Shown here piece after piece: positions 1-64,000 of a stretch of 64,000 nucleotides of DNA (position 1 is its first letter; the number at the start of each line of letters is the position of its first letter). The notes below the pieces were generated by a model. That model had not been told where the DNA came from and did no database searches. It saw only the letters and a list, made by a program, of their open reading frames with translations. Location of the stretch: NCBI GenBank assembly GCA_963729625.1, contig CAVSOU010000010.1:1248001-1312000 (forward strand), given 5' to 3'. The position numbers were made by a program, and so were the translations under genes. Origin of the DNA: an uncultured bacterium. Its GTDB lineage: Bacteria > Chloroflexota > UBA5177 > JANWHV01.

Positions 1-152
1 ACCTGGATTGTCGTGGCTGCCGGAGGTCACCGCCGTGTTCCAGGATGGCATGCAGGGCATCTTCACTGGCAGCGCTACGCTGAAGCAGGTTGCTCAGAAC
101 GCGCAGATGACTGGAAGCTAAGCTCAAGCAAGGCTGGAAGTACATCCCGTAA
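1..152 (+). pseudogene. 3' end of a probable sugar ABC substrate-binding protein (partial, frameshifted)
   Basis: Reads ...PEVTAVFQDGMQGIFTGSATLKQVAQNAQ..., a typical SBP C-terminus, directly upstream of two CUT1 permeases. Truncated by the window edge. Confidence 0.5.
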
Positions 153-168
153 ATCTGCAGCGGTGGCG

Positions 169-1119
169 ATGGACTGCTCTGCTTAGCGGAGCAGTCAATC
201 AGCCTCCCGCTCGTCCAGGAAGATTGACGATGCAGAGCTGCCACATGCGGCCCGCAACTTGGCACGCGACGAGCGCGCTTGGAACGTCGTTTGGATTGCT
301 CCGGGTCTCTGCTCTACGCTGTCTTCATCCTGGTGGCTGTGATCGTGAACTTCTGGATGAGCTTCGTCCGCTGGGATGGCATCGCGGCGCTGGTGGGAGT
401 CGGCTTCCAAAACTTCGCGAACGTCTTTCACGACTCGCTTTGGAGCGCTATGAAGATCGGCGCTGAGTTCAGCTTCTTCTCGGTGCTGCTCAAGCTCGCA
501 CTCTCACTGCTGCTGGCTGTGTTGCTGAACTGCGCGTGGCTCGGTTGCGGCGCGATGCGCGTGATCATCTTTCTGCTCTGCGTCATCGCGCTGGTGCTCA
601 TCGGCATGATGTTCAACTACGTGCTGACTACAGCTAGGGGCTGGTCAACGGCATTCTCGGCGCGTCGGCTCGATGCGCTCAAACGCAACTGGCTGGCAGG
701 CTGACACGCACTGGGCTCCATCGATGGGCGTCGACGCCTGGCGATGGACCGGCTTCCAGACTGTCATCCTGCTGGCTGGGCTGCAAAGCATCCCGCTGAT
801 CTCTACGAAGTAGCCAAGATCGACGGCGCCAATGCCTGGACCGCGTTCTGGCGCATCACTCTGCCTCTGCTCACTCCGGTGATCATGGTCGTGGTCGTGC
901 TCTCGGAAGGGGGCGGCTTCAATCTGTTCGATCTCCCCTACGGATGAATGCAGGCTGGCCAAACCTGGCGCACCGATAGGCAAGTCATCGAGATCTATAC
1001 TCAGGTCTTCCAGTTCAACCAGTTTGGTTACGGCGCGGCGAGGGGTCGTGTTGTTCTTCGTCATCGGGGCTCTGGTGCTGGTAACGCTCCGGTTCTTGCG
1101 CAGCGAAAGGTATTTCTAG
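169..1119 (+). pseudogene. Carbohydrate ABC transporter permease (MalF/UgpA-like), split by frameshifts
   Basis: Fragments in several frames: 'VGFQNFANVFHD', EAA loop 'DLYEVAKIDGANAWTAFWRITLPLLTP', 'FQFNQFGYGAA'. Start is approximate. Confidence 0.8.
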
Positions 1120-1121
1120 CC

Positions 1122-2053
1122 GTGGAACACGACGACACCACCCGGAGCAAGAACGTGCTTCAGGCGGGCGCGACACCGTCGCAGGACGCCATTTAGGTGG
1201 CCACCGTTCGCTGATCGGGACGTGGCTAGTAAAGTGGCGGTGTATCTCCTGCTGTTGGCTATGACCGCCGTGATCGCATATCCCACTGGTGATGCTGCTG
1301 ATCGATCGCTCATGGCAGAGTTTGAGTTCTACACGAACCGCTTGGCCTGCCTTCGTCTGGGCGCCGGACAACTTCGGAGCGGCTAAGGACAACATTCCGT
1401 ACTTCACGCTGTTCAGCAACAGCATCATCATCACGGCCGGTACCATTCTCATCGTGCTCGCCTGCGCCAGCGCTCTCGCCTTTGCCCTCAGCAATTTCAG
1501 CTTCCGCGGCAGGAACGGCCTCTACGTGCTGATGATCCTGATGCTGGTGGTGCCGCTGCCGACGGCTTTCATCCGCAGTACATCGAGGTCGTCAAGCTCC
1601 ATCTCGATAACACGCGTATCGCGCTGATGCTGATCTATGCCGCGGGAGGCATGCCGCTCGCGGTGGTTTTGCTGCGTGCGTTCTTCGACACGATCCCGGA
1701 TGAGCTAATCGATGCTGCGCGCATCGACGGGTGCAGCCACTTTGCTCGTAACGGCGCTTGTGCTGCGATCAAGCCCGGGATCATTCCACCGCGGTGAGCA
1801 GCTGGTTTTGGCTGCCTGGAACGATTTCTTCTATCCACTGATCATCTTGCACGACCCAAACAAGTTCACGGTGGCGCTGGGCATGCAGAACTTGATCGCG
1901 AACACGCTCAACACGAGCGGCAACAGCGCGTTCAGCAGCTTTGGCGTGATGCTGGCGGCACTGACCATCGCGATCGTGCCGATAATCGTCGTCTACACGC
2001 TCATGCAGCGGCAGTTCATCAGCGGGCTGACAGCAGGTGCGCTGAAAGGCTGA
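1122..2053 (+). pseudogene. Carbohydrate ABC transporter permease (MalG/UgpE-like), split by frameshifts
   Basis: 'LFSNSIIITAG...AFALSNFSFRGR', EAA loop 'IPDELIDAARIDG', 'AWNDFFYPLI', C-terminal 'QRQFISGLTAGALKG'. Start is approximate. Confidence 0.85.
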
Positions 2054-2101
2054 GGCGTCGTGATGGTCTAGAGGCAATGGCTTAGGGGGAGCACTGACCA
2101 T

Positions 2102-3334
2102 ATGAACAAGAGCAAACAGATACGCGAGACCTTTGAGAAGAACAACGGCGTGTTCCGGTTGATCCCGGTCTTTGTGCCCAGACGGTTCGGCCAGGCCGGT
2201 CGGCAGACTGCGCCTGCATCCGCACGACTACTACGCGCTGGGCACGGCGCGGGGCTCGATCAAGGAGCGCTGGTTCTCCTCGGTCATCCCGGCCATGAAC
2301 GGCGACCTGGCGGCCGCCGGACGAAGGCATGAGCTACGTCGGCCCCAACGGACAATGCAGGACGATAGATTCCTGTTCAAAGACGCGGTCGACGAACTTG
2401 GCGCGGACCTGATCGGGCCGGAACTGATGCGAGCGGTACGGCACCTGGCCGATGTATTCCAAGTTCTTCGATTACTCGACGCCGCTTGTTCCACCACCTG
2501 CATCTCACGCGACGGCGCCGCGCCCGAGTAGGGCGGCATGGGCAAGCCGGAGGCCTACTACTTCCCGCCCCAGCTGAACAACCACGCCGGCCAGTTGCCG
2601 CATCACCTACTTCGGCTACGACCCGGATGTGACAAAGGAGCAGGTGATCGAACGGCTGCTTGCCTACGAAGCCGGCGATAACCGGATCACCGAGCTCTCC
2701 CGCGCCTACCGCATCGAGCTAGGCACGGGCTGGTACACGCCGCCCGGCGTGGTGCACGCCCCGGGTCCGTAGGTCACCTACAAGCCGCAGTGGAACAGCG
2801 ACGTCAACTCCGTGCACGAGAACATCACCGCCGGCGAGGTCTACGCCTACGACTTCCTGGTCGAGAACTGTCCCGACGGACAAGAAGCGGGACATCGACT
2901 ACGTCATGAGCCTGCTCGACTGGGAGAAGAACGTCGATCCCGCACTACCGGAAGACCTATTTCCGGCCCGCCGCTGATGTGCTGCCGAACTCGGACGGGC
3001 AACACGTAGAGCGGTGGATCAGCTACGCCAACGACTATGTTGGCGCCAAGGAGCTGACGATGCGCCCAGGTCAAACGGTGACGCATCACGGACAAGGTCG
3101 GCGTTCGGCTGCATCGTCAGTACAGGGGCACGGCGCGTTCGCCGGTTATGACGCGGAAGCGGCCGGCATGCTGCGCTTCGGCCAGGCTGAGTGCGGACGA
3201 GTACTTCGTGGGCGAGAGCGCCGCGCGGGCTGGTATCACCATCACCAACAAGAGCCGGTGGGAGCCGATGGTGATTCTCAAGCATTTCGGACCGAACCAT
3301 CCGGACATGCCCCTGATGGCGCCAAACGGAGTAG
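2102..3334 (+). pseudogene. Uncharacterised cupin-fold protein resembling type I phosphomannose-isomerase-like proteins, frameshifted
   Basis: Joined frames give 'IKERWFSS', 'KFFDY..PLFHHLH', 'GKPEAYYFPPQLNNH', 'GWYTPPGVVHAPG', matching the cupin metal-ligand pattern (H-x-H...E...H). End is approximate. Confidence 0.55.
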
Positions 3335-3366
3335 AGAGTCATCGCAGCGAATGCGAGGTGAGACGA

Positions 3367-4315
3367 GTGAAGACTGCAGAACTACGAGCTGAAGAACGCG
3401 AAATACGCGAGCAGTTCCTGACGGACTCAAGGATGAGCATCCGGAGAAGCTGCGGCAGCAAGCTGAACTTCTCCTGGAGCAACTGGGGCTTCGGTATGGA
3501 GACGCTGGCCGTCTCGGCGGCGCGCCTGCAGCGAGCCGGCATCGAGTTCATCGAGCTGCACGGCAACCACTATGGCCCCGACCTGGGCTACAAGGTCGAC
3601 GGAAACGCTCAAGATCCTCGCGAACCACGGCATCAAGGTGGCCGGCGTCTGCGGCATGTTCTCGGCCGACAACGACCTGTCCAGCAACCGGCCCTGGCAG
3701 CGACAGGCGGCGCTCGATTATCTCAAGCGCGAGATCGAGTTCACGGCGGCGGTCGGCGGCACATACATGCTGGTCGTGCCCGGCGCCGTGGGCAGACCGC
3801 ACGCGTATGAAGACACCGAGTTCGAGCGCAGCGTCAGACGCTGCGCATCGTCGCCGACCTGTTCGTCACGACGGCGTCAAGGCGGCGATCGAGCCGATCC
3901 GGTCGGCCGAAGTCAGCTTCGTGCACACCGTCGCCGAGGCCAATGCCTATATCGAGGCGGTCGACCATCCCGGCGTGGGCCACATCAACGGCGATGTCTA
4001 CCACATGCAGTCCGAGGAAGCGCACATCGGCGAAGCGATCCTCCGGGCCGGCGATCGGCTGATGAACCTGCACATGGCCGACAGCAACCGCTGCGCCCTG
4101 GGCGACGGCTCGCTCGACCTCGACACGCTGATCATGGCGCTCTACGTCATCGGCTACAACACGCGAGGGCCGGTACGTGACGCCCGAACCGCTGGGACCG
4201 GGCGGGGAGCCCTACCCGGCGATGAACGGCAAGCCCGACCAGCGAGCAGCTCGAGACACTCGTCATGCGACAGCGGCTCTATTTCCGCGAACGTGAGGAG
4301 GAACTGCTGCGATGA
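3367..4315 (+). pseudogene. Sugar phosphate isomerase/epimerase (xylose-isomerase-like TIM barrel, D-tagatose 3-epimerase-like), frameshifted
   Basis: 'IEFIELHG', 'AIEPIRSAEVSF', 'GDVYHMQSEE', 'LHMADSNRCALGDG' are metal-binding motifs. Ends with an ATGA overlap into rbsD. Confidence 0.8.
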
Positions 4316-4711
4316 AGAAGCATGGGTTTCTGAGCGCGCCGGTGGCCGAGATCATCGCCACGATGGGGCACACCGACCGGCTGATCGTGTGTGATTCCGG
4401 CTTCCCGGTGCCGCCGGGAGTGAAGCGCATCGACCTGGCAGTGAGCGGCGAACCTTCCTGCGTTCCCCGATGTGCTGCGTATTCTGCTTGGGCGACCTCG
4501 CCGTCGAGAAATTCATCCTGGCCTCGGAGACCGAGGATGTGAGCCCGCGGCGCTACGCAGAGATCTCGCGCTCTTGCCCGGGATTCCGCATGAGACGGTC
4601 CCGCACGTCGAGTTCAAGGTGCTGGCGCGCGAAGCACGCGCGGCGATTCGCACGGGCGACATCGTGCCGTACTCGAACATCATTCTCGTGAGCGGCGTCA
4701 CCTATTCGTGA
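4312..4711 (+). pseudogene. rbsD: D-ribose pyranase (RbsD/FucU family), frameshifted
   Basis: N-terminus 'MKKHGFLS...MGHTDRLIVCDSGFPVP...RIDLAV' and C-terminus 'PHVEFK...AAIRTGDIVPYSNIILVSGV' lie in different frames. Confidence 0.85.
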
Positions 4712-4849
4712 CGCGCGTTGCGTCCAGGAGCTGACTCGGCCGGCCCGCGGAGCGCGCGGAGCTGTGCGCGGTCGCGGGAGTCGGCGCCGGTGCCGGACGA
4801 TAAGGCGCAGCGGGGGGGTCATTCAGGATATGAAGAGGATTTGGGGTAG

Positions 4850-6970
4850 ATGAGCGACATTGTGCTGGAAAATGAAACGCTGCGACTGCGCTTTGACGAA
4901 CGAGACTGGAAGGCTGAGCGAGCTTGTCGCCCTGCGAGACAGGCTGGAGCTTGCTGGATCGGCCGGAGCTCGGGCTTTCTTTCCGCCTGCTCGTGCCGTT
5001 GCCGGGGCGCCGCAACAATCCCGTGCACGGAGATCGGCAAGCGCGTGACGTCGTATGACTGCAGGACGACGACGGGCGTGGCCTGACGCTGGTGTGGGAG
5101 GGCGTGGAGTCACTGCACGGTGGGAGGCTCGACATTCGGGTGACGGAGCACGTGCGCTTGCAGGAAAGGCAGGCAGTCTTTACGCTGACGGTCGAGAATC
5201 ACAGCCCGTACCCCGTGGAGAATGTCTACGGACCGTACCTGGGCGACGTCCGGCCCCCTTCCCGAGAAGGAGCCGTTCTCCGCCTTCACCTACAGCTACG
5301 GCACGAGCCAGGAATGGCCGATCTGGCCGACCTATGCGAACCAGTTCGGCTACTACGGCGACGACTATCCGACACAGTTCGGCTATCCGCCGGCGGGCGG
5401 CGCCCCACGGCACCGTTCATCCTCCTGCGCGATGCCCACCAGGGTCTCTACGTGGGGATCCATAAGGCAAGCGCGGAGCTGGTGTCCTGGCACACTGAGC
5501 TTCGTCCGGGCTACGGCGACGCCATGGACTCGCAGGTTCCCGATGACTCAACCATCGGAGGGACGGACGTGAGTATCCGTTTCGCGGCGGTGCATGTGCC
5601 CTACATTCTGCCGGGCGAGCGCGCACGTTGACCCCAATAGCCATCGAGCCTATCAGGGCGACTGGCAGCAAGGCGTGGACTGCTACCGGTCGTGGCGCTC
5701 AAGCTGGATGACACCCGCGGTGCCGCCGGATAGGGTGCGCGATCCGCACGCCTGGCTGCAGATCCACATGAATTCGCCGGAAGACGAGCTCCGCTTCCGC
5801 TTCACGGATCTCGTGCAGGTGGGCGAGGAATGCGCTCGCCACGGCGTGCGGGCCATCCAGCTGGTGGGCTGGAACGACGGCGGTCAGGATCAGAACAACC
5901 CCAGCCATGATCCCGACCCCGCCTCGGCACCGCGGCGGATCTGCGGGCCGGCATCGCCGCCGCCCAAGCCCTTGGCGTGAAGGTCTTGCTCTTCAGCAAG
6001 TTCACCTGGTCCGACCGCGCCACGACGCGCTACCGCGAGGATCTCCAGCGGTTGGCCATCAAGGACCCCTATGGCGACGACTACGTCTACGCGGGGTACA
6101 GGTACTTCACGGCCACGCAACTGCTGGACATCAATACCAAGCGGCTCATCCCCATGTGCTTCCTGGCCGAGGACTACCTCCAGGTGTGCGAGGATGAGTT
6201 CAAGAAGGTGCTGGCGCTTGAACCCGACGGTATCCTCTACGACGAGTGCCAGCACCACACGCCGGCCTTGCTCTGCTTCGACCCAATCATGGACATTGCA
6301 TCGGCGCCCCGTATACGCCAATGACCGCGAGCTGATCCGCCGGCTGCGCATCCTGGCTGCGAAAAGCCGTGTTGACTTCCTGTTTGCCGGCGAGGCCTGC
6401 TACGACTGGCAGTTCGAGCAGTACGACCTGGCGTACTTCCGCTCCTGGAGCCCGACGCACGTGCCGCTTTCGCGCTACATGCTGCCGCAGGCACAAATCA
6501 TGACCGCGATCACCGGGTTCGACGACCGCAACATGCTCAACCAGTGCCTGCTCTATCGGTACGTGATCAGCTACGAGCCCTACCACTTCAAAGGCCGGCT
6601 GGACGACTTCCCGTTGACGCTCGCCTACGGCAAGCAGGTCGATGCGCTGCGCGCCGCGCTGCGTGACTACCTCTGGGATGGCGAGTATCGTGGGACCGTG
6701 GGCGCCACTGTCACTGCCGCCGGCCAGCCGCACCACCCTTACGCCGTGTTTCGCCAGGATGGCCATGACGCACTCGCGGTGGTCGTGGCGAACTATGACA
6801 CGAGAGGACCAGTCTCGGTCCAGGTGCGCCTGGACAATGGCCGGCGGCTGGCACGCTATCAATTGGTGGACGATCCCGCGTGGCGTGAGTTCGACGAATG
6901 CGCGACTATCCCGGCGCATTCAGGCCGCGGCGTTCATGCCGTAGGATGGGGCTACGGCTCCTTGAAGTAG
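4850..6970 (+). pseudogene. DUF6259-like putative glycoside hydrolase, split by several frameshifts
   Basis: Consecutive fragments 'IVLENETLRLRFD', 'HRAYQGDWQQG', 'IQLVGWNDGGQDQNNPSH', 'DGILYDE', 'FAGEACYD' are typical of TIM-barrel GH-like proteins. Sits at the end of the sugar operon. Confidence 0.6.
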
Positions 6971-7181
6971 AGCTACCTGCTGAGAGGAATGAGTAGAATG
7001 GCGAATCTCGCGCCGTCGCCTCGGAGCACCAGCCGATCCAATAGCTCTGCTGGCCATCTAGGACAGCGGCGATAACGCGGCGACGCTCCGAGGGCGGTGT
7101 CACGCAGCACGTGCTACAGTGAAAGCGCGAACCGTCGCCGGCCCCTGCCGGCGTACGACACTGGACTGAAAGGAGAACGCC

Positions 7182-7661
7182 ATGACCCCACTTACGGAGG
7201 CACTGCTCGACCGATTGCGGTTTGTTCATGCTGAGGCGCGGACCGTCCTCGAAGCTCTGCCCGGCGACGCCCTCGACTGGGTTCCCGGGGCCGGCATGAA
7301 TTCAGTCTGTGTTACCGTCGTGCACCTCATTGGAGCTGAGCGCTTCTTGCTTGGCGACGTCGCCTGCGCCGATCCCTCGGGTCGAAATCGCGACGCAGAG
7401 TTCACGGAGAGCGGCCTCGGCGCCGAGAACCTACTCGAGCGACTCGCGCAGGCGGACACGTACGCGGAGAAGGCGCTCAGCAGCCTCGATCCCGCCCAAT
7501 TGGGGGCGACCCGGCGTCTGCCGAACCATGGTCGCGAGGTCTCTGTGGCATGGGCTGTCGCACACGCCGTGGAGCACGGCGCGCTACACGTCGGGCAGCT
7601 GCAGATGATTCGGCAGATGTGGGAGCACTCGAGAAACGCCGGCACGCCGCAGACCGCGTGA
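7182..7661 (+). CDS. DinB/YfiT-like family protein
   Basis: 'LDWVPGAGMNSV..VVHLIGAE' and C-terminal 'HAVEHGALHVGQL' His motif; AGGAG RBS upstream. Confidence 0.85.
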   Translation: MTPLTEALLDRLRFVHAEARTVLEALPGDALDWVPGAGMNSVCVTVVHLIGAERFLLGDVACADPSGRNRDAEFTESGLGAENLLERLAQADTYAEKALSSLDPAQLGATRRLPNHGREVSVAWAVAHAVEHGALHVGQLQMIRQMWEHSRNAGTPQTA

Positions 7662-7761
7662 GCCGGAGCGCGCCTTTGTTGCCCTATTGGCGGCGCGGCG
7701 GCCATGTGAATCGACCCCCGACAGCATCGCGGGAGATCGGCACATGCTTTGCGGGTGGAAG

Positions 7762-8238
7762 CTAGCGCTTCAGGTTCGCGGCGGTAACTCCGTCGCCGCC
7801 CGCTATCCACGGCCCGTCGTCAATACTCTCAACGAGCGGGCTCTGCGCCAGGACCGCGCGTACCATGCGCCGCATCACGCCCTCGCCGACGCCGTGTATG
7901 ACCCGGACGCGCGGCAGACCGCATTGGGCGGCCAGCATTAGATAGTACTCCAGCGTAATCTTCGCATCCTCAACCCTGGTGAACGGATGCAGGTCAATCT
8001 CCTCGGCGAGCTGGCTGTCAGCGCGAGGCGCGCTGCCCGCCGCTGAAATCGTCGGCCTGGGCCGCCGCACGGCCTGAAGCGCCGACTTGTCAGCCATACC
8101 GGCCTGCCGAAGGACGAGGTCGTAATAGGCATCCACTTTCGCGTGATCATGAGCACGCAGCTCATCAACCCGTTGCCGTGTAAGCAGGGCACGGTCCGTC
8201 AGCGGCGGTTCAGATCGCTGTTTGGCACGGCTTGCCAT
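7762..8238 (-). CDS. Stand-alone Smr domain protein
   Basis: 'EIDLH', 'VRVIHGVGEGVMR', 'GGDGVT' are Smr motifs. ATG at 8238 has a GAGGG RBS. Confidence 0.85.
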   Translation of the reverse strand: MASRAKQRSEPPLTDRALLTRQRVDELRAHDHAKVDAYYDLVLRQAGMADKSALQAVRRPRPTISAAGSAPRADSQLAEEIDLHPFTRVEDAKITLEYYLMLAAQCGLPRVRVIHGVGEGVMRRMVRAVLAQSPLVESIDDGPWIAGGDGVTAANLKR

Positions 8239-8760
8239 GGTTCCCTCAAGGTTGCCGGTGGGTCCCGAGTCGCACCCGGCCGAACGTCTCGCATAATGCT
8301 CGGCATATCCAGCAGGGTAGCAGACTCCGGCCAGAGCGGGGCGGGCGCCGAGCCTATTCTCCTTCGTCCGTTGCTGGAAATCGCTCGGCTGCACCACGAT
8401 GACTGCATCGATGATAGGCTGCTTGGCACGTCTGCGGCTCCTCTGTGCGTACTCTAGGCCATCTCTGAGTCGGCTGGACCGGACTTGGGTCGGAGCCGGA
8501 CACCTGCAAAACATAGTGAGATCCGGCGCTTCGCTAAGCCGCTGCGTACTACCATGGAATTGTGGTGCAGGAGATGCGATCGATGGGATGGGTGCGCTGC
8601 TCGCGGGAGACCCTCCCGACAGGTGCCGCCGAAGCGGCGGCAGCGGCCTTCAGCTGAGGATTCGCGCGGATCCTGCCCATCGGGACAAGCAGTACACTGC
8701 GGCGCGACGCTTGCTCACGTTGCGATGATCTCCCGTTTGGCTGCAGAGAGGGGTAGTGCA

Positions 8761-9954
8761 ATGGCCGGCAATCGCTGTGTTGTCTATATGGGACCTGGCA
8801 AAGTCGAAGTCCACGATATTGGTTATCCCGAGCTGGCCTTGCCCGAACAAAACCGCAAGTGCGAGCACGGCGTGATAGTGAAAGTCGTGGCAACGAACAT
8901 TTGCGGAAGCGATCAGCACATGGTGCGCGGCCGCACGACAGCTCCCGCGGGGCAGACGCTGGGGCACGAAATTACCGGCGAAGTTATCGAGCTCGGTCGC
9001 GACGTCGAGTTCATCAAGAAGGGTGACCTCGTCTCCGTACCTTTCAATATCGCCTGTGGGCGATGCCGGATGTGCAAGGAGGGCAAGACCGGAATTTGCC
9101 TCAACGTCAATCCCGCGCGGCCCGGGGCCGCCTACGGGTACGTGGATATGGGCGGCTGGCGAGGCGGGCAGGCCGAATACGTCATGGTGCCCTACGCGGA
9201 CTTCAACCTGCTCAGGTTTCCCGACCACGACCAGGCCATGGAGAAGATCCGCGACCTGACCATGCTGTCGGATATCTTTCCCACGGGCTACCATGGCGCC
9301 TACACGGCCGGCGTGACGACCGGCTCGACCGTCTACATCGCCGGCGCCGGGCCGGTCGGTCTGGCATGCGCCGCCTCGGCGCAGCTGCTTGGCGCGGCTG
9401 TCGTCATCGTCGGCGACATGAATGGTGAGCGGCTCGCGCAGGCACGCAGCTTTGGCTGTGAGACAATAGACCTCACCAATGACGCGCCGCTTGCCGACAT
9501 GATCGCTGCGATCGTCCGCGAGCCGGTGGTGGATGCCGCCGTCGACTGTGTTGGCTTCGAAGCGCGTGGGCACGGGGTGGGCGGGCGTGAAGCTCCGGCC
9601 ACGGTGCTCAATTCTATCATGACTATCACCAGGGCCGGCGGCGCGCTCGGCATCCCCGGCCTGTACGTGACCGACGATCCCGGCGGCATCGACGAGCAGG
9701 CGAAGATCGGTCAACTCGGCATGCGAGTCGGACTGGGCTGGGCCAAGTCCCTGTCATTTGCCACCGGCCAATGCCCGGTCATGCGCTACCATCGCCAGCT
9801 CATGATGGCCATCTTGCATGACAAAGTGAAGATCGCCAGGGCAGTTAACGCCACCGTAATTCGATTGGACGACGCTCCCCAAGGCTACAAGGATTTCGAC
9901 AAGGGCGCTGCGAAGAAGTACGTCCTCGATCCGCATGGCATGTTGGCCGCCTGA
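8761..9954 (+). CDS. fdhA: Glutathione-independent formaldehyde dehydrogenase (Zn-dependent MDR)
   Basis: 'NICGSDQHMVRGRT', 'LGHEITGEV', 'ACGRCRMC..G..C', 'GAAYGYVDMGGW.GGQAEYV', 'GWAKS.SF.TGQCPV'. Confidence 0.93.
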   Translation: MAGNRCVVYMGPGKVEVHDIGYPELALPEQNRKCEHGVIVKVVATNICGSDQHMVRGRTTAPAGQTLGHEITGEVIELGRDVEFIKKGDLVSVPFNIACGRCRMCKEGKTGICLNVNPARPGAAYGYVDMGGWRGGQAEYVMVPYADFNLLRFPDHDQAMEKIRDLTMLSDIFPTGYHGAYTAGVTTGSTVYIAGAGPVGLACAASAQLLGAAVVIVGDMNGERLAQARSFGCETIDLTNDAPLADMIAAIVREPVVDAAVDCVGFEARGHGVGGREAPATVLNSIMTITRAGGALGIPGLYVTDDPGGIDEQAKIGQLGMRVGLGWAKSLSFATGQCPVMRYHRQLMMAILHDKVKIARAVNATVIRLDDAPQGYKDFDKGAAKKYVLDPHGMLAA

Positions 9955-10259
9955 GTAGCTTCCTTGACCAATTGCCCGCCTACGACGCCTGCTGGCGGCC
10001 GAACGCACGTGCATCGACTGAGCGCTTGCTCGCCGGCAGGCGGCGATGAGGAGCATGCCACCGACCGAAGCCGTGCTCCCTGCGAGCATATGAGGCATAG
10101 CTGGCCACTTGTCGAGAAGTACAGGCTCAGGCAGCACGCACGACACTGCGTCGGCGTCAGCGACGAAGGCCGCAGCCTCAGCCGCATCGCAGGGGGGCGT
10201 CAGTCCCACGCCCCCAAGCCGGTGTGCACGTTCGCCCGGGTCCAGATAGCGCATGGGAG

Positions 10260-11000
10260 TCAGCTTGCTACATCAGCAAGGTCGGCTTCCAACTGTGCAA
10301 AGTTGAATCCAGGCGCAAAGCCGGGCTGCTTCGCCTCCGGCGGTAGAACAGCATACGCTTCGTCCACGCACTCGTCCCACCAGTCCCACGTGCCCTTCTG
10401 CGTGTTGCCCCAGGTCAGCACAGTGACCATCTGCTGGTCGTACCCAGTGGCAAAGACCGCATGGCCGTCGGTGGTCAACGTGCCTGGCGTCCACGGCTGA
10501 CCGTTGTCGAATTCCTGAAGGCAGTTCTTCTGAACCTGAAAGCCCAGGTACACGCCGCCAAAGACCTGAATTGCCTGCTCCACATGGGTATGATTCTTCG
10601 GATCGATGCTGGCGTACGCGATAATCTCGTCACCAGAAACCCGGTGCTGGCGCCAGTAGTTTAGCACGTCAAGCTCGTTGAGCCCGGAATCCAAGCCATG
10701 CGTCAGATGCAGGTACAGCTTGACGACCGCCGGCTTCGAGGCGATATGCTGCCGGCGGACCAGACCGCAGTACACTGTCTCAGCATGTGCCAGGGCGGCA
10801 ATGGTACAGTCGCCCAGGGTGTCATTGCCGTCCATAGGGAACAGCGTGGTGGGGTCGGCGGTCCCCAGGTTGCCGTACACCCGGGCAAGGTTGTCCACGG
10901 AAGCGGGCGGCGCAGCCAGAGCAGACGTCACGTAGTTGTTGAAGCGTAGTGTGCGATAGTCGATCTTTGGTGGATGCTTTCCGAATCGATAGGCTGCCAT
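10260..11000 (-). CDS. Papain-like (C1-related) putative cysteine peptidase
   Basis: 'GNDTLGDCTIAALAH' (Cys), 'GHAVFATGYD' (His) and 'LTWG' occur in the papain-fold order. Confidence 0.65.
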   Translation of the reverse strand: MAAYRFGKHPPKIDYRTLRFNNYVTSALAAPPASVDNLARVYGNLGTADPTTLFPMDGNDTLGDCTIAALAHAETVYCGLVRRQHIASKPAVVKLYLHLTHGLDSGLNELDVLNYWRQHRVSGDEIIAYASIDPKNHTHVEQAIQVFGGVYLGFQVQKNCLQEFDNGQPWTPGTLTTDGHAVFATGYDQQMVTVLTWGNTQKGTWDWWDECVDEAYAVLPPEAKQPGFAPGFNFAQLEADLADVAS

Positions 11001-11454
11001 TTGACGCGACCTTTCTTTCCCTCGCAGACATCTGTAGCCGCCATTACCACGCTTGCCGAGGCACGTCCTGCAGGCTCCGGCAGGCTCCGAGTGGAAGCCA
11101 GATTTGCAGTTCGATCTTTGCCCTTCTTCCTTCAATCCTGCTCGTTGCCGCCGCAATGCGCAACCGAGGGCCTGGCGGCTCATCGCGCGGTGGGTAATCC
11201 CACACAACATTTATGCCGCATGCGCGTGGTGCTCCCAAATCGTGACAGAGGTTCAGACGCACAATTGCTTTGGCTTCCATAGGTATTCTCTCCTCCAGTT
11301 CACGCCAATCGTGCCGATATCTGTGCTGAGCAGTGCGCGCCCGCTGGCCTCCAATGGGACACACTGGGCCGAGAAGCGCCCACGCAGTGCTGCCGGCGCA
11401 CACGCCAGGAAGCAGAGGCTGCACGATACGCATAAGTGACAGGGGCCAAGTTCC

Positions 11455-12210
11455 ATGAACCACCTGCGAGCAGGAGAAGACGACAGCGCAGCGCCGACAA
11501 GTAGACGCCATGCCGTACGTCCGCCAGTCAGCGATACTGTGTCCGTGCTCGTGGTCGATAACCAAGCAATCTATCGGGCTGGAGTCGTGCATGCCCTGGC
11601 CATCGCCGATGCCACCATCCACGTGGTCGGCGAGGCTGCCGATGCGAATGAGGTACTTACTTTGGTCGAAGACCTGGTACCGCAGGTAGTATTGCTCAAT
11701 ACGGAGGCCGCAGGCAGTAGTGGGTTGGAACTGATACGCACAATCAGACGTACTGGGCGAACCAGCAACGTGATCATCACCAGCAACTATGAAGACGAAG
11801 ACCAACTCTTCGCCGCGATCAGGTTCGGTGCCGCAGGGTACGTCCTCAAGTCGGTCGGCATCGTCGAGCTGTGCGCGGCGATCCATCGGGTTGCAGTGGG
11901 AGACTACCCCATCAATAATCGTGTGCTGGCGAACCCCGCCTTAGCAGCCAAAGTGCTTGCATCGTTCCGCGAGCAGATTGCGGTGGCCGACCATCGGGTA
12001 GCACCGCTCTATTTGCCGCTTTCCGCGCGTGAGATACAAGTCCTGGAGCATGTCGGCAAGGGGAATAGCAACAAGGAGATCGCTCGCATTCTGCGTATCA
12101 GCGATCAAACGGTAAAGAATCACATCACTTCAATCATGCGTAAGCTCGCCGTGAACGATCGCACGCAGGCGGTGGTATATGCCCTGCATCACGGATGGAT
12201 CAGAGCATGA
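11455..12210 (+). CDS. NarL/LuxR-family response regulator with an atypical receiver
   Basis: Receiver fold ('VLVVDNQ', 'GAAGYVLK') plus LuxR HTH 'LSAREIQVL..VGKGNSNKEIA..L.ISDQTVKNHITSI'. True start may be downstream. Confidence 0.9.
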   Translation: MNHLRAGEDDSAAPTSRRHAVRPPVSDTVSVLVVDNQAIYRAGVVHALAIADATIHVVGEAADANEVLTLVEDLVPQVVLLNTEAAGSSGLELIRTIRRTGRTSNVIITSNYEDEDQLFAAIRFGAAGYVLKSVGIVELCAAIHRVAVGDYPINNRVLANPALAAKVLASFREQIAVADHRVAPLYLPLSAREIQVLEHVGKGNSNKEIARILRISDQTVKNHITSIMRKLAVNDRTQAVVYALHHGWIRA

Positions 12211-12308
12211 GCTAACCTACCGTGCCTGAGCTGGACCTGCTGCCGATGAGCCGCTGCAGTTGCCCTTCCTCGGATGATCCGTAGTACAGTCCACTGGGAT
12301 CGGGACCA

Positions 12309-12639
12309 TTGACGCGTGACCGGTCGTCGGAACGTACACGTCGTTCTGAAACAGATCAGATCGCGAAAGGAAAGTACGACTCGACGGCCGAAACCGATCG
12401 ACGAGTCGTGGAGAGGGACGCTGAAATCGCGGAGAAGCGCGGAGTGCCCCGGGTGCACGTCGCGCTTGCCTGGCTGCTCCCGAAGAAGCCAGAAGCCGGT
12501 GACAGCGCCGATCATCGGGGCCACCAAGATCTCGCATCTGGAAGTCGCCATTGGCGCTCTGTCCTTGAAGCTGACTCAGGAAGTAGTCGCCCACCTGGAA
12601 GAGCGGTATGTACCGCATCGCATCGTCGGTCACCAGTGA
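12309..12639 (+). pseudogene. Aldo/keto reductase C-terminal remnant
   Basis: 'EIAEKRGVPRVHVALAWLL' and, after a frameshift, 'VTAPIIGATKISHLEVAIGALSLKLT'. No N-terminal part. Confidence 0.75.
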
Positions 12640-12742
12640 TGACACCATACGGTTAGGCGGCATCGCCCAGCAAGGGGATGGCGGCACGCGGGTGAAGGAC
12701 GGGCCGACGCTGTATGCCTATCGCGCTGGCAGAGTCGCCGGT

Positions 12743-13177
12743 CTACAGGCGCTCCAGCGCGACCACGGGTATCTCGCGCGACGTCCGCTGCTGATACTCG
12801 TTGTAGTCCGGCCAGATGCCGGTCATCAGCCGCCAGAGTCGGGGCCGCTCCTCGGCAGTCGCCGTCCGTGCCCGGGCATGGAAGCGGTCGGCCAGCACCT
12901 GCAGGACGACTTCCGGGTCAGCGACCAGATTCTCGTACCAGCGCGGATGGTCAGCCGCCCCACCGTTTGAGGCCACCACAACATAGTGGTCGCCGTCCTT
13001 GCCGTAGATCAGCATCGTCCGCCGCGGCCTGCCGGAGCGCCGACCGAGGGTCGTGAGCGCCAGGGTGGTCACGCCCTGCCAGAGGTGCCCGTCCGCACCG
13101 CCGGTGGCCAGGTATCGGCGGAGATGGTCCGTCACCCACCCGGCGGGATTGTCGATAGGTTCGTCATCGAGCGACAT
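12743..13177 (-). CDS. Deazaflavin (F420)-dependent nitroreductase family protein (Ddn-like)
   Basis: 'LTTLGRRSGRPR', 'VVASNGGAADHPRWYENLVADP', 'YNEYQQRTSREIPVV'. Confidence 0.92.
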   Translation of the reverse strand: MSLDDEPIDNPAGWVTDHLRRYLATGGADGHLWQGVTTLALTTLGRRSGRPRRTMLIYGKDGDHYVVVASNGGAADHPRWYENLVADPEVVLQVLADRFHARARTATAEERPRLWRLMTGIWPDYNEYQQRTSREIPVVALERL

Positions 13178-13289
13178 GTCTCTCTCCTTCGGGCCTCTTC
13201 CCCGCCCAGGCGGGCTGACGGCCACACACACATGCTACAGGCTACCCTGCTATACCGCCGCGGCGGAAGTCCCACGTACGTTAGTCTAC

Positions 13290-13545
13290 AGCGGGGTGGA
13301 TGCACCGTACTTCCCCGGCCTAATCGATAAGCTCAATGCAACGATCCAAAAGGCCGTGGCGGGCTCCGGTGGCGAGTTACATTTCGCCTGATCGGGCCTT
13401 CACCGGGCACGACGTGTGCGTGGGGTCACCTTATTTCTTTCCGCTAGAGCTTGACAATGTGCTTGAAACGCTGCGTCCGAACGCCCAGGGCCGCACACAA
13501 CTTGCGGCTTTGCTGCGCAGCGCGGCCGATCCGCCGCCCGACTGA
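13290..13545 (+). pseudogene. SGNH/GDSL lipase C-terminal remnant
   Basis: 'IDKLNATIQKAVA', 'FTGHDVC', 'TLRPNAQGRTQLA' (degenerate FHPNxxG) in two frames. Boundaries are approximate. Confidence 0.5.
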
Positions 13546-13593
13546 CGAGGGCCTGGCCTTGCAGTTCAGCGATTGCCGGAGATTGCCGTTGAG

Positions 13594-14091
13594 TTACGTA
13601 TTCTCCCCGTCCTCGGTCAGATCGTCTCCAACACCTGCTCGGGCATCAGTCGCCAACTGACTGTCAGCCGATAACGGTTTGTACACAAAGCGGCTGGCAA
13701 ACAGGTAGCTGAACACGAACTTGCCGCCGATCCCAAGCACCTGCGCCAGATATTTGTTCACGCCGCCTAGCTCCTTGATGATCTGCGTGATGATCCAAGC
13801 AAGCGTGATATTCGCCGTCTGCAGCTTGATGCCGCGTCGCAACCACTCCCAGCCCCGCACGTGCTTTTGCTCGCCGAATGTGAACAATTGATTGGCGACA
13901 AGGTTGATTATGGCGCTTGCTTCGAATGCGAGCGCCGATGCCAGCCTATCCGCCCACACGCTATCCAGTCGGCCGCGAAGCAGAGCGGAAAACAGAACGA
14001 GGAAGCCAAGGTTGATCGGTACCCCGATGGCCCCAACGAGTCCATAGCGTACGAAGCGGCCGTGCCAGAGCGAACGCACCAAATCAAGCAT
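13594..14091 (-). CDS. GtrA family membrane protein
   Basis: 'FVRYGLVGAIG..INL', 'NLVANQLFTF', 'YLAQVLGI..KFVFSYLFASRFVY'; 3-4 hydrophobic segments. Confidence 0.85.
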   Translation of the reverse strand: MLDLVRSLWHGRFVRYGLVGAIGVPINLGFLVLFSALLRGRLDSVWADRLASALAFEASAIINLVANQLFTFGEQKHVRGWEWLRRGIKLQTANITLAWIITQIIKELGGVNKYLAQVLGIGGKFVFSYLFASRFVYKPLSADSQLATDARAGVGDDLTEDGENT

Positions 14092-14439
14092 AGTGCGATG
14101 CGGACATGCGGAGCGCGTCCGACCTCCTTTCACCGGCGAGGCGCGTGCCGGGGCATGCTTTGCATGCTTACAACCTGCGGCGCCCTGCGACCACAAGTAT
14201 ACGGTGTCCGGCGCGCGAGCTTCGTGGGTCGGCTACGACAACTACGCTGGCAGGCACTGCAACACCGCCGCAACGCCCTGTTTGTACATCACCGAGGGAT
14301 CCAGATCCTTTTGTAACCGTACCCGTGTCGACGGAGTCAGAGATCGGCGGTGTTGCGCTCGACCGACTCAACGTCCCTGCGCGCTCCCAGCCGGCGGAAG
14401 ATCGCCAGTGCCGCCTCCAGCACACCCATAACTGGAGAA

Positions 14440-14535
14440 GGGAGTAGCTCGAGCGATTGGGTAACGACACGTGTGAAAAACCGAGGCCCGGGCCTGACCT
14501 CTGAACAAGCGGAGCGTGTATTCGACAAGTTCTAA
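14440..14535 (+). pseudogene. Short histidine-kinase HATPase remnant
   Basis: 'VTTRVKNRGPGLTSEQAERVFDKF' resembles the G1/F boxes (VxDxGPGI...RIFDKF). Isolated fragment. Confidence 0.45.
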
Positions 14536-14578
14536 CGAGTGCACTCCGGCTGCTACGCCTCAACCTCGAGCGCGACGG

Positions 14579-14935
14579 CTATTGCGTCTCGACAGAGAGC
14601 GATGCGGCCGGGGCGCTGGTCGCGAACTCGCGCACCGCGGTGTCTGCCGGCTGCGCAGCAAGGTAGGTGCGGAGCAGATCGAGCAACGGCGCATAGGGGA
14701 ACGTGTGGTCGGGCTCGAAGCAGCGACCGGCGAGTACCAACATCCTGCGGGCGGCGGCGCGTGCCCGCGCTTCGGCCACCAGCCGCGACTTGCCGATCCC
14801 CGCCTCACCGGTGACGAACAGCACTTGCCCTTCGGCTGAACGTGCCGCCTCGATCTGCGCATCCAGTGCGGCAAGATAGGGCACGCGGCCGACAACGATC
14901 GGACAAACCAGCGGCCTGTTGAGTGGGGATGCCAT
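14579..14935 (-). pseudogene. N-terminal fragment of an AAA/STAND ATPase regulator (LuxR/MalT-like)
   Basis: 'CPIVVGR', Walker A 'VTGEAGIGKSRLV', 'GRCFE...PYAPLLDLLR'; stops after 118 aa. Confidence 0.8.
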
Positions 14936-15089
14936 CGCACCTGCCCCGGTAGATGGAGGTAGTCGTCATCGTGTGGATTGGTATCTATTATAGGCGCGCA
15001 AAGCCAGTGCGAGCGCGAGCAGCGACCACAGGCTGCAGGAGCGGCTTCGTTCCCGCCTGCGCTCGGCCTACGGGTAGCTGGTTGTCGCG

Positions 15090-15610
15090 AATGTCGTGCC
15101 GATGCTTGCCCCGCGCCTGAATCCCGCACGAGCAATCCGGCAAGAGGAATCACCAGGTACGGCGTGGCGAGCGCCACAGTAAGGCCCGGATAGCCCCATG
15201 AGTCGGCGATACGCCCACTGCACAGGTTGCCGAGCACGAGACCGAGACTCGTGCCGACACTCACCAGACCGAACACGCGCCCGCGACTTTCGCCGCGGGT
15301 AGAGAGCGCAGTCAGAATGTTGATCATCGTCGTGGCGATGCCGGTGACGAACCAGAGGACGCCGGCCAGGCGCAGTATGGGCACCAAGGCGTGACGCCGC
15401 ACGGCAGCCAGGTCACCGGCACAGCAAGCGCACCGTCCACGATGAGCAGGTGCTTGCTCCGCTGCACGAGATCGGCCAACCGCCCTGTCACCACGGAGCT
15501 GACGGCCAGTGAGAGATAGGCGAACGCCAGAAAGAAGCCGGCGACGGACGAGCCGGCACCGAGCTGCAGTAGGTATACCGGCATCAGTCCGACCCGCAAC
15601 TTGCCCCACC
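15090..15610 (-). pseudogene. MFS transporter fragment, frameshifted
   Basis: 'LMPVYLLQLGAG...TGRLAD' then, in another frame, 'ESRGRVFGLV...LGNLCSGRIADSWGY'. Only about half an MFS. Boundaries are approximate. Confidence 0.7.
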
Positions 15611-16070
15611 CCCATCGGGCTGCGCAGTCTAGCGCGGGACCCGCCGCTGTCGGCCGCGCGTGGTTCGTGACGGCACAAACTCGCGCGCGCTATCGGGGAG
15701 CCGACGGTTTTGCCATCTAGACCGAGGCTGGCAGGCACGTGTGGCTGCCCGATGCCCGGCGCGTTGCTGAGTATCTCCGGCAGAGCACTGATAGTCCGCT
15801 CGTTTGAGGTTGAGCTGTATGGGAAGCAGCAACGAACTGACAGATACCACAATGACCTTCGGCAAGTTTTGCTTGGCGCGCTCGAAAGCGGCTGACTGCA
15901 GTGGCTTTCGGTACTTTGATACTCGTTGAATGAAGGAACTGGCGCTGACCGTAGCCGAAGCGTGATAATGGTTCTGAGACGATGCTCTCCTGCGCTTGCA
16001 ATTCGCTGCTTCAGGGCGGCCGTTGACCTCGCGAACCGGACAGGTCAAAAGGTGAAGAGAGGGACGGAAC

Positions 16071-17498
16071 GTGGAAGCACTGCGAGAAGCGGTGGCGGGG
16101 ACGGCCTGGATAGACACGCACGAACACCTGGTTGAGCCGGCAACCCGGGCACGCGGTGCCGGGGCGCATGCTGATCTGCAGCCGTGTATCGATTTCGCAT
16201 TGCTGTTTGCCCATTATGCGGTGGACGATCTCACGGCCGCCGGGATGCCCACCGTCGACCGGGCGCGCCTGCTGGATCCGGAGGTTGCGGTTGCCACCAA
16301 GTGGAACCTGCTCCGTCCCTGGTGGGAACGCACGCGCCACACCGGCTCTATGCGGGCCGTTGCCGAGACGGCACGCATCTTGTATGGGGTGCAGGAGTGG
16401 AACGTCGCGACATGTGAACGTATCAGCGCCGAGTTGCAGGCCGATAGCGTCCGAGCGGGACACTATGCCGATGTCCTACGCCGGTCAGGGGTGTTGACGT
16501 GCCAGGTGAACTCGCTCGAAGTACTTCCCTTTTGTGAGACGAGCGAGCGTGACTACCTCTTGCAAGACCTCAGCCTCCTGCCCTTGTCCACGGATCTGGA
16601 CATTGCCGGCATGTGCCGACTGAGCGGGTTGGCGGCAACGGACCTGCGAGGGTGGCACGAGATCATCGACTGGACTTTCGCGCGCTGCGGACCGCAGGCG
16701 GTCGCCGTCAAGAGCCAGGCCGCCTACGCCCGCAGGCTTGACTACCGAGATGTGCCGGCTCGCGAGGCGGCACCCCACTTCGCTCGCGCCGCCCGCGGGG
16801 AGCCGCTGGCCCCTGTCGAGAGCAGGGCGCTGCAGGATCACCTGATGCGCTATTGCCTGGGCAAGGCCATGGCTGCCGGGCTGCCCGTCAAGCTCCATTG
16901 CGGCTTCTATGCCGGCACGGGTGTCATGCCGCTCGACCGTGTGCGGCATAATGCCGGCGATGTCTGCGCGCTCTTGCAGGATTTCGGGGATGCGCGCTTC
17001 GTGCTGATGCATATTGGATACCCGTACCAGGACGAGTACATCGCCCTGGCCAAGCACTACGCAAACGCGTATGTCGATCTTTGCTGGGCGTGGCTTGTCA
17101 ATCCTGCAGCCAGCACGCGCTTCCTGTACGAATACCTGATGGCGGCGCCCGCCAACAAAGTGCTGTGCTTCGGCGGGGACTACGCAACGGTGGAAAACGT
17201 GGCAGGCCACGCGGCTGTGGCACGGCAGGGGCTGGTGCTGACGCTGGAGCGCCTGGTCGCCGACGGTTGGCTGGCCCCCGCCCAAGCGCTGGAGTTAGTT
17301 CCCAGACTGATGAAGCAAAACGCGCAGGAACTCTTTGACCTGGATGCAGCGGGACGCCTGCGCAAATCGGCGCGGCCGGGCGATTCCAGCTCAGCAACGG
17401 CGATGGCTATGCAAGCGGGAGGAGCTAGAGCATGCCCTTCTGGCACCGGCAATCGGCAGACGAGCACGAACGGGAGCAGGAGCACCAACGCCACATAG
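16071..17498 (+). CDS. Amidohydrolase superfamily protein
   Basis: 'IDTHEH', 'VKLHCG', 'FVLMHIGYP', 'VDLCW', 'FGGDY' are metal-ligand motifs. A low-complexity tail overlaps the next gene. Confidence 0.85.
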   Translation: MEALREAVAGTAWIDTHEHLVEPATRARGAGAHADLQPCIDFALLFAHYAVDDLTAAGMPTVDRARLLDPEVAVATKWNLLRPWWERTRHTGSMRAVAETARILYGVQEWNVATCERISAELQADSVRAGHYADVLRRSGVLTCQVNSLEVLPFCETSERDYLLQDLSLLPLSTDLDIAGMCRLSGLAATDLRGWHEIIDWTFARCGPQAVAVKSQAAYARRLDYRDVPAREAAPHFARAARGEPLAPVESRALQDHLMRYCLGKAMAAGLPVKLHCGFYAGTGVMPLDRVRHNAGDVCALLQDFGDARFVLMHIGYPYQDEYIALAKHYANAYVDLCWAWLVNPAASTRFLYEYLMAAPANKVLCFGGDYATVENVAGHAAVARQGLVLTLERLVADGWLAPAQALELVPRLMKQNAQELFDLDAAGRLRKSARPGDSSSATAMAMQAGGARACPSGTGNRQTSTNGSRSTNAT

Positions 17499-18421
17499 CG
17501 GAGCGCGCCGCCCTGGAGCAGGCGCGCGTAGCTGAAGCGCAGCGCCGCCAGGCAGCGGATCTCAAGCTGCTTGCCAGTGGCGGCATTCCTACGACGGCGC
17601 GATCACGTCTCAACACACTCAAGGGCGCAATAGCCACCGGTGGCAGCTTCAACAGCGATTTGTCGCCGAGTGAAGCTGCCTTGCTGCACTACGGCGGCCA
17701 TACCCCCCTGGGTTTGGTTGGCGGAAGTGCGATGTACTACGTGGGTGAGCCCTCCGTTCGCGGCGGGGAACTGAGATCCATGTCGCGCGCCTACAACCAC
17801 GCCACTGACCTTGCTGTCGGACGGATGGCGAAAGAAGCCCGTGAGCTTCGGGCGCACGGGGTGGTCGGTGTGCGTCTCTCGTTCGTGCGTCACGAGTGGG
17901 GCGAGGATTGCGTCGAAGTGCGGGTAGTGGGAACGGCCGTCTTGACCGCGGGATCGAGAACGCAACGTCCGTGGATGTCGGACCTTTCCGGGCAGGAATG
18001 GTGGATGTTGCAACGGGCCGGCTTCGAAGCGGTGGGTCTCGTGTATGCGCATACTGCCTGGCTCGCCGTCACCACCGCCGCCGATCGGCAAATCGAAAGA
18101 AATCGCGAGAACAAAGAATTCAGACACTGGAGCAGCGCGTGGAAAAGAAGTCGCGACATCGCTGGCGTCCGTGTTCAGGAGATGGCGCAGGAACTAGACG
18201 CCGACGGCGTGGTTGGCGTGCATCTCTCCCGTCGGGTTGAAGACATCGAGCTCGAAGGAGCAGCGGAGCATCTGCTCACGCTCAGCGTGATTGGCACCGC
18301 TGTCCGCCACGTGCCAGGCAAAGACGAGACCGCGGCCCACACTCGCCCCGTGGTCTCGCTTCGCAGCGGAAGACTCGAGCCTACCTTGCGTGTGTCGGCT
18401 CCCGCAGCGGTAGTGGAGTAA
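17432..18421 (+). CDS. Tandem YbjQ/UPF0145-like domain protein (paralogue 1)
   Basis: Two repeats of 'SDLS...PLGLV.G...RM..EA..L.A.GVVGV...GTAV'; GGAGG RBS. Confidence 0.8.
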   Translation: MPFWHRQSADEHEREQEHQRHIAERAALEQARVAEAQRRQAADLKLLASGGIPTTARSRLNTLKGAIATGGSFNSDLSPSEAALLHYGGHTPLGLVGGSAMYYVGEPSVRGGELRSMSRAYNHATDLAVGRMAKEARELRAHGVVGVRLSFVRHEWGEDCVEVRVVGTAVLTAGSRTQRPWMSDLSGQEWWMLQRAGFEAVGLVYAHTAWLAVTTAADRQIERNRENKEFRHWSSAWKRSRDIAGVRVQEMAQELDADGVVGVHLSRRVEDIELEGAAEHLLTLSVIGTAVRHVPGKDETAAHTRPVVSLRSGRLEPTLRVSAPAAVVE

Positions 18422-18479
18422 CGGGACGCACGCACCCGAATACGCGAGTGCGTCCCAGACAGCGTCTGTATCGGCGCCG

Positions 18480-19310
18480 TCAGTCGACCAGCGGGAGCAC
18501 CAGCGTCGGCGGCTCGATCACGTGGTCCTTGCTCAATTCATCGACTGCGGTGCCGACGGCGAAGAACTCGATGACATGGCTGCCCCAGGTGTGCGAGTGC
18601 TCGTGGATGTCGGCGCCGACGATGCCCTTTGCGCCCAGCGCCTCCGCTTCAGCCTGCATCCGTTCCATTGCCAGCTCACGGCTGTCGTACAGGGCCTGCG
18701 TATACTGCATCAGCTCCTGGTTCTGGTTCATGCCTTTCATGAAGGCACTGAATCCCTGTTTGGCCACATGGTAGACGCAGTTTCCCATAACCATACCAAG
18801 GGGCCGGTAGCCGGAACGCAGCAATATATAGAAGTCCTGGCCGGAGAGATCGCTCGTAAACGGCTTCCCGTGCTTGTTCTTGAAACGGCTCGGGTCATTC
18901 CGGTGAGCAACGGCGGTGCCGATCGCCACGAATTCCGCCACATGCTCGCCCCAATCCTTGTGGTTGACGTCCAGCCGCACACCCACCACGCCGTCCGCAC
19001 CCAGCGCAGTCGCTTCCTCTTCCATCCGTTCCATCGCCAGCTCTCGCGCACGGTACATGGCCTGCGTGAGCACGGTCATTTCCTCGTTCTTGCTCCAGCT
19101 CGACTGCTGGTAGCCGACATGATAGATGCTCGAGCCCACGACCAGGCCAATCGGATCGAAGCCAGCTTCTTTCACGAGAAGAAACTCGCTGGTAGACAGA
19201 TCGCTGGTGAAGAGCCGCTTCTCCTCGTCGCGCCCGCGCATCTCCACGAGACGTTCCCGCGCATGTTCCGGCAGTGCCGCAAACTCGCTATCCTTCGTCA
19301 GCTCGTCCAT
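18480..19310 (-). CDS. Tandem YbjQ/UPF0145-like domain protein (paralogue 2)
   Basis: Two repeats of 'FTSDLS...ARELAMERM..EA.ALGA.G.VG...EF.A.GTAV'. Confidence 0.9.
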   Translation of the reverse strand: MDELTKDSEFAALPEHARERLVEMRGRDEEKRLFTSDLSTSEFLLVKEAGFDPIGLVVGSSIYHVGYQQSSWSKNEEMTVLTQAMYRARELAMERMEEEATALGADGVVGVRLDVNHKDWGEHVAEFVAIGTAVAHRNDPSRFKNKHGKPFTSDLSGQDFYILLRSGYRPLGMVMGNCVYHVAKQGFSAFMKGMNQNQELMQYTQALYDSRELAMERMQAEAEALGAKGIVGADIHEHSHTWGSHVIEFFAVGTAVDELSKDHVIEPPTLVLPLVD

Positions 19311-19380
19311 GCTTTCTCACCTTTACTTATGTCCTGGCCCGCGCGTTCGGGATGTTGGCCACGGGCAGGCGTGCCGCACG

Positions 19381-20436
19381 CTAGTCGAACGTGGCCTCGC
19401 CGATCGAGATCGTCGACGGCATAAGGCGGCCGTCACCCAAGGACAGGACGGTGCCCGTGGCCCGAATGGTGGCGGGCGCGTCCGGCCGCAAGCGGATTGC
19501 CGTACCAATCATGCTGAGCATCATGCTGTGGTGTTCTCGCTCGTATGCCGGATTCTTGTCCGGGCCATACAACCTCATCTTTGAGACATGTCGCGAATAA
19601 TGGACTCCGACAATGCCAATCGCCTGCAACTGCTGCCCCATCTTGACGGCGGCCGAAGAGGCACGGTTCCTGCACTGTGTCAGTGCGGCACTGAAATGCG
19701 ATAGCTCCGTGTTTCCGACGCTTCGCTCGTTCCACTCGTCGCTCGCTGCCGTGAGCACGAACCACGCACAATGACCGTAGACAAGTGCAATCGGGTGATA
19801 ACCGGCCCGATGCAACGCCCACCAATCCTGGCCGGACAGATCCGAGAGCCAGGGCGTGGAGAGCGCGCGGTCGGGACCAGCGACGGCGGTCCCGAGCACT
19901 CGCACCTCAATGCTCTTCGCGCTCCACTCGCGCCGGACGATATCGAAGCGAACGCCAATCACTCCCTGTGCGCCTACAGCCGATGCTTCTTGTTGCATGC
20001 GCGAGACCGCAAGCCCGGTCGCCGACGTGTACGCGGCCGACAGCTCGCGCATCTCCGAGTCGGAGCTTCCTGACGCATGGACGATGCCGACGTGATACAT
20101 GGCGCTGCCGCTGACCAAACCCAGGCTCCGGTAGCCGTTTCGTCGCAGCAGGGCGGATTCGGCGGGAGAGAGGTCGCTGGAGAAAAACGTCTGCTGGGGA
20201 TCGGTCCCGCGAATCGTTGCCAGGCGCTGCGTGGCCATCGCCGGAATACCGCCGCCACCGAGCAGCCGGAGATCCGCAGCCTGGCGGACGGCCTCGGACT
20301 CGCGATTGGCATCGATCAGCTTGTCGAGTTCTGCTCGCCGCTGCTTCTCGGCGTCTTTGGAGATTTCCTGTTCCTGGCTCGTGTGATGCCAGGGCAAATG
20401 AAAGTGGGATCGTTTGGGCTCGCCTGACGACTCCAT
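19381..20436 (-). CDS. Tandem YbjQ/UPF0145-like domain protein (paralogue 3)
   Basis: Same two-domain pattern ('FSSDLS', 'WLSDLSGQDWW', 'GTAV/GTAI'); closely parallels paralogue 1. Confidence 0.8.
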   Translation of the reverse strand: MESSGEPKRSHFHLPWHHTSQEQEISKDAEKQRRAELDKLIDANRESEAVRQAADLRLLGGGGIPAMATQRLATIRGTDPQQTFFSSDLSPAESALLRRNGYRSLGLVSGSAMYHVGIVHASGSSDSEMRELSAAYTSATGLAVSRMQQEASAVGAQGVIGVRFDIVRREWSAKSIEVRVLGTAVAGPDRALSTPWLSDLSGQDWWALHRAGYHPIALVYGHCAWFVLTAASDEWNERSVGNTELSHFSAALTQCRNRASSAAVKMGQQLQAIGIVGVHYSRHVSKMRLYGPDKNPAYEREHHSMMLSMIGTAIRLRPDAPATIRATGTVLSLGDGRLMPSTISIGEATFD

Positions 20437-20740
20437 GCGCTGTATCCCTCCTTACACAGATGCCCAGTCAGGCATGCGAGCCATACTCCTCCAATATGCC
20501 ACGAGTTTAGTTTGTATGGCAGCCACCCGCCGCGCAGAGCGCGGCTGACGAGTGTGACTACTGTTCGAAGATAACGACCGTGAGACAGGACACGTGCACC
20601 GTCAATCAGGTCTCTATTCTCACACGATACGACAGCGTACACTGGGTTCACGAGCGGCGTGCTGGTACCACGAGGGAACACGAGGGAAGCGTACTTCCAT
20701 GGAGCCGTACTCAAGCAGTAACCGGGGCGAACACACGGAT

Positions 20741-21643
20741 ATGGCGCCGCCCATCGCGACGCCGTTGCTGCGCCTTGCGACCATTTCCGTGCTCGCCATT
20801 CTGCTCGGTGCAGGCGGCGCACTTTTCGTCATGCGATCTGCGCCTGCCGTGACACTGTCCCAGCGGACGAAGCCAGGTGTTGCCGCGCTCACGGGCGCGG
20901 CGAACCCCCTGCACATTCTCTTCATTGGCAACAGCTACACAACTGTGAACGATCTGCCTGGAACACTCGGGCGACTCGCGGCGTCCGGAGGCAACGCGAT
21001 CGCAACCAGTGTCCTGGGGGAGGGTGGCTGGACATTGTCAGAGCACGAGACAGCACAGGAGACCGCCACCGCGCTGCACGATGTACGCTGGGACCTCGTT
21101 GTGCTGCAAGAACAAAGCCAGGTGCCCGCCAGCAGCAGCGACCGGACGCAGACAATGTATCCGGCGGTGCGCGCACTGGCACGCGCCAGCCAGTCGATCG
21201 GGGCCACCCCGCTGCTCTTTCTCACCTGGGGGCACCGCACCGGCTGGCCCGAGCTGGGCCTTCAGAGCTATGCGGCGATGCAGGACCAGGTGACGAACGG
21301 CTACACCACCATCGCGAATCAGTTGGGGTTGCCTGTCGCCCCGGTCGGCGAAGCATGGCGGCAGGGCACTACCACCTCACCACCCCTCGACCTCTGGCAA
21401 GCGGACGACAGCCACCCGACCATGCAAGGCACGTATCTGGCCGCCTGCGTCTTCTATGCGACCATCTTCCGGAGAAGCCCGCAGGGGCTGGCCTTCCAGG
21501 ATGGCCTCAACCCCGCCGTCGCCCGCACCATTCAGAACGTCGCGGCCCAGACCGTGCTCGGTGACCTGTCGCGCTGGAACCTTCGTGCGGCGCTGTCAGC
21601 GCCGCAAGCTACAGCAACGAACGACCGGGTTGCCCTGCCGTAG
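20741..21643 (+). CDS. Exported SGNH/GDSL hydrolase (DUF4886-like)
   Basis: N-terminal hydrophobic segment; 'ILFIGNSYT', 'WDLVVLQEQSQ', 'APVGEAW', 'DDSHPT..GTYLAAC'. Start is uncertain (20699 or 20741). Confidence 0.85.
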   Translation: MAPPIATPLLRLATISVLAILLGAGGALFVMRSAPAVTLSQRTKPGVAALTGAANPLHILFIGNSYTTVNDLPGTLGRLAASGGNAIATSVLGEGGWTLSEHETAQETATALHDVRWDLVVLQEQSQVPASSSDRTQTMYPAVRALARASQSIGATPLLFLTWGHRTGWPELGLQSYAAMQDQVTNGYTTIANQLGLPVAPVGEAWRQGTTTSPPLDLWQADDSHPTMQGTYLAACVFYATIFRRSPQGLAFQDGLNPAVARTIQNVAAQTVLGDLSRWNLRAALSAPQATATNDRVALP

Positions 21644-21786
21644 TCACACACAAGCGTGAGGGATCGAGGGAGGCGGCGACCGTCGGGAATCTCAGCTGTC
21701 CAATCTGCGCACCGCGGGAGACGGCCTCCTCGGCGGACGACGAAGCCGCAGTGCCTGATCGCCACAAGGGCGCACGAAGCCGCGCC

Positions 21787-21863
21787 TCCGGTTTAAACCG
21801 GATGGCAGAGACGACGGGCCCGATACATCCGGCTGCGACGGACTTGAGCGCACCCGGATGTAT
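21787..21863. terminator. Perfect 16-bp palindrome and adjacent stem-loop between convergent genes
   Basis: TCCGGTTTAAACCGGA (21787-21802) and ATACATCCGG...CCGGATGTAT (21823-21863). Function is inferred from position only. Confidence 0.35.
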
Positions 21864-22002
21864 TCGGCGTGGCTCCAGCCTTCCGCTTTCACGTGGCGAA
21901 ACCACTCATTCCAATGCCGAAACCTGCGCTTGAAAGGGCGCCCTCCCCGGGGACGTTGCTCCCCATGCATGGGAGGGCGATGCAAGGTGGCGTGGCGCGC
22001 GC

Positions 22003-22518
22003 TCAGCTTGCCGGTGCCGGAGCAGGGGCCGCTGCTTTGCGTGCGCCGACCTCCTTCTGCAGCAGGAACATCGCGGTCGGGTTGTCCCCAATCATCTTCA
22101 GCGCCTCCACGATCTGCGTAGCGTTCTTCTCCTCCTCCACCTGCTCGCTCACAAACCACTGCAGCAGGATCTGCGCCGGATAATCCTCTTCCCGCAGCGC
22201 CAGCGCATAGATCCCGTTGACGGAAGCCGTCACCGCCTGTTCATGCTGCAGGGCCTGGCTGAAGGCGTCGAGCGGCGAGGAGAAATCGCGCCCGGGCTGG
22301 TCCAGTACCAGCAGCTCGGGGCGGCTGCCGCGGTCGAGCAGGAAGTCGAAGATGCGCATGGCGTGGCCCACTTCCTCCTGACTCTGTAGCCGCAGCCACC
22401 GCGCAAAACCCGCCAGACCGGTCGACTCGCAGTACCCCGAGGCCGATAGGTAGAAATAGGCTGACGCCAGCTCCATGCTGATCTGCCGGTTGAGTGCGGT
22501 CCTGACGGCTTCCTTCAT
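22003..22518 (-). CDS. ftnA: Non-heme ferritin, copy 1
   Basis: 'ELASAYFY', 'QSQEEVGHAM', 'HEQAVT', 'LQWFVSEQVEEE' form the ferroxidase centre; GAGGGG RBS. Confidence 0.93.
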   Translation of the reverse strand: MKEAVRTALNRQISMELASAYFYLSASGYCESTGLAGFARWLRLQSQEEVGHAMRIFDFLLDRGSRPELLVLDQPGRDFSSPLDAFSQALQHEQAVTASVNGIYALALREEDYPAQILLQWFVSEQVEEEKNATQIVEALKMIGDNPTAMFLLQKEVGARKAAAPAPAPAS

Positions 22519-22599
22519 GACACGCTTCCCCTCTCAATTGAGCGGACTACCGAATCTTGTGGACGCGAGATGAGCGGAAGACTAGCCCGCGACCTGCCC

Positions 22600-23130
22600 T
22601 CCCGACCCTATCAGCCCGCTGCTCGCGCCTGCTTTATGGTAGAACGTCTGCGACGTGCACGCCAGGGGCACGCTGCGCCAGGGCCAGGGCACGCCGGAGA
22701 TCGCGTACGGCATCCGGCAACTTGCCCACGTCCGCGAGCGCTTGTCCGCGTGTCTGCTAACCCGCCGGCTGGTATTTGAGCCGACCCCGTCGACGACTTT
22801 GGCCCACCGATTCAGTCGCACGCCCGATTGCGTCGCCCCATCGGCCGCGGGCAAGAGGAATCTCGGCGCGCACCTGAGTGAGGCGGATCTGCCGTAGCCA
22901 ACCGTGCCATCGTGCGGTGGCGCCGCCACCTCGGTCACCTCATCCAGCGGTTGCTCAGCCGGACCAATCTCCCGGCGTCTCGTCTACCGCCTTGGCCACT
23001 ATATCGGTTTGACGAACAGCCGACTGGAGCGGGCAGCGCATGCTCTCAAGAACGGCGGTTCCGTTGGGGTAGCAGTGGGCATGGCTACGCCAGGACTGCG
23101 AGCCGTCACACTTACCGCTTGCTCGGCCAG
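22600..23130 (-). pseudogene. Degenerate C-terminal TPR-like remnant of a large ATPase regulator (inside the repeat)
   Basis: 'WHGWL.QIRLTQVRAEI.LARGRWGDAIGRA.ES..QSRRRGRLKYQ' is helical-repeat-like, broken by frameshifts, and present in both repeat copies. Confidence 0.45.
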
Positions 23131-23135
23131 GTTGA

Positions 23136-24608
23136 TTAAGAGTTCAGAAGTAGGTGAAGCGGAAATCGAGCCAGAGGTGTAGCGCATTACGTCGCGGCCC
23201 GGTAGGGTCAAGGAATGACACTCGACGCTGCCTTGGCCCTGATTGCGGAACTGCAGACCCAGAATGCGCTGCTGCGGCAGCAGGTGGCGCAGTTGCGAGC
23301 GGAAAACGCGGCCCTGCGGGCGCGTGTGGCGGTCTTCGAGCAGCGGATCGCCGAACTGGAGGCAGAGAAGCGACCACCGCCGCCCTGGGCCAAGGCCAAC
23401 CGGGTCAAGCGCGTGAAAGCGGACGGCGAACAGCGGCGGCAGCGGGCGCCGGAGCAGAACCATGGGCGACCGCGCGGCACGCCAACCCAGACGGTGCAGC
23501 ATGCCTACGCGCACTGTCCGGACTGCGGCTACCGGCTGCGCGGGCAGGCGGTGCGGCGGCGGCGGGAGGTGCTCGAGCTGCCCGCCACACCGGTGAGCGT
23601 GGTCGAGCATCAGATCCTCAGGCGGTACTGCCCGGCCTGCCGCGCCTACAAGACGCCGTAGGTCTCGTTTGCCGGCGTCGTGCTGGGCCAGAGCCGGATT
23701 GGCGTGCGCCTGGCCAGCCTGATCGGCACCCTGCGCAGCAGCGGTCGGCTGCCCGTGGCGCAGATCCAGCGGCTGCTGGCCCAGGTGTATGGGCTGCAGC
23801 TCTCGCGCGGCGGTGTGCAGGACATCTTGTCTCGGCTGCGCGCGGCGCTGGCGCCGGTGGCGAGGGCGATCCGCGCGCAGACGCGGGCCAGTCCGGCCCA
23901 GCACATGGACGAGACGGGCTGGCGCCAGGATGGCCAGAACGGCTACCTGTGGGTGCAAGCGACGGATGGGCCCACGGCCGCCCGGCTGTACACCTTCCAC
24001 CCCAGCCGTGCCGGCCAGGTGGCGCGAGACCTGCTCGGTGACTTTACCGGCGTGCTAACCACAGACTTCTACGTCGCCTACGACCAGTATGCCGGGCCCA
24101 AACAGCGCTGTTGGACGCATCTCCTTCGGGACGCGCACAAACTGGGCGAAGACTATCCGGACCGGCCAGACGTCCAAGACTGGGTAGGGACGCTCAAAAC
24201 GCTCTTTACTCAGGCCCGCGCCCTCGACCTGGCGGGCTGCACCGCGCGTGAGCGGGCCCGTGTGGCCCGGAATCTGGAGCGACGCACCCGGCTGCTCGCC
24301 CGCTGCTACCGCGAGACCGACGGCCACCCAGCACACGTCCTCGCCACCCGCTTGCACCGCTACGAGAGCGAGCTGTTCGAGTTCATCCGCACGCCGGGCG
24401 TCAGCCCCACCAACAACCTGGCCGAGCGCGCCGTCCGGCCCCAGGTGATCGCGCGCAAAATCAGCGGTGGCTCGCGCAGCCCGGCCGGCTCGGCCATCCG
24501 CTGCGATCTGGCCACCGTCTTCCACACCTGGACGGCCCGCAACCTCAATTCCTTCGCCGCCTGCCTTGAGACGCTCCAGACTCCTTTACCTCAAGTCTGA
24601 ACTCTTAC
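23136..24608 (+). mobile_element. IS66-family element (single-transposase, ISBst12-group-like), ~1.47 kb
   Basis: Ends (T)TAAGAGTTCAG / CTGAACTCTTAC are inverted repeats of the IS66 GTAA type. No flanking target duplication is visible. Confidence 0.85.
23215..24600 (+). pseudogene. IS66 transposase interrupted by one in-frame TAG at 23659-23661
   Basis: Coiled coil, zinc finger 'CPDCG...CPAC', 'HMDETGW', 'TDFYVAY', 'QRCWTHLLRD', 'TNNLAERAVRP.VI.RKISGG'. The two ORFs share a frame. Confidence 0.9.
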
Positions 24609-24865
24609 TCCAGTACCTCGTCGTCGCTGACGCCGGTGTACGCTTGCAGGATGGTTGCCAGTGCCACCTGGGCTGGCGGCACGGGGGGATGACTGACCGT
24701 GCTCGCCGCGTACATCGTCGCCAGCTCCGTTTGGAACGCCGCGTCAAACAGCACGTGCCGCTGCTCCCGCAGCCAGATGAACAGGGTCGCGCGCTTGATC
24801 CGCCGCATGATCGCAGCTTCGTCGGATGACAGGTCGACCGGGGGCTGCCAGATGGTTGGGCGCAT
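24605..24865 (-). pseudogene. N-terminal remnant of an IS1182/IS5-like transposase truncated by the IS66 element
   Basis: 'LFDAAFQTELATMY...PPVPPAQVALATILQAYTGVSDDEVLE' (DUF772-like) ends exactly at the IS66 right end. Confidence 0.75.
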
Positions 24866-25223
24866 GGGGAAGTCCTCTCTGAGTCATCTTGGGCCTGGAT
24901 GGGGTGCTTCCCAGCAAACCACGTCGTTGCCTAGCGATCAAGCAACCTCAGCGCTATTAGCTAGCCGACGCTCTAGAGCTCCGGGATGTGGCGATACGGA
25001 TAGCGGAACTAGCGGCAACAGTGCACACATGTAGCCCATACAGCTGGCAGGGCACGGGTGCCTGTACCCGGTCAATCCGCGGTATCTTCACTTGTGGCAT
25101 GAGTTGCGCCGCTACATCCGTCACGCCAATCCGGCGCGACTGCCTGCTGGGCGCCTATTGCCCCAAAGGGCGAGAACGAGGGCGAGGGACGCAACGCCGG
25201 ACGAGCAAGGGAAGGTTGTACCT

Positions 25224-27584
25224 GTGGAGGGACAGTCGTTCAGTGCGTTGTTGCGCCGCTATCGCCTAGCCGCTGGAATCTCACAGGAGACGCTGGCCGA
25301 GCGTGCGGGCATCTCGCTCCAAGCGGTCAGCGCGATTGAGCGCGGCGTTCGCCGCGCGGCCCGGCGGGAGACAGTGGCGGCCATGGCCCGCGGGCTAGCG
25401 TTGAACGCGGAGGAATCCGGGGCGCTCGACGCCACAGTCCGTCGCCATCGACGTCCGCGTCCTGCGCTCGCCATGCCGCACGGCCTACCGCTCACTGCCA
25501 ACCCGCTGATCGGGCGCGAAGCCGACGCGTCGGTGCTGGCATACCTGCTCCGCCGGCCGCACGTGCGGCTGCTGACAATTGTCGGCCCGGGCGGCGTGGG
25601 CAAGACGTGCCTTGCTCTGCGAGCGGCGATCGATGTCGTCGGCTCTTTCGCCGACGGCGCAGTCTGGGTAGACCTCAGCTCGGTGCGCGACCCGGAACTG
25701 GTGACAGCGACGATCGCCGCGCGGCTGGAGATCCGCCAGCGCGGGCCGGAACCGCTCGCCGATCTGCTTGTGGCTCACCTCCGATCGCGGATACTGCTGT
25801 TGGTGCTGGACAACATCGAACAATTGCTGCCGTCGAGTGTTCTGCTCCAGCGGCTGCTGGATGACTGCCCGGGATTGCGTATTCTGGCAACCAGCCGCGT
25901 TCCGCCTCGAGTACGGAGCGCACAGGACTATGCATTGGCCCCCCTGGCCTTGCCACCACCCGATTTGCAGGACCCCGCGGTGATTGGCACGTATGCGGCA
26001 GTGGAGCTATTCCTCGTGCGCGCCCGTGAAGTCGTTCCGAGGCTCACACTGAACCCTGTCACGGCACCGATCCTCGCCGAGCTGTGCCGGAGGCTGGATG
26101 GGCTCCCACTGGCGATCGAGCTGGCGGCGGCCCTGGTCCGGCAACTGCCGCCGCAGGCCATGCTCGATCGCCTGTGCGAGCATGCCCCCTTCTCCAGCGG
26201 TGCGCTTCATCTGCTGGGCGGAGGCGCCTGGGACCGACCCGAGCGGCAGCAGACAATGCACGCGGCGATCTCCTGGAGCCACGAACTGCTCGAACCGGAG
26301 GAGCAGACACTGTTCCGGCAACTGGCCGTGTTTGCCGGCGGCTGGACCGCCGCGGCCGCCGAGGCCGTGGTGCAAGCATCTGACGAGATCATTGGCGACG
26401 TGCCCTGCATCCTGGGTGTATTGGTGCAGAAGCACCTGGCACGCCGCGAAGGCCAGGCGGGAGGGTCGGCGCGCTTTTCGATGCTCGAGACAACTCGCGA
26501 GTACGCGGTAGAGCAGCTCGAGCGCCGCGGTGAGGAGGCCGCGGCTGCGCGGGCCAGGCACGCAGCCTACTATCTGGATCTGGCTGAGCGGGCAGAACCA
26601 GAGCTGACCAGTGCGGACCAGGCGCTCTGGCTGATCCGGCTTGAGGCGGAGCACGACAACCTGCGCGCGGCACTGAATTGGGCGACGCGGCACGGTGACC
26701 CGGAAATAGGCCTGCAGCTTGCGGCGGCGCTGTGGCGATTCTGGTATACGCGTGGCTACCTGGCAGAAGGCCGTCGCTGGCTGAGTGCGGCACTGGCGCA
26801 TGCACCCGTGGGTGCACCCGGCAAGGCACTGGCGCGGGCGCAGGCGCTGTTTGCCGCCGGCGTGCTCGCCTCCGAGCAAGGCGCGGACGACCAGGCTCAG
26901 GCCGCCAGCGAAGAGAGCCTGGCGCTGTTCCGCGCGGCAGGATACCTTCGAGGGCAGGCAGGGGTGCTGAATACACTCGGCGTGATCGCGCGTAACCGCG
27001 GCAACTATACGCGCGCCGAGGCACTGTACAAGGACGTGCTGGCAATTGACAGGGAGCTCGACGATCGGCGAGGTGTGGGCGCCGCGCTGCACAATCTCGG
27101 CATCGCGGTCGCGCAGCAGGGCCAGGTTGAGCGCGCGCTGGCCCTGTTCGCCGAGAGCCTGACCCTGCGGCGTGAGACCGGCAACCGGTGGGGAACCGCC
27201 AACACGCTGCTTAGCATTGGTGCCGCGTGCGTGCGGGCCGGTCACCAGGAGCTGGCGTACGCGGCGCTGAGGGAGAGTGTGGAGGTTTTTCGGGTGCTTG
27301 GCGATCGCGACGGAATAGCCGGCTGTCTGGAGGAGCTGGGCGCGCTAGCCGCGACCGAATTGCAGCCCGAACGCGCCGCGTGCCTGCTCGCGGCAACGGC
27401 CCAGATGCGCGCAGCGATCGGGGCACCGCTCCCCCCAGACGACCAGGAGCATACCAACCGGATCATCACCTCCCTTCTGGCGACGCTGGGGCGTGAAGCA
27501 TTCGAGACGGCCTGGGCCACTGGGCAATCGCTGGGCATTGAGGAAACCATCAGCATGGCGTTGCAGCATGAGACCGCCGGCTGA
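25224..27584 (+). CDS. XRE HTH + STAND (NB-ARC-like) ATPase + TPR regulator, paralogue 1
   Basis: '[24 protein letters not shown]', Walker A 'GPGGVGKT', 'LLVLDNIE', '[13 protein letters not shown]', then TPRs. GTG start is inferred. Confidence 0.9.
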
Positions 27585-27877
27585 GACGCTGCCGTCAGCT
27601 CGCCACGTGCTTCCCGCTCTATTCTGCCTCCTGGCAGCTGCTGTCGACACCTAAAGGGCTGTGCTCACAAGTCCGCAAACGATGCCGGTGCTCACGGGTT
27701 CCGGTATGTGGCCACAAGTACGCAGTGGACGCAGGTCCTGTCCGGCTCACCAAGCACGCGCACACCGCTTCGCCCACGCCTCGCTGGGCCTGTACAATTG
27801 GAATAGCGGCCACCTGGAAACCCCGGGGACAGATGGAGCGTCCCCGTGTCTGGGCTGGTCGAGGAGAGGTCGATCTG

Positions 27878-30343
27878 GTGGAGGAGCGCCCGTTCAGTGC
27901 CATGCTACGGGACCTTCGCCGCGCGGCCGGCCTGTCGCAAGAGGCGCTTGCCGAGCGCGCCGCTCTCTCACCGCAGGCCGTTGGCGCCCTGGAGGCCGGC
28001 CGTCGCCGTATCCCCCGCCGGGAGACGGTCGAGGCACTGGCCGGCGCGTTGGCGCTGGATGAGAAGCGGGCTGGCGCGCTGGCTACGGCGGTCCGGCGTG
28101 CGCCGGTCGCGCGCCTACCAGACGAATCGCACCACGAGCTGCCGCCGGCCACCACGCCGCTGATAGGGCGCGAGAATGAGCTACGACAGCTGGTCACGCG
28201 GCTCGGCCATCCCACTGTACGCCTGCTATCCCTGGTGGGACCAGGCGGCGTGGGCAAGACTTGCCTTGCGCTGCAGGTCGCCATCACCACGTCCGCCTTC
28301 CGCGACGGCGCTGCCTGGGTGGATCTCAGTCCGGTACGCGACGTTGACCTGGTGGCCGCGACGATCGCCGCACGACTGGAGGTTCACGCAGCCGGGCTAA
28401 CACCGCTTCCCGATCTGCTGGCCGCGCACTTGGCGGAGCGGCGGTTGCTTCTGGTGCTGGACAATCTTGAGCAGGTTCTTTTGGCGCGAGGGCTAGTACA
28501 ACAACTCCTCGACGCCTGTCCCGGCTTGAAAGTCCTGGCCACCAGCCGGGTGCCGTTGGGCCTGCCGGGCGAGCACGTCCACGCGGTGGCGCCACTGCCC
28601 GTGCCGGCAGCGGGGCAGCAGGATCCCGAGACGATCGCGGGACACGCGGCGGTGGCCCTCTTTGTGGAGCGCGCGCGCGAGGTGGCGCCGCGGCTGGCGA
28701 TGACTGATACCGATACCGTTGCGGTCGCGGCCATTTGCCGGCGTCTGGACGGCCTGCCGCTGGCGATCGAGCTGGCGGCGGCGCTGGTCAAGGTGCTGCC
28801 GCCCCAGGCTATGCTGGCCCGGCTGATCGCGAGCACGCACACGCAGAGTGGAGCGCTGGATCTGCTGACGGCTGGCGCCTGGGACCGACCCGATCGCCAG
28901 CAAACCATGCGCGATACGATTGACTGGAGCTATGATCTGCTCTCACCTGAGGAGCAAGCGTTGTTCCGCCGCCTTGCCGTGTTCGCGAGCGGCTGCACTC
29001 TTCCGGCTGCCGAGGCGGTGTGTGCCGCGCCCAGGGAGAACCTGGACGTGCTGGAGGGCCTGGCTTCGCTGCTGGACAAGAACCTGCTGGTGCAGCTGGA
29101 GGGTGCGGATACTGCGCCGCGCGTCGGCATGTTGGAGACGATCCGGGACTATGCAGCGGAGAGGCTGGCCCTCAGCGGCGAGCGGCCACGGATTCAGGAA
29201 CGCCATGCCGCCGAGATCCTCGCGATCGTCCTAGAAGCCGAGCCTGAGCTGGGGGGACCACGACAGACCATATGGCTCCAGCGCATTGACGCGGAACTGG
29301 ATAATGTGCGCGCAGTGCTACTCCGGTCTGTCGAGGGCGAGGATACTGCTACCGGACTGCGGCTGTCATCGGCGCTACTGAATTACTGGACGATCCGTGG
29401 TCACTTCGCAGAGGGGCGAAAATGGGTAGATCGGCTGCTAGCTCACCCAGAGACCAACGCAAGCGAGCCCGCCTCTCAGGCCCGCGCGCGCGCACAGCAT
29501 GTCGCGGGGAGGCTCGCCTACCTGCAAGGTGACAACCCGCGGGCACTGGCCATGTTCGAGGAGAGCCTGGCGCTCAGCCGCCTGCTCAAGGACAGCGACG
29601 GCGTGCTGTCTGGGCTCAACGACATCGGAGGCGCCGTGTTCCGCCTGGGCGACTATGCGCGCGCCGCGGCCCTCTATGAGGAGGCGATGGCGATGCGGCG
29701 CGATCGCGGCGAGACGCGACTGGTCGCGCAACTGCTGAATAACCTCGCGACCAGTGCCTTCGCGCAGGGCGAATTCGCGCATGGGATCGAGCTGAGCGAG
29801 GAGAGCCTTGGCCTGCTGCGTGCGCTCGACGATCGATACAGCATTGCCGTGGCGCTGACAAACCTAGGCCAGGCCTCGCTGGAGATGGGCGATGTTCATG
29901 GGGCGGTCAGGGCCTGCGACGAGGGTCTGCCGCTGGCGCGCGAACTCCAGGCGAGCGATGCGATCGCCAGATTCCTCTCGCTCGGCGGCAGCATCTCTCG
30001 CCAGAGCGGAGACTTCGGCCGAGCGCGCCGCCAGCTTGCCGAGGCACTGGCACTGTACCGGGACCTGGGTGCAAGGGACGAGCTGTGGCGGACGCTCGAG
30101 GAGCTCGCCATGGTGGCGCTCGGCGACCGCCAGTTTGAGCGGAGTGCGCTTCTGCTTGCCGCTGCCTCCGCGTGTTATGAGGTTGCCGGCACTGTGCGCT
30201 CACCTGTCGAGCAGGCCACGTACGACCACTGCGCGACCGCCGCGTCGGCGGCTCTGGGCATCCACGTGTTCCAGGCCGCCTGGACGCGGGGACATGCGTT
30301 GTCGCTGGAAGACGCAGTCGCGCTCGGTGGCGAGGCACCCTGA
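27878..30343 (+). CDS. XRE HTH + STAND ATPase + TPR regulator, paralogue 2
   Basis: Same architecture ('GLSQEALAERA', 'GPGGVGKT', 'LVLDNLE', '[11 protein letters not shown]') with more TPRs; GAGGAGAGG RBS before the GTG. Confidence 0.9.
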   Translation: MEERPFSAMLRDLRRAAGLSQEALAERAALSPQAVGALEAGRRRIPRRETVEALAGALALDEKRAGALATAVRRAPVARLPDESHHELPPATTPLIGRENELRQLVTRLGHPTVRLLSLVGPGGVGKTCLALQVAITTSAFRDGAAWVDLSPVRDVDLVAATIAARLEVHAAGLTPLPDLLAAHLAERRLLLVLDNLEQVLLARGLVQQLLDACPGLKVLATSRVPLGLPGEHVHAVAPLPVPAAGQQDPETIAGHAAVALFVERAREVAPRLAMTDTDTVAVAAICRRLDGLPLAIELAAALVKVLPPQAMLARLIASTHTQSGALDLLTAGAWDRPDRQQTMRDTIDWSYDLLSPEEQALFRRLAVFASGCTLPAAEAVCAAPRENLDVLEGLASLLDKNLLVQLEGADTAPRVGMLETIRDYAAERLALSGERPRIQERHAAEILAIVLEAEPELGGPRQTIWLQRIDAELDNVRAVLLRSVEGEDTATGLRLSSALLNYWTIRGHFAEGRKWVDRLLAHPETNASEPASQARARAQHVAGRLAYLQGDNPRALAMFEESLALSRLLKDSDGVLSGLNDIGGAVFRLGDYARAAALYEEAMAMRRDRGETRLVAQLLNNLATSAFAQGEFAHGIELSEESLGLLRALDDRYSIAVALTNLGQASLEMGDVHGAVRACDEGLPLARELQASDAIARFLSLGGSISRQSGDFGRARRQLAEALALYRDLGARDELWRTLEELAMVALGDRQFERSALLLAAASACYEVAGTVRSPVEQATYDHCATAASAALGIHVFQAAWTRGHALSLEDAVALGGEAP

Positions 30344-30552
30344 CGAGCACGGCTCGGACGTGTGCTGAAATCCAGCCCATAACAAGTTTTGTATGGTTTT
30401 ATTGTGCGGCTCATTGTCGCTGGTCCCGCGAACGTCCAGGGCAAATACTGGTGGTAGGGGATCCAGTGACGCGGTGCGCGCCTTCTGACGCCGGCATCTG
30501 GATGTGAGCCCCGATACGGCAGGTTGGCCGTCAGCGAAGGAGACGAGGGACC

Positions 30553-31143
30553 ATGGACGAGTACATCTCGCACACGCATGAGCAGGTAGGACCCCGGCGG
30601 GACACGAGCCGGCGAGGTGGACGGCGTCTGGCAACGCGCGTGCTGGCGAGTGCAGCGCTCCTGGGTGCGATCATTGCCGGCCTGGGAAGCCTGGGTGGCG
30701 GGGCCGGGCGGGCGCCGAGCGTCGCGTACGCCAACGCGCTCGTGCCCACCGTCGGAGGACTCTTGATCCAGCCCGTCCCGGTCGGCGTCGATGCCTTGGG
30801 AACCAACTTTCCACCGGGCGGCTTGGTGCACGTGGACTTGGTTGTTTCCCAATTGCCATCCCCCATCGGGACGCCCGCACCGGGCAACACGCCCATAACG
30901 GTTGGCACCGGGCCGCAGATTATCGCGTCGGTAGACACCACGGCCAGCTTCGCGCGCAACATTCCGATCGGCAACGGCCGCTTCTTCCACGTAAACGGTG
31001 GCACCTTCGACGTTACCCTGACCTCGCCGTCACCCTTTTGCGGAACGAACTCACAAATATCCTACAGCCTGGTTGCAACCTACGTAGCAACTGGCGCTGT
31101 CTACACCAGTCCCTCGATAGAGATGGGACCTGCCTGCAACTAA
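30553..31143 (+). CDS. Hypothetical exported protein with a small beta-rich domain
   Basis: Basic N-region, hydrophobic stretch and 'AYANA' cleavage-like site; beta-strand pattern; two Cys. Confidence 0.7.
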   Translation: MDEYISHTHEQVGPRRDTSRRGGRRLATRVLASAALLGAIIAGLGSLGGGAGRAPSVAYANALVPTVGGLLIQPVPVGVDALGTNFPPGGLVHVDLVVSQLPSPIGTPAPGNTPITVGTGPQIIASVDTTASFARNIPIGNGRFFHVNGGTFDVTLTSPSPFCGTNSQISYSLVATYVATGAVYTSPSIEMGPACN

Positions 31144-31218
31144 CCGTGCCAGAAGAGCGCGGCGGTAGGCACATACCGGTGGCCTCAGGGCGCAATGCTA
31201 AGAACAGGGAGCAATGAC

Positions 31219-32142
31219 ATGGTCGACGATCGCATCACACACCTCGAGCGTAGTGTGGCACAGTTGGAAGGAGCGTTGAGCAGTGCGCACCGCCGCATAG
31301 CTGCGCTCGAGGACGGGCCGGGCCGCACCCGGCGTGCTGCATGGAGCGCACGGGCTTCGTGGCTCATTGGCGGCTTCGCCCTGGCCGCTGTTGCGACGCT
31401 CGGACTGAGCACGGCCTCCGCGACGACCACGCCGCAACCACTCACCGTCAGCCAGCTCCGCGTGGTCGATGGGACCGGCGCGGTGCATGTGCTACTCGAT
31501 GCGCGCGGGCTTCAGGTATATGATCCCCGTGGGCAAAAGGTCGAGGCTGCCATGGTGGCGGAGCCGCGACTCGGCGGGCAAGTCGCTACATATGATTTGA
31601 AAGGGAACAAGTCCTCAACGCTGGGAACGGATCAGAACGGCCTGCCCGCGGTCCAGGTCTGGTCGCCGAAGCAGCTGCAGCCTCAGGCCGGCTTGCTCGT
31701 GAGCGCTGCTGGGTCAGGACGCGTGCAGGCGAGCGGCGAGCTGGAGATTGACGGTCCCCAGGACTCTCTGGCCCGGCTCGGTGCGGATGGCAACAACCTG
31801 TCGCTGCGCTTCTATCAACCGGATGAAGACTCGTATGACGTGCTGGCCAGCATCGGCGAAAGTCCGACAGCCAGCCCCACAAGCGGCGGCCTGGTCACGG
31901 TCAGTCGTGTGAAAGGTATCCCGCAAGTGTTGCTCACAGGGGGCGACCCAGGCGGGACGGTGCAGACATTCGATGCCAGCGGAAACAAGGCGGTGGTCCT
32001 GGCGGGCCCGCCCAGCGGTGGTCAGCTCAGTCTCAGCAATCCCGCCGGGACCGACCGGGTAGTGGCCGGTGTCAACACCAATGACCTGGGATTCGTGCGA
32101 GCCGATGGACCGACAGGCTTCAACATCATCACAGGAAAGTAA
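31219..32142 (+). CDS. Hypothetical coiled-coil + TM/signal + Gly/Asp beta-repeat protein A
   Basis: Heptad 'RITHLERSVAQLEGALSSAHRRIAALE', hydrophobic segment, repeats such as 'LRVVDGTG', 'LQVYDPRG', 'VATYDLKG', 'VQTFDASG', 'LSLSNPAG'. Confidence 0.75.
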   Translation: MVDDRITHLERSVAQLEGALSSAHRRIAALEDGPGRTRRAAWSARASWLIGGFALAAVATLGLSTASATTTPQPLTVSQLRVVDGTGAVHVLLDARGLQVYDPRGQKVEAAMVAEPRLGGQVATYDLKGNKSSTLGTDQNGLPAVQVWSPKQLQPQAGLLVSAAGSGRVQASGELEIDGPQDSLARLGADGNNLSLRFYQPDEDSYDVLASIGESPTASPTSGGLVTVSRVKGIPQVLLTGGDPGGTVQTFDASGNKAVVLAGPPSGGQLSLSNPAGTDRVVAGVNTNDLGFVRADGPTGFNIITGK

Positions 32143-32212
32143 GAGCGGTCCGCTTCACCACCGATCGCCCCCCGTTGAGAGAACGACCAGCACACGGAAG
32201 GAAAGCAAGGAC

Positions 32213-33118
32213 ATGGATGACCATCGGTTCGCGCACCTGGAGACCAGGCTTGCACAAGTGGAAAGGGAGCTTGACGAGGCACGTCACCAGGTGGACGAAC
32301 TGCAACAATCGGAGCAGAGGCTACTGCAGGTTGAGACGGGGCTGGCCGCGTCTGACCGCCTGATTGACGACCTAAAACATGGTACTACCCGCTCTCGCTT
32401 CCTTGGGCGCGTTTCCACCGCCCTGACCGCGTGCGGCCTGACGGCAGTCCTTGCACTTACCGTGGGACCAGCCACGGCGGCACCGGGGCCACAACAGCTA
32501 ACTGTGAAAACTCCGTTTGAAGTCCAGAATACAGCAGGGCGGGTCATCTTCCGCGTGGCCGAGCAAACCGGCGAGGGTTCGGGCGTTGTGACGGTAAGCG
32601 GCAATGACGGCAAAGCACTGGTGGCCCTGCAGCCAAATGAAAGCGGCGGTAGCGGTGAAGTGGTCGTAAGGGGTGTCAAGCCGGGGCAGGTGGCGAGGCT
32701 GAGCAGCTCAGGCGGAGACCTCTCGCTCCGTTTCTACAACGGCGCGAACTTGCTGGCCGGCATCGGCAGTTATGACGGGAGCGGCGTACTCCAGGTGAAC
32801 AGCAAAGCCGGCAAACTGATGGCCAAGATGGGCAACAATGGTACCAGTGGCACCGTTGGCATCTACAATGCCGATGGCAGGACCAAAGGTCTGTTAGGCA
32901 CAGACCCCAAGAGCGGAGACGCCGAGTTCGACCTGTTCTATGCCGACGGTACCACGCCGGCCGTCCAGCTCTCGGAAGTGGCAGTGGGCGGCTATATCGG
33001 GGTGACCAATCGCGCCGGCATTGCGCGAGTCGAGGCCGGTACACTCCCTGACACCGACCAGGGCATTGTCAAGACCTTTGGACCGGGCGGCTTCGACTAC
33101 ATCAGAGGGCGCAAGTAG
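32213..33118 (+). CDS. Hypothetical coiled-coil + TM/signal + beta-repeat protein B (paralogue of A)
   Basis: Longer heptad region, hydrophobic segment, 'Q(P/Q)LTV', repeats 'EVQNTAG', 'VSGNDG', 'QVNSKAG', 'IYNADG'. Shares 'LSLRFY' and the C-terminal 'GP.GF..I.G' with A. Confidence 0.75.
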   Translation: MDDHRFAHLETRLAQVERELDEARHQVDELQQSEQRLLQVETGLAASDRLIDDLKHGTTRSRFLGRVSTALTACGLTAVLALTVGPATAAPGPQQLTVKTPFEVQNTAGRVIFRVAEQTGEGSGVVTVSGNDGKALVALQPNESGGSGEVVVRGVKPGQVARLSSSGGDLSLRFYNGANLLAGIGSYDGSGVLQVNSKAGKLMAKMGNNGTSGTVGIYNADGRTKGLLGTDPKSGDAEFDLFYADGTTPAVQLSEVAVGGYIGVTNRAGIARVEAGTLPDTDQGIVKTFGPGGFDYIRGRK

Positions 33119-33270
33119 CCCGTCTGTCTGGCAATGGAGACACGGTGCTAGTAGACACGTCGATTCCTCCCGCCGGACTCGCGTTCATGACTGTGTAGAG
33201 TCACCGCATAACCCTTACCCCAATGGGGAAACCGAATAGGCCGGCGCGTGCCGGCGAAAGGACAGCTTTG

Positions 33271-36200
33271 ATGCCCAGATTGGCCATCAACCTGGAAGCG
33301 CTGCGCGCGACGGCCACGCGGAACCCGTCCGGCGATCGGCTGTCCTGGTCCGAACAGACGCCGTCGCGGCGGCGGGTCCTGGGCATGGCTGGAGCAGCGG
33401 GTTTGGGCGCGGCGCCGATGGCGCGCCTCGTGCGGGCGCTCTCACTGGGCGACGTTGAACTGGTAGAGGGACCTGGCCGCATCGCCTTTCGGCTGGGGGG
33501 ACTCGATCTCTGGGTGATCGACGTGCGATGGTTTGCCGGATCGCCGTCGCTGCGCGTGATGCACGGACAGAACCAAGTGCACATCACGCTCCGCGGCGCG
33601 CGACTTGCCGGCACGCCGCTGCCGGCGGACCTGACCTGCGATCTGCGCCGCGCACTGGCCGGTTGGCGAATCGCGATCTCGCTGGGGCTGGGAGGATTCA
33701 GCGCCGAGGGAGCGCTGGAGCCGTGGCTGCGCGGCCAGGGGCCACTGCGAGGCGCGGCACGGCTTGACGCAGAGTTTCCCTTGCAAGCTGGAGCCTCGCT
33801 GGCGCTCCACGGCGTGGCCGCCGCCTCGTTCTCGCCCTCCTGGGAGCTGCGCCTTGACGCACAAAACGTCGTGGTACTCCACGATGCGGGCGCCGGCCCA
33901 CTGGCCGCCGACACCGCGATCCTGCAGCCGCTCCCGGCCGAAGCCCCAAGTCTGCTGCGCGACCCTGCCGCCAGACGTACCGCGCTCTCGCTGCGACGGG
34001 GAACCCACCCCTGGACGCTGGCGCCGAACCTTCGCCTTCCCGCGGGCGCCCGCCTGCTGCATGGGCCGGCAACCTTTGACGCGCTCAGCCTGGAGTGTGG
34101 AGAGGCCAGGACCGGAATAGCAAGGTACGCGCTCGCCGTCACCAGCGCGGCCGGCGCCGACCTTGCCTATCAGCCGCACAACGCGTTGACCGGCAGCGAC
34201 GGCGCGCCCTTCACCCTCCCTCTGAGCGCGGCATCGTATGTCCTGGTGCTGGCGCCGTATGGACGGCAAGAAGCCCTGCTGGCACGGCTGCGCGAGGAAC
34301 CAGTGCGATTGGTCTTGGGCGGACACACGCTGGACCTTGTCGACACGGCGGATGCGCCGGCGCTTGAGCTCGCCAGCACAGCGCCGCCACGGCTATCGGC
34401 TGCCGTGGCAAGCGCGCAGCTGTCGCTGCGCGGTGCGCTGGTAGAACCGTTGGCACCGCCGCCACATGCCCGGCTGGCCATCACTGGCCCTGGGCTGGCC
34501 GACACAACGGCCGGCGCCTGGGCAGTGCTGCGGCTGGGTGCCCCTCAGCTTTCAATCAGCAACCCCTCGTTCAACATCGTGCGCCCCGACGATCTGTTGG
34601 TGCTGACATTCGAGTGTCTGGACTTCGTGCTGCAGATCGACGCCAGCGGCGCGGGTGCGTTGGTGCCTGCGAGCGGCGCGGCCAACCCCACGCTGATCGT
34701 ACGCTTCCCGCCGCAGCACATCCAGGAGCAGGCGTTCTTCCGCCGGGTGACCAGCTACCCGGTGCCCAAAGGCGATTCCGATGCGTCGACAGGCCAGGAG
34801 ACGCCTCGGCAGCCGGCTAAGGCCTACCTCGCGGAGGAGAGCAGGCTGGTCTTCGGGCTGGGCCCGGGAATGACGTCGATTCCGTTCACCCTGGAGTCGC
34901 TGCTGGACTGGCAGCAATTCACGCCGCTCCTGACCGGCACCGCCCGGCCGCCGGTCCATGTGCGGCGTCGTGTTTCGATCACGCATGCCGGCAGCAGCAC
35001 GGGCATTTCCCAGACAACGGCCTCGGCGCTGGCGGTCGGCCCGCTGGCGCAGATCCTCAGGCAGCAGCTCCTGCACCCGGCACCCTCGCAGCCCGGGGCA
35101 CGCGAGACGGCAATTGAAGCTCCCTGGCGCCTGATCATGTCGCCGGTGCCGTCCGGCGTCTGGCTGCATTCATTCTCGCCGGTGACCGACCACGGCCGCA
35201 CCGAGCTCTGGCACACCCGCCTGGGGGTCAAGCTCGCCCCGGCGCAGCCCGCGGACCCGCCGTCATTGGTCGATCTACACTATGTCTATCAGCCGCAGGG
35301 TACGGGCCTGGACCGCAAATACGTGGTCACCGGCGAGATCCTCTCGCAGGGCCGGCCGGTCGACGCTTACGGCGCGGATGCGCCGGTGCCCGACCGCGTG
35401 GTACGGGCGGTGTGGTCGCGCGACTACCAGACCGGTAAGGTCGATGCGCCGGCGAACCCGAGTTTCCGTGCATCGCTCAACGCCAACGACCGCTACCAAA
35501 TCGTGCGCCTGAGCGCCGACTTCTCGCACGAGGCATTGAAGCAGCAGCCGTATCAGCCCCCTGCCATCGCCGCGAACCGCCTGATGCTCAGCGGCCTGGG
35601 TGCGTGGCTGGACCTGCGCGGTTCCTTCAGCCCCTCCGCGCTCAGTCTCTCGGTGGAGGAATGGGTGCACCGCGGCGCCATGGGGCGCGATGCCTACGTA
35701 CGGGTGGTCTATCAAGGGTATCTGTTCCCCTTCGGCCATCGCGCCTCGCTGGTCAAGGTGACGGAGCGCAAGTTCTTCGTGGAAAGCGGCAAGAACGTCG
35801 CCTACCTTCTTCAGCGCATGTTCATCGTGGTCCGCGAGCCGATCAAGCAGTTCCGCGTTTCCGGTCAGGTCGACGACCAGCAGAACTCCGTCGATCGCCA
35901 GATGCCGTTCAGCCAGGTGCGCAGCACCACGATCACCACGCCGGATCTGGATATCCCGCAGGGCATCCTCGCCGGCCAGCCCCATGAGAATGCGTTCGTG
36001 CCGCGCGTGGCCGGGAGCGACTTCCTGTTTCACCTCGCCAGCGCCGACGTGACCGGCCAGACCGTTGAGTTCACGGCGCCGATGGCCTTCGTCACTGCCA
36101 ATAACGACCTTGCATTCAATGCGGTCGCCATGGACAGCGTGCGCGCGTACATGCTCGGCGATGTATCAAAGGGACTGCCACCGCGCACGACCTATCAGAC

Positions 36201-37935
36201 GTCCGGGCAGAACGTCGCCTTTGCCGAGAGCGCTGCTTCCGGCGACACGACGCTGCATGCCATGGACGTCACGTTCTCCACCTTCAAGCCGAAGACCTCG
36301 GTGCTGGAGCTCAAGAGGTTTGACCAGCCGGCGTTCTATCCGGTGCTGGCACGGGCGTCGGTGAAGATCCCCGTGCTGGAGGCTCTGCTTCGCACGGGCC
36401 AGGTACCGCAGGTCAAGGTAAGCGGCTTCTATCTCAAGTATGGTTTCGGCGACCCCCGCAACGTAGGGGAGATCTACCTGGAGATGGTCGATGCCAACGC
36501 CAGCCGAGTCTCCTTCTCCGGCTCGGGCTCGGGCCCGGAGGGGAGCCTGGGCGTGATCTCACCCACGTACAACATCGCGGGTATGTCGCGCAAGCAAGGT
36601 CCGGTCGGCAACCCGCTCGACCAGATTGCTGCCGGCTCTTTCAGCGACACGAGCAAGACGTTCTATAACCAGTTCTTCGATCCTTCGCAGGCCAAGATCC
36701 TCGGCGGCCTCAGTCTCGGGGACGTGGCGCACAAGCCGACCAACCCCTCGGACCTACCGATGTTGCTGCAAGGCAATGACCACGAGAATCCGAACGATGT
36801 CGATAGCCCGCTCACGCACAAAACCTACAGTCTCAGCTGGAAGCCGAAGGTGCAAAGCTTCGGACCATACAAGCCCGATACCGGCGATATCGACGCCTCG
36901 AAGAACGGCGCCCTGTCGGTGATTGCCTCCTCCGAACGGGACTACACCGGCAAGCCAGGCAGCTATAAGGTCGAGGGCAAGCTGACCAATTTCGCGCTGG
37001 ACCTGTTCGAGGTGATAGTCACGCACTTCGACGAATTCAGTTTTACCTACGGCGCCGACGGCAAGCTGGGTGTCAAGCCGAAGGGGATCAAGGTTGAATT
37101 CGGTGGACCGCTCTCCTTCGTGAACGACCTGAAGAAAGTCATCCCGGGTGGCGGCGATTCCGGCTCCTCCGGCTCGGCGAGTAGCAGCAGCGCGGCATCC
37201 GGCGGTTCCTCATCGGCACCACCTGCTCCCGCCGCCAGCAGTGGGCCTGACATCGGTGGCCCGTTCGTCGATCCGTCGCTGGATCACGTGGATGCCGGCT
37301 TTCGGATCCACCTGCCGTCTCTCTCGGTTGGCCTCTTTGCCCTCACCAATATCAAGTTCGGGATGGTCTTTACCGTCCCATACTTCGGCGACCCGGTTAC
37401 CGCGGCCATTACCTTTGGCTCTCGCAGCGAGCCGTGCCACCTCGAGATCAGTCTCTTCACCGGCGGGTTGTTCTTCGGCATCACGGTGGGAATGGATGGC
37501 GTGCACAGCCTGGAGGCGGCGATCGAGTTTGGGGCGAGCGCCTCGCTCGACTTCGGGATCGCCAGCGGGACGGTCTATGCCATGGCCGGCATCTATTTCA
37601 AGTTCACGCCGGCCAAGCCGGCAACGGCGACCACGCCGGCCATCCCGGATGTCGCCAGCTTGACGGGTTACTTCCGCGCCGGCGGCGCCGTCGAAGTGCT
37701 GGGGATCGCCTCGGTCTCCATCGAGCTCTACCTCGGCCTGACCTATGAGAACAGGGGCGGCCATGGCGTGGCCTATGGGCAGGCGACGCTTACCCTGGAG
37801 GTCAGCGTCCTCTTCTTCAGCAAGTCCTTCAGCGTCAGCGTGGAACGCGAGATTGCCGGATCGGATCCGCACTTTATCGACCAGATCAGCCACGGCGATT
37901 GGGACGAATACCAGGCGGCGTTCGCCACGGCATGA
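33271..37935 (+). CDS. Very large hypothetical protein (~1554 aa) with a twin-arginine-like signal and an amphipathic beta-strand C-terminus (DUF6603-like pattern)
   Basis: Uninterrupted 4.7-kb ORF with an AAAGGA RBS. 'SRRRVLGMAGAAGLGAA' at ~33364. C-terminal alternating strands 'GASASLDFGIASGTVYAMAGIYF...VSIELYLGLTY...LEVSVLFFSKSFSVSVERE'. Confidence 0.85.
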   Translation: MPRLAINLEALRATATRNPSGDRLSWSEQTPSRRRVLGMAGAAGLGAAPMARLVRALSLGDVELVEGPGRIAFRLGGLDLWVIDVRWFAGSPSLRVMHGQNQVHITLRGARLAGTPLPADLTCDLRRALAGWRIAISLGLGGFSAEGALEPWLRGQGPLRGAARLDAEFPLQAGASLALHGVAAASFSPSWELRLDAQNVVVLHDAGAGPLAADTAILQPLPAEAPSLLRDPAARRTALSLRRGTHPWTLAPNLRLPAGARLLHGPATFDALSLECGEARTGIARYALAVTSAAGADLAYQPHNALTGSDGAPFTLPLSAASYVLVLAPYGRQEALLARLREEPVRLVLGGHTLDLVDTADAPALELASTAPPRLSAAVASAQLSLRGALVEPLAPPPHARLAITGPGLADTTAGAWAVLRLGAPQLSISNPSFNIVRPDDLLVLTFECLDFVLQIDASGAGALVPASGAANPTLIVRFPPQHIQEQAFFRRVTSYPVPKGDSDASTGQETPRQPAKAYLAEESRLVFGLGPGMTSIPFTLESLLDWQQFTPLLTGTARPPVHVRRRVSITHAGSSTGISQTTASALAVGPLAQILRQQLLHPAPSQPGARETAIEAPWRLIMSPVPSGVWLHSFSPVTDHGRTELWHTRLGVKLAPAQPADPPSLVDLHYVYQPQGTGLDRKYVVTGEILSQGRPVDAYGADAPVPDRVVRAVWSRDYQTGKVDAPANPSFRASLNANDRYQIVRLSADFSHEALKQQPYQPPAIAANRLMLSGLGAWLDLRGSFSPSALSLSVEEWVHRGAMGRDAYVRVVYQGYLFPFGHRASLVKVTERKFFVESGKNVAYLLQRMFIVVREPIKQFRVSGQVDDQQNSVDRQMPFSQVRSTTITTPDLDIPQGILAGQPHENAFVPRVAGSDFLFHLASADVTGQTVEFTAPMAFVTANNDLAFNAVAMDSVRAYMLGDVSKGLPPRTTYQTSGQNVAFAESAASGDTTLHAMDVTFSTFKPKTSVLELKRFDQPAFYPVLARASVKIPVLEALLRTGQVPQVKVSGFYLKYGFGDPRNVGEIYLEMVDANASRVSFSGSGSGPEGSLGVISPTYNIAGMSRKQGPVGNPLDQIAAGSFSDTSKTFYNQFFDPSQAKILGGLSLGDVAHKPTNPSDLPMLLQGNDHENPNDVDSPLTHKTYSLSWKPKVQSFGPYKPDTGDIDASKNGALSVIASSERDYTGKPGSYKVEGKLTNFALDLFEVIVTHFDEFSFTYGADGKLGVKPKGIKVEFGGPLSFVNDLKKVIPGGGDSGSSGSASSSSAASGGSSSAPPAPAASSGPDIGGPFVDPSLDHVDAGFRIHLPSLSVGLFALTNIKFGMVFTVPYFGDPVTAAITFGSRSEPCHLEISLFTGGLFFGITVGMDGVHSLEAAIEFGASASLDFGIASGTVYAMAGIYFKFTPAKPATATTPAIPDVASLTGYFRAGGAVEVLGIASVSIELYLGLTYENRGGHGVAYGQATLTLEVSVLFFSKSFSVSVEREIAGSDPHFIDQISHGDWDEYQAAFATA

Positions 37936-37947
37936 AGGAGATTGCAT

Positions 37948-40900
37948 ATGTCTGAGCAGATCATCTGGACCGCGTTGCCCCACGGCATCGCCAATGGCCG
38001 CCTGCGGCTCTCGATACTGATCTCGCCGCGCCTCTCAGGCGCCGGCACGCTGACGCTGAACGATTTCCCGCATTTTCAAGACTGGCCGGCAGTCGTGCGC
38101 GGGCTGAGCTTCACGGCAGCGTTTGACGGCGGGCCGGCGCTCGCCGCGACGCCGCTGTTCCGCGGACCGCATCCATTCAATGCAGCCAGACCGGACTCCT
38201 CCCTCTGGAAAGCGATCTTTCCACACACGACAACCGTGACCTCCTACGCGTTCGACGATTACTCACAACAACTGATTCGCTCCGTGCCGATCGGCAGAAT
38301 CCATGACGACCTCAAGGGACGGTATCTCCAGGTTGCCCATGCTGTCGCGGACGCTCCGCACCTGTTGCCGGATTCAACACAGGTGCTGACGCACTTCGCG
38401 GAGGTCGTGCCGGGGGCGACGCGCCTGCTCGCCTATTCACGCATCCTCAAGCAACAGTCGGCCGTCAGGCAGCTGCTGATCGAGTCCAAACAGGCTGTGG
38501 TCAATCAGATCGACGACACCCTCAAGCAGCAGCGTGCACTGAAGCCCAATCAGCAAGTGGGCGGCATCGCCGGAGACTACCAGCAAATCGAGATCTTTCA
38601 TCAGCCACGCCAAGCAAGGAATCGCGTCGCCAACGCGGCGTCACCATACGTCCGCCAGCCATTGCCAACTGCTGCCGACTACCACGATCAGATCGACTTC
38701 CATCACATCGTGTCCATGCTCGGCAACTATCCGCAGCTGGCCACCCGGCTCGGACTGGTGATCGATCTGGAAGTGCCGCTTGACGCATCAATCCCGCGCA
38801 ACGGTGCAGTCCAGGTGATCAGCTCGACGTTCGGCGCACCTCCCAACGTGCACCCGCGAACACAGTACCTCCTCGACGACGTTCGTTTCGAGCCCCAACC
38901 TAGGCCCAGCGATCCACTCCTGGCGCACGGCATGCTGCAACTGTCCGCGCAGCGGGGTCTCTTCGACGTCGTACAGGTGGACGTGCACGGCGCGGCGGAA
39001 AAGGCGACGGCGATGGTCGCCAATCTGGCCTATTCGCACTCGCGAAAGGCCGGATTCGACGGCATTCCGCCGTTCCGCTCGGCGGGCCTCTCGCTCGTGC
39101 ATTCGGGTCGCGCTGCCGAGTTGGCCACGATCTTCCTCAAGGCAGCCCAGCGTCACCAGGACGCGCAGGCTAACACGCCGGTAGACCTCTACGCCGAGGA
39201 CCTGATCCGCGGCTATGTGATCGATGTGCACGATTCACAGACCGATGCCTGGCATTCGCTCTGCCAGCGGCGCGGCGACTACCACTTTGAGCGTGCGGGC
39301 GAGACGGTCACGTTGGAGGATGAAGGCGCCGTCACGCTTGCCGTCACCAGCGATTCGAGCGGCTCCTCGACCGACCTGTTTCTGCAGGAAACCATGTTTC
39401 AGTGGCAGGGCTGGAGCCTGGTGGCGCCTCGGCCCGGCAAGGCGATCGCCGCCAACGCCGATCCTGCCAACCCCAAGAGCATCACCACCACCGTGACCAA
39501 TACCTCCGCCACGCAGGCAGAGCTGTCCATCTCCTTCAAAGCACTGCCGGGCAGCCTGCCGCGCCTTCGCTTCGGCCTGCGATACGAGGTGCGAGCGCGC
39601 GCCATGGATCTCGCCGGGTACACAACCGACCCATCGTCGTCCGACGCGCGGGCCCCCGGCGCCATATCCGTCGAGCGACCCTACCTGCGTTGGGAGCCGG
39701 TAGTCTCGCCGGCGGTGGTCCTGCGCCATGCGCTCAGCGGCTCTCCGGCGGAAACGGCCAGCAGGCTCGTGATCCGGAGCGATGCAGGCAAGAGCGTCGA
39801 ACACTACTATGCCGAGATGAAGATCGGCAACCGCTATGCTGAGCGCCATATCGTGGCCCCGAGAGCAGGCCAGCTGCTGGCCGAGCAGCACGGCATGTTC
39901 GACGTGCCGCCGCCAGCCGGCAAGAACTGGTTCGAGATCATCGCCTCGCGCGACGTGAGCTTCGAAACGGCGGCCGATGGGATCAATGCGGCGCACTACG
40001 ACTCAGATCAAATCGCCACGCCCTATCTGCCGGACCCACTCGCCTCGGGCGCGGCCTTCCGGGATCTGCCGGGTACCACGCATGACAAACCGATTACCAC
40101 GGCCGATTTCTCCGGCGTTTGGCCCAACCATCGGCCCTTCCGCCTCAAGATCACCGGCGTTGCCGAGCACACGCCGCCAGCGCCACCACACTGGGACGCC
40201 GGCAAGCGCGTGCTGACCGTGCAGTTACCACAGGCGGCGATGCTGGACGTGAGTCTCAGCTGCACGCTCGACCTGCCGGCCCTGGATCTGCTCGGTATCT
40301 GGTCCTGGCTCGGTGAGACCAGGCTGGCCGGGCTCTGGCAGCAAGCAGCACTCGACGGGCAGGTCTGGATGGCCACGCCATTCACCACGCTGACGTTGGT
40401 TCACGCGGTACAACATCCCCTGATCATTCCGGAATTCACCAGCGCTTTCGCCGCTCAAAGGCGGTTGGGCGGCACCTCGGCAGTGCTGGTCGACCCCAAG
40501 ATGCCTATCGACGGCCCAAGCACGGTCAGCATGAACGTGTTCGGCCAGTGGTATGAACCGTTCGATGACCCCGCGCAGCCTGCTCCGCAGGTGCGTGCCG
40601 CACACGGTGCCGTATGCCATCTGTCGCTTCAGCCCGACGACACGACGGCACCGCTCAATCCCGCGGGTAGCGGCGAAAACCCGGCCAAGCTCCTGAATAC
40701 GCATCAGCTCGGCGACACGCGGCATCGCCGGGTGGCCTACACCGCCTCGGCCACCTCGCGCTTCCGCGAATACTTCCCATTCAGCGACGCGCAGATCGCT
40801 GCCGACCCGGCGCTGATCACCGTCACCGGAACGCCGGGCACCCTCCAGGAGCCCGATCCGCAACGTCCTGCCGCGCCACCCAGCGGGGCGCTCTCTGCTG

Positions 40901-41895
40901 GCGTGGTGGAGGTGCCGAGCACGGCACGGCCCGACATCCCGAAGGTGCTCTATGTGGTGCCCACCTTTGGCTGGGATGCCTCCGCCGGAGCTGCGAGCAT
41001 CCAGAGCGTGAGGCGTGGCGGCAGCCTGCGCGTCTACCTGGAGCGGCCCTGGTTCTCCTCGGGCGAGGACGAACTCCTCGGCGTGGTATTCTCCGCCGCG
41101 CGCGGTTTGCGCGGTACGATCCTTCGCGGATCGCAGCCGGACCCAGCCTTCTGCACCGAGTGGGGCCTGGATCCCATCCATCTCTCGGCCGATCTCCCCG
41201 CTGCCTACGCCCCTTCGCTCGGCGCGTTTACCAGTGCCGTGCGCACGCAGACAGGCCTGTCGCTGGATGAAGCCCCGAAGCGCAATGCCAGCGTGGCCGG
41301 CCATCTGGTTGCCTTCGACTCGGACCGACGTCTCTGGTACGCGGACATTACCATCGCGGCCGGGCAAGCCTACTTCCCGTTTGTCCGCCTGGCCCTGGCC
41401 CGCTACCAGCCGTTCTCGGTCGATGGCGCGCATCTCTCCCGCTTGGTGCTGGCCGACTTCATGCAGCTCACGCCGGATCGAACGGCCACCGTGACCTTCG
41501 ACCCAGGGCGGCCGGGCGCACTGCAGATCGCCGTCTCCGGACCGGTTCCTTTCAGCAGCACGAACGTCGTGGTCGCCGGCATCGAGCAGCAAGCTGGGGA
41601 CGCGCCGGATCCGGACCTGGGTTGGGCTACCGCGACAGGTCAAGGAGCAGTCGTCACGCTGCGCCTGCAGCAGGGCGGCCCGATCCGCACAAGGCGGCGC
41701 GGCGCAATCGGCACCTGGAGCGGCTCCCTGCAGGCCCCGACTGCCGGAGGTCGCCTGCGGTTGGTGCTGCGCGAATACGAGAATTATGCAGGGGACGTGC
41801 CGCTTTCGAGCCAGCTGGCGAAGCGCGTCGTCCCGAGCAGTCAGGTCGCCGGCCGGCTGGTCTATGCCGCCGTGATCGATCTGCTCCAGCCGTAG
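37948..41895 (+). CDS. Very large hypothetical protein (~1315 aa), no signal peptide, Ig/Fn3-like segments
   Basis: AAGGAG RBS overlaps the upstream stop. Fn3-like 'RYEVRARAMDLAG'; Pro/Trp-rich beta segments ('VYLERPWFSSGEDELLGVV', 'YFPFVRLALARYQPFS'). Confidence 0.85.
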   Translation: MSEQIIWTALPHGIANGRLRLSILISPRLSGAGTLTLNDFPHFQDWPAVVRGLSFTAAFDGGPALAATPLFRGPHPFNAARPDSSLWKAIFPHTTTVTSYAFDDYSQQLIRSVPIGRIHDDLKGRYLQVAHAVADAPHLLPDSTQVLTHFAEVVPGATRLLAYSRILKQQSAVRQLLIESKQAVVNQIDDTLKQQRALKPNQQVGGIAGDYQQIEIFHQPRQARNRVANAASPYVRQPLPTAADYHDQIDFHHIVSMLGNYPQLATRLGLVIDLEVPLDASIPRNGAVQVISSTFGAPPNVHPRTQYLLDDVRFEPQPRPSDPLLAHGMLQLSAQRGLFDVVQVDVHGAAEKATAMVANLAYSHSRKAGFDGIPPFRSAGLSLVHSGRAAELATIFLKAAQRHQDAQANTPVDLYAEDLIRGYVIDVHDSQTDAWHSLCQRRGDYHFERAGETVTLEDEGAVTLAVTSDSSGSSTDLFLQETMFQWQGWSLVAPRPGKAIAANADPANPKSITTTVTNTSATQAELSISFKALPGSLPRLRFGLRYEVRARAMDLAGYTTDPSSSDARAPGAISVERPYLRWEPVVSPAVVLRHALSGSPAETASRLVIRSDAGKSVEHYYAEMKIGNRYAERHIVAPRAGQLLAEQHGMFDVPPPAGKNWFEIIASRDVSFETAADGINAAHYDSDQIATPYLPDPLASGAAFRDLPGTTHDKPITTADFSGVWPNHRPFRLKITGVAEHTPPAPPHWDAGKRVLTVQLPQAAMLDVSLSCTLDLPALDLLGIWSWLGETRLAGLWQQAALDGQVWMATPFTTLTLVHAVQHPLIIPEFTSAFAAQRRLGGTSAVLVDPKMPIDGPSTVSMNVFGQWYEPFDDPAQPAPQVRAAHGAVCHLSLQPDDTTAPLNPAGSGENPAKLLNTHQLGDTRHRRVAYTASATSRFREYFPFSDAQIAADPALITVTGTPGTLQEPDPQRPAAPPSGALSAGVVEVPSTARPDIPKVLYVVPTFGWDASAGAASIQSVRRGGSLRVYLERPWFSSGEDELLGVVFSAARGLRGTILRGSQPDPAFCTEWGLDPIHLSADLPAAYAPSLGAFTSAVRTQTGLSLDEAPKRNASVAGHLVAFDSDRRLWYADITIAAGQAYFPFVRLALARYQPFSVDGAHLSRLVLADFMQLTPDRTATVTFDPGRPGALQIAVSGPVPFSSTNVVVAGIEQQAGDAPDPDLGWATATGQGAVVTLRLQQGGPIRTRRRGAIGTWSGSLQAPTAGGRLRLVLREYENYAGDVPLSSQLAKRVVPSSQVAGRLVYAAVIDLLQP

Positions 41896-41973
41896 GAGAA
41901 ACCACCATGGTTCACAGGCAGAGAGAGTTTGAGGTCAGCGCCGACGTAAGCCGGCAGTTCAGGGAGGTACGGC

Positions 41974-43086
41974 ATGCGTGGTTATCAGCCACACCCGCCG
42001 AGGGATGGCCGATTCAGCATCGCCGCGGACGGTAAGCCGGCCCGCTCGCGTGCTTTCAGGACAACAGCAGCCGTGTTGCTCGCTGCCTGCCTGGCCATTA
42101 CCATGCTGGCATGGCCCGCCGGCACACGGTCTGCGCGCCAGCAGGATCAAGTGGTTGTCACCATCGACCCCGCGATTGGTTTGGCGGGCAGCACCTTCTC
42201 GATCGGCGCCTCGGGCTATTCCTCGTTCGTGGTTCAGATTCAGGCCACTGCGTTCATCCAGTTCGACATGAACGGGCAGCCGGTTACGATCGGCCAACAG
42301 GCGATTGAGTACTGCCCAAATTCCCCACAGGACATCCAGGTCTACGGATTTGGCGCGCCGTGCGGCCCGGGCGTTTTGGTGACGGTACCGGCCGATGCCG
42401 CGCCCGGCCCTCATACGGTGACGGTGCACGTGCCGAATGCCAACCCCCTCCTGGTGGGCGGCGCCATCGACGTGCAAACTACCTACACCGTGATCGCACC
42501 GGATACGGCCACGCCGACCATCACGGACACCCCCACGCCGACCATCACGGACACCCCCACCGCGACAGTCACGCCTACCGCGACCGGCACACCCACATCG
42601 ACAGTCACGCCCACCGCGACCGGCACACCCACATCGACAGTCACGCCCACCGCGACCGGCACGCCCACATCCACCGCTACAGGCACAGCTACGTCGACGG
42701 CCACGAACACGGCACCCTCAACCGCCACCAGTACTCGCTCGGCCACCAGCACACCAGCGAGGGCCACTGCTTCCGCCACGTCTACGCCGGGCAGGCCAGT
42801 GGCCGTGCTGGTTACGCCCCTCTTCTCGATCGGCAAACTGATCCTGACCGTTCGCGGTCAACCGTTGGCGGCGGTCAACATTTCCCTTGCTATCCAACAC
42901 AGCCAGAAGGGCGTCGTCAGCAAGGTGTATCAGGTGAAGAAGACCGGTACAATGGACTCGAAAGGCGGCTTCTCCACCGTGCTGCCCATCACGTATCGCG
43001 GTCGAGGTCTGGCCGCGCTTATCGTGATCGTCAACGGTCAATCGAAGGGCGTTCGGCTGAGTCGCACGTACCGCTACAGCGGCTGA
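41974..43086 (+). CDS. Exported protein: Ig-like domain + Thr/Pro linker + basic beta domain
   Basis: Hydrophobic signal, 'VTVPADAAPGPHTVTVH', ~95-aa Thr/Pro-rich stretch, Lys/Arg-rich C-terminal domain; GGAGG RBS. Confidence 0.8.
   Translation: MRGYQPHPPRDGRFSIAADGKPARSRAFRTTAAVLLAACLAITMLAWPAGTRSARQQDQVVVTIDPAIGLAGSTFSIGASGYSSFVVQIQATAFIQFDMNGQPVTIGQQAIEYCPNSPQDIQVYGFGAPCGPGVLVTVPADAAPGPHTVTVHVPNANPLLVGGAIDVQTTYTVIAPDTATPTITDTPTPTITDTPTATVTPTATGTPTSTVTPTATGTPTSTVTPTATGTPTSTATGTATSTATNTAPSTATSTRSATSTPARATASATSTPGRPVAVLVTPLFSIGKLILTVRGQPLAAVNISLAIQHSQKGVVSKVYQVKKTGTMDSKGGFSTVLPITYRGRGLAALIVIVNGQSKGVRLSRTYRYSG
42511..42672 (+). repeat. Coding tandem repeats: 2 x 24 bp (TPTITDTP) and 3 x 36 bp (TVTPTATGTPTS)
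   Basis: Visible at 42511-42558 and 42565-42672. Confidence 0.9.
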
Positions 43087-43344
43087 GCACGGCTTGCATT
43101 CTCCACAAACTAACGGGGCTCCGCCCCGGACCTCAAGATGTACGGATAGGAACTGGTGCGGTGGGTCGTAGCCCCTGGTTGCCGGCACACACGAAGTACG
43201 GTAGAACCGCGCTGACCTTACACGGTGGGCGTAAACTGCAAGGAGTGGTGCATCGACGCTGGCGTCTCAATCAAAGGATGATGTCGAAGCGCTCCTAAAA
43301 CCGAGTCACCGCTCGAAATCCTCGACCGCCACAAGCTGGAGGCA

Positions 43345-43674
43345 ATGATGGCGATGCCGCGCCTGCAGATGCGACTCCTGGGCGGCTTCAACCTCAGCTA
43401 CGATAATCTGCCCATACAGGCAGTGCATTCCGCACGCCTGCACGCGCTGCTCGCCTACCTCCTCCTCCATCGTGATGCGCCGCAACCTCGGCAACATCTC
43501 GCATACCTGTTCTGGCCGGACGCAACCGAGCTGCAGGCGCGCAGCAACTTGCGCCAACTGCCGCACCAGTTTCGTCACGTGTTGCCTGGTGCCGACGGCT
43601 TTCTCGGATACCTGGGCGCCGCCTGCTCGATCGGCGCTTCCCCCTTGCGGCGTTTACGCAGTTGTATAAGGTAA
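43345..43674 (+). pseudogene. N-terminal fragment of a SARP/BTAD-type transcriptional regulator
   Basis: 'RLLGGF.L', 'ALLAYLLLH...RQHLAYLFWPD...ARSNLRQ'; truncated before the BTAD/ATPase regions. Confidence 0.8.
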
Positions 43675-43773
43675 TTGTACGCCACACCTATCGATGGACA
43701 GCGCGCTGAACAGGTGCCTTCCTGAGAAGGACGGAAGGATCTCCGTCCCGCGCACGGCGGCTCCTTGTTCTAG

Positions 43774-45521
43774 CCTGGATTATGCGGGAACGAGCAGCTG
43801 AGCCGCAGGGAGGCAGGTTTCAGGCTACGAACCGTTGAGCGTGGTTGATTGCTAGGGTTCGCTCCCTTATGGTCAAGTTCTTAGACGACGACCAACGAGC
43901 GGAGCGAACCCTATGGCTACTCAGTCTGCCACACAGCGCTATCACTTTGCCACCCAGACCGGGTTGGCGCTCGAGGCCCTCTTTGATGGTGGCCGCCTGA
44001 CCAGCGATGGCGGCCTGCCCTGGCTCGCCAAGGCCGACGCGGTGTTGGGACTGTGTGCCGGGCTGGCAGCGAGCCTGCCGGAGCGCCGCCAGCGGCACAT
44101 CCGCTACTCCCTGGAGGGTCTGGTCCGCCAGCGCGTGTTCCAGATTGCCTGCGGGTACGAGGACCAGAACGATGCCAACACCCTGCGCCACGACCCCCTG
44201 CTCAAGATGGTCTGCGGGCGTCTGCCGGAGAGTGGTCCTGCGCTGGCCGGCCAGTCCACCTTCAGCCGCCTGGAGAACAGCGTGGACCGGCAAGCCTGTC
44301 GCCACCTGGCCCACGCCCTCCTGGAGGTGTACCTGGTGGCGAGGGAACAGGACGGCGTGCCTCGGCACATTCTGCTGGACATCGACAGCACGGATGACCC
44401 CACGCACGGGCACCAGGAAGGGGCGGCGTACCACGGGTACTACCGCCAGCACCAGTACTACCCGCTGCTCGTCTTCGATGGCGAGACCGACCAGCTGATC
44501 ACCGCCATCCTGCGCCCGGGCACGGTGCACGGCAGCCGCGGGGTGATTACGGTGCTGCGCGTGCTAGTCCGGGCCTTTCGGCAGCGCTGGCCCGGCGTGC
44601 AGATCGAGATCCGCGCTGACGCAGCGGGCGCCACGCCCCGAATCTACCAGTTCTGCGAGCGCCACCATATCACCTACACCCTGGGTCTGGGCACCAATGC
44701 CCGCCTGGCAGCCCTGGCCGCGCCCCTGCTGGCGCAGGCCCAGGCCCAGCGCGAGGCCACCGCCGCGGAGAAGGTCCGCCTGTGCGGCGAGACCACCTAC
44801 CAGGCCGAGAGTTGGGACCGCGCACGGCGCGTGGTCTACAAGACCGAAGCCCTGGCCAAGGGGCCCAATGTCCGCTTCGTCGTCACCAGCCGCACCGACG
44901 CGCCGACAGACCTCTACGATTGGTATGTCGATCGGGGCACCCCGGAACTGTGGATCAAGGACATCAAGCTCGCCTGCTTCGCCGACCGCCTGAGCGACCA
45001 TCGCTTCTGGGCCAACCAGTGCCGCCTCATCCTGCACGCCGCCGCCTATTGGCTCCTCGATACCCTCCGACGCTGGCTGACTGCCCGCGGCCTGCCCCGT
45101 CTGCAGCTCGATACCCTGCGGCTCCAGCTCATCAAGATCGGCGGCCGGGTGCGGGAAGGGCTGCACCGCATCCGCCTGCACCTGGCCAGCAGCCATCCTG
45201 GTCAGGCCCTCTGGAGCCTGCTCGGTGCGCAGCCGCCCGGCCACGCGCCGCCGTTCCTCCGCTAATCCGTCCCGCTGCTGCCGATCGCTGCCGACACCGC
45301 GACTGTCCCTGTCGCGGTACGACCCCTCACGCCGTCCTCCCCGCGCCAACTGCCCCACCAGCGAGCCCAGCCACGCACCGCTGGACGCACGCTGGATCCT
45401 GCCGCCGCACCAGGCCCCCTCTGCATGCCGGCGCACATTACCTCGACGCGATGCGGGCCGCGACGAGCCTCCCCTCAACCTTGCTTAGCTCGCTTCCTTC
45501 AGGGGTCCCGCATAATCCAGG
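43774..45521 (+). mobile_element. IS1380-family insertion sequence, 1748 bp
   Basis: Perfect 16-bp terminal IRs CCTGGATTATGCGGGA / TCCCGCATAATCCAGG, flanked by CTAG on both sides (43770-43773, 45522-45525). Confidence 0.93.
43913..45265 (+). CDS. IS1380-family DDE transposase
   Basis: 'LTSDGGL', 'GYEDQND..TLRHDP', 'LDIDSTDDPTHGHQE', 'LRPG', 'IRADA', 'RGTPELWIKDIK', 'FWANQ.RL'. Confidence 0.93.
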   Translation: MATQSATQRYHFATQTGLALEALFDGGRLTSDGGLPWLAKADAVLGLCAGLAASLPERRQRHIRYSLEGLVRQRVFQIACGYEDQNDANTLRHDPLLKMVCGRLPESGPALAGQSTFSRLENSVDRQACRHLAHALLEVYLVAREQDGVPRHILLDIDSTDDPTHGHQEGAAYHGYYRQHQYYPLLVFDGETDQLITAILRPGTVHGSRGVITVLRVLVRAFRQRWPGVQIEIRADAAGATPRIYQFCERHHITYTLGLGTNARLAALAAPLLAQAQAQREATAAEKVRLCGETTYQAESWDRARRVVYKTEALAKGPNVRFVVTSRTDAPTDLYDWYVDRGTPELWIKDIKLACFADRLSDHRFWANQCRLILHAAAYWLLDTLRRWLTARGLPRLQLDTLRLQLIKIGGRVREGLHRIRLHLASSHPGQALWSLLGAQPPGHAPPFLR

Positions 45522-46013
45522 CTAGACGGCAAGTGGTACTGATCACCTGGCGCGGGCTGGCTGTCAGCGGCGACCGCTCTCCGAAGCGCAGCGGGGCGCA
45601 ACTTGTGCGACGGCCGGAACGAGGCACCCGCCTGCTCTTGGCATCCGGAACGTGTCGCGTAACACGCGGCTGCCCGCAACGACAGGCCGCCACGGCACGA
45701 GCGACACGCACGCAAGCTCGTCGCCGTGCTGGCTCGTACCTTCGCGGGTACAGACAGCTACCGGCTCAAGGACCGGCCATGCCGCCGAACACCCGGCCCT
45801 TCCGCGGAGATGCCGCTCGAGCGCCACCAACCGGCGATCGTTGCGAAGCCGAGCTGTCCAATCTACGCTGGGCGGGAGAACGGTAGTCAACAGGCGACAG
45901 GGACCGCTCAAGGCAGCGTTGCATCGTTGGAACGACTGCCTCACCCGCGGCAACGGCTTGGTGCCGCAGCGGCCAAAGCACCGTCACCGCCCACCCTGCG
46001 CCCTCGGCACTGT

Positions 46014-47069
46014 CCCGGGGACGTTGCTCCCCATGCATGGGAGGGCGATGCAAGGTGGCGTGGCGCGCGCTCAGCTTGCCGGTGCCGGAGCAGGGGCCGC
46101 TGCTTTGCGTGCGCCGACCTCCTTCTGCAGCAGGAACATCGCGGTCGGGTTGTCCCCAATCATCTTCAGCGCCTCCACGATCTGCGTAGCGTTCTTCTCC
46201 TCCTCCACCTGCTCGCTCACAAACCACTGCAGCAGGATCTGCGCCGGATAATCCTCTTCCCGCAGCGCCAGCGCATAGATCCCGTTGACGGAAGCCGTCA
46301 CCGCCTGTTCATGCTGCAGGGCCTGGCTGAAGGCGTCGAGCGGCGAGGCGAAATCGCGCCCGGGCTGGTCCAGTGCCAGCAGCTCGGGGCGGCTGCCGCG
46401 GTCGAGCAGGAAGTCGAAGATGCGCATGGCGTGACCCACTTCCTCCTGACTCTGCAGCCGCAGCCACCGCGCAAAACCCGCCAGACCGGTCGACTCGCAG
46501 TACCCCGAGGCCGATAGGTAGAAATAGGCTGACGCCAGCTCCGTGCTGATCTGCCGGTTGAGTGCGGTCCTGACGGCTTCCTTCATGACACGCTTCCCCT
46601 CTCAATTGAGCGGACTACCGAATCTTGTGGACGCGAGATGAGCGGAAGACTAGCCCGCGACCTGCCCTCCCGACCCTATCAGCCCGCTGCTCGCGCCTGC
46701 TTTATGGTAGAACGTCTGCGACGTGCACGCCAGGGGCACGCTGCGCCAAGGCCAGGGCACGCCGGAGATCGCGTACGGCATCCGGCAACTTGCCCACGTC
46801 CGCGAGCGCTTGTCCGCGTGTCTGCTAACCCGCCGGCTGGTATTTGAGCCGACCCCGTCGACGACTTTGGCCCACCGATTCAGTCGCACGCCCGATTGCG
46901 TCGCCCCATCGGCCGCGGGCAAGAGCAATCTCGGCGCGCACCTGAGTGAGGCGGATCTGCCATAACCAACCGTGCCATCGTGCGGTGGCGCCGCCACCCG
47001 GGTAGTGGTGGGCATGGCTACGCGGGGACTGCGAGCCGTCACACTTACCGCTTGCTCGGCCAGGTTGAT
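46014..47069. repeat. Long direct repeat, copy 2
   Basis: Matches 21946-23136 with scattered substitutions and a 135-bp internal deletion. Confidence 0.95.
46071..46586 (-). CDS. ftnA: Non-heme ferritin, copy 2
   Basis: Identical to copy 1 except three substitutions (M>T, V>A, S>A). Confidence 0.93.
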   Translation of the reverse strand: MKEAVRTALNRQISTELASAYFYLSASGYCESTGLAGFARWLRLQSQEEVGHAMRIFDFLLDRGSRPELLALDQPGRDFASPLDAFSQALQHEQAVTASVNGIYALALREEDYPAQILLQWFVSEQVEEEKNATQIVEALKMIGDNPTAMFLLQKEVGARKAAAPAPAPAS

Positions 47070-47196
47070 CATTAACCTTGGCCAAGGTAGTGTGGTGCTA
47101 TCACGAGCGGGCTGTGACCGGAACACGGGCTTTGCTCGCAGAGGCCACAGTTGGCTTCCTCCAGCAACCCCGGACCACGCGTTTAGGGAGTGATCG

Positions 47197-47607
47197 GTGA
47201 CAGTGGTACGCTTGCGGACAGATCTCCAACTGCTACCTCATCGCGAGCGGTCAGATTTTCCGCCGCGTCGGCTGTCGTCCGGTGTGCAGGTGTGGCTGGT
47301 CGCCCCGGCGATTGCGGCGCTGCTGATCTGTTGGCCGTTTGCGGCGGCTCACGCGTCCCCTACGCACGGCCATGCACAGAACACCCAGATTCATGCGCAG
47401 TCGCATTATCGGCCGGGGCGAACGGCGGATGGCCGTGGCAATGCCCTGGCCATCAACCCAGTGCTCAGCACAACGCACGCTGGGCCTGGGGCCAGCCATC
47501 CGCGCACGGGTACTCACTCCCTACCCTATCGTAGCGCAACAGCGGGTCCGATCCGTGCCCCGCCTGTCCAGCGCTTGGTCGGCGTGCGCGACGCGACGCG
47601 TGTCTGA
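47197..47607 (+). CDS. Small protein with signal/TM segment, His-rich linker and near-terminal RAPP motif (candidate arrest peptide)
   Basis: GGGAG RBS before the GTG; 'VWLVAPAIAALLICWPFAAAHA-S'; His-rich spacer; 'GPIRAPPV' near the end. Confidence 0.5.
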   Translation: MTVVRLRTDLQLLPHRERSDFPPRRLSSGVQVWLVAPAIAALLICWPFAAAHASPTHGHAQNTQIHAQSHYRPGRTADGRGNALAINPVLSTTHAGPGASHPRTGTHSLPYRSATAGPIRAPPVQRLVGVRDATRV

Positions 47608-47829
47608 AGGGATTCCACGAGGCGCGGCAATCTCAGTTGGGAATGGGGAATTCGATTCGCATGCAGCGTGCACCGAGCGGCGCGCCGGGCAGTGAATGAC
47701 TTGCGAGGCCCTTGCCAGTAGCGGTGCGCTTGCTGGGATACCCACCGACCGGTGGAAGGCGCCTGTGCGCTCGAGCGGTTTGTCGTACGTAGTCAACCAC
47801 ATGAGCATCAGAGGGAGGCACGTAGAGCC

Positions 47830-49239
47830 ATGGTCCAACAGGTTTCGAAACCGTTCACATTTGATGACGCCGCGGTGCAGCCACTTCGAGCGAGCCTGCG
47901 CGGCACCGTGCTCCTCGCGGGCGCCGAGGGCTACGAACAGGCGCGCCAGGTCTATAATGCGATGATCGACAAGCATCCAGGGGCTATCGCACGCTGTGCC
48001 GATGTGGCGGATGTGATCGCGGCGGTCAACTTCGCCCGTGAGAACGGGGTGACGCTGGCGGTGCGCGGCGGCGGGCATAACGGCGGTGGCCTGGGCACCT
48101 GCGAGGGAGGACTCGTCATCGACCTCTCGCTGATGAAAGGCACGCGCGTCGACCCGGAGGCCCGTACGGTGCGGGTGGCCGGCGGCTGCACCTGGGGTGA
48201 GGTCGACCACGCTACCCATGCCTTCGGGCTGGCCACGCCCAGCGGCATCATCTCCACCACCGGCGTGGGCGGCCTGACCCTGGGCGGCGGCATCGGCCAT
48301 TTGACACGCGCGTGCGGCCTGGCCATCGACAACCTGCTGGAAGTGGATATGGTGCTGGCCGACGGCAGCGTTGTCACCGCTAATTCCGACCAGCATAGCG
48401 ACCTGTTCTGGGCGGTGCGCGGGGGCGGGGGCAACTTCGGCGTGGTCACCTCCTTCCTGTTCACGCTGCACCCTGTCAGCACGGTCTACGGCGGACCAAT
48501 GCTCTGGCACCTTGAGAAGAGTGAAGCGGTGCTGCGCTGGTATCGCGACTTCATCAAGCAGGCGCCGGACAATCTGAACGGCTTCTTCGCCTTCCTCACG
48601 GTACCGCCGGGCCCACCCTTCCCGGAGCACCTGCACGGCACGAAGATGTGCGGCGTGGTCTGGTGCTACACCGGACCGGCGGAGCGGGCCGAGGCGGTCT
48701 TCGCTCCCATCCGGAGCACATTCGGCGGCCCCGACCTCGACTTCGTGGGTCCGCTGCCGCATCCTGCCTTGCAGGGCATGTTCGACGCGCTCTATCCTCC
48801 GGGCCACCAGTGGTACTGGCGGGCGGACTTCGTCAAAGAGCTGAGCGACGAGGCGATCGCGCGACACATCGCGCACGCCGCCGCCCTGCCGACCATGCAG
48901 TCCAGCATGCACCTCTACCCGGTGAACGGGGCAGCGAGCCGGGTCGATCCGCACGCGACTGCCTGGAGCTATCGCGATGCCACCTGGGCAGAGGTGATCG
49001 TGGGCGTCGACCCCAATCCGGCCAATGCGGGAACGATCAAGGACTGGACCATCGCCTATTGGGAGGCGCTGCATCCCTACTCCATGGGCGGCGCCTACGT
49101 GAACTTCATGATGGACGAGGGGCAAGAGCGGGTCGAGGCGACCTACCGCGGCAACTACCCACGCCTGGCTGCGGTCAAGAAGCAGTACGACCCGACCAAC
49201 CTCTTCCATGTCAACCAGAATATCCGGCCGCAGGCTTGA
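47830..49239 (+). CDS. FAD-linked oxidoreductase (VAO/PCMH fold, BBE-like)
   Basis: 'AVRGGGHN', 'TGVGGLTLGGG', 'DLFWAVRGGGGNFGVVT', 'YVNF', 'KKQYDPTNLF'. Confidence 0.93.
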   Translation: MVQQVSKPFTFDDAAVQPLRASLRGTVLLAGAEGYEQARQVYNAMIDKHPGAIARCADVADVIAAVNFARENGVTLAVRGGGHNGGGLGTCEGGLVIDLSLMKGTRVDPEARTVRVAGGCTWGEVDHATHAFGLATPSGIISTTGVGGLTLGGGIGHLTRACGLAIDNLLEVDMVLADGSVVTANSDQHSDLFWAVRGGGGNFGVVTSFLFTLHPVSTVYGGPMLWHLEKSEAVLRWYRDFIKQAPDNLNGFFAFLTVPPGPPFPEHLHGTKMCGVVWCYTGPAERAEAVFAPIRSTFGGPDLDFVGPLPHPALQGMFDALYPPGHQWYWRADFVKELSDEAIARHIAHAAALPTMQSSMHLYPVNGAASRVDPHATAWSYRDATWAEVIVGVDPNPANAGTIKDWTIAYWEALHPYSMGGAYVNFMMDEGQERVEATYRGNYPRLAAVKKQYDPTNLFHVNQNIRPQA

Positions 49240-49376
49240 CAAGCAGGAGGCCGGGTTTGTGGCAAGCAAGGCGGGCCGCCACGGAAGGGGAGTAATCCGC
49301 CGTGCGTCCCCTTTAGCGTAGGCACCGTCGACGCTTGCCGCAATGTTGCACAACGTCAGGGCAAGGAGGAAGACCG

Positions 49377-49805
49377 ATGTCCACCGAGGAAATCAGGGCA
49401 ACGATGCGTCGCATCCCCGAGGAAATCTACAATCAAGGCAAGTTGGACGTCGTCGACGAGCTGTTCAGCACGGACTACGTCGAGCATTTCCCACTGCCCC
49501 CCGGCTTTCCGGCCGGGCTCCCCGGCGTGAAGGCGTTCATTACCGCGCTGCGGGCTGCATTTCCCGACTTCTACTACACGGTCGAGGACGAAGTCGTCGA
49601 AGGCAATAAGTACGTAGTGCGCGTCACGGCTCGGGGCACGATGCAGGGAAACTTTCTGGGCATGCCCGCGACGGGCAAACAGGCGACGTGGTCGGAGATT
49701 CACATCGCCCACGTGGCACGCGGGAAACTGGTAGAACACTGGACCTGCATCGACCAACTGGGTATGTTGCAGCAACTCGGCGTGATCCCGGCGCCGGGAC
49801 AGTAG
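49377..49805 (+). CDS. SnoaL-like ester cyclase family protein
   Basis: 'RAAFPD..YTVED.V.EG', 'GTMQGNFLGMPATGK', 'GKLVEHW..D.LGMLQQLG'. Confidence 0.9.
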   Translation: MSTEEIRATMRRIPEEIYNQGKLDVVDELFSTDYVEHFPLPPGFPAGLPGVKAFITALRAAFPDFYYTVEDEVVEGNKYVVRVTARGTMQGNFLGMPATGKQATWSEIHIAHVARGKLVEHWTCIDQLGMLQQLGVIPAPGQ

Positions 49806-49962
49806 ACTACGTCTCATGCATCGCGCCTGTCGAGCTGAGGCAAGGTAGCATCACGGCACACGGGGCGACCGGCCGCTGCTGACACACGGGGTCGGCTCCA
49901 GGGTCATTTCGCGGAGGAGCAGAACGCAACCTGAATCCGGATAGAGGAGAAGGAGAACGCAA

Positions 49963-50259
49963 ATGTACGGCACAGTGGCACGAATGCGCATCAAGCCCGG
50001 AGCGGAGGGGCAATTCCTTGAACTGAACCGCGGGTTCGAGGCACCGAAAGGGGTCGTCGCTGAATACCTGTATCGAATGGATACCGATCCCACCGACTAC
50101 TACCTCACGGTTGTGTTCGAAAGCAAGGAGGCGTATGTAGCGAATGCTGCGAGGCCGGAGATGCACGCCTTCTACCTGCGGTATCGGGAGATGCTCACGG
50201 CAGAGCCCGAATGGCATGATGGCACGATCGTCGATGCACGCACCTGGAGTAGTACCTGA
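49963..50259 (+). CDS. ABM-like dimeric alpha/beta-barrel protein
   Basis: 'ARMRIKPG', 'VVFESKEAY.ANA.RPE'; ~98 aa; AGGAG RBS. Confidence 0.75.
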   Translation: MYGTVARMRIKPGAEGQFLELNRGFEAPKGVVAEYLYRMDTDPTDYYLTVVFESKEAYVANAARPEMHAFYLRYREMLTAEPEWHDGTIVDARTWSST

Positions 50260-50426
50260 GGATGACCTGTCGAGACAATGAGACCTACGGTGCCAACGCC
50301 GGCAACCCAAGTCTGGACGCCTGGTGTCGGCGTTGGCGTGCGTGCCTGGACGAGGACGCTATCTGGGAGGATGGTGATATCGTCGTGGTAATCACCTGGC
50401 AAACTTCGCCGGAGTAAACTCGCACC

Positions 50427-51128
50427 ATGTCCGCCTTGCACGCCGAAGTCCGCCTTGCCGAGCTGGTTGCCACGCTGTCGCTGGGCACCGACCTTGGCCT
50501 TGGGCAGCCAATGGAGCACGTCATCCGCCACACCCTGATCGCGCTGCGGATCAGTGAGCGGCTGGGCTTCGACGAGTCCGCGCGCGCGGTTCTGTACTAC
50601 GCCGGTTGCTGGCCTGGGTCGGTTGCCACATAGACGCCTACGAGCAAGCCAAGTGGTTCGGGGACGACATCGCGCTCAAGGCGGACTCATTGGCGCAATC
50701 GCCGTGCAGCATCACGAGCGGCTTGACGGCTCGGGGTATCCGCGAGGCCTCTCGGGCGATGCCATCAGCCCGGCGGGACGGATCCTCGTCGCGGCCGACA
50801 CGCACCATGCGATGACCGAGCTACGACCGCACCGGCCGGCGCGGTCGTCCGAGGAGGCGGTGGCGGCGATACGGACCGAGGTTACGGCCGGGCGGCTGGA
50901 TGGCGACGCGGTCAATGCCGTGCTCCGTGCCGCCGGCCACCAGGTACGTGCGCGCCGCGACTGGCCTGCCGGGTTGACCGGGCGCGAGATAGAGGTGCTG
51001 AAGTTGGTGGCCTGCGGGTTCTCCAACAAGGAGATTGCGGAGCAACTGGTTATCTCGCGCAAGACAGCGGGCAATCACGTCGACCACATCTACACGAAGA
51101 TCGGCGCCTCGACCCGAGCCAGGGCAAG
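50427..51128 (+). pseudogene. HD-domain + LuxR regulator with frameshifts and an internal deletion
   Basis: 'RLAELVATLSLGTDLGLGQP', 'WVGCH..AYEQAKWFGDDI', then an abrupt jump to 'HHERLDGSGYPRG', followed by a LuxR HTH 'LTGREIEVL...NKEIA'. Confidence 0.8.
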
Positions 51129-51792
51129 TCAGGAGCGTCTCGGCGCGCTGGCGGGCGTCGCCTTCAGTGTGCTCATCCTTCTGGGAGTGTTCGGTCTGGC
51201 GCCGAATCAGCCGAGCTCGACCGCTACCACCAAGGAAATCGTTACCTACATCCACGATCATCAGAATGCGCTGTCCGTGGGAAACTACCTGGAGGCGTTC
51301 GCGGTCTTCTGGTTCCTGTGGTTTGCCGCGAGCCTGAGCCGAGTGATCGCGACTGCCAAGGGTGGCATCCAGTTCGCAGCTTTGTCGCTTGGCGCAGCGG
51401 TGATCCTGGTAGCCCTGATTCTCGTCGTCGGCGCGGCTGAAGTGGCGATCACGCAGCGAGCGTTCGTCGATTCCGACGTTTCGGTACAAACCCTTTATCT
51501 GTTCTCCGAAGCGGGTGGCGCACTGTTGCCGTTCCCGATCGCCGCGTTCATCGGTGGTGCAACCGTGGTAGCGCTCGACGCCAGTGTCCTGCCGCGCTGG
51601 CTAGGGTATTTTGGGTGTCTGATTGCCGCACTTGAGTTGCTTTGTGGCTTCGACGCGGCGGTCTGGAGTGGCCCACTGGCGCTTGACGGCGCGATAAGTC
51701 AGCTCAGCTTCCCGGCATTCGTGGTGTGGGTGCTTGCCGCGTGCGTCGCTCTCCTGGCACGCATGCCGGCAGCTAGGGCCGAATCCCGATGA
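51129..51792 (+). CDS. Multi-pass membrane protein (DUF4386-like), fused in frame to the LuxR remnant
   Basis: About 6 hydrophobic segments and 'LPRWLGY.G'; no independent start codon is visible. Confidence 0.6.
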
Positions 51793-52420
51793 TCGTGCCG
51801 CCAGCCTGGTGTTTCGCTGCGCCCAGTCGGCTGTGGGGGGGGTCGCCCGCGAGATCGTCTTCCCCTTGCTCGACAGCACAATCACCACGAGCAGACCGTG
51901 CGAAGCATGAGACGGATGCGCTCACAGCCTCCCAGGCGATCTCAGAGTTGTCATCAACTCGCTATGCTGCGATCACGTCCTGGTCATAGAACGTACATAC
52001 TCTGTTCATAGGTCCCGTCATTGCGCCGGAATGCACGACTGTGAGAATCGCGAAAGGTGCCGCCGCTGCATATCAGCAACCCACTTGCCGCGCCGTCGAG
52101 CAGTCTGGAGAGAGGGGCGGCGCGGGGCCGGCTGAGTAATGAGCTTGTGACGCTGCTGCTGTGGTATGCGCCACTGGCCATCGGACCAATGTTCTTGAAA
52201 GGATGCCCTGAAACCGCACTTGAGCGATCGCGGCAGCATCTTCCTATGTCCCGATCTGGACAGGAATCGGGTGCGGTACAGCGGTCATGGCGGATGCGAG
52301 CGCACCTGGCGCCTGTGCACCCAGTGTCCGAGCAATTGACGGTGACGAGTTGAGCTGTGTGCGAGCGGCGCCGTGGTACTGAAGCGCAGCGGCATCCGCG
52401 CGCGTGATCGGGAACCGGCT

Positions 52421-54526
52421 ATGGAACGCCGGCCGATAATCGCACTGCGGCGGCCTGCCCCACCTGCCGGCAATGCCGAGGAAGAGCGAGCGACCCAGCG
52501 CCGTTCAGGCATTGACACGCTGACCAGTGCCTGCTTCTGGGCGCTCGTCACGCTCTACGCGGTGACCTTCACAGCTATCGCGTTGCGGCGCTACGACGCT
52601 TTCATGATGCATGCGCTGGACATGGGCAATATGGAGCAGGCAATCTGGAATACCTTCCACGGACATCCGTTTCGCTTCACCAACATGCGGTCGCATATCG
52701 CCGTAGAAGCGTTCGGTACTGATACGCGCCTCTCCTTTCATGTCGAGCCGATTCTGCTTCCGCTCTCATGTCTGCAGCTCATCTTCGCCGGCCCCCAGGC
52801 ACTGCTGATCCTGCAAACGCTGGTGCTCGCCTCGGGGGCAATACCGGCACGGCAGCTGGCACGTCGGTACCTGGCTCCCAGCCACCTGGCCGAAGTCGCG
52901 CTTCCCCTGGCCTACCTGCTTTTTCCGGCGATGCAGGCAGCCAATCTGTACGAGTTCCATCCCGTCACACTCACGGCAGCCATCCTGCTGTGGGCTTTCG
53001 ACTTTGCGGATCGTCGACTGCCCGCGCCGTTCATGGTGGCCGGGCTGGCCGCTGTGAGCTGCAAGGAGGAGATTGGGCTGGTCGTTGCCCTTATGGCCGT
53101 CTGGAGCATACGTCGCGGCATGCCCAGACGCACCGCCATCCTCTTCGCGCTGTTCTGCGCACTCTGGTCGCTGATCGCGGTGCTGGCGATAATCCCCGCT
53201 GCCGAGCACGCAGAGCATAGCGTCTCGGCGAGCAGCCCGTACTTGACGCGGTATGTGGATCCTGGCTCGCTCACGCCAGGCCAGTATGTGCAAGCGTCTC
53301 CCCTGGATGTAGTGCGCTACTGGCTCCAACACCCAGCCGACCTGGCCAATACCGTGTTTGGGGCGCAGAAGCGTGGCTTTCTGGAGCGACTGCTGGCGCC
53401 CGTGGGCTATCTCTCTCTCCTGAGCCCGCTCGTCATTCTGACGAGCGCGCCAAGCGTGTTACTGGTCCTGTTGTCGAATGACCCCCATATGTTCAGCGGC
53501 ATAGGGCACTATTCAGCCGAGCTGGTAAGCGCACAGATCGTCGCAGCCGTTCTGGGTCTGGCGTGTCTGGTTAGGGTCCTCACGCGCTGGCACATTTCGA
53601 GGCAGCGTGTTATCGCTTGCGGGTGTTTGCTGCTGTGCACGCTCGGCTTGGCAAACTCGCATGCCAACGGCTTCTCGCCGCTGAGCACCAACTTCGAATG
53701 GCCGGCCCTGACGCAACACGACCGGCTTGCCGAACGCATGCTGGAGATGATTCCACCTGCTGCCTCGGTATCGGCGCAGGATACGCTCGATCCGCACGTA
53801 AGTGATCGGGCCGCCATATATCTGTTCCCAGACTATGCGAATGCCGACTACGTGGCGCTGGATGTCTCCGCCAGTGCCATCCCCAGCAAGCCGAGTGCGT
53901 TGCACGACACGGTGGTCGCGATGCTGCAATCACGGCAGTGGGATATGCTGTTCGCCGACGACGGCCTGTTGCTCCTGCATCGACGGCCACAGCGCTCAGA
54001 AGCAGTCCCGGTCCTCCCGGCACAGTTCTACAGCTTCGCACTGCCCACGAACACCTCCTTCGCGCATCCGCTCCAGACCATGATTGCGCCTGGCCTGGAG
54101 TTACTCGGTTACACGCTCACACGCAAGGAGGTGGTCAACCTGCGTACGCCGGATGTCGTCATTACCACGTATTGGCGGGCCACCGCGCGACTCACGCACA
54201 CGTTAACTATTCTGACAGGCCTGACCGATGTCACCGGGCAGCTGTCAGGCCTGAATGGCGAAGAGACCGCTCTCCCCTGGCTGCCCACGACAAACTGGAA
54301 GGTCGGGCAGATCGTCGTGACGTCCAGTACCAGCATTGGGATCGACTCCTCGGATCCCGGAACTGTGTCTGCCTGCGTGAGCGTCTTTCCACGTCTATCG
54401 TTCGGGTTTTCGGGAAGACAGGGCCTGCCCATGTCCGTGACGGGACCCGCCGCAGCCAGTGGGCAGCACCACCTGACCTCGGGTGCGCGAGTCGTGTGCT
54501 TCGGCATCATCCCGGTGATCTTCTAG
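52421..54526 (+). CDS. DUF2079-type membrane protein (putative GT-C glycosyltransferase) with an extracellular C-terminal domain
   Basis: 'DMGNMEQAIWNT.HG', 'HVEPILL', 'YEFHPVTL', 'CKEEIG', 'IPPAASVSAQ..L.PHVS.R', 'LLGY...W..PT.NW.VG'. Confidence 0.85.
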   Translation: MERRPIIALRRPAPPAGNAEEERATQRRSGIDTLTSACFWALVTLYAVTFTAIALRRYDAFMMHALDMGNMEQAIWNTFHGHPFRFTNMRSHIAVEAFGTDTRLSFHVEPILLPLSCLQLIFAGPQALLILQTLVLASGAIPARQLARRYLAPSHLAEVALPLAYLLFPAMQAANLYEFHPVTLTAAILLWAFDFADRRLPAPFMVAGLAAVSCKEEIGLVVALMAVWSIRRGMPRRTAILFALFCALWSLIAVLAIIPAAEHAEHSVSASSPYLTRYVDPGSLTPGQYVQASPLDVVRYWLQHPADLANTVFGAQKRGFLERLLAPVGYLSLLSPLVILTSAPSVLLVLLSNDPHMFSGIGHYSAELVSAQIVAAVLGLACLVRVLTRWHISRQRVIACGCLLLCTLGLANSHANGFSPLSTNFEWPALTQHDRLAERMLEMIPPAASVSAQDTLDPHVSDRAAIYLFPDYANADYVALDVSASAIPSKPSALHDTVVAMLQSRQWDMLFADDGLLLLHRRPQRSEAVPVLPAQFYSFALPTNTSFAHPLQTMIAPGLELLGYTLTRKEVVNLRTPDVVITTYWRATARLTHTLTILTGLTDVTGQLSGLNGEETALPWLPTTNWKVGQIVVTSSTSIGIDSSDPGTVSACVSVFPRLSFGFSGRQGLPMSVTGPAAASGQHHLTSGARVVCFGIIPVIF

Positions 54527-54909
54527 CACGCCGGCCACCGTCCACCCCATGTAGGCTCGCAGCGCGGCGCGCAACGCGGTGTCGGCCGGCAGGCCAGCAT
54601 CGGTGGGACTGCAGAAGGCCTGGGGTATTCCGGCACGCGAGCGTCACGCAGCCACGCGAATGGCCCAGATCAGTGGCACAGCCGAGTACACTGAACCTTC
54701 GGGGGTCAGGGCGGCTGGGCCGCCGCACAGCGCGCGCTGAGCCGTACCGAAAGGAACGCGCGAACGCTTGCCCGCGTTCGCGGGATTTCGACGAAAGGAG
54801 CAGCGATGCACCACAGTGACCACTCTCCCGGTAGGCAGCCACCACCAGTAGGCAACGCGCAGCCACGCCCGATGGTTCGCGCCCCGCGGCCCGAGCCCAA
54901 GAGGTCGCC

Positions 54910-55152
54910 ATGATACGCGACCTCGCGTTGCTCGTCGTCGTTCTCTGTGTTGCATTCACCGTGACCGCGGTTCTGATGCTTCAAAACCAGCGGAAAGGCA
55001 GACAGCTGACCGCCCAGGCGAAAACGCTCCTGGGCATCAAAGGCGCCAGGGAGCAACTGGATGCGCAGCTCTACGCCAACGAGATCACGCCGGAAGAATA
55101 CGGCCGCCGCATCAAACTACTGATGCAGGCCCATCCCGAAGAAACCGCCTAA
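54910..55152 (+). CDS. Small membrane protein with a SHOCT-like C-terminus
   Basis: N-terminal TM and 'LYANEITPEEYGRRIKLL'; directly upstream of the SPFH gene. Confidence 0.7.
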   Translation: MIRDLALLVVVLCVAFTVTAVLMLQNQRKGRQLTAQAKTLLGIKGAREQLDAQLYANEITPEEYGRRIKLLMQAHPEETA

Positions 55153-55170
55153 CGCAAGGAGAAACACCCC

Positions 55171-56082
55171 ATGCTTTGGTTCATCCTGCTGGTCCTGGTG
55201 GTCGTGATCACCGGTGCCTGCACCCTCATCGCCATTAGCGCGACCCAGTACAAAAGCGCCTGGTTCGGCGGCGCGGCGGGCGCCGTCGTCGTGTTCATTT
55301 TCCTCACCCTGTTCATGTCAATCCACCAGATCGGCAGCGGCGAGCTCGGTATCGTCTACAGCATCTCCGGGGTGGTCGACGGCCAACTCGGTCCCGGCAT
55401 GCAGACCGTCGCCCCCTGGAACTCGGTCACCGTGGTCGATGTGAAGACGCAGAGCGTCATCTTCAACAACCTGACTGCGTTTTCCAAAGAGTCTCAGGAC
55501 ATCTCCGGGAACGTCCAGGTCAACTACCACCTGGACCCTGTCGCGGTGCAAAGACTCTACACCACGGTTGGGCCCGACTGGTATGACAAGTACATCCCCG
55601 GAGCTGTTACGCAGGACTTCAAGGAGATCATCACGCAGTACCAGACAACGGATATCGCGCCGAATCGAGCGGCTATCGCTCAGAAACTGCTGAGCAGACT
55701 TCAGGCCGATCTGATCTCGCACAGCATTTACATCGATAACGCGTATGTTCTCAACATCGGGTACTCAGACCAATTCACAGCCGCAATCGAGGCCAAACAG
55801 GTGGCCTCGCAGAAGGTGCAGCAGGCTCAGCTGGAGGCCCAGGCGGTCGTGGCGAAGGCCAAAGGGCAGGCCGATGCCAACGTCGAGCTGGCCCAGGGCA
55901 ACGCCGCCGCGACTGTCGCCGAGGCACAGGGCCAGGCTACGGCGAACCACGATTTGACGAGCAGCATCTCGGATCTCCTGATTCGGTACCAGGAAATCCA
56001 AAAACTCTCACCGAATATCAAGGTGGTGATCGCGCCCAGTACCGGCAACCTACTCAACCTGGGCACGCTGACGGCGCCATAA
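55171..56082 (+). CDS. SPFH/prohibitin (band 7) family protein
   Basis: Two TMs, 'GELGIV', 'LGPG...VAPW', 'FTAAIEAKQVASQ', Ala/Glu/Gln coiled coil 'AKAKGQADA'. Confidence 0.92.
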   Translation: MLWFILLVLVVVITGACTLIAISATQYKSAWFGGAAGAVVVFIFLTLFMSIHQIGSGELGIVYSISGVVDGQLGPGMQTVAPWNSVTVVDVKTQSVIFNNLTAFSKESQDISGNVQVNYHLDPVAVQRLYTTVGPDWYDKYIPGAVTQDFKEIITQYQTTDIAPNRAAIAQKLLSRLQADLISHSIYIDNAYVLNIGYSDQFTAAIEAKQVASQKVQQAQLEAQAVVAKAKGQADANVELAQGNAAATVAEAQGQATANHDLTSSISDLLIRYQEIQKLSPNIKVVIAPSTGNLLNLGTLTAP

Positions 56083-56096
56083 GAAAGGCCGGAGTC

Positions 56097-57035
56097 ATGA
56101 CCGTCGTCGACTGGCTGCTCGACGCGGACCCGTCGATCCGCTGGCAGGCGCTGCGCGACCTGACCGACGCGCCCGCAGAGGAGGTCGCGACCGAGCGGGC
56201 AAGAATCGCGACGGAGGGTGCGGGCGCGCAACTGCTCGCCCTCCAGGCGGCCGACGGCCTGTGGGGCGGCGCGGCGTGGAACCGCGGGTGGAACTCCACC
56301 ATGCACGCCCTGATGCTGCTGCGGGACCTGGGTCTCGACCCGGCGAGCGACCAGGCGCGTCGCGCGGTGAGTCTCGTCCGCGATCGTGTGCGGTGGCAGG
56401 GTGGGGAGTGGGACGGCAACCCCTTCTTTGCCGGCGAAGTCGAGCCCTGCATCAACGGGCAGGTGGCGACGGCCGGCGCCTACTTCGGCCAGGACGTCCA
56501 GGGGATCATCGACCGATTGCTCGGCGAGCAGCTGTCCGACGGCGGCTGGAACTGCGAGGCGCCGAACGGCTCGGCGCGGTCGTCGTTCAACACCACGATC
56601 TGCGTGCTCGAGGCCCTGCTCGAGCACGAACGGTCGGTCGGAGGGATACCGGAGGTGACCGAGACCCGCCTCCGCGGCCAGGAGTACCTCCTCGAGCGCC
56701 GCCTCTTCCGCCGGCGGTCGACCGGTGAGGTGATCGAGCGAGATCGCAAGGGCGGCGGCGCGTGGACGCGGTTCGCCTTCCCGACGTGGTGGCACTACGA
56801 CGTGCTGCGGGGGCTCGAGTACCTGCGCAGCGCCGGCGTCGGACCCGACGAGCGGGTCGCCGAGGCGATCGAGCTGGTCGCGTCGAAGCGCGACGGCGAC
56901 GGGCGATGGCCGCTCGAGACCCGGTACCCCGGCGTAATGCCGCTCGAGATAGACGATGGCGAGGGCCGACCGAGCCGGTGGAACACCTTGCGCGCCCTGC
57001 GCGTGATCCGCTGGTACGAGCGGGCTGGAGCGTAA
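56097..57035 (+). CDS. Conserved protein with a prenyltransferase/squalene-cyclase-like alpha-alpha barrel
   Basis: QW-like repeats 'QAADGLWG', 'QLSDGGWNC', 'RDGDGRW'; 'WHYDVLRGL', 'SRWNTLRAL'. Confidence 0.75.
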   Translation: MTVVDWLLDADPSIRWQALRDLTDAPAEEVATERARIATEGAGAQLLALQAADGLWGGAAWNRGWNSTMHALMLLRDLGLDPASDQARRAVSLVRDRVRWQGGEWDGNPFFAGEVEPCINGQVATAGAYFGQDVQGIIDRLLGEQLSDGGWNCEAPNGSARSSFNTTICVLEALLEHERSVGGIPEVTETRLRGQEYLLERRLFRRRSTGEVIERDRKGGGAWTRFAFPTWWHYDVLRGLEYLRSAGVGPDERVAEAIELVASKRDGDGRWPLETRYPGVMPLEIDDGEGRPSRWNTLRALRVIRWYERAGA

Positions 57036-57228
57036 AGTCCGTGGTGCTCAGCGGCATCGGGGTGGCTAATTTGGCCATCGATAGGGCCAGCGCAAGGGCT
57101 AAGCCAGTAGCCGCAGCTGATAGGGCCGTCCGCTGCCCAGCCACGCCAGCACCAACCGGAGCAAGCTCAACTGCCCGATCTACGCTCGTTGGCCCTTGGA
57201 ACGTCCATTTGAAGAAAGCGCGTGGTCC

Positions 57229-58305
57229 TTAGCCCGGATGCCTCGCCGGCAGCAGCGGCAGTGTGATGTCCTGCCCGCTCGCCAGCGACAGGTAGCCTGC
57301 CTCCAGGATCTCCTGTGTGTCCCGCCCGGTGGCGGGGCTGACGATCTCGTCGAAGGGCGTGCCTCCCCGCAGACAGGTCGTGAAGTGCTCTACCGCATTG
57401 CGCTGGCCGACAGGAAGGTCCGGCGGCTCGACGAGATAGCCGTCCGGCCGCTCCCTGGTCATCACTTCAATGCTGCCTTCCTCGATCTCCTGCCCTTCGC
57501 GCGACTCGTGTCGCTGGTGGACCACGATCGTGCCGTCCGTGCCGTAGAAGATGGGGCCTGCACCGGCGCCGGGGCCGATCTGGCTCCACGAGGCCTGGGC
57601 CGTGGCCATGGCGCGAGGGTAGGCCATGGTCAAGAGCGCGTTGTCCTCCACCAGGATGTAGTCCTTCTGATAGCGGCCGCCGACGGCGTGTACCCGGTGC
57701 GGCACACCCAGGAGCACGCGCGCCAGCAAGGCCCCATAGCAGCAGTAGTCGATCAGGGCCCCGCCGCCATTCCGCGCTGGGTCGTAGAGCCACTCGTAGA
57801 ACTGCGGTGAGCAACCGAATTCCTTCGGCCCGCAGTGCGCTGCGCGGTAACCTACCTCTGTAATGCGGCCTATCTGCCCCGCTCTCGCCAGGGTGAGCGC
57901 GTGGCGGAAAGCTGGATACCAGGCCACCGGCCAATTCACCATCAGACGGACCCCCGCCTCGCCCGCGGCCGCAAGCATGACGTCCGCCTCACTCAGGCGC
58001 GACGCCATCGGCTTCTCGACGATCACATGCACTCCACGGTGCATTGCTTGCACCGCCAGTGCCGCCGACCGGCTGTTGTCGGCATAGATCATCGCTATGT
58101 CCAGCTGCCCGTGCTCGAGCGCGTCCTCCGGCCGGTCGTAGCGCTGCTCGACCGGGATTGTTTGGGCAAAGCGCCGCACCAACTCCTCGTGTTCATCCGC
58201 CACGGCCACTACCGCGACGGCTCCGGCACCGGCGAGATCCGCCACGTGCTGCCAAATATGATCGTGGGTCAGTCCCAGCACACCTACACGGAGTTGCTCA
58301 ACCAC
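57229..58305 (-). CDS. Gfo/Idh/MocA family oxidoreductase
   Basis: 'VGVLGL', 'HVIVEKPMA', 'GGGALIDYCCYG', 'VEDNA'. Confidence 0.92.
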   Translation of the reverse strand: MVEQLRVGVLGLTHDHIWQHVADLAGAGAVAVVAVADEHEELVRRFAQTIPVEQRYDRPEDALEHGQLDIAMIYADNSRSAALAVQAMHRGVHVIVEKPMASRLSEADVMLAAAGEAGVRLMVNWPVAWYPAFRHALTLARAGQIGRITEVGYRAAHCGPKEFGCSPQFYEWLYDPARNGGGALIDYCCYGALLARVLLGVPHRVHAVGGRYQKDYILVEDNALLTMAYPRAMATAQASWSQIGPGAGAGPIFYGTDGTIVVHQRHESREGQEIEEGSIEVMTRERPDGYLVEPPDLPVGQRNAVEHFTTCLRGGTPFDEIVSPATGRDTQEILEAGYLSLASGQDITLPLLPARHPG

Positions 58306-58625
58306 TTTGCTCCTCCTTCAGCGCGAGCACACTACGGGTGCTTCACGCGACCAACTGGCCGCAGCATGGCGTGATGCATGCTACACGCGGATCGAGCTCA
58401 TGATGACACCTTCGTGAGTCGCCGCGCAATACCTGCGGCCCCGGCACTTGCCCTTGTCCTCGTGGCGGCGGATTGCCGAACCATAACCGGTGGATTACGA
58501 AGGCCTAATGCCAGGACCTTGTGGCATGGCAGCAGCAAGCGTGTACTGGATGTAGGCAGGGTCGGCAAACAAGCATCGGGTGCTTGACGGCCTGCCGGAG
58601 AAGCACAGTAGTAAGGATCACGAGC

Positions 58626-58832
58626 ATGGGCATGTTTGTAGCAGCGCCGGTTCTGGCCCTCGTCCTGGGACTGGTGTTCATCGTGGCGCTCTTTCACTTG
58701 GTGTTCAGCTTGCCGCTTTGGCTCATCGTCGGCGGTATCGCCGTCTACCTCTGGTATCGCGGAGGACCACGCCGCCGGTGGCTGGGACGGGGCAGGCGCC
58801 ACGCATACCTGGAGCGGCGAGCGCGCTGGTAG
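58626..58832 (+). CDS. Small two-TM membrane protein with an Arg-rich tail
   Basis: AAGGA RBS; long hydrophobic hairpin followed by an Arg-rich C-terminus. Confidence 0.6.
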   Translation: MGMFVAAPVLALVLGLVFIVALFHLVFSLPLWLIVGGIAVYLWYRGGPRRRWLGRGRRHAYLERRARW

Positions 58833-58948
58833 ACGAAAAGCTGTAGCCGCTGCAGGCAGCCTCGCTAAGCAGGTAGTCATTTGTCTCCGTGGCTTTGCCA
58901 CCACAGGCCAGCGCATAGGAAAAGCATGCCAAAGTTATGACTACCTGC

Positions 58949-61900
58949 TTAGAATGCGCAGATTGAGGCGACGAAGTCGCTGGAGCCATCGCGGAGCCAG
59001 CCATCGAGCTGAGCGACGTCCTTGAGTTGCTGGCCGCGTGCCCGCGGCACCTCAACATAGCGACACTCCAGCTCGGGCAGAGCAGTCATGTCGCCCCATA
59101 GCTTCTCGAACTGTGCCACCGGCAGGATATCCTCCTGCCCTTGTCCCCAACGTTTCTTGACGTCCTTCAGCGTGACGTACGTCGGCATGCGCGCCGCGAC
59201 TGCCCGTACCGCTGCCGCGATACGCTCCTCGTCGTGCAGGTCGGCCCTCGTTAGCCCAAAGACCGCCAGCACGCGGTCGATATGTAGCCACATCGTCCCC
59301 GTGTTATAGAACGTGAGAGTGAACTCGTCCTGCTCGCGCGGCATAGCCAGGCCCTCAACCAGCCGCAAGCTCCCGTCGGCGCGGGCCAGGCCGCCGCCCC
59401 GGTCCTCGACGTGTCGCCGGATCACTTCCACGATCATGGCCGCCTGCGTCTCGAGATGCCACGCCAGGAGCGCCGGATCGACGTCCGTACCCGCCGTGTC
59501 GATGTTATGCACCATCAGCACCTGCAGTGCAGGGCGCTCCGCGATGAGCTGCGCCAAAACACCGTTCCTGAGCATGTTGGTGAACTCGAACCAATGGCCA
59601 ACCGGGTGGAGACATTGGAGTGGCAGGTTGTCAGTGTAGTCGCTACCCTCACCCGCTTGTTGGGCCCAGCCGATGAGCGCCGCACGCTGACTGTCCCGCA
59701 CCTTCTGCGCCTGCTCATCAAGCATCTGCTGGGGCATCTCCTCCCAGGCGAAGCGCAGGTCGCGTGTCATCGGCACCAGACGCAAACCGACATTCCGGCC
59801 GGGCGAGAGTACCAGTGGTCCGCCATAGCCGTATCTGTCGTGGGCTTCGAGGAAATCCCGGATCGGCTGGTCGGTCAGAAAGCTGGTCGTGACGACGTGC
59901 GGCAAGTCCACCCCGCACTCCCGGCCGACTCGCCGGCTCTTTGCGAGATGGATCTCGAGAAACGTACGGTGCTTGCCGGCGAGCCTGCAGAACGGGTTGA
60001 GCGCCTTGACCACACCCGCCCCCTCGGTCCAGCGGCTGCCTACGCCGGCCGCGAACGTGACCACCGCGGCAGCGCCCTCGTTGACCAGCCCCCGACCGCG
60101 CTCCTGCAATGCCCGGAGGTCTGGCAGGTCCGCGATGCAGGGCACGTCGCCCGGTTCGGCGTCGCGGATGACGGTCCGCGCCGGCAGCCGGTTCTGGGCC
60201 AGGCCAATGCGGCCACTCCGCAGGTCCGCTCGGATTTGTTCGTGTTGGACGCGGTCGAAGCCGAGTGCGGCGAGCATTTCGTTCAGGCTCTGGCCTTCGC
60301 CATCCACATGCCCTGGCCCGGGCATGACCCGGTCGAAGATCCGCTGCACCGTGCCGGAGAACTCAGGCTGGGTCCGGCAGGCCATGCCGAAGCGGCTTAA
60401 CTCGAAGCGGCGTCCCTGCGAAAGACTGAGCGGGTCCTGCCGTAGGAGCGCGGGAATCGTGAGCGGGTAGTAGCCGGACGGCATCAGTGCCGAACCACCC
60501 GAGAGCAGCTCGGCAAACGTCCCCCGCGTGTTGATGGCGAAGTCGTAGACCACCGGCTCGATTGCAAATGGCAGAGCATGCTCGAGGCGCCGCTTCGTCC
60601 GCACCATGATCTCATGAAGGCGGTCCTTCGCGGCATCTCGCCGCTCCGGCGCGAAGATGAAACCCATACCACCTCCGGAGGCTCCTCCGAGCATCCAGAA
60701 GCCCCAGGACGCCTCGCCGAACTCTGCCCGCACCTCCTCGATCAGCGACTCAGTGAAGAGGTTTGTGGCGCGCGGGACGATCGTTCGAATGGGCCCGAGG
60801 AAGTAGCGCGTGTTCGCGGCGCCGATAGCCCGGATGTCGCCCGTACGCAGAAGGCCCATGACCTCCTCGAGGTGAGCGCACGCCTCTTGCCGCGCGGCCC
60901 ATTCGGCCTCCGAGCGCAGCAAGTACTTCTCGGTCACCATCTCAAGCAGCGGCCCGACGTTCTGCGCCATGCCACCGTGGACAAGCACCAGGCTGTCCTG
61001 GAGACGGCGGCGGGTGTCGGCCGACGCCTCGTCCTCGGTCAGGATGTGGTGGACCGGCAACAGACAGCCGCGGCTGATGCCGTACTCCGGGTCGTCCGGC
61101 GAGGCCAGAACGCCGGTGATCAGCTTCGTGTCGGGCCAGACCCCGCCCGAGTCCTGCCATCCCCCGCCCGAGCCCGCCAACCACTCGCCCAGGATGGCGC
61201 GTGCCGCCACGATGCGCCGCTCGCTTTCGGCGAGTTCGCCAACAAGCGAGGCCGTCTGGCCGGTTGCGCGCATGCACGCCGCGATCAGGCAGGCGAGCAG
61301 GTTGGTGGAAACTGCGAGGCGCGAGCCCTTTGGGATGCCGTTGACGCGGCTGACGAGCTCGATACCCTTGCCTTTGCCAACTACGCGGGCCAGCAGGTCC
61401 TCAAGGCGCTCGCCGGAGCCTTCGATCCCAGGAGGAACGAGGCCGGAAGCGATGACCGCGGCCTTGAGGAGGCCGAGGTAGTCGGCGGCGTAGTCGAACA
61501 CCCCGCCGAGGCTCTTGATCTCTGTCGTGGCGCCGAGGTCCACGCTCGCCAGACGGAGGACAGGCTCGTCGACGACGCGGAAATATGCCTCCACGGGCGG
61601 GCGCGGAGAACGTTCACCGCCCCGGATCGCGAGGTCGATTGAAACGTTCAGCACGCGGGCGCCCTCGGGGTAATCCATCCCGAGAAAGAAGATGTCGCTC
61701 CAGGCACTATGGCTCAGTTCCATGCGGACCGGCGTCGCCTCGTGGAGGATCGGGAACAGGCCGTCTGGCGACCGCTCCAACAGCTCGCGGCGCACTCGAA
61801 GCGGCTGGTCCATGGGATGGCCGACGCGGAACATCCACTGATTGCCGCGCACCGAGCGGACGCTGCGGCGCACCTGATCGGCCAGAGTCTGCAAACCGAG

Positions 61901-62272
61901 ATGACGATATGCTTCGGCCAGGGCGCTGGAGATCGCTGCGCTGTTGCTCGAGTTGCGCTCGGCCGCGAGAAATTCCGCGATCGCTTCTTCGAAGCGCCGT
62001 TGCAGCAGGCGAGCATAGCCCTCATAAGGGATCAGCCCAGAAGATGGTCCGTTGAGCTTCGCCGGCACGTGGAATCGGTGGATCGCGTACAGGAAGAAGA
62101 GTGCGCGCACGCGCTCATAAAGGTTTGCACTGGTGTGTCGCAGGGCCTCCAGGTCCGCACATTCGCGCTGGAGGTCGGCCAGCGACGCCGTTCTGCAGTA
62201 CGCGTCGAGTGATCGGTTGCGCACTGCCGGGTCGGTCGACGTGAGGATCTCGACGAGTTGCCCGCTCATCAT
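58949..62272 (-). CDS. Fusion of a GHMP-family sugar kinase and a UDP-sugar pyrophosphorylase (UGP/UAP/USP-like) domain
   Basis: Kinase motifs: '[14 protein letters not shown]', '[11 protein letters not shown]', 'GGGWQDSGG', 'LGGASGGGM'. Pyrophosphorylase motifs: '[11 protein letters not shown]', 'PVGH', 'HNIDT', 'YNTG', 'QFEKLWGD', 'QLKD'. Confidence 0.85.
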
Positions 62273-63150
62273 GACCTCTGGGTCGCCCCGAGGTCGCGCT
62301 GCGCCACCAACTCGAGGAGCAACGCGAGCACTTCTGCGCGGTCCCTTCCGCTAAGCGCCAGGGCAAGTTGCGCGTTGAGAAGGCCGTACCTGGCGCCAAC
62401 GTCGTACCGCCAAGCACGCTCCTCGAGGGCCAGGTATCTCTCCCGCTCGGCCAGCCTGGCCAGTGCCGCGGAAAGCGTGGTCGCGGCCGTGGCCTCGGCC
62501 ACCTGGTCGCTCAGGATCCCCATGATCGTGGGTGTGAGCACGTGCATCCCGAAGAAGCAAAGGTAGTGCCCGGTGCGCAGACCAGGGACGGCAAGCTTGA
62601 GCTCCGCCTCGGTTGGCGTCGGCTTCTCAATGACCGTCTCGACCAGGTAGAGTTCCCGGTGTCCCTGGATGTGGCGGCCCCCGATGGCGCCGAAGTAGGG
62701 GAGCAGACTCTCCCGCGTGGCCTGCACGGTCGAGACCGCGCATTCCTGGGCGGTGGCTGTCTCGACCAACTGTCGGGCGCACGACTTCTCGCTCCCGGAG
62801 ACGTAGAGGTGATCACCGACGAGGTGCAGGAAGGACTCGCCGCCGACAAAGTCGCGGGCGCAGTAGACGGCATGACCGTACCCTAGAGGGCGCTCCTGGC
62901 GGATGAACGTCACATTGGCGCTGCGGTATCCGTGACCCAGGCCATCTCGGTCGCCAATTGCCTCCTGGTAAGACGTTTCATCTCCGGGGGCGACGACCAC
63001 CCCAATTTCCTCGATGCCGGCGCTCACGGCTTCCTCGACAAAGATCTGGAGCAGAGGTTTCTCGACGCCATCGCGGTCAATGAGCATCTGGACGGGCAGG
63101 GTGCGCTGACCGGGCCCGGCCGCCGTGATTACTGCCTTGGTTACATTCAT
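62269..63150 (-). CDS. Sugar-phosphate nucleotidyltransferase (GalU-like, divergent)
   Basis: 'KAVITAAG', 'KPLLQ..VEEA..AGIEEI', '[12 protein letters not shown]', 'LVGD', 'VIEKP', 'RYDVG'. Overlaps the next gene by 4 nt. Confidence 0.85.
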
Positions 63151-63438
63151 CGCCGTCGGCCACTCCTTGTCGTGCTGCGCCGTCCAGGATGTGCCAGCGG
63201 AGCACCCTGACACAGATCCCTTCAGGCCGGTGGAGAGGCCCGCAGCATCTCTCGGGCTTGCCTCGCCTGGCCCTCTGTCAAGGTCGCTGCAATGGTGTCA
63301 TTCCTCGGCGCCCCCACCAACGTTAGGATATCCGCTATCAACACGTAGTGGGCCTGCCCACAGTTCGAGCACGACGTTCCGGTCCTAGAGAGCAGTTCAG
63401 CTTCAACGCAAGACGGTTCGCTCACCGTGACCGCCGCG

Positions 63439-64000
63439 CTACGGATAGGCGGCGGTCCCATCTGGCGTGCGCGTCTGAGTCCATTCGATCCGCTCATTCG
63501 TGCAAGGATAGCGAGCCGCTTGCTGCTCGTCGAGATCGATGCCCAGGCCAGGTCGGTCCGTTGGATACATGTATCCCGCCCGGACCTGCGGGCAGCCAGG
63601 GAAGACGACCTGCTCCTCCTCGGAAAATCCGGACCACTCTTGCACGCCGAAGTTGGGGCTGGACAGGTCGAGGTGAAGGTTCGCCGCGTGGCCCACCGGC
63701 GACACGTCCGCTGGACCATGCCAGGCGGTGCGCACGCCGAACGTCTCGCACAGGGCAGCCAGCTTGCGCGCCGGCGTCAGCCCGCCGATGGCGCTGATGT
63801 GCACCCGGATAAAGTCGATCAGACGGCCACTGATCAGCGGAATCCACTCCGCCGGGTTGACGAACAGCTCACCCATGGCGATGGGGACGGCACATTGCCG
63901 GCGGATGGCCTGGAACCATTCGTTCTGCTCAGGCGGCAACGGATCCTCGAGAAAGAACAAGCGATAGGGCTCCAGCGCCTTGGCAAGTCGCACGGCGTCG
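63439..64000 (-). CDS. Enolase-superfamily sugar-acid dehydratase (mannonate dehydratase RspA/ManD-like), 5' end outside the window
   Basis: 'LFFLEDP', 'PIAMGELF', 'DFIR', 'TAWHGPADVSPVG', 'NFGVQE', 'PGLGID', 'RTPDGT'. Confidence 0.85.
   Translation of the reverse strand, partial: DAVRLAKALEPYRLFFLEDPLPPEQNEWFQAIRRQCAVPIAMGELFVNPAEWIPLISGRLIDFIRVHISAIGGLTPARKLAALCETFGVRTAWHGPADVSPVGHAANLHLDLSSPNFGVQEWSGFSEEEQVVFPGCPQVRAGYMYPTDRPGLGIDLDEQQAARYPCTNERIEWTQTRTPDGTAAYP

Follow-up and report, generated by a model that had tools for sequence, protein, structure and literature searches.

Genes D and E form a widely scattered, unannotated pair of adjacent giant genes, with a candidate Tat signal and a barrel-like C-terminal sheet in D

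Described export systems and the D–E pair

The Tat pathway typically exports proteins that need to fold first, and its cargos are small to mid-sized and mostly cofactor-bearing enzymes; its known "hitchhiker" pairs, e.g., the small and large subunits of hydrogenases and DmsAB, consist of redox enzymes that bear cofactors and are much smaller than 300 kDa. Barrel-type membrane sheets are a feature of the outer membrane, and BAM is needed for them. The window, i.e., the whole 64,000-nt stretch of DNA that we analysed, contains two adjacent giant genes, D and E (Table 1). The pair is like the Tat hitchhiker heterodimers in that a twin-arginine signal is found on one of two adjacent, co-conserved products (D); however, neither D nor E has cofactor motifs or redox domains, and a D–E complex is itself putative. 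Either D (about 165 kDa) or D with E (about 310 kDa) would be larger than any Tat cargo known to us.

D also has the order of a classical autotransporter (type Va), with an N-terminal export signal, a beta-rich "passenger", a linker and a C-terminal meander of ~12–14 strands, and the autotransporter barrels matching its sheet included those of AIDA-I (Z 11.1), BrkA (Z 10.7) and EspP (Z 10.5–11.6). It differs from these proteins in that its sheet superposes poorly on 12-strand barrels (Z 9.7–11.6, rmsd 7–9 over 176–195 aa), that its signal is of the Tat and not the Sec type, that the host genome shows no BamA (see below), and that members of the D family are present in Bacillus and Streptomyces as well, while type Va systems have no counterpart of the 1,300-aa E. 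By sequence, we rejected D as an autotransporter, as it had no Pfam or NCBIfam beta-domain match at E ≤ 1 and 0 of 28 homologues had one. In two-partner secretion (type Vb), a large gene for a protein with a barrel-like domain (as in D) adjoins another for a long, beta-rich protein (as E is), and the FhaC and CdiB barrels matched the D sheet with Z 10.9–11.0. In D, however, the barrel-like part is at the C-terminus of a protein of 1,100–1,800 aa, and E has no signal peptide; this candidate was rejected too, as Pfam and NCBIfam found no Omp85, POTRA or TPS domains and the heuristic described below picked out a signal in none of 58 E genes.

In being large and mostly beta, D and E are also like the shells of Rhs proteins, Tc toxins and teneurins and like A2M-type proteins, and these headed our Foldseek lists (teneurin, Rhs and TcdB2-TccC3 for D; A2M, TEP1 and C3 for E), with probabilities of 0.04–0.16 for D and 0.23–0.75 for E and TM-scores of ≤0.16 throughout. 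None of them was among the 50 matches listed from exhaustive VIA searches, where the lowest Z listed was 8.8 with D and 5.2 with E. A Tc/Rhs assignment was rejected with no RHS/YD, SpvB, TcdB or VRP1 match in Pfam (six window proteins, 28 D homologues, and a further 21 E and five D members), and E, modelled to residue 1202, had no A2M or thioester Pfam match. Type VI secretion and contractile injection were rejected because no sheath, tube, baseplate or spike (VgrG/PAAR) match was found in A–F with Pfam or PHROG, and known anti-phage defence because no PADLOC model gave A–F a credible match. An earlier note on this DNA had described the locus as unlike T6SS, eCIS, Tc and CDI loci, and indeed neither profile nor Foldseek searches gave a credible match to such parts.

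The locus and its neighbour genes

D and E are part of a cluster of six co-oriented ORFs, A–F (30553–43086), separated by gaps of about 75, 70, 152, 12 and 78 nt; between D and E the ATG of E is preceded by an AGGAG that adjoins the TGA stop codon of D. All six frames have a coding signal (GC3 of 0.70–0.81 versus GC2 of 0.48–0.61). The ORFs have the sizes reported earlier, with RBS-like stretches present, and they also remained without a recognisable family, as searches of A–F against Pfam, NCBIfam, PHROGs and PADLOC gave no hit that passed a curated cut-off or had a convincing E-value, and D and E had no match among PDB sequences. PADLOC-DB (2023) gave nothing for A, B, D or E, and matches with E-values of 0.04–0.09 for C and F in low-complexity or coiled-coil parts. 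Reading the translations by eye, we recovered the five export or anchor segments claimed before: a hydrophobic segment follows an Arg-rich stretch at the N-termini of A, B, C, D and F, and E lacks one.

Table 1. Features of the D–E locus and its surroundings in the window. Starts and lengths of A–F are those supported by a purine-rich, RBS-like stretch upstream.
Feature	Coordinates	Strand	Description
24-kb segment	21946–46313		bracketed by perfect 300-nt direct repeat (copies 21946–22245 and 46014–46313)
IS66-type DDE ORF	23680–24600		inside repeat-bracketed segment
STAND-type regulator gene, first of tandem pair	25092–27584	+	HTH-NB-ARC-TPR; Pfam HTH_3/HTH_31, NB-ARC, TPR
STAND-type regulator gene, second of tandem pair	27725–30343	+	HTH-NB-ARC-TPR; Pfam HTH_3/HTH_31, NB-ARC, TPR
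Gene A	30553–31143	+	196 aa; small, N-terminal hydrophobic segment; putative lineage-specific neighbour
Gene B	31219–32142	+	307 aa; coiled-coil N-terminus, one hydrophobic segment, beta-rich C-terminal part; putatively lineage-specific
Gene C	32213–33118	+	301 aa; paralogue of B; putative lineage-specific neighbour
Gene D, first giant	33271–37935	+	1554 aa (longest ORF, from 33223, 1570 aa); core member of two-gene module
Candidate Tat-type signal region of D, SRRRVLGMAGAAGLGAAP	33361–33447	+	residues about 47–75 of 1570-aa ORF; motif heuristic
Optional N-terminal domain of D	33448–34539	+	residues about 76–439; missing in short-form homologues
Conserved beta-rich core of D	34540–37143	+	residues 440–1307; alignments A1–A3 and AlphaFold2 model
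Low-complexity linker of D (Gly/Ser/Ala/Pro)	37144–37251	+	residues about 1308–1343; pLDDT <50 at model residues 869–904
C-terminal amphipathic beta-meander of D	37237–37860	+	residues about 1339–1546; ~12–14 long strands, Gly-rich
Gene E, second giant	37948–41895	+	1315 aa; no signal peptide; downstream partner of D
Gene F	41974–43086	+	370 aa; N-terminal hydrophobic segment, beta domain, Thr-Pro-rich linker, C-terminal domain
Thr-Pro-rich repeat linker of F	42498–42719		18-nt-period repeats
DDE transposase	43913–45265		inside repeat-bracketed segment

The surroundings match an earlier description as a repeat-bounded, IS-rich island behind two STAND regulators, with the 300-nt repeat, two DDE ORFs and the two HTH-NB-ARC-TPR genes all recovered. 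The two regulators are paralogues, on account of their internal repeats of 72–77%; no STAND regulators were found at other D–E loci among the neighbours scanned.

It had been proposed that all six genes encode one multi-subunit surface or secreted machine, with A, B, C and F as integral parts. The co-orientation, short gaps, RBS-like stretches and five hydrophobic segments noted above are consistent with this, as is the lack of any terminator-like signal above chance inside the cluster (six such sites were seen versus 7.6 expected by chance). F also has an orthologue (69% identical) 82 nt downstream of E in one genome of the same genus (G002:C507), an arrangement that may be plain synteny. Against a six-gene machine, A, B, C and F were beside D–E in 0 of 80 related loci, a count in which, for A–C, the loci related closely enough sit on contigs too short for upstream genes. 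Nor do the two other D–E pairs in the genome of the window share these neighbours: one has RCC1 and BNR proteins beside it and the other a BTAD regulator and a peptidase. As claimed, B is a paralogue of C (27% identity, tblastn E-value of 2e-9), and further B/C paralogues lie away from D–E (C8:79454–80239 and C11:800419–801378). A word-based search of 5.8 billion proteins found only two homologues of B, and for A there was one weak match in five relatives (40% identity over residues 67–189). Based on these searches, A, B, C and F appear to be lineage-specific, membrane-anchored or secreted neighbours outside the conserved D–E module, and we regard a six-gene machine as very unlikely.

Conservation and distribution of D and E

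D and E are a large, widely scattered and unannotated family, encoded as an adjacent, tightly spaced pair. The coupling of the two giants, suggested earlier from the window, holds well beyond it: of 80 related loci, 72 have E as the next gene after D and in the same orientation, seven are contigs ending at D, and the one exception (L065) continues for 2.5 kb past D with no E-like gene. These 80 loci are from Chloroflexota, Bacillota, Acidobacteriota, Aminicenantota, Armatimonadota, Bacteroidota, Chlorobiota, Pseudomonadota and other phyla, and the genome of the window has three D–E pairs. When the flanking ORFs were clustered de novo, D and E were the only widely common clusters; the neighbourhood mapping called for in the earlier note kept the D–E linkage and brought out no third widely shared gene; four annotated records show the bare pair, both genes as "hypothetical protein", among unrelated neighbours. 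Both D and E are under purifying selection (dN/dS of 0.18 and 0.17, respectively, versus an 83–84% identical orthologue, L009), which for these two genes agrees with the selection claimed previously. Of the earlier interpretation, then, the intact, unassignable genes and the coupled giants stand, and the conserved unit of six genes does not; D–E is very probably the functional unit in its place, and the unit to study in the window is two genes, not six.

We found at least 330 homologues of D, every one unnamed or "hypothetical", and a D profile matched 6,311 clusters at 50% identity with E-values of 1e-3 or less (5,149 at 1e-10 and 3,440 at 1e-30). Even if its mechanism is other than that considered below, a family with so many clusters and so strict a pairing merits a definition, which would give structural and genetic studies a named target in place of a recurrent "hypothetical protein" pair of 1,100–1,800 and about 1,300 aa.

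The spread of the family bears on whether D and E act inside the cell, e.g., in an anti-phage or other conflict system, with the RR motif of D serving some purpose other than export. D–E is patchy (present in 10 of 31 related genomes, that of the window included), occurs in several copies per genome, and is found on chromosomes and also on large plasmids (22 records). A Bacillus plasmid locus has HNH, helicase and HD genes among its neighbours, and the D forms of Bacillus, Bradyrhizobium, Rhizobiales, Geobacter and Actinomycetota are without any signal. However, only three of 54 genes adjoining D–E loci were conflict-related (one TIR, one integrase and one DUF4276), D had no match in 50,697 phage records, and besides the lack of a credible PADLOC match no nuclease, ATPase or other effector domain was found. 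Across phyla, D moreover retains the canonical S/T-R-R-x-F/L-L motif with a hydrophobic stretch behind it, and an intracellular role thus seems highly improbable.

Export and the C-terminal sheet of D

A heuristic that is a pattern match rather than a trained predictor found a Tat motif in the D of the window, in 51 of 71 D genes in related loci (three ORFs touching a contig start left out) and in 59 of 119 database homologues; some of the 20 loci that failed it show an RR motif by eye. The genome of the window encodes TatC (PF00902; G000:C14:168247–168879, 186 bits, above cut-off). Judging from these motifs D is probably exported by Tat, and the surface or secreted role assigned to the locus before is plausible. 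E has no signal of its own, yet its model (pLDDT 85, residues up to 1202) is a chain of FN3/Ig-like beta-sandwiches with helical inserts, and FN3-like domains are common in extracytoplasmic proteins; the likeliest route for E would therefore be to be carried across by D. Fold searches with E returned only generic FN3 matches (best Z 7.4, with no chain at Z 8 in either VIA search). Tat is known to export heterodimers with a signal on only one partner (10.1101/2023.11.02.564894). We consider co-export of E with D a possibility to be held with some doubt.

The AlphaFold2 model of D (pLDDT 79.1, pTM 0.67), which covers the protein past its N-terminal domain (about residues 76–439), is almost all beta, with a core mostly at pLDDT 85–97. 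Short-form homologues of about 1,000–1,270 aa begin to align only at about residue 440. Arg, Asp, Glu, His and Trp are invariant at many sites in the D core (e.g., in ELWHTRL and GYLFPFGHRA), and likewise along the long conserved blocks of the E family. As such residues are often found in enzymes, as Tat export suits proteins that fold beforehand, and as secreted proteins (RCC1, BNR, beta-helix, SLH/invasin and peptidase M23) are frequent next to D–E, the exported D–E could be an enzyme or binding complex of two subunits whose target is an envelope or environmental polymer such as glycan, wall or matrix, with the sheet as an ordinary soluble or wall-facing domain. However, Pfam searches of 28 D and 21 E family members brought up nothing catalytic, whether family or motif, fold searches (which barely probed the D core) showed no enzyme fold, and the neighbours have no recurrent substrate theme, making this reading unlikely.

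Against the D model, 83 of 48,161 chains reached Z ≥ 8. Model residues 871–1112 aligned with the walls of outer-membrane barrels (Z 10–13, 165–209 residues aligned), e.g., those of CymA, OmpG, FhuA, FhaC, BamA and autotransporters, with alignments such as those to CymA (Z 12.7, 188 aa, rmsd 6.2), FhaC (Z 11.0, 177 aa, rmsd 4.0) and FhuA (Z 10.9, 194 aa, rmsd 4.0). As the sheet fits large barrels better (rmsd of about 4) than 12-strand ones (about 8), it may be open rather than closed. Beta-barrel pore-forming toxins (aerolysin, leukocidin, MACPF/CDC and binary-toxin B types) gave no Pfam match to D and were not among the matches listed, in which outer-membrane barrels dominate and the D core is barely probed. 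In 54 sequences, one face of the strands at D residues 1355–1544 has a mean hydropathy of +2 to +3.4 and the other of -0.1 to -2.1, and the family-averaged hydrophobicity of the sheet alternates with a period of 2, a pattern that is ambiguous in that it also fits a sheet packed against a protein core or one that lines a lipid pocket. From the model, it is conceivable, and we suggest it only tentatively, that the sheet engages a membrane or lipid.

A related reading is that the sheet is a lipid-binding or transfer surface, as in large lipid-transfer proteins and AsmA/TamB-type grooves, with D–E moving or holding lipids outside the cytoplasmic membrane. The strongly hydrophobic face over about 200 residues, the potentially open sheet and an alignment with lipovitellin (Z 8.9, 138 aa) are consistent with this; however, barrel walls outscored lipovitellin, Pfam matched no lipid-transfer family, AsmA and TamB included, and no lipid-metabolism genes were found among D–E neighbours. 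We regard lipid transfer as distinctly unlikely.

Our own tentative preference, which we hold with some reserve, is for D being exported folded by Tat, perhaps carrying E, with its C-terminal sheet engaging membrane or lipid. D would be made with its twin-arginine signal and fold in the cytoplasm, where E would most likely bind it before folded D crosses via Tat with E as a hitchhiker. Once across, E and the D core would together make up an exposed beta-rich body, and the amphipathic sheet, with its barrel-wall shape, would insert into or bind a lipid membrane, either that of the cell's own envelope or that of another cell, as a pore-forming antagonist. Omp85/BamA (PF01103) was not found in the genome of the window, which being 87% complete does not make this an absence (as a control, the model was positive in seven of 14 reference genomes, all seven diderm); in a BamA-less host, placement of the sheet would need no barrel-assembly machine.

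Taken further, D–E might be a new export and membrane-insertion system in which a ~300-kDa Tat cargo brings a ready-made, outer-membrane-type barrel or sheet without BAM, even in single-membrane bacteria, to serve as a pore, translocon or killing device, although we consider this speculative and rather improbable. If our preferred reading above holds, thousands of bacterial lineages (from soil, sediment and digesters, and on large plasmids) would share an unnamed, large two-protein apparatus that breaks two textbook habits, i.e., the size and type of Tat cargo, and the restriction of barrel sheets to settings with an outer membrane and BAM. The C-terminal block of D is kept in distant relatives of 3,000 aa, and a short conserved helix ending in AFA directly follows the beta-meander.

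Gene cluster and conserved unit

The six co-oriented ORFs, A to F, proposed in an earlier note are real: with start codons chosen as those having a purine-rich stretch 6–17 nt upstream, the product lengths (A 196, B 307, C 301, D 1554, E 1315 and F 370 aa) reproduce its sizes exactly, each from an RBS-like start. GC3 (0.70–0.81) exceeds GC2 (0.48–0.61) across all six frames, as expected of real genes in a 64% G+C genome, and only 12 nt separate the TGA stop of D from the ATG of E, with an AGGAG located at the D stop. Searches with all six ORFs gave no meaningful match in Pfam, NCBIfam, PHROGs or PADLOC, so their description as unassignable stands. Terminator-like sites in the cluster are no more frequent than chance; among the sequencing runs listed, none of RNA covers the stretch, and the two of DNA contain just 5% of its words. 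The setting is also as it had been described, with two paralogous HTH-NB-ARC-TPR (STAND) genes, transposase genes and a perfect direct repeat. This repeat and a second, shorter one both bracket a 24-kb segment in which the six ORFs lie together with the STAND genes and a DDE transposase, an arrangement suggestive of a composite mobile segment or of a duplication. Elsewhere in the window three neighbouring ORFs carry the putative heavy-metal-binding YbjQ_1 domain, and F contains a repetitive Thr-Pro-rich linker as well as a stretch with a close copy on another contig of the same genome (C13).

Coordinates of features in the window, in the source genome and in related loci
Feature	Sequence	Position	Strand	Detail
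ORFs A to F	window	30553-43086	+	six co-oriented ORFs
D	window	33271-37935	+	giant protein
E	window	37948-41895	+	giant protein
STAND genes	window	upstream of A-F		two HTH-NB-ARC-TPR paralogues
Transposase genes	window	both flanks of A-F		
Direct repeat	window	21946-22245 and 46014-46313		300 nt, perfect
Second direct repeat	window	23067-23136 and 47000-47069		70 nt, 94%
YbjQ_1 ORF	window	17432-18421	+	
YbjQ_1 ORF	window	18480-19310	-	
YbjQ_1 ORF	window	19381-20436	-	
Thr-Pro-rich linker of F	window	42498-42719		~9 imperfect copies, 18-nt-period repeat
Copy of F residues 122-188	contig C13, source genome	10787-10987		88% identical
E gene of second pair (locus L089)	G000:C8, source genome	125878-129958	-	frame shifts near 126429; residues 1124-1317 in another frame
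RCC1-repeat gene by second pair	L089	12462-15911		= G000:C8:135461-138910
RCC1-repeat gene	L080, Kapaibacterium MAG	18930-21080		
Space 3' of D	L065	14887-17389		unrelated ORF in place of E
Two E-like genes	G009:C207, same-class relative	16448-33198	opposite orientation	~8 kb apart

The proposal that the six genes encode one machine fails on conservation. A D alignment was used to scan 185,579 species, one genome each; this confirmed at least 553 stretches, and the best 80 loci were analysed. In 72 of them an E-like sequence lies immediately 3' of D on the same strand; at seven of the remaining eight the contig stops at D. In none of the 80 was A, B, C or F found. When the ~1,000 flanking ORFs of these loci were clustered, the only widely common clusters were D (76 loci) and E (66 loci), the next-ranking ones reaching at most 11 loci each and tracking lineage, and a Pfam scan of 54 same-strand immediate neighbours of D-E revealed no recurring theme beyond lineage synteny. 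The source genome holds three D-E pairs; that on contig C8 adjoins RCC1-repeat and BNR proteins, that on contig C4 adjoins a BTAD regulator and a trypsin-like peptidase, and the paralogues of B and C found at two further sites of the genome adjoin no D-E pair. Four annotated records (plasmids of Bacillus bombysepticus, B. tropicus, Streptomyces and Diaphorobacter) carry a bare D-E pair of 'hypothetical protein' genes amid unrelated genes. A word-based search of 5.8 billion proteins detected only two homologs of B. The only small gene linked at all is F, of which a 69%-identical copy lies 3' of E in one same-genus genome; this may be plain synteny. Because A–C and F were found in none of the 80 loci, and given the flank clusters and the differing neighbours of the other pairs, we consider it very probable that the conserved unit is a two-gene module, D-E, of which A, B, C and F are lineage-specific neighbours. 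A machine built from all six genes is accordingly very unlikely; the broader idea of an exported complex stays plausible, for two genes and not six.

Several loci depart from the simple pair. L065, the sole one of the 80 with space after D (2.5 kb) yet without an E-like gene, has an unrelated 572-aa ORF there, and at another place in its MAG (L085) the pair is complete. In the C8 pair the reading frame of E changes, through either a frameshift or an error of assembly. RCC1-repeat beta-propeller proteins adjoin D-E in two unrelated lineages. Five loci of Kapaibacteria/Chlorobiota type (L050, L054, L063, L067 and L071) have a further ORF on either side of D-E and on its strand, the upstream one of ~365 aa in four and 658 aa in L054, the downstream one of ~650–710 aa. 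None of these has a Pfam match, and the module may take a four-gene form in this lineage; the same-strand downstream ORFs of L080 and L047 are similar in size (713–717 aa) but match RCC1 and DUF6785/DUF6784. The two E-like genes of one same-class relative suggest a local duplication of the module.

Size, spread and selection of the D-E family

A word-based search identified 330 homologs to D at E ≤ 0.001. Where they are named at all, it is as 'hypothetical protein' or, once, as 'putative outer membrane channel', and they are without a Pfam domain save a low-complexity Baculo_PEP_C match in a few. Run against 1.84 billion cluster representatives, a profile of the conserved D core matched 6,311 proteins at E ≤ 1e-3, of which 3,440 also pass E ≤ 1e-30. 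Plasmid or chromid records carrying the D family number 22: seven are from Bacillus, four from Rhizobium, three from Streptomyces, two from Cupriavidus and the rest from other groups. A search of 50,697 phage records gave no match. Among the source genome and 30 relatives, E occurs in 10 of 31, among them the source genome and each of the four other genomes from its genus. Phyla in a FastTree of 75 D cores are clustered yet interleaved: the labels change 28 times, where the minimum would be 10 and shuffled labels give 43.9. This pattern fits vertical descent with paralogy and some transfer, MAG labels being noisy. Comparison with the 83–84% identical orthologs of locus L009 gives a dN/dS of 0.18 (D) and 0.17 (E). 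As a two-gene module, D-E is strictly paired, under selection and scattered widely. The literature, searched other than by accession and judged by titles and abstract openings, yielded no description of this family.

A patchy, plasmid-borne and multi-copy distribution of this kind would fit an intracellular conflict system; however, the Tat motif conserved in D contradicts that reading, neither an effector domain nor a PADLOC match backs it, and we regard it as highly improbable.

Predicted anatomy of D and E

Residue numbers in D follow its longest ORF of 1570 aa. Long forms of D open with a conserved LNLxALR motif, followed ~30–45 residues in by S/T-R-R-x-x-L-G-L-A-G and then by a short uncharged stretch. 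By a simple heuristic, with three D ORFs that touch a contig start excluded from the loci, a Tat-type motif is present in the D of the window, in 51 of 71 D genes in loci and in 59 of 119 database homologs; the short forms of Aminicenantes type carry it as well (SRRKFLSYAG...). D forms from Bacillus, Bradyrhizobium, Rhizobiales, Geobacter and one actinomycete showed no signal. By the same heuristic 0 of 58 homologs to E have an RR motif, so that the Tat-type motif is usual in D and never seen in E, and TatC is encoded in the source genome. Residues ~76–439 of D form an optional domain missing from short forms. The remainder (440–1570), modelled with 54 sequences (pLDDT 79.1, pTM 0.67), is predicted to be almost entirely beta, with block-mean pLDDT of 90–97 over much of the conserved core and a disordered Gly/Ser/Ala/Pro linker at 1308–1343.

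Beyond this linker, residues ~1339–1546 form a meander of ~12–14 strands up to 19 residues long, after which comes a short conserved helix. An exhaustive structural comparison (VIA) with the D model gave 83 of 48,161 chains at Z ≥ 8. The matches listed, 50 in all, consist of membrane beta-barrels apart from lipovitellin; 49 of the barrels come from bacterial outer membranes, and the alignments fall on the C-terminal part of D; the matches are confined to that part, D 440–1310, D 1–439 and E 1203–1317 lying essentially outside the search. They include CymA (Z 12.7, 188 aa, rmsd 6.2), FhaC (Z 11.0, 177 aa, rmsd 4.0), FhuA (Z 10.9, 194 aa, rmsd 4.0), BamA and TamA (both Z 10.6), autotransporter barrels (Z 9.7–11.1, rmsd 7–9) and lipovitellin (Z 8.9). 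A second VIA comparison agrees, with CymA and OmpG at the top (Z 12–13). The sheet fits barrel walls of 16–26 strands better than 12-strand barrels and the model therefore suggests that it is gently curved, perhaps open. Over the 54 sequences its strands alternate with period 2, one face having a mean hydropathy of +2 to +3.4 and the other of -0.1 to -2.1; the predicted C-terminal sheet of D is thus amphipathic and resembles a membrane-barrel wall in shape, and such amphipathicity is by itself no proof of membrane insertion. That the sheet serves to bind or transfer lipid is a distinctly unlikely alternative to insertion, lipovitellin aligning at a lower Z than the barrel walls. No Omp85/BamA was found in the source genome (87% complete), the control search being positive in 7 of 14 reference genomes, each of the 7 a diderm bacterium.

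Pfam returned nothing usable for 28 homologs to D and 26 more family members (21 E and 5 D), and PDB sequence searches with D, E and the D profile gave no match. Foldseek with D returned from the PDB only low-probability giant beta proteins, plus barrels, and from BFVD no credible match. With the D homolog P0028, the three ESM Atlas matches listed (0.96–0.97) are unnamed 'hypothetical protein' clusters. Of its 30 matches, 28 belong to the set for which no Pfam family is shared, and none offered a named look-alike of any use.

E begins directly at a conserved beta-hairpin (MxxQxIxWTALPNG...), and no N-terminal hydrophobic segment was seen in the E of the window or in the E alignment consensus. 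In the model of residues 3–1202 (pLDDT 85.0, pTM 0.72) beta-sandwiches follow one another in a chain, with inserted helices at ~115–270 and 346–407. Foldseek searches of the PDB with E returned generic FN3/Ig/MG strings and A2M/TEP/C3 proteins at TM ≤ 0.32, and neither VIA comparison found a chain at Z 8 (best Z 7.4). A profile comparison showed no relationship between D and E (probability 0.1), and a complex prediction with parts only (D 1150–1570 and E 3–502; score 0.18, mark 0.32) was uninformative either way.

Candidate export route and comparison with known systems

In the reading we favour, D would fold inside the cytoplasm and then cross by Tat, E would most likely ride with it across the membrane, and the C-terminal sheet of D would then engage membrane or lipid; the membrane could be the cell's own, or another cell's as with a pore-forming antagonist. 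A ride with D is proposed for E because its domains are of a kind often met in extracytoplasmic proteins, has no signal of its own and is translated right after D, and such co-export would account for the family's use of Tat and not Sec. Tat has been described as exporting heterodimers that bear the signal on one partner (10.1101/2023.11.02.564894). This chain of steps as a whole is possible rather than probable, and among its weak points are that the signal is missing in a minority of D lineages and that, to our knowledge, the D-E cargo would be far above the size of any known Tat substrate. That D-E is instead an exported enzyme or binding complex is rather unlikely; it would suit the Tat route and the abundance of invariant polar positions, but is without domain or fold support.

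By order of parts (signal, passenger, linker, C-terminal barrel-like domain), D most closely resembles a classical autotransporter. However, its signal is Tat-type and not Sec, it has no autotransporter domain by sequence, it fits 12-strand barrels poorly and it has an obligate giant partner; moreover, BamA was not found in the D-E host genome (87% complete), and the family also occurs in Bacillus and Streptomyces. The pairing logic of D-E is similar to that of Tat hitchhiker enzymes, whose cofactor domains D and E lack. D-E failed the tested features of two-partner secretion, of Tc/Rhs, of T6SS/eCIS and of known defence systems, in keeping with the earlier note's view that the locus is unlike T6SS, eCIS and Tc. 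For alpha-2-macroglobulins and pore-forming toxins no match turned up at sequence level, and the fold searches spoke neither for nor against them. Among those testable, the module matches no known kind of system. Its interest lies in the large size of a family left unannotated and in the odd mix of Tat signal, giant cargo and barrel-type sheet in bacteria without a detected BAM; cultivable carriers exist, among them Cupriavidus metallidurans CH34, Geobacter hydrogenophilus DSM 13691, Phyllobacterium pellucidum and a Streptomyces with a plasmid copy, which would allow tests of the module.

When proteins of 2,749–5,000 aa were searched for fusions of D with E, two distant D-like giants came up, P0255 (3,084 aa) and P0256 (3,046 aa). 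P0255 is ruled out as a fusion, having no E similarity. It keeps the order of the conserved D blocks with a helical insert of ~1,150 residues ahead of its C-terminal beta domain, and the meander block is kept, behind this insert, in these distant proteins of 3,046–3,084 aa.
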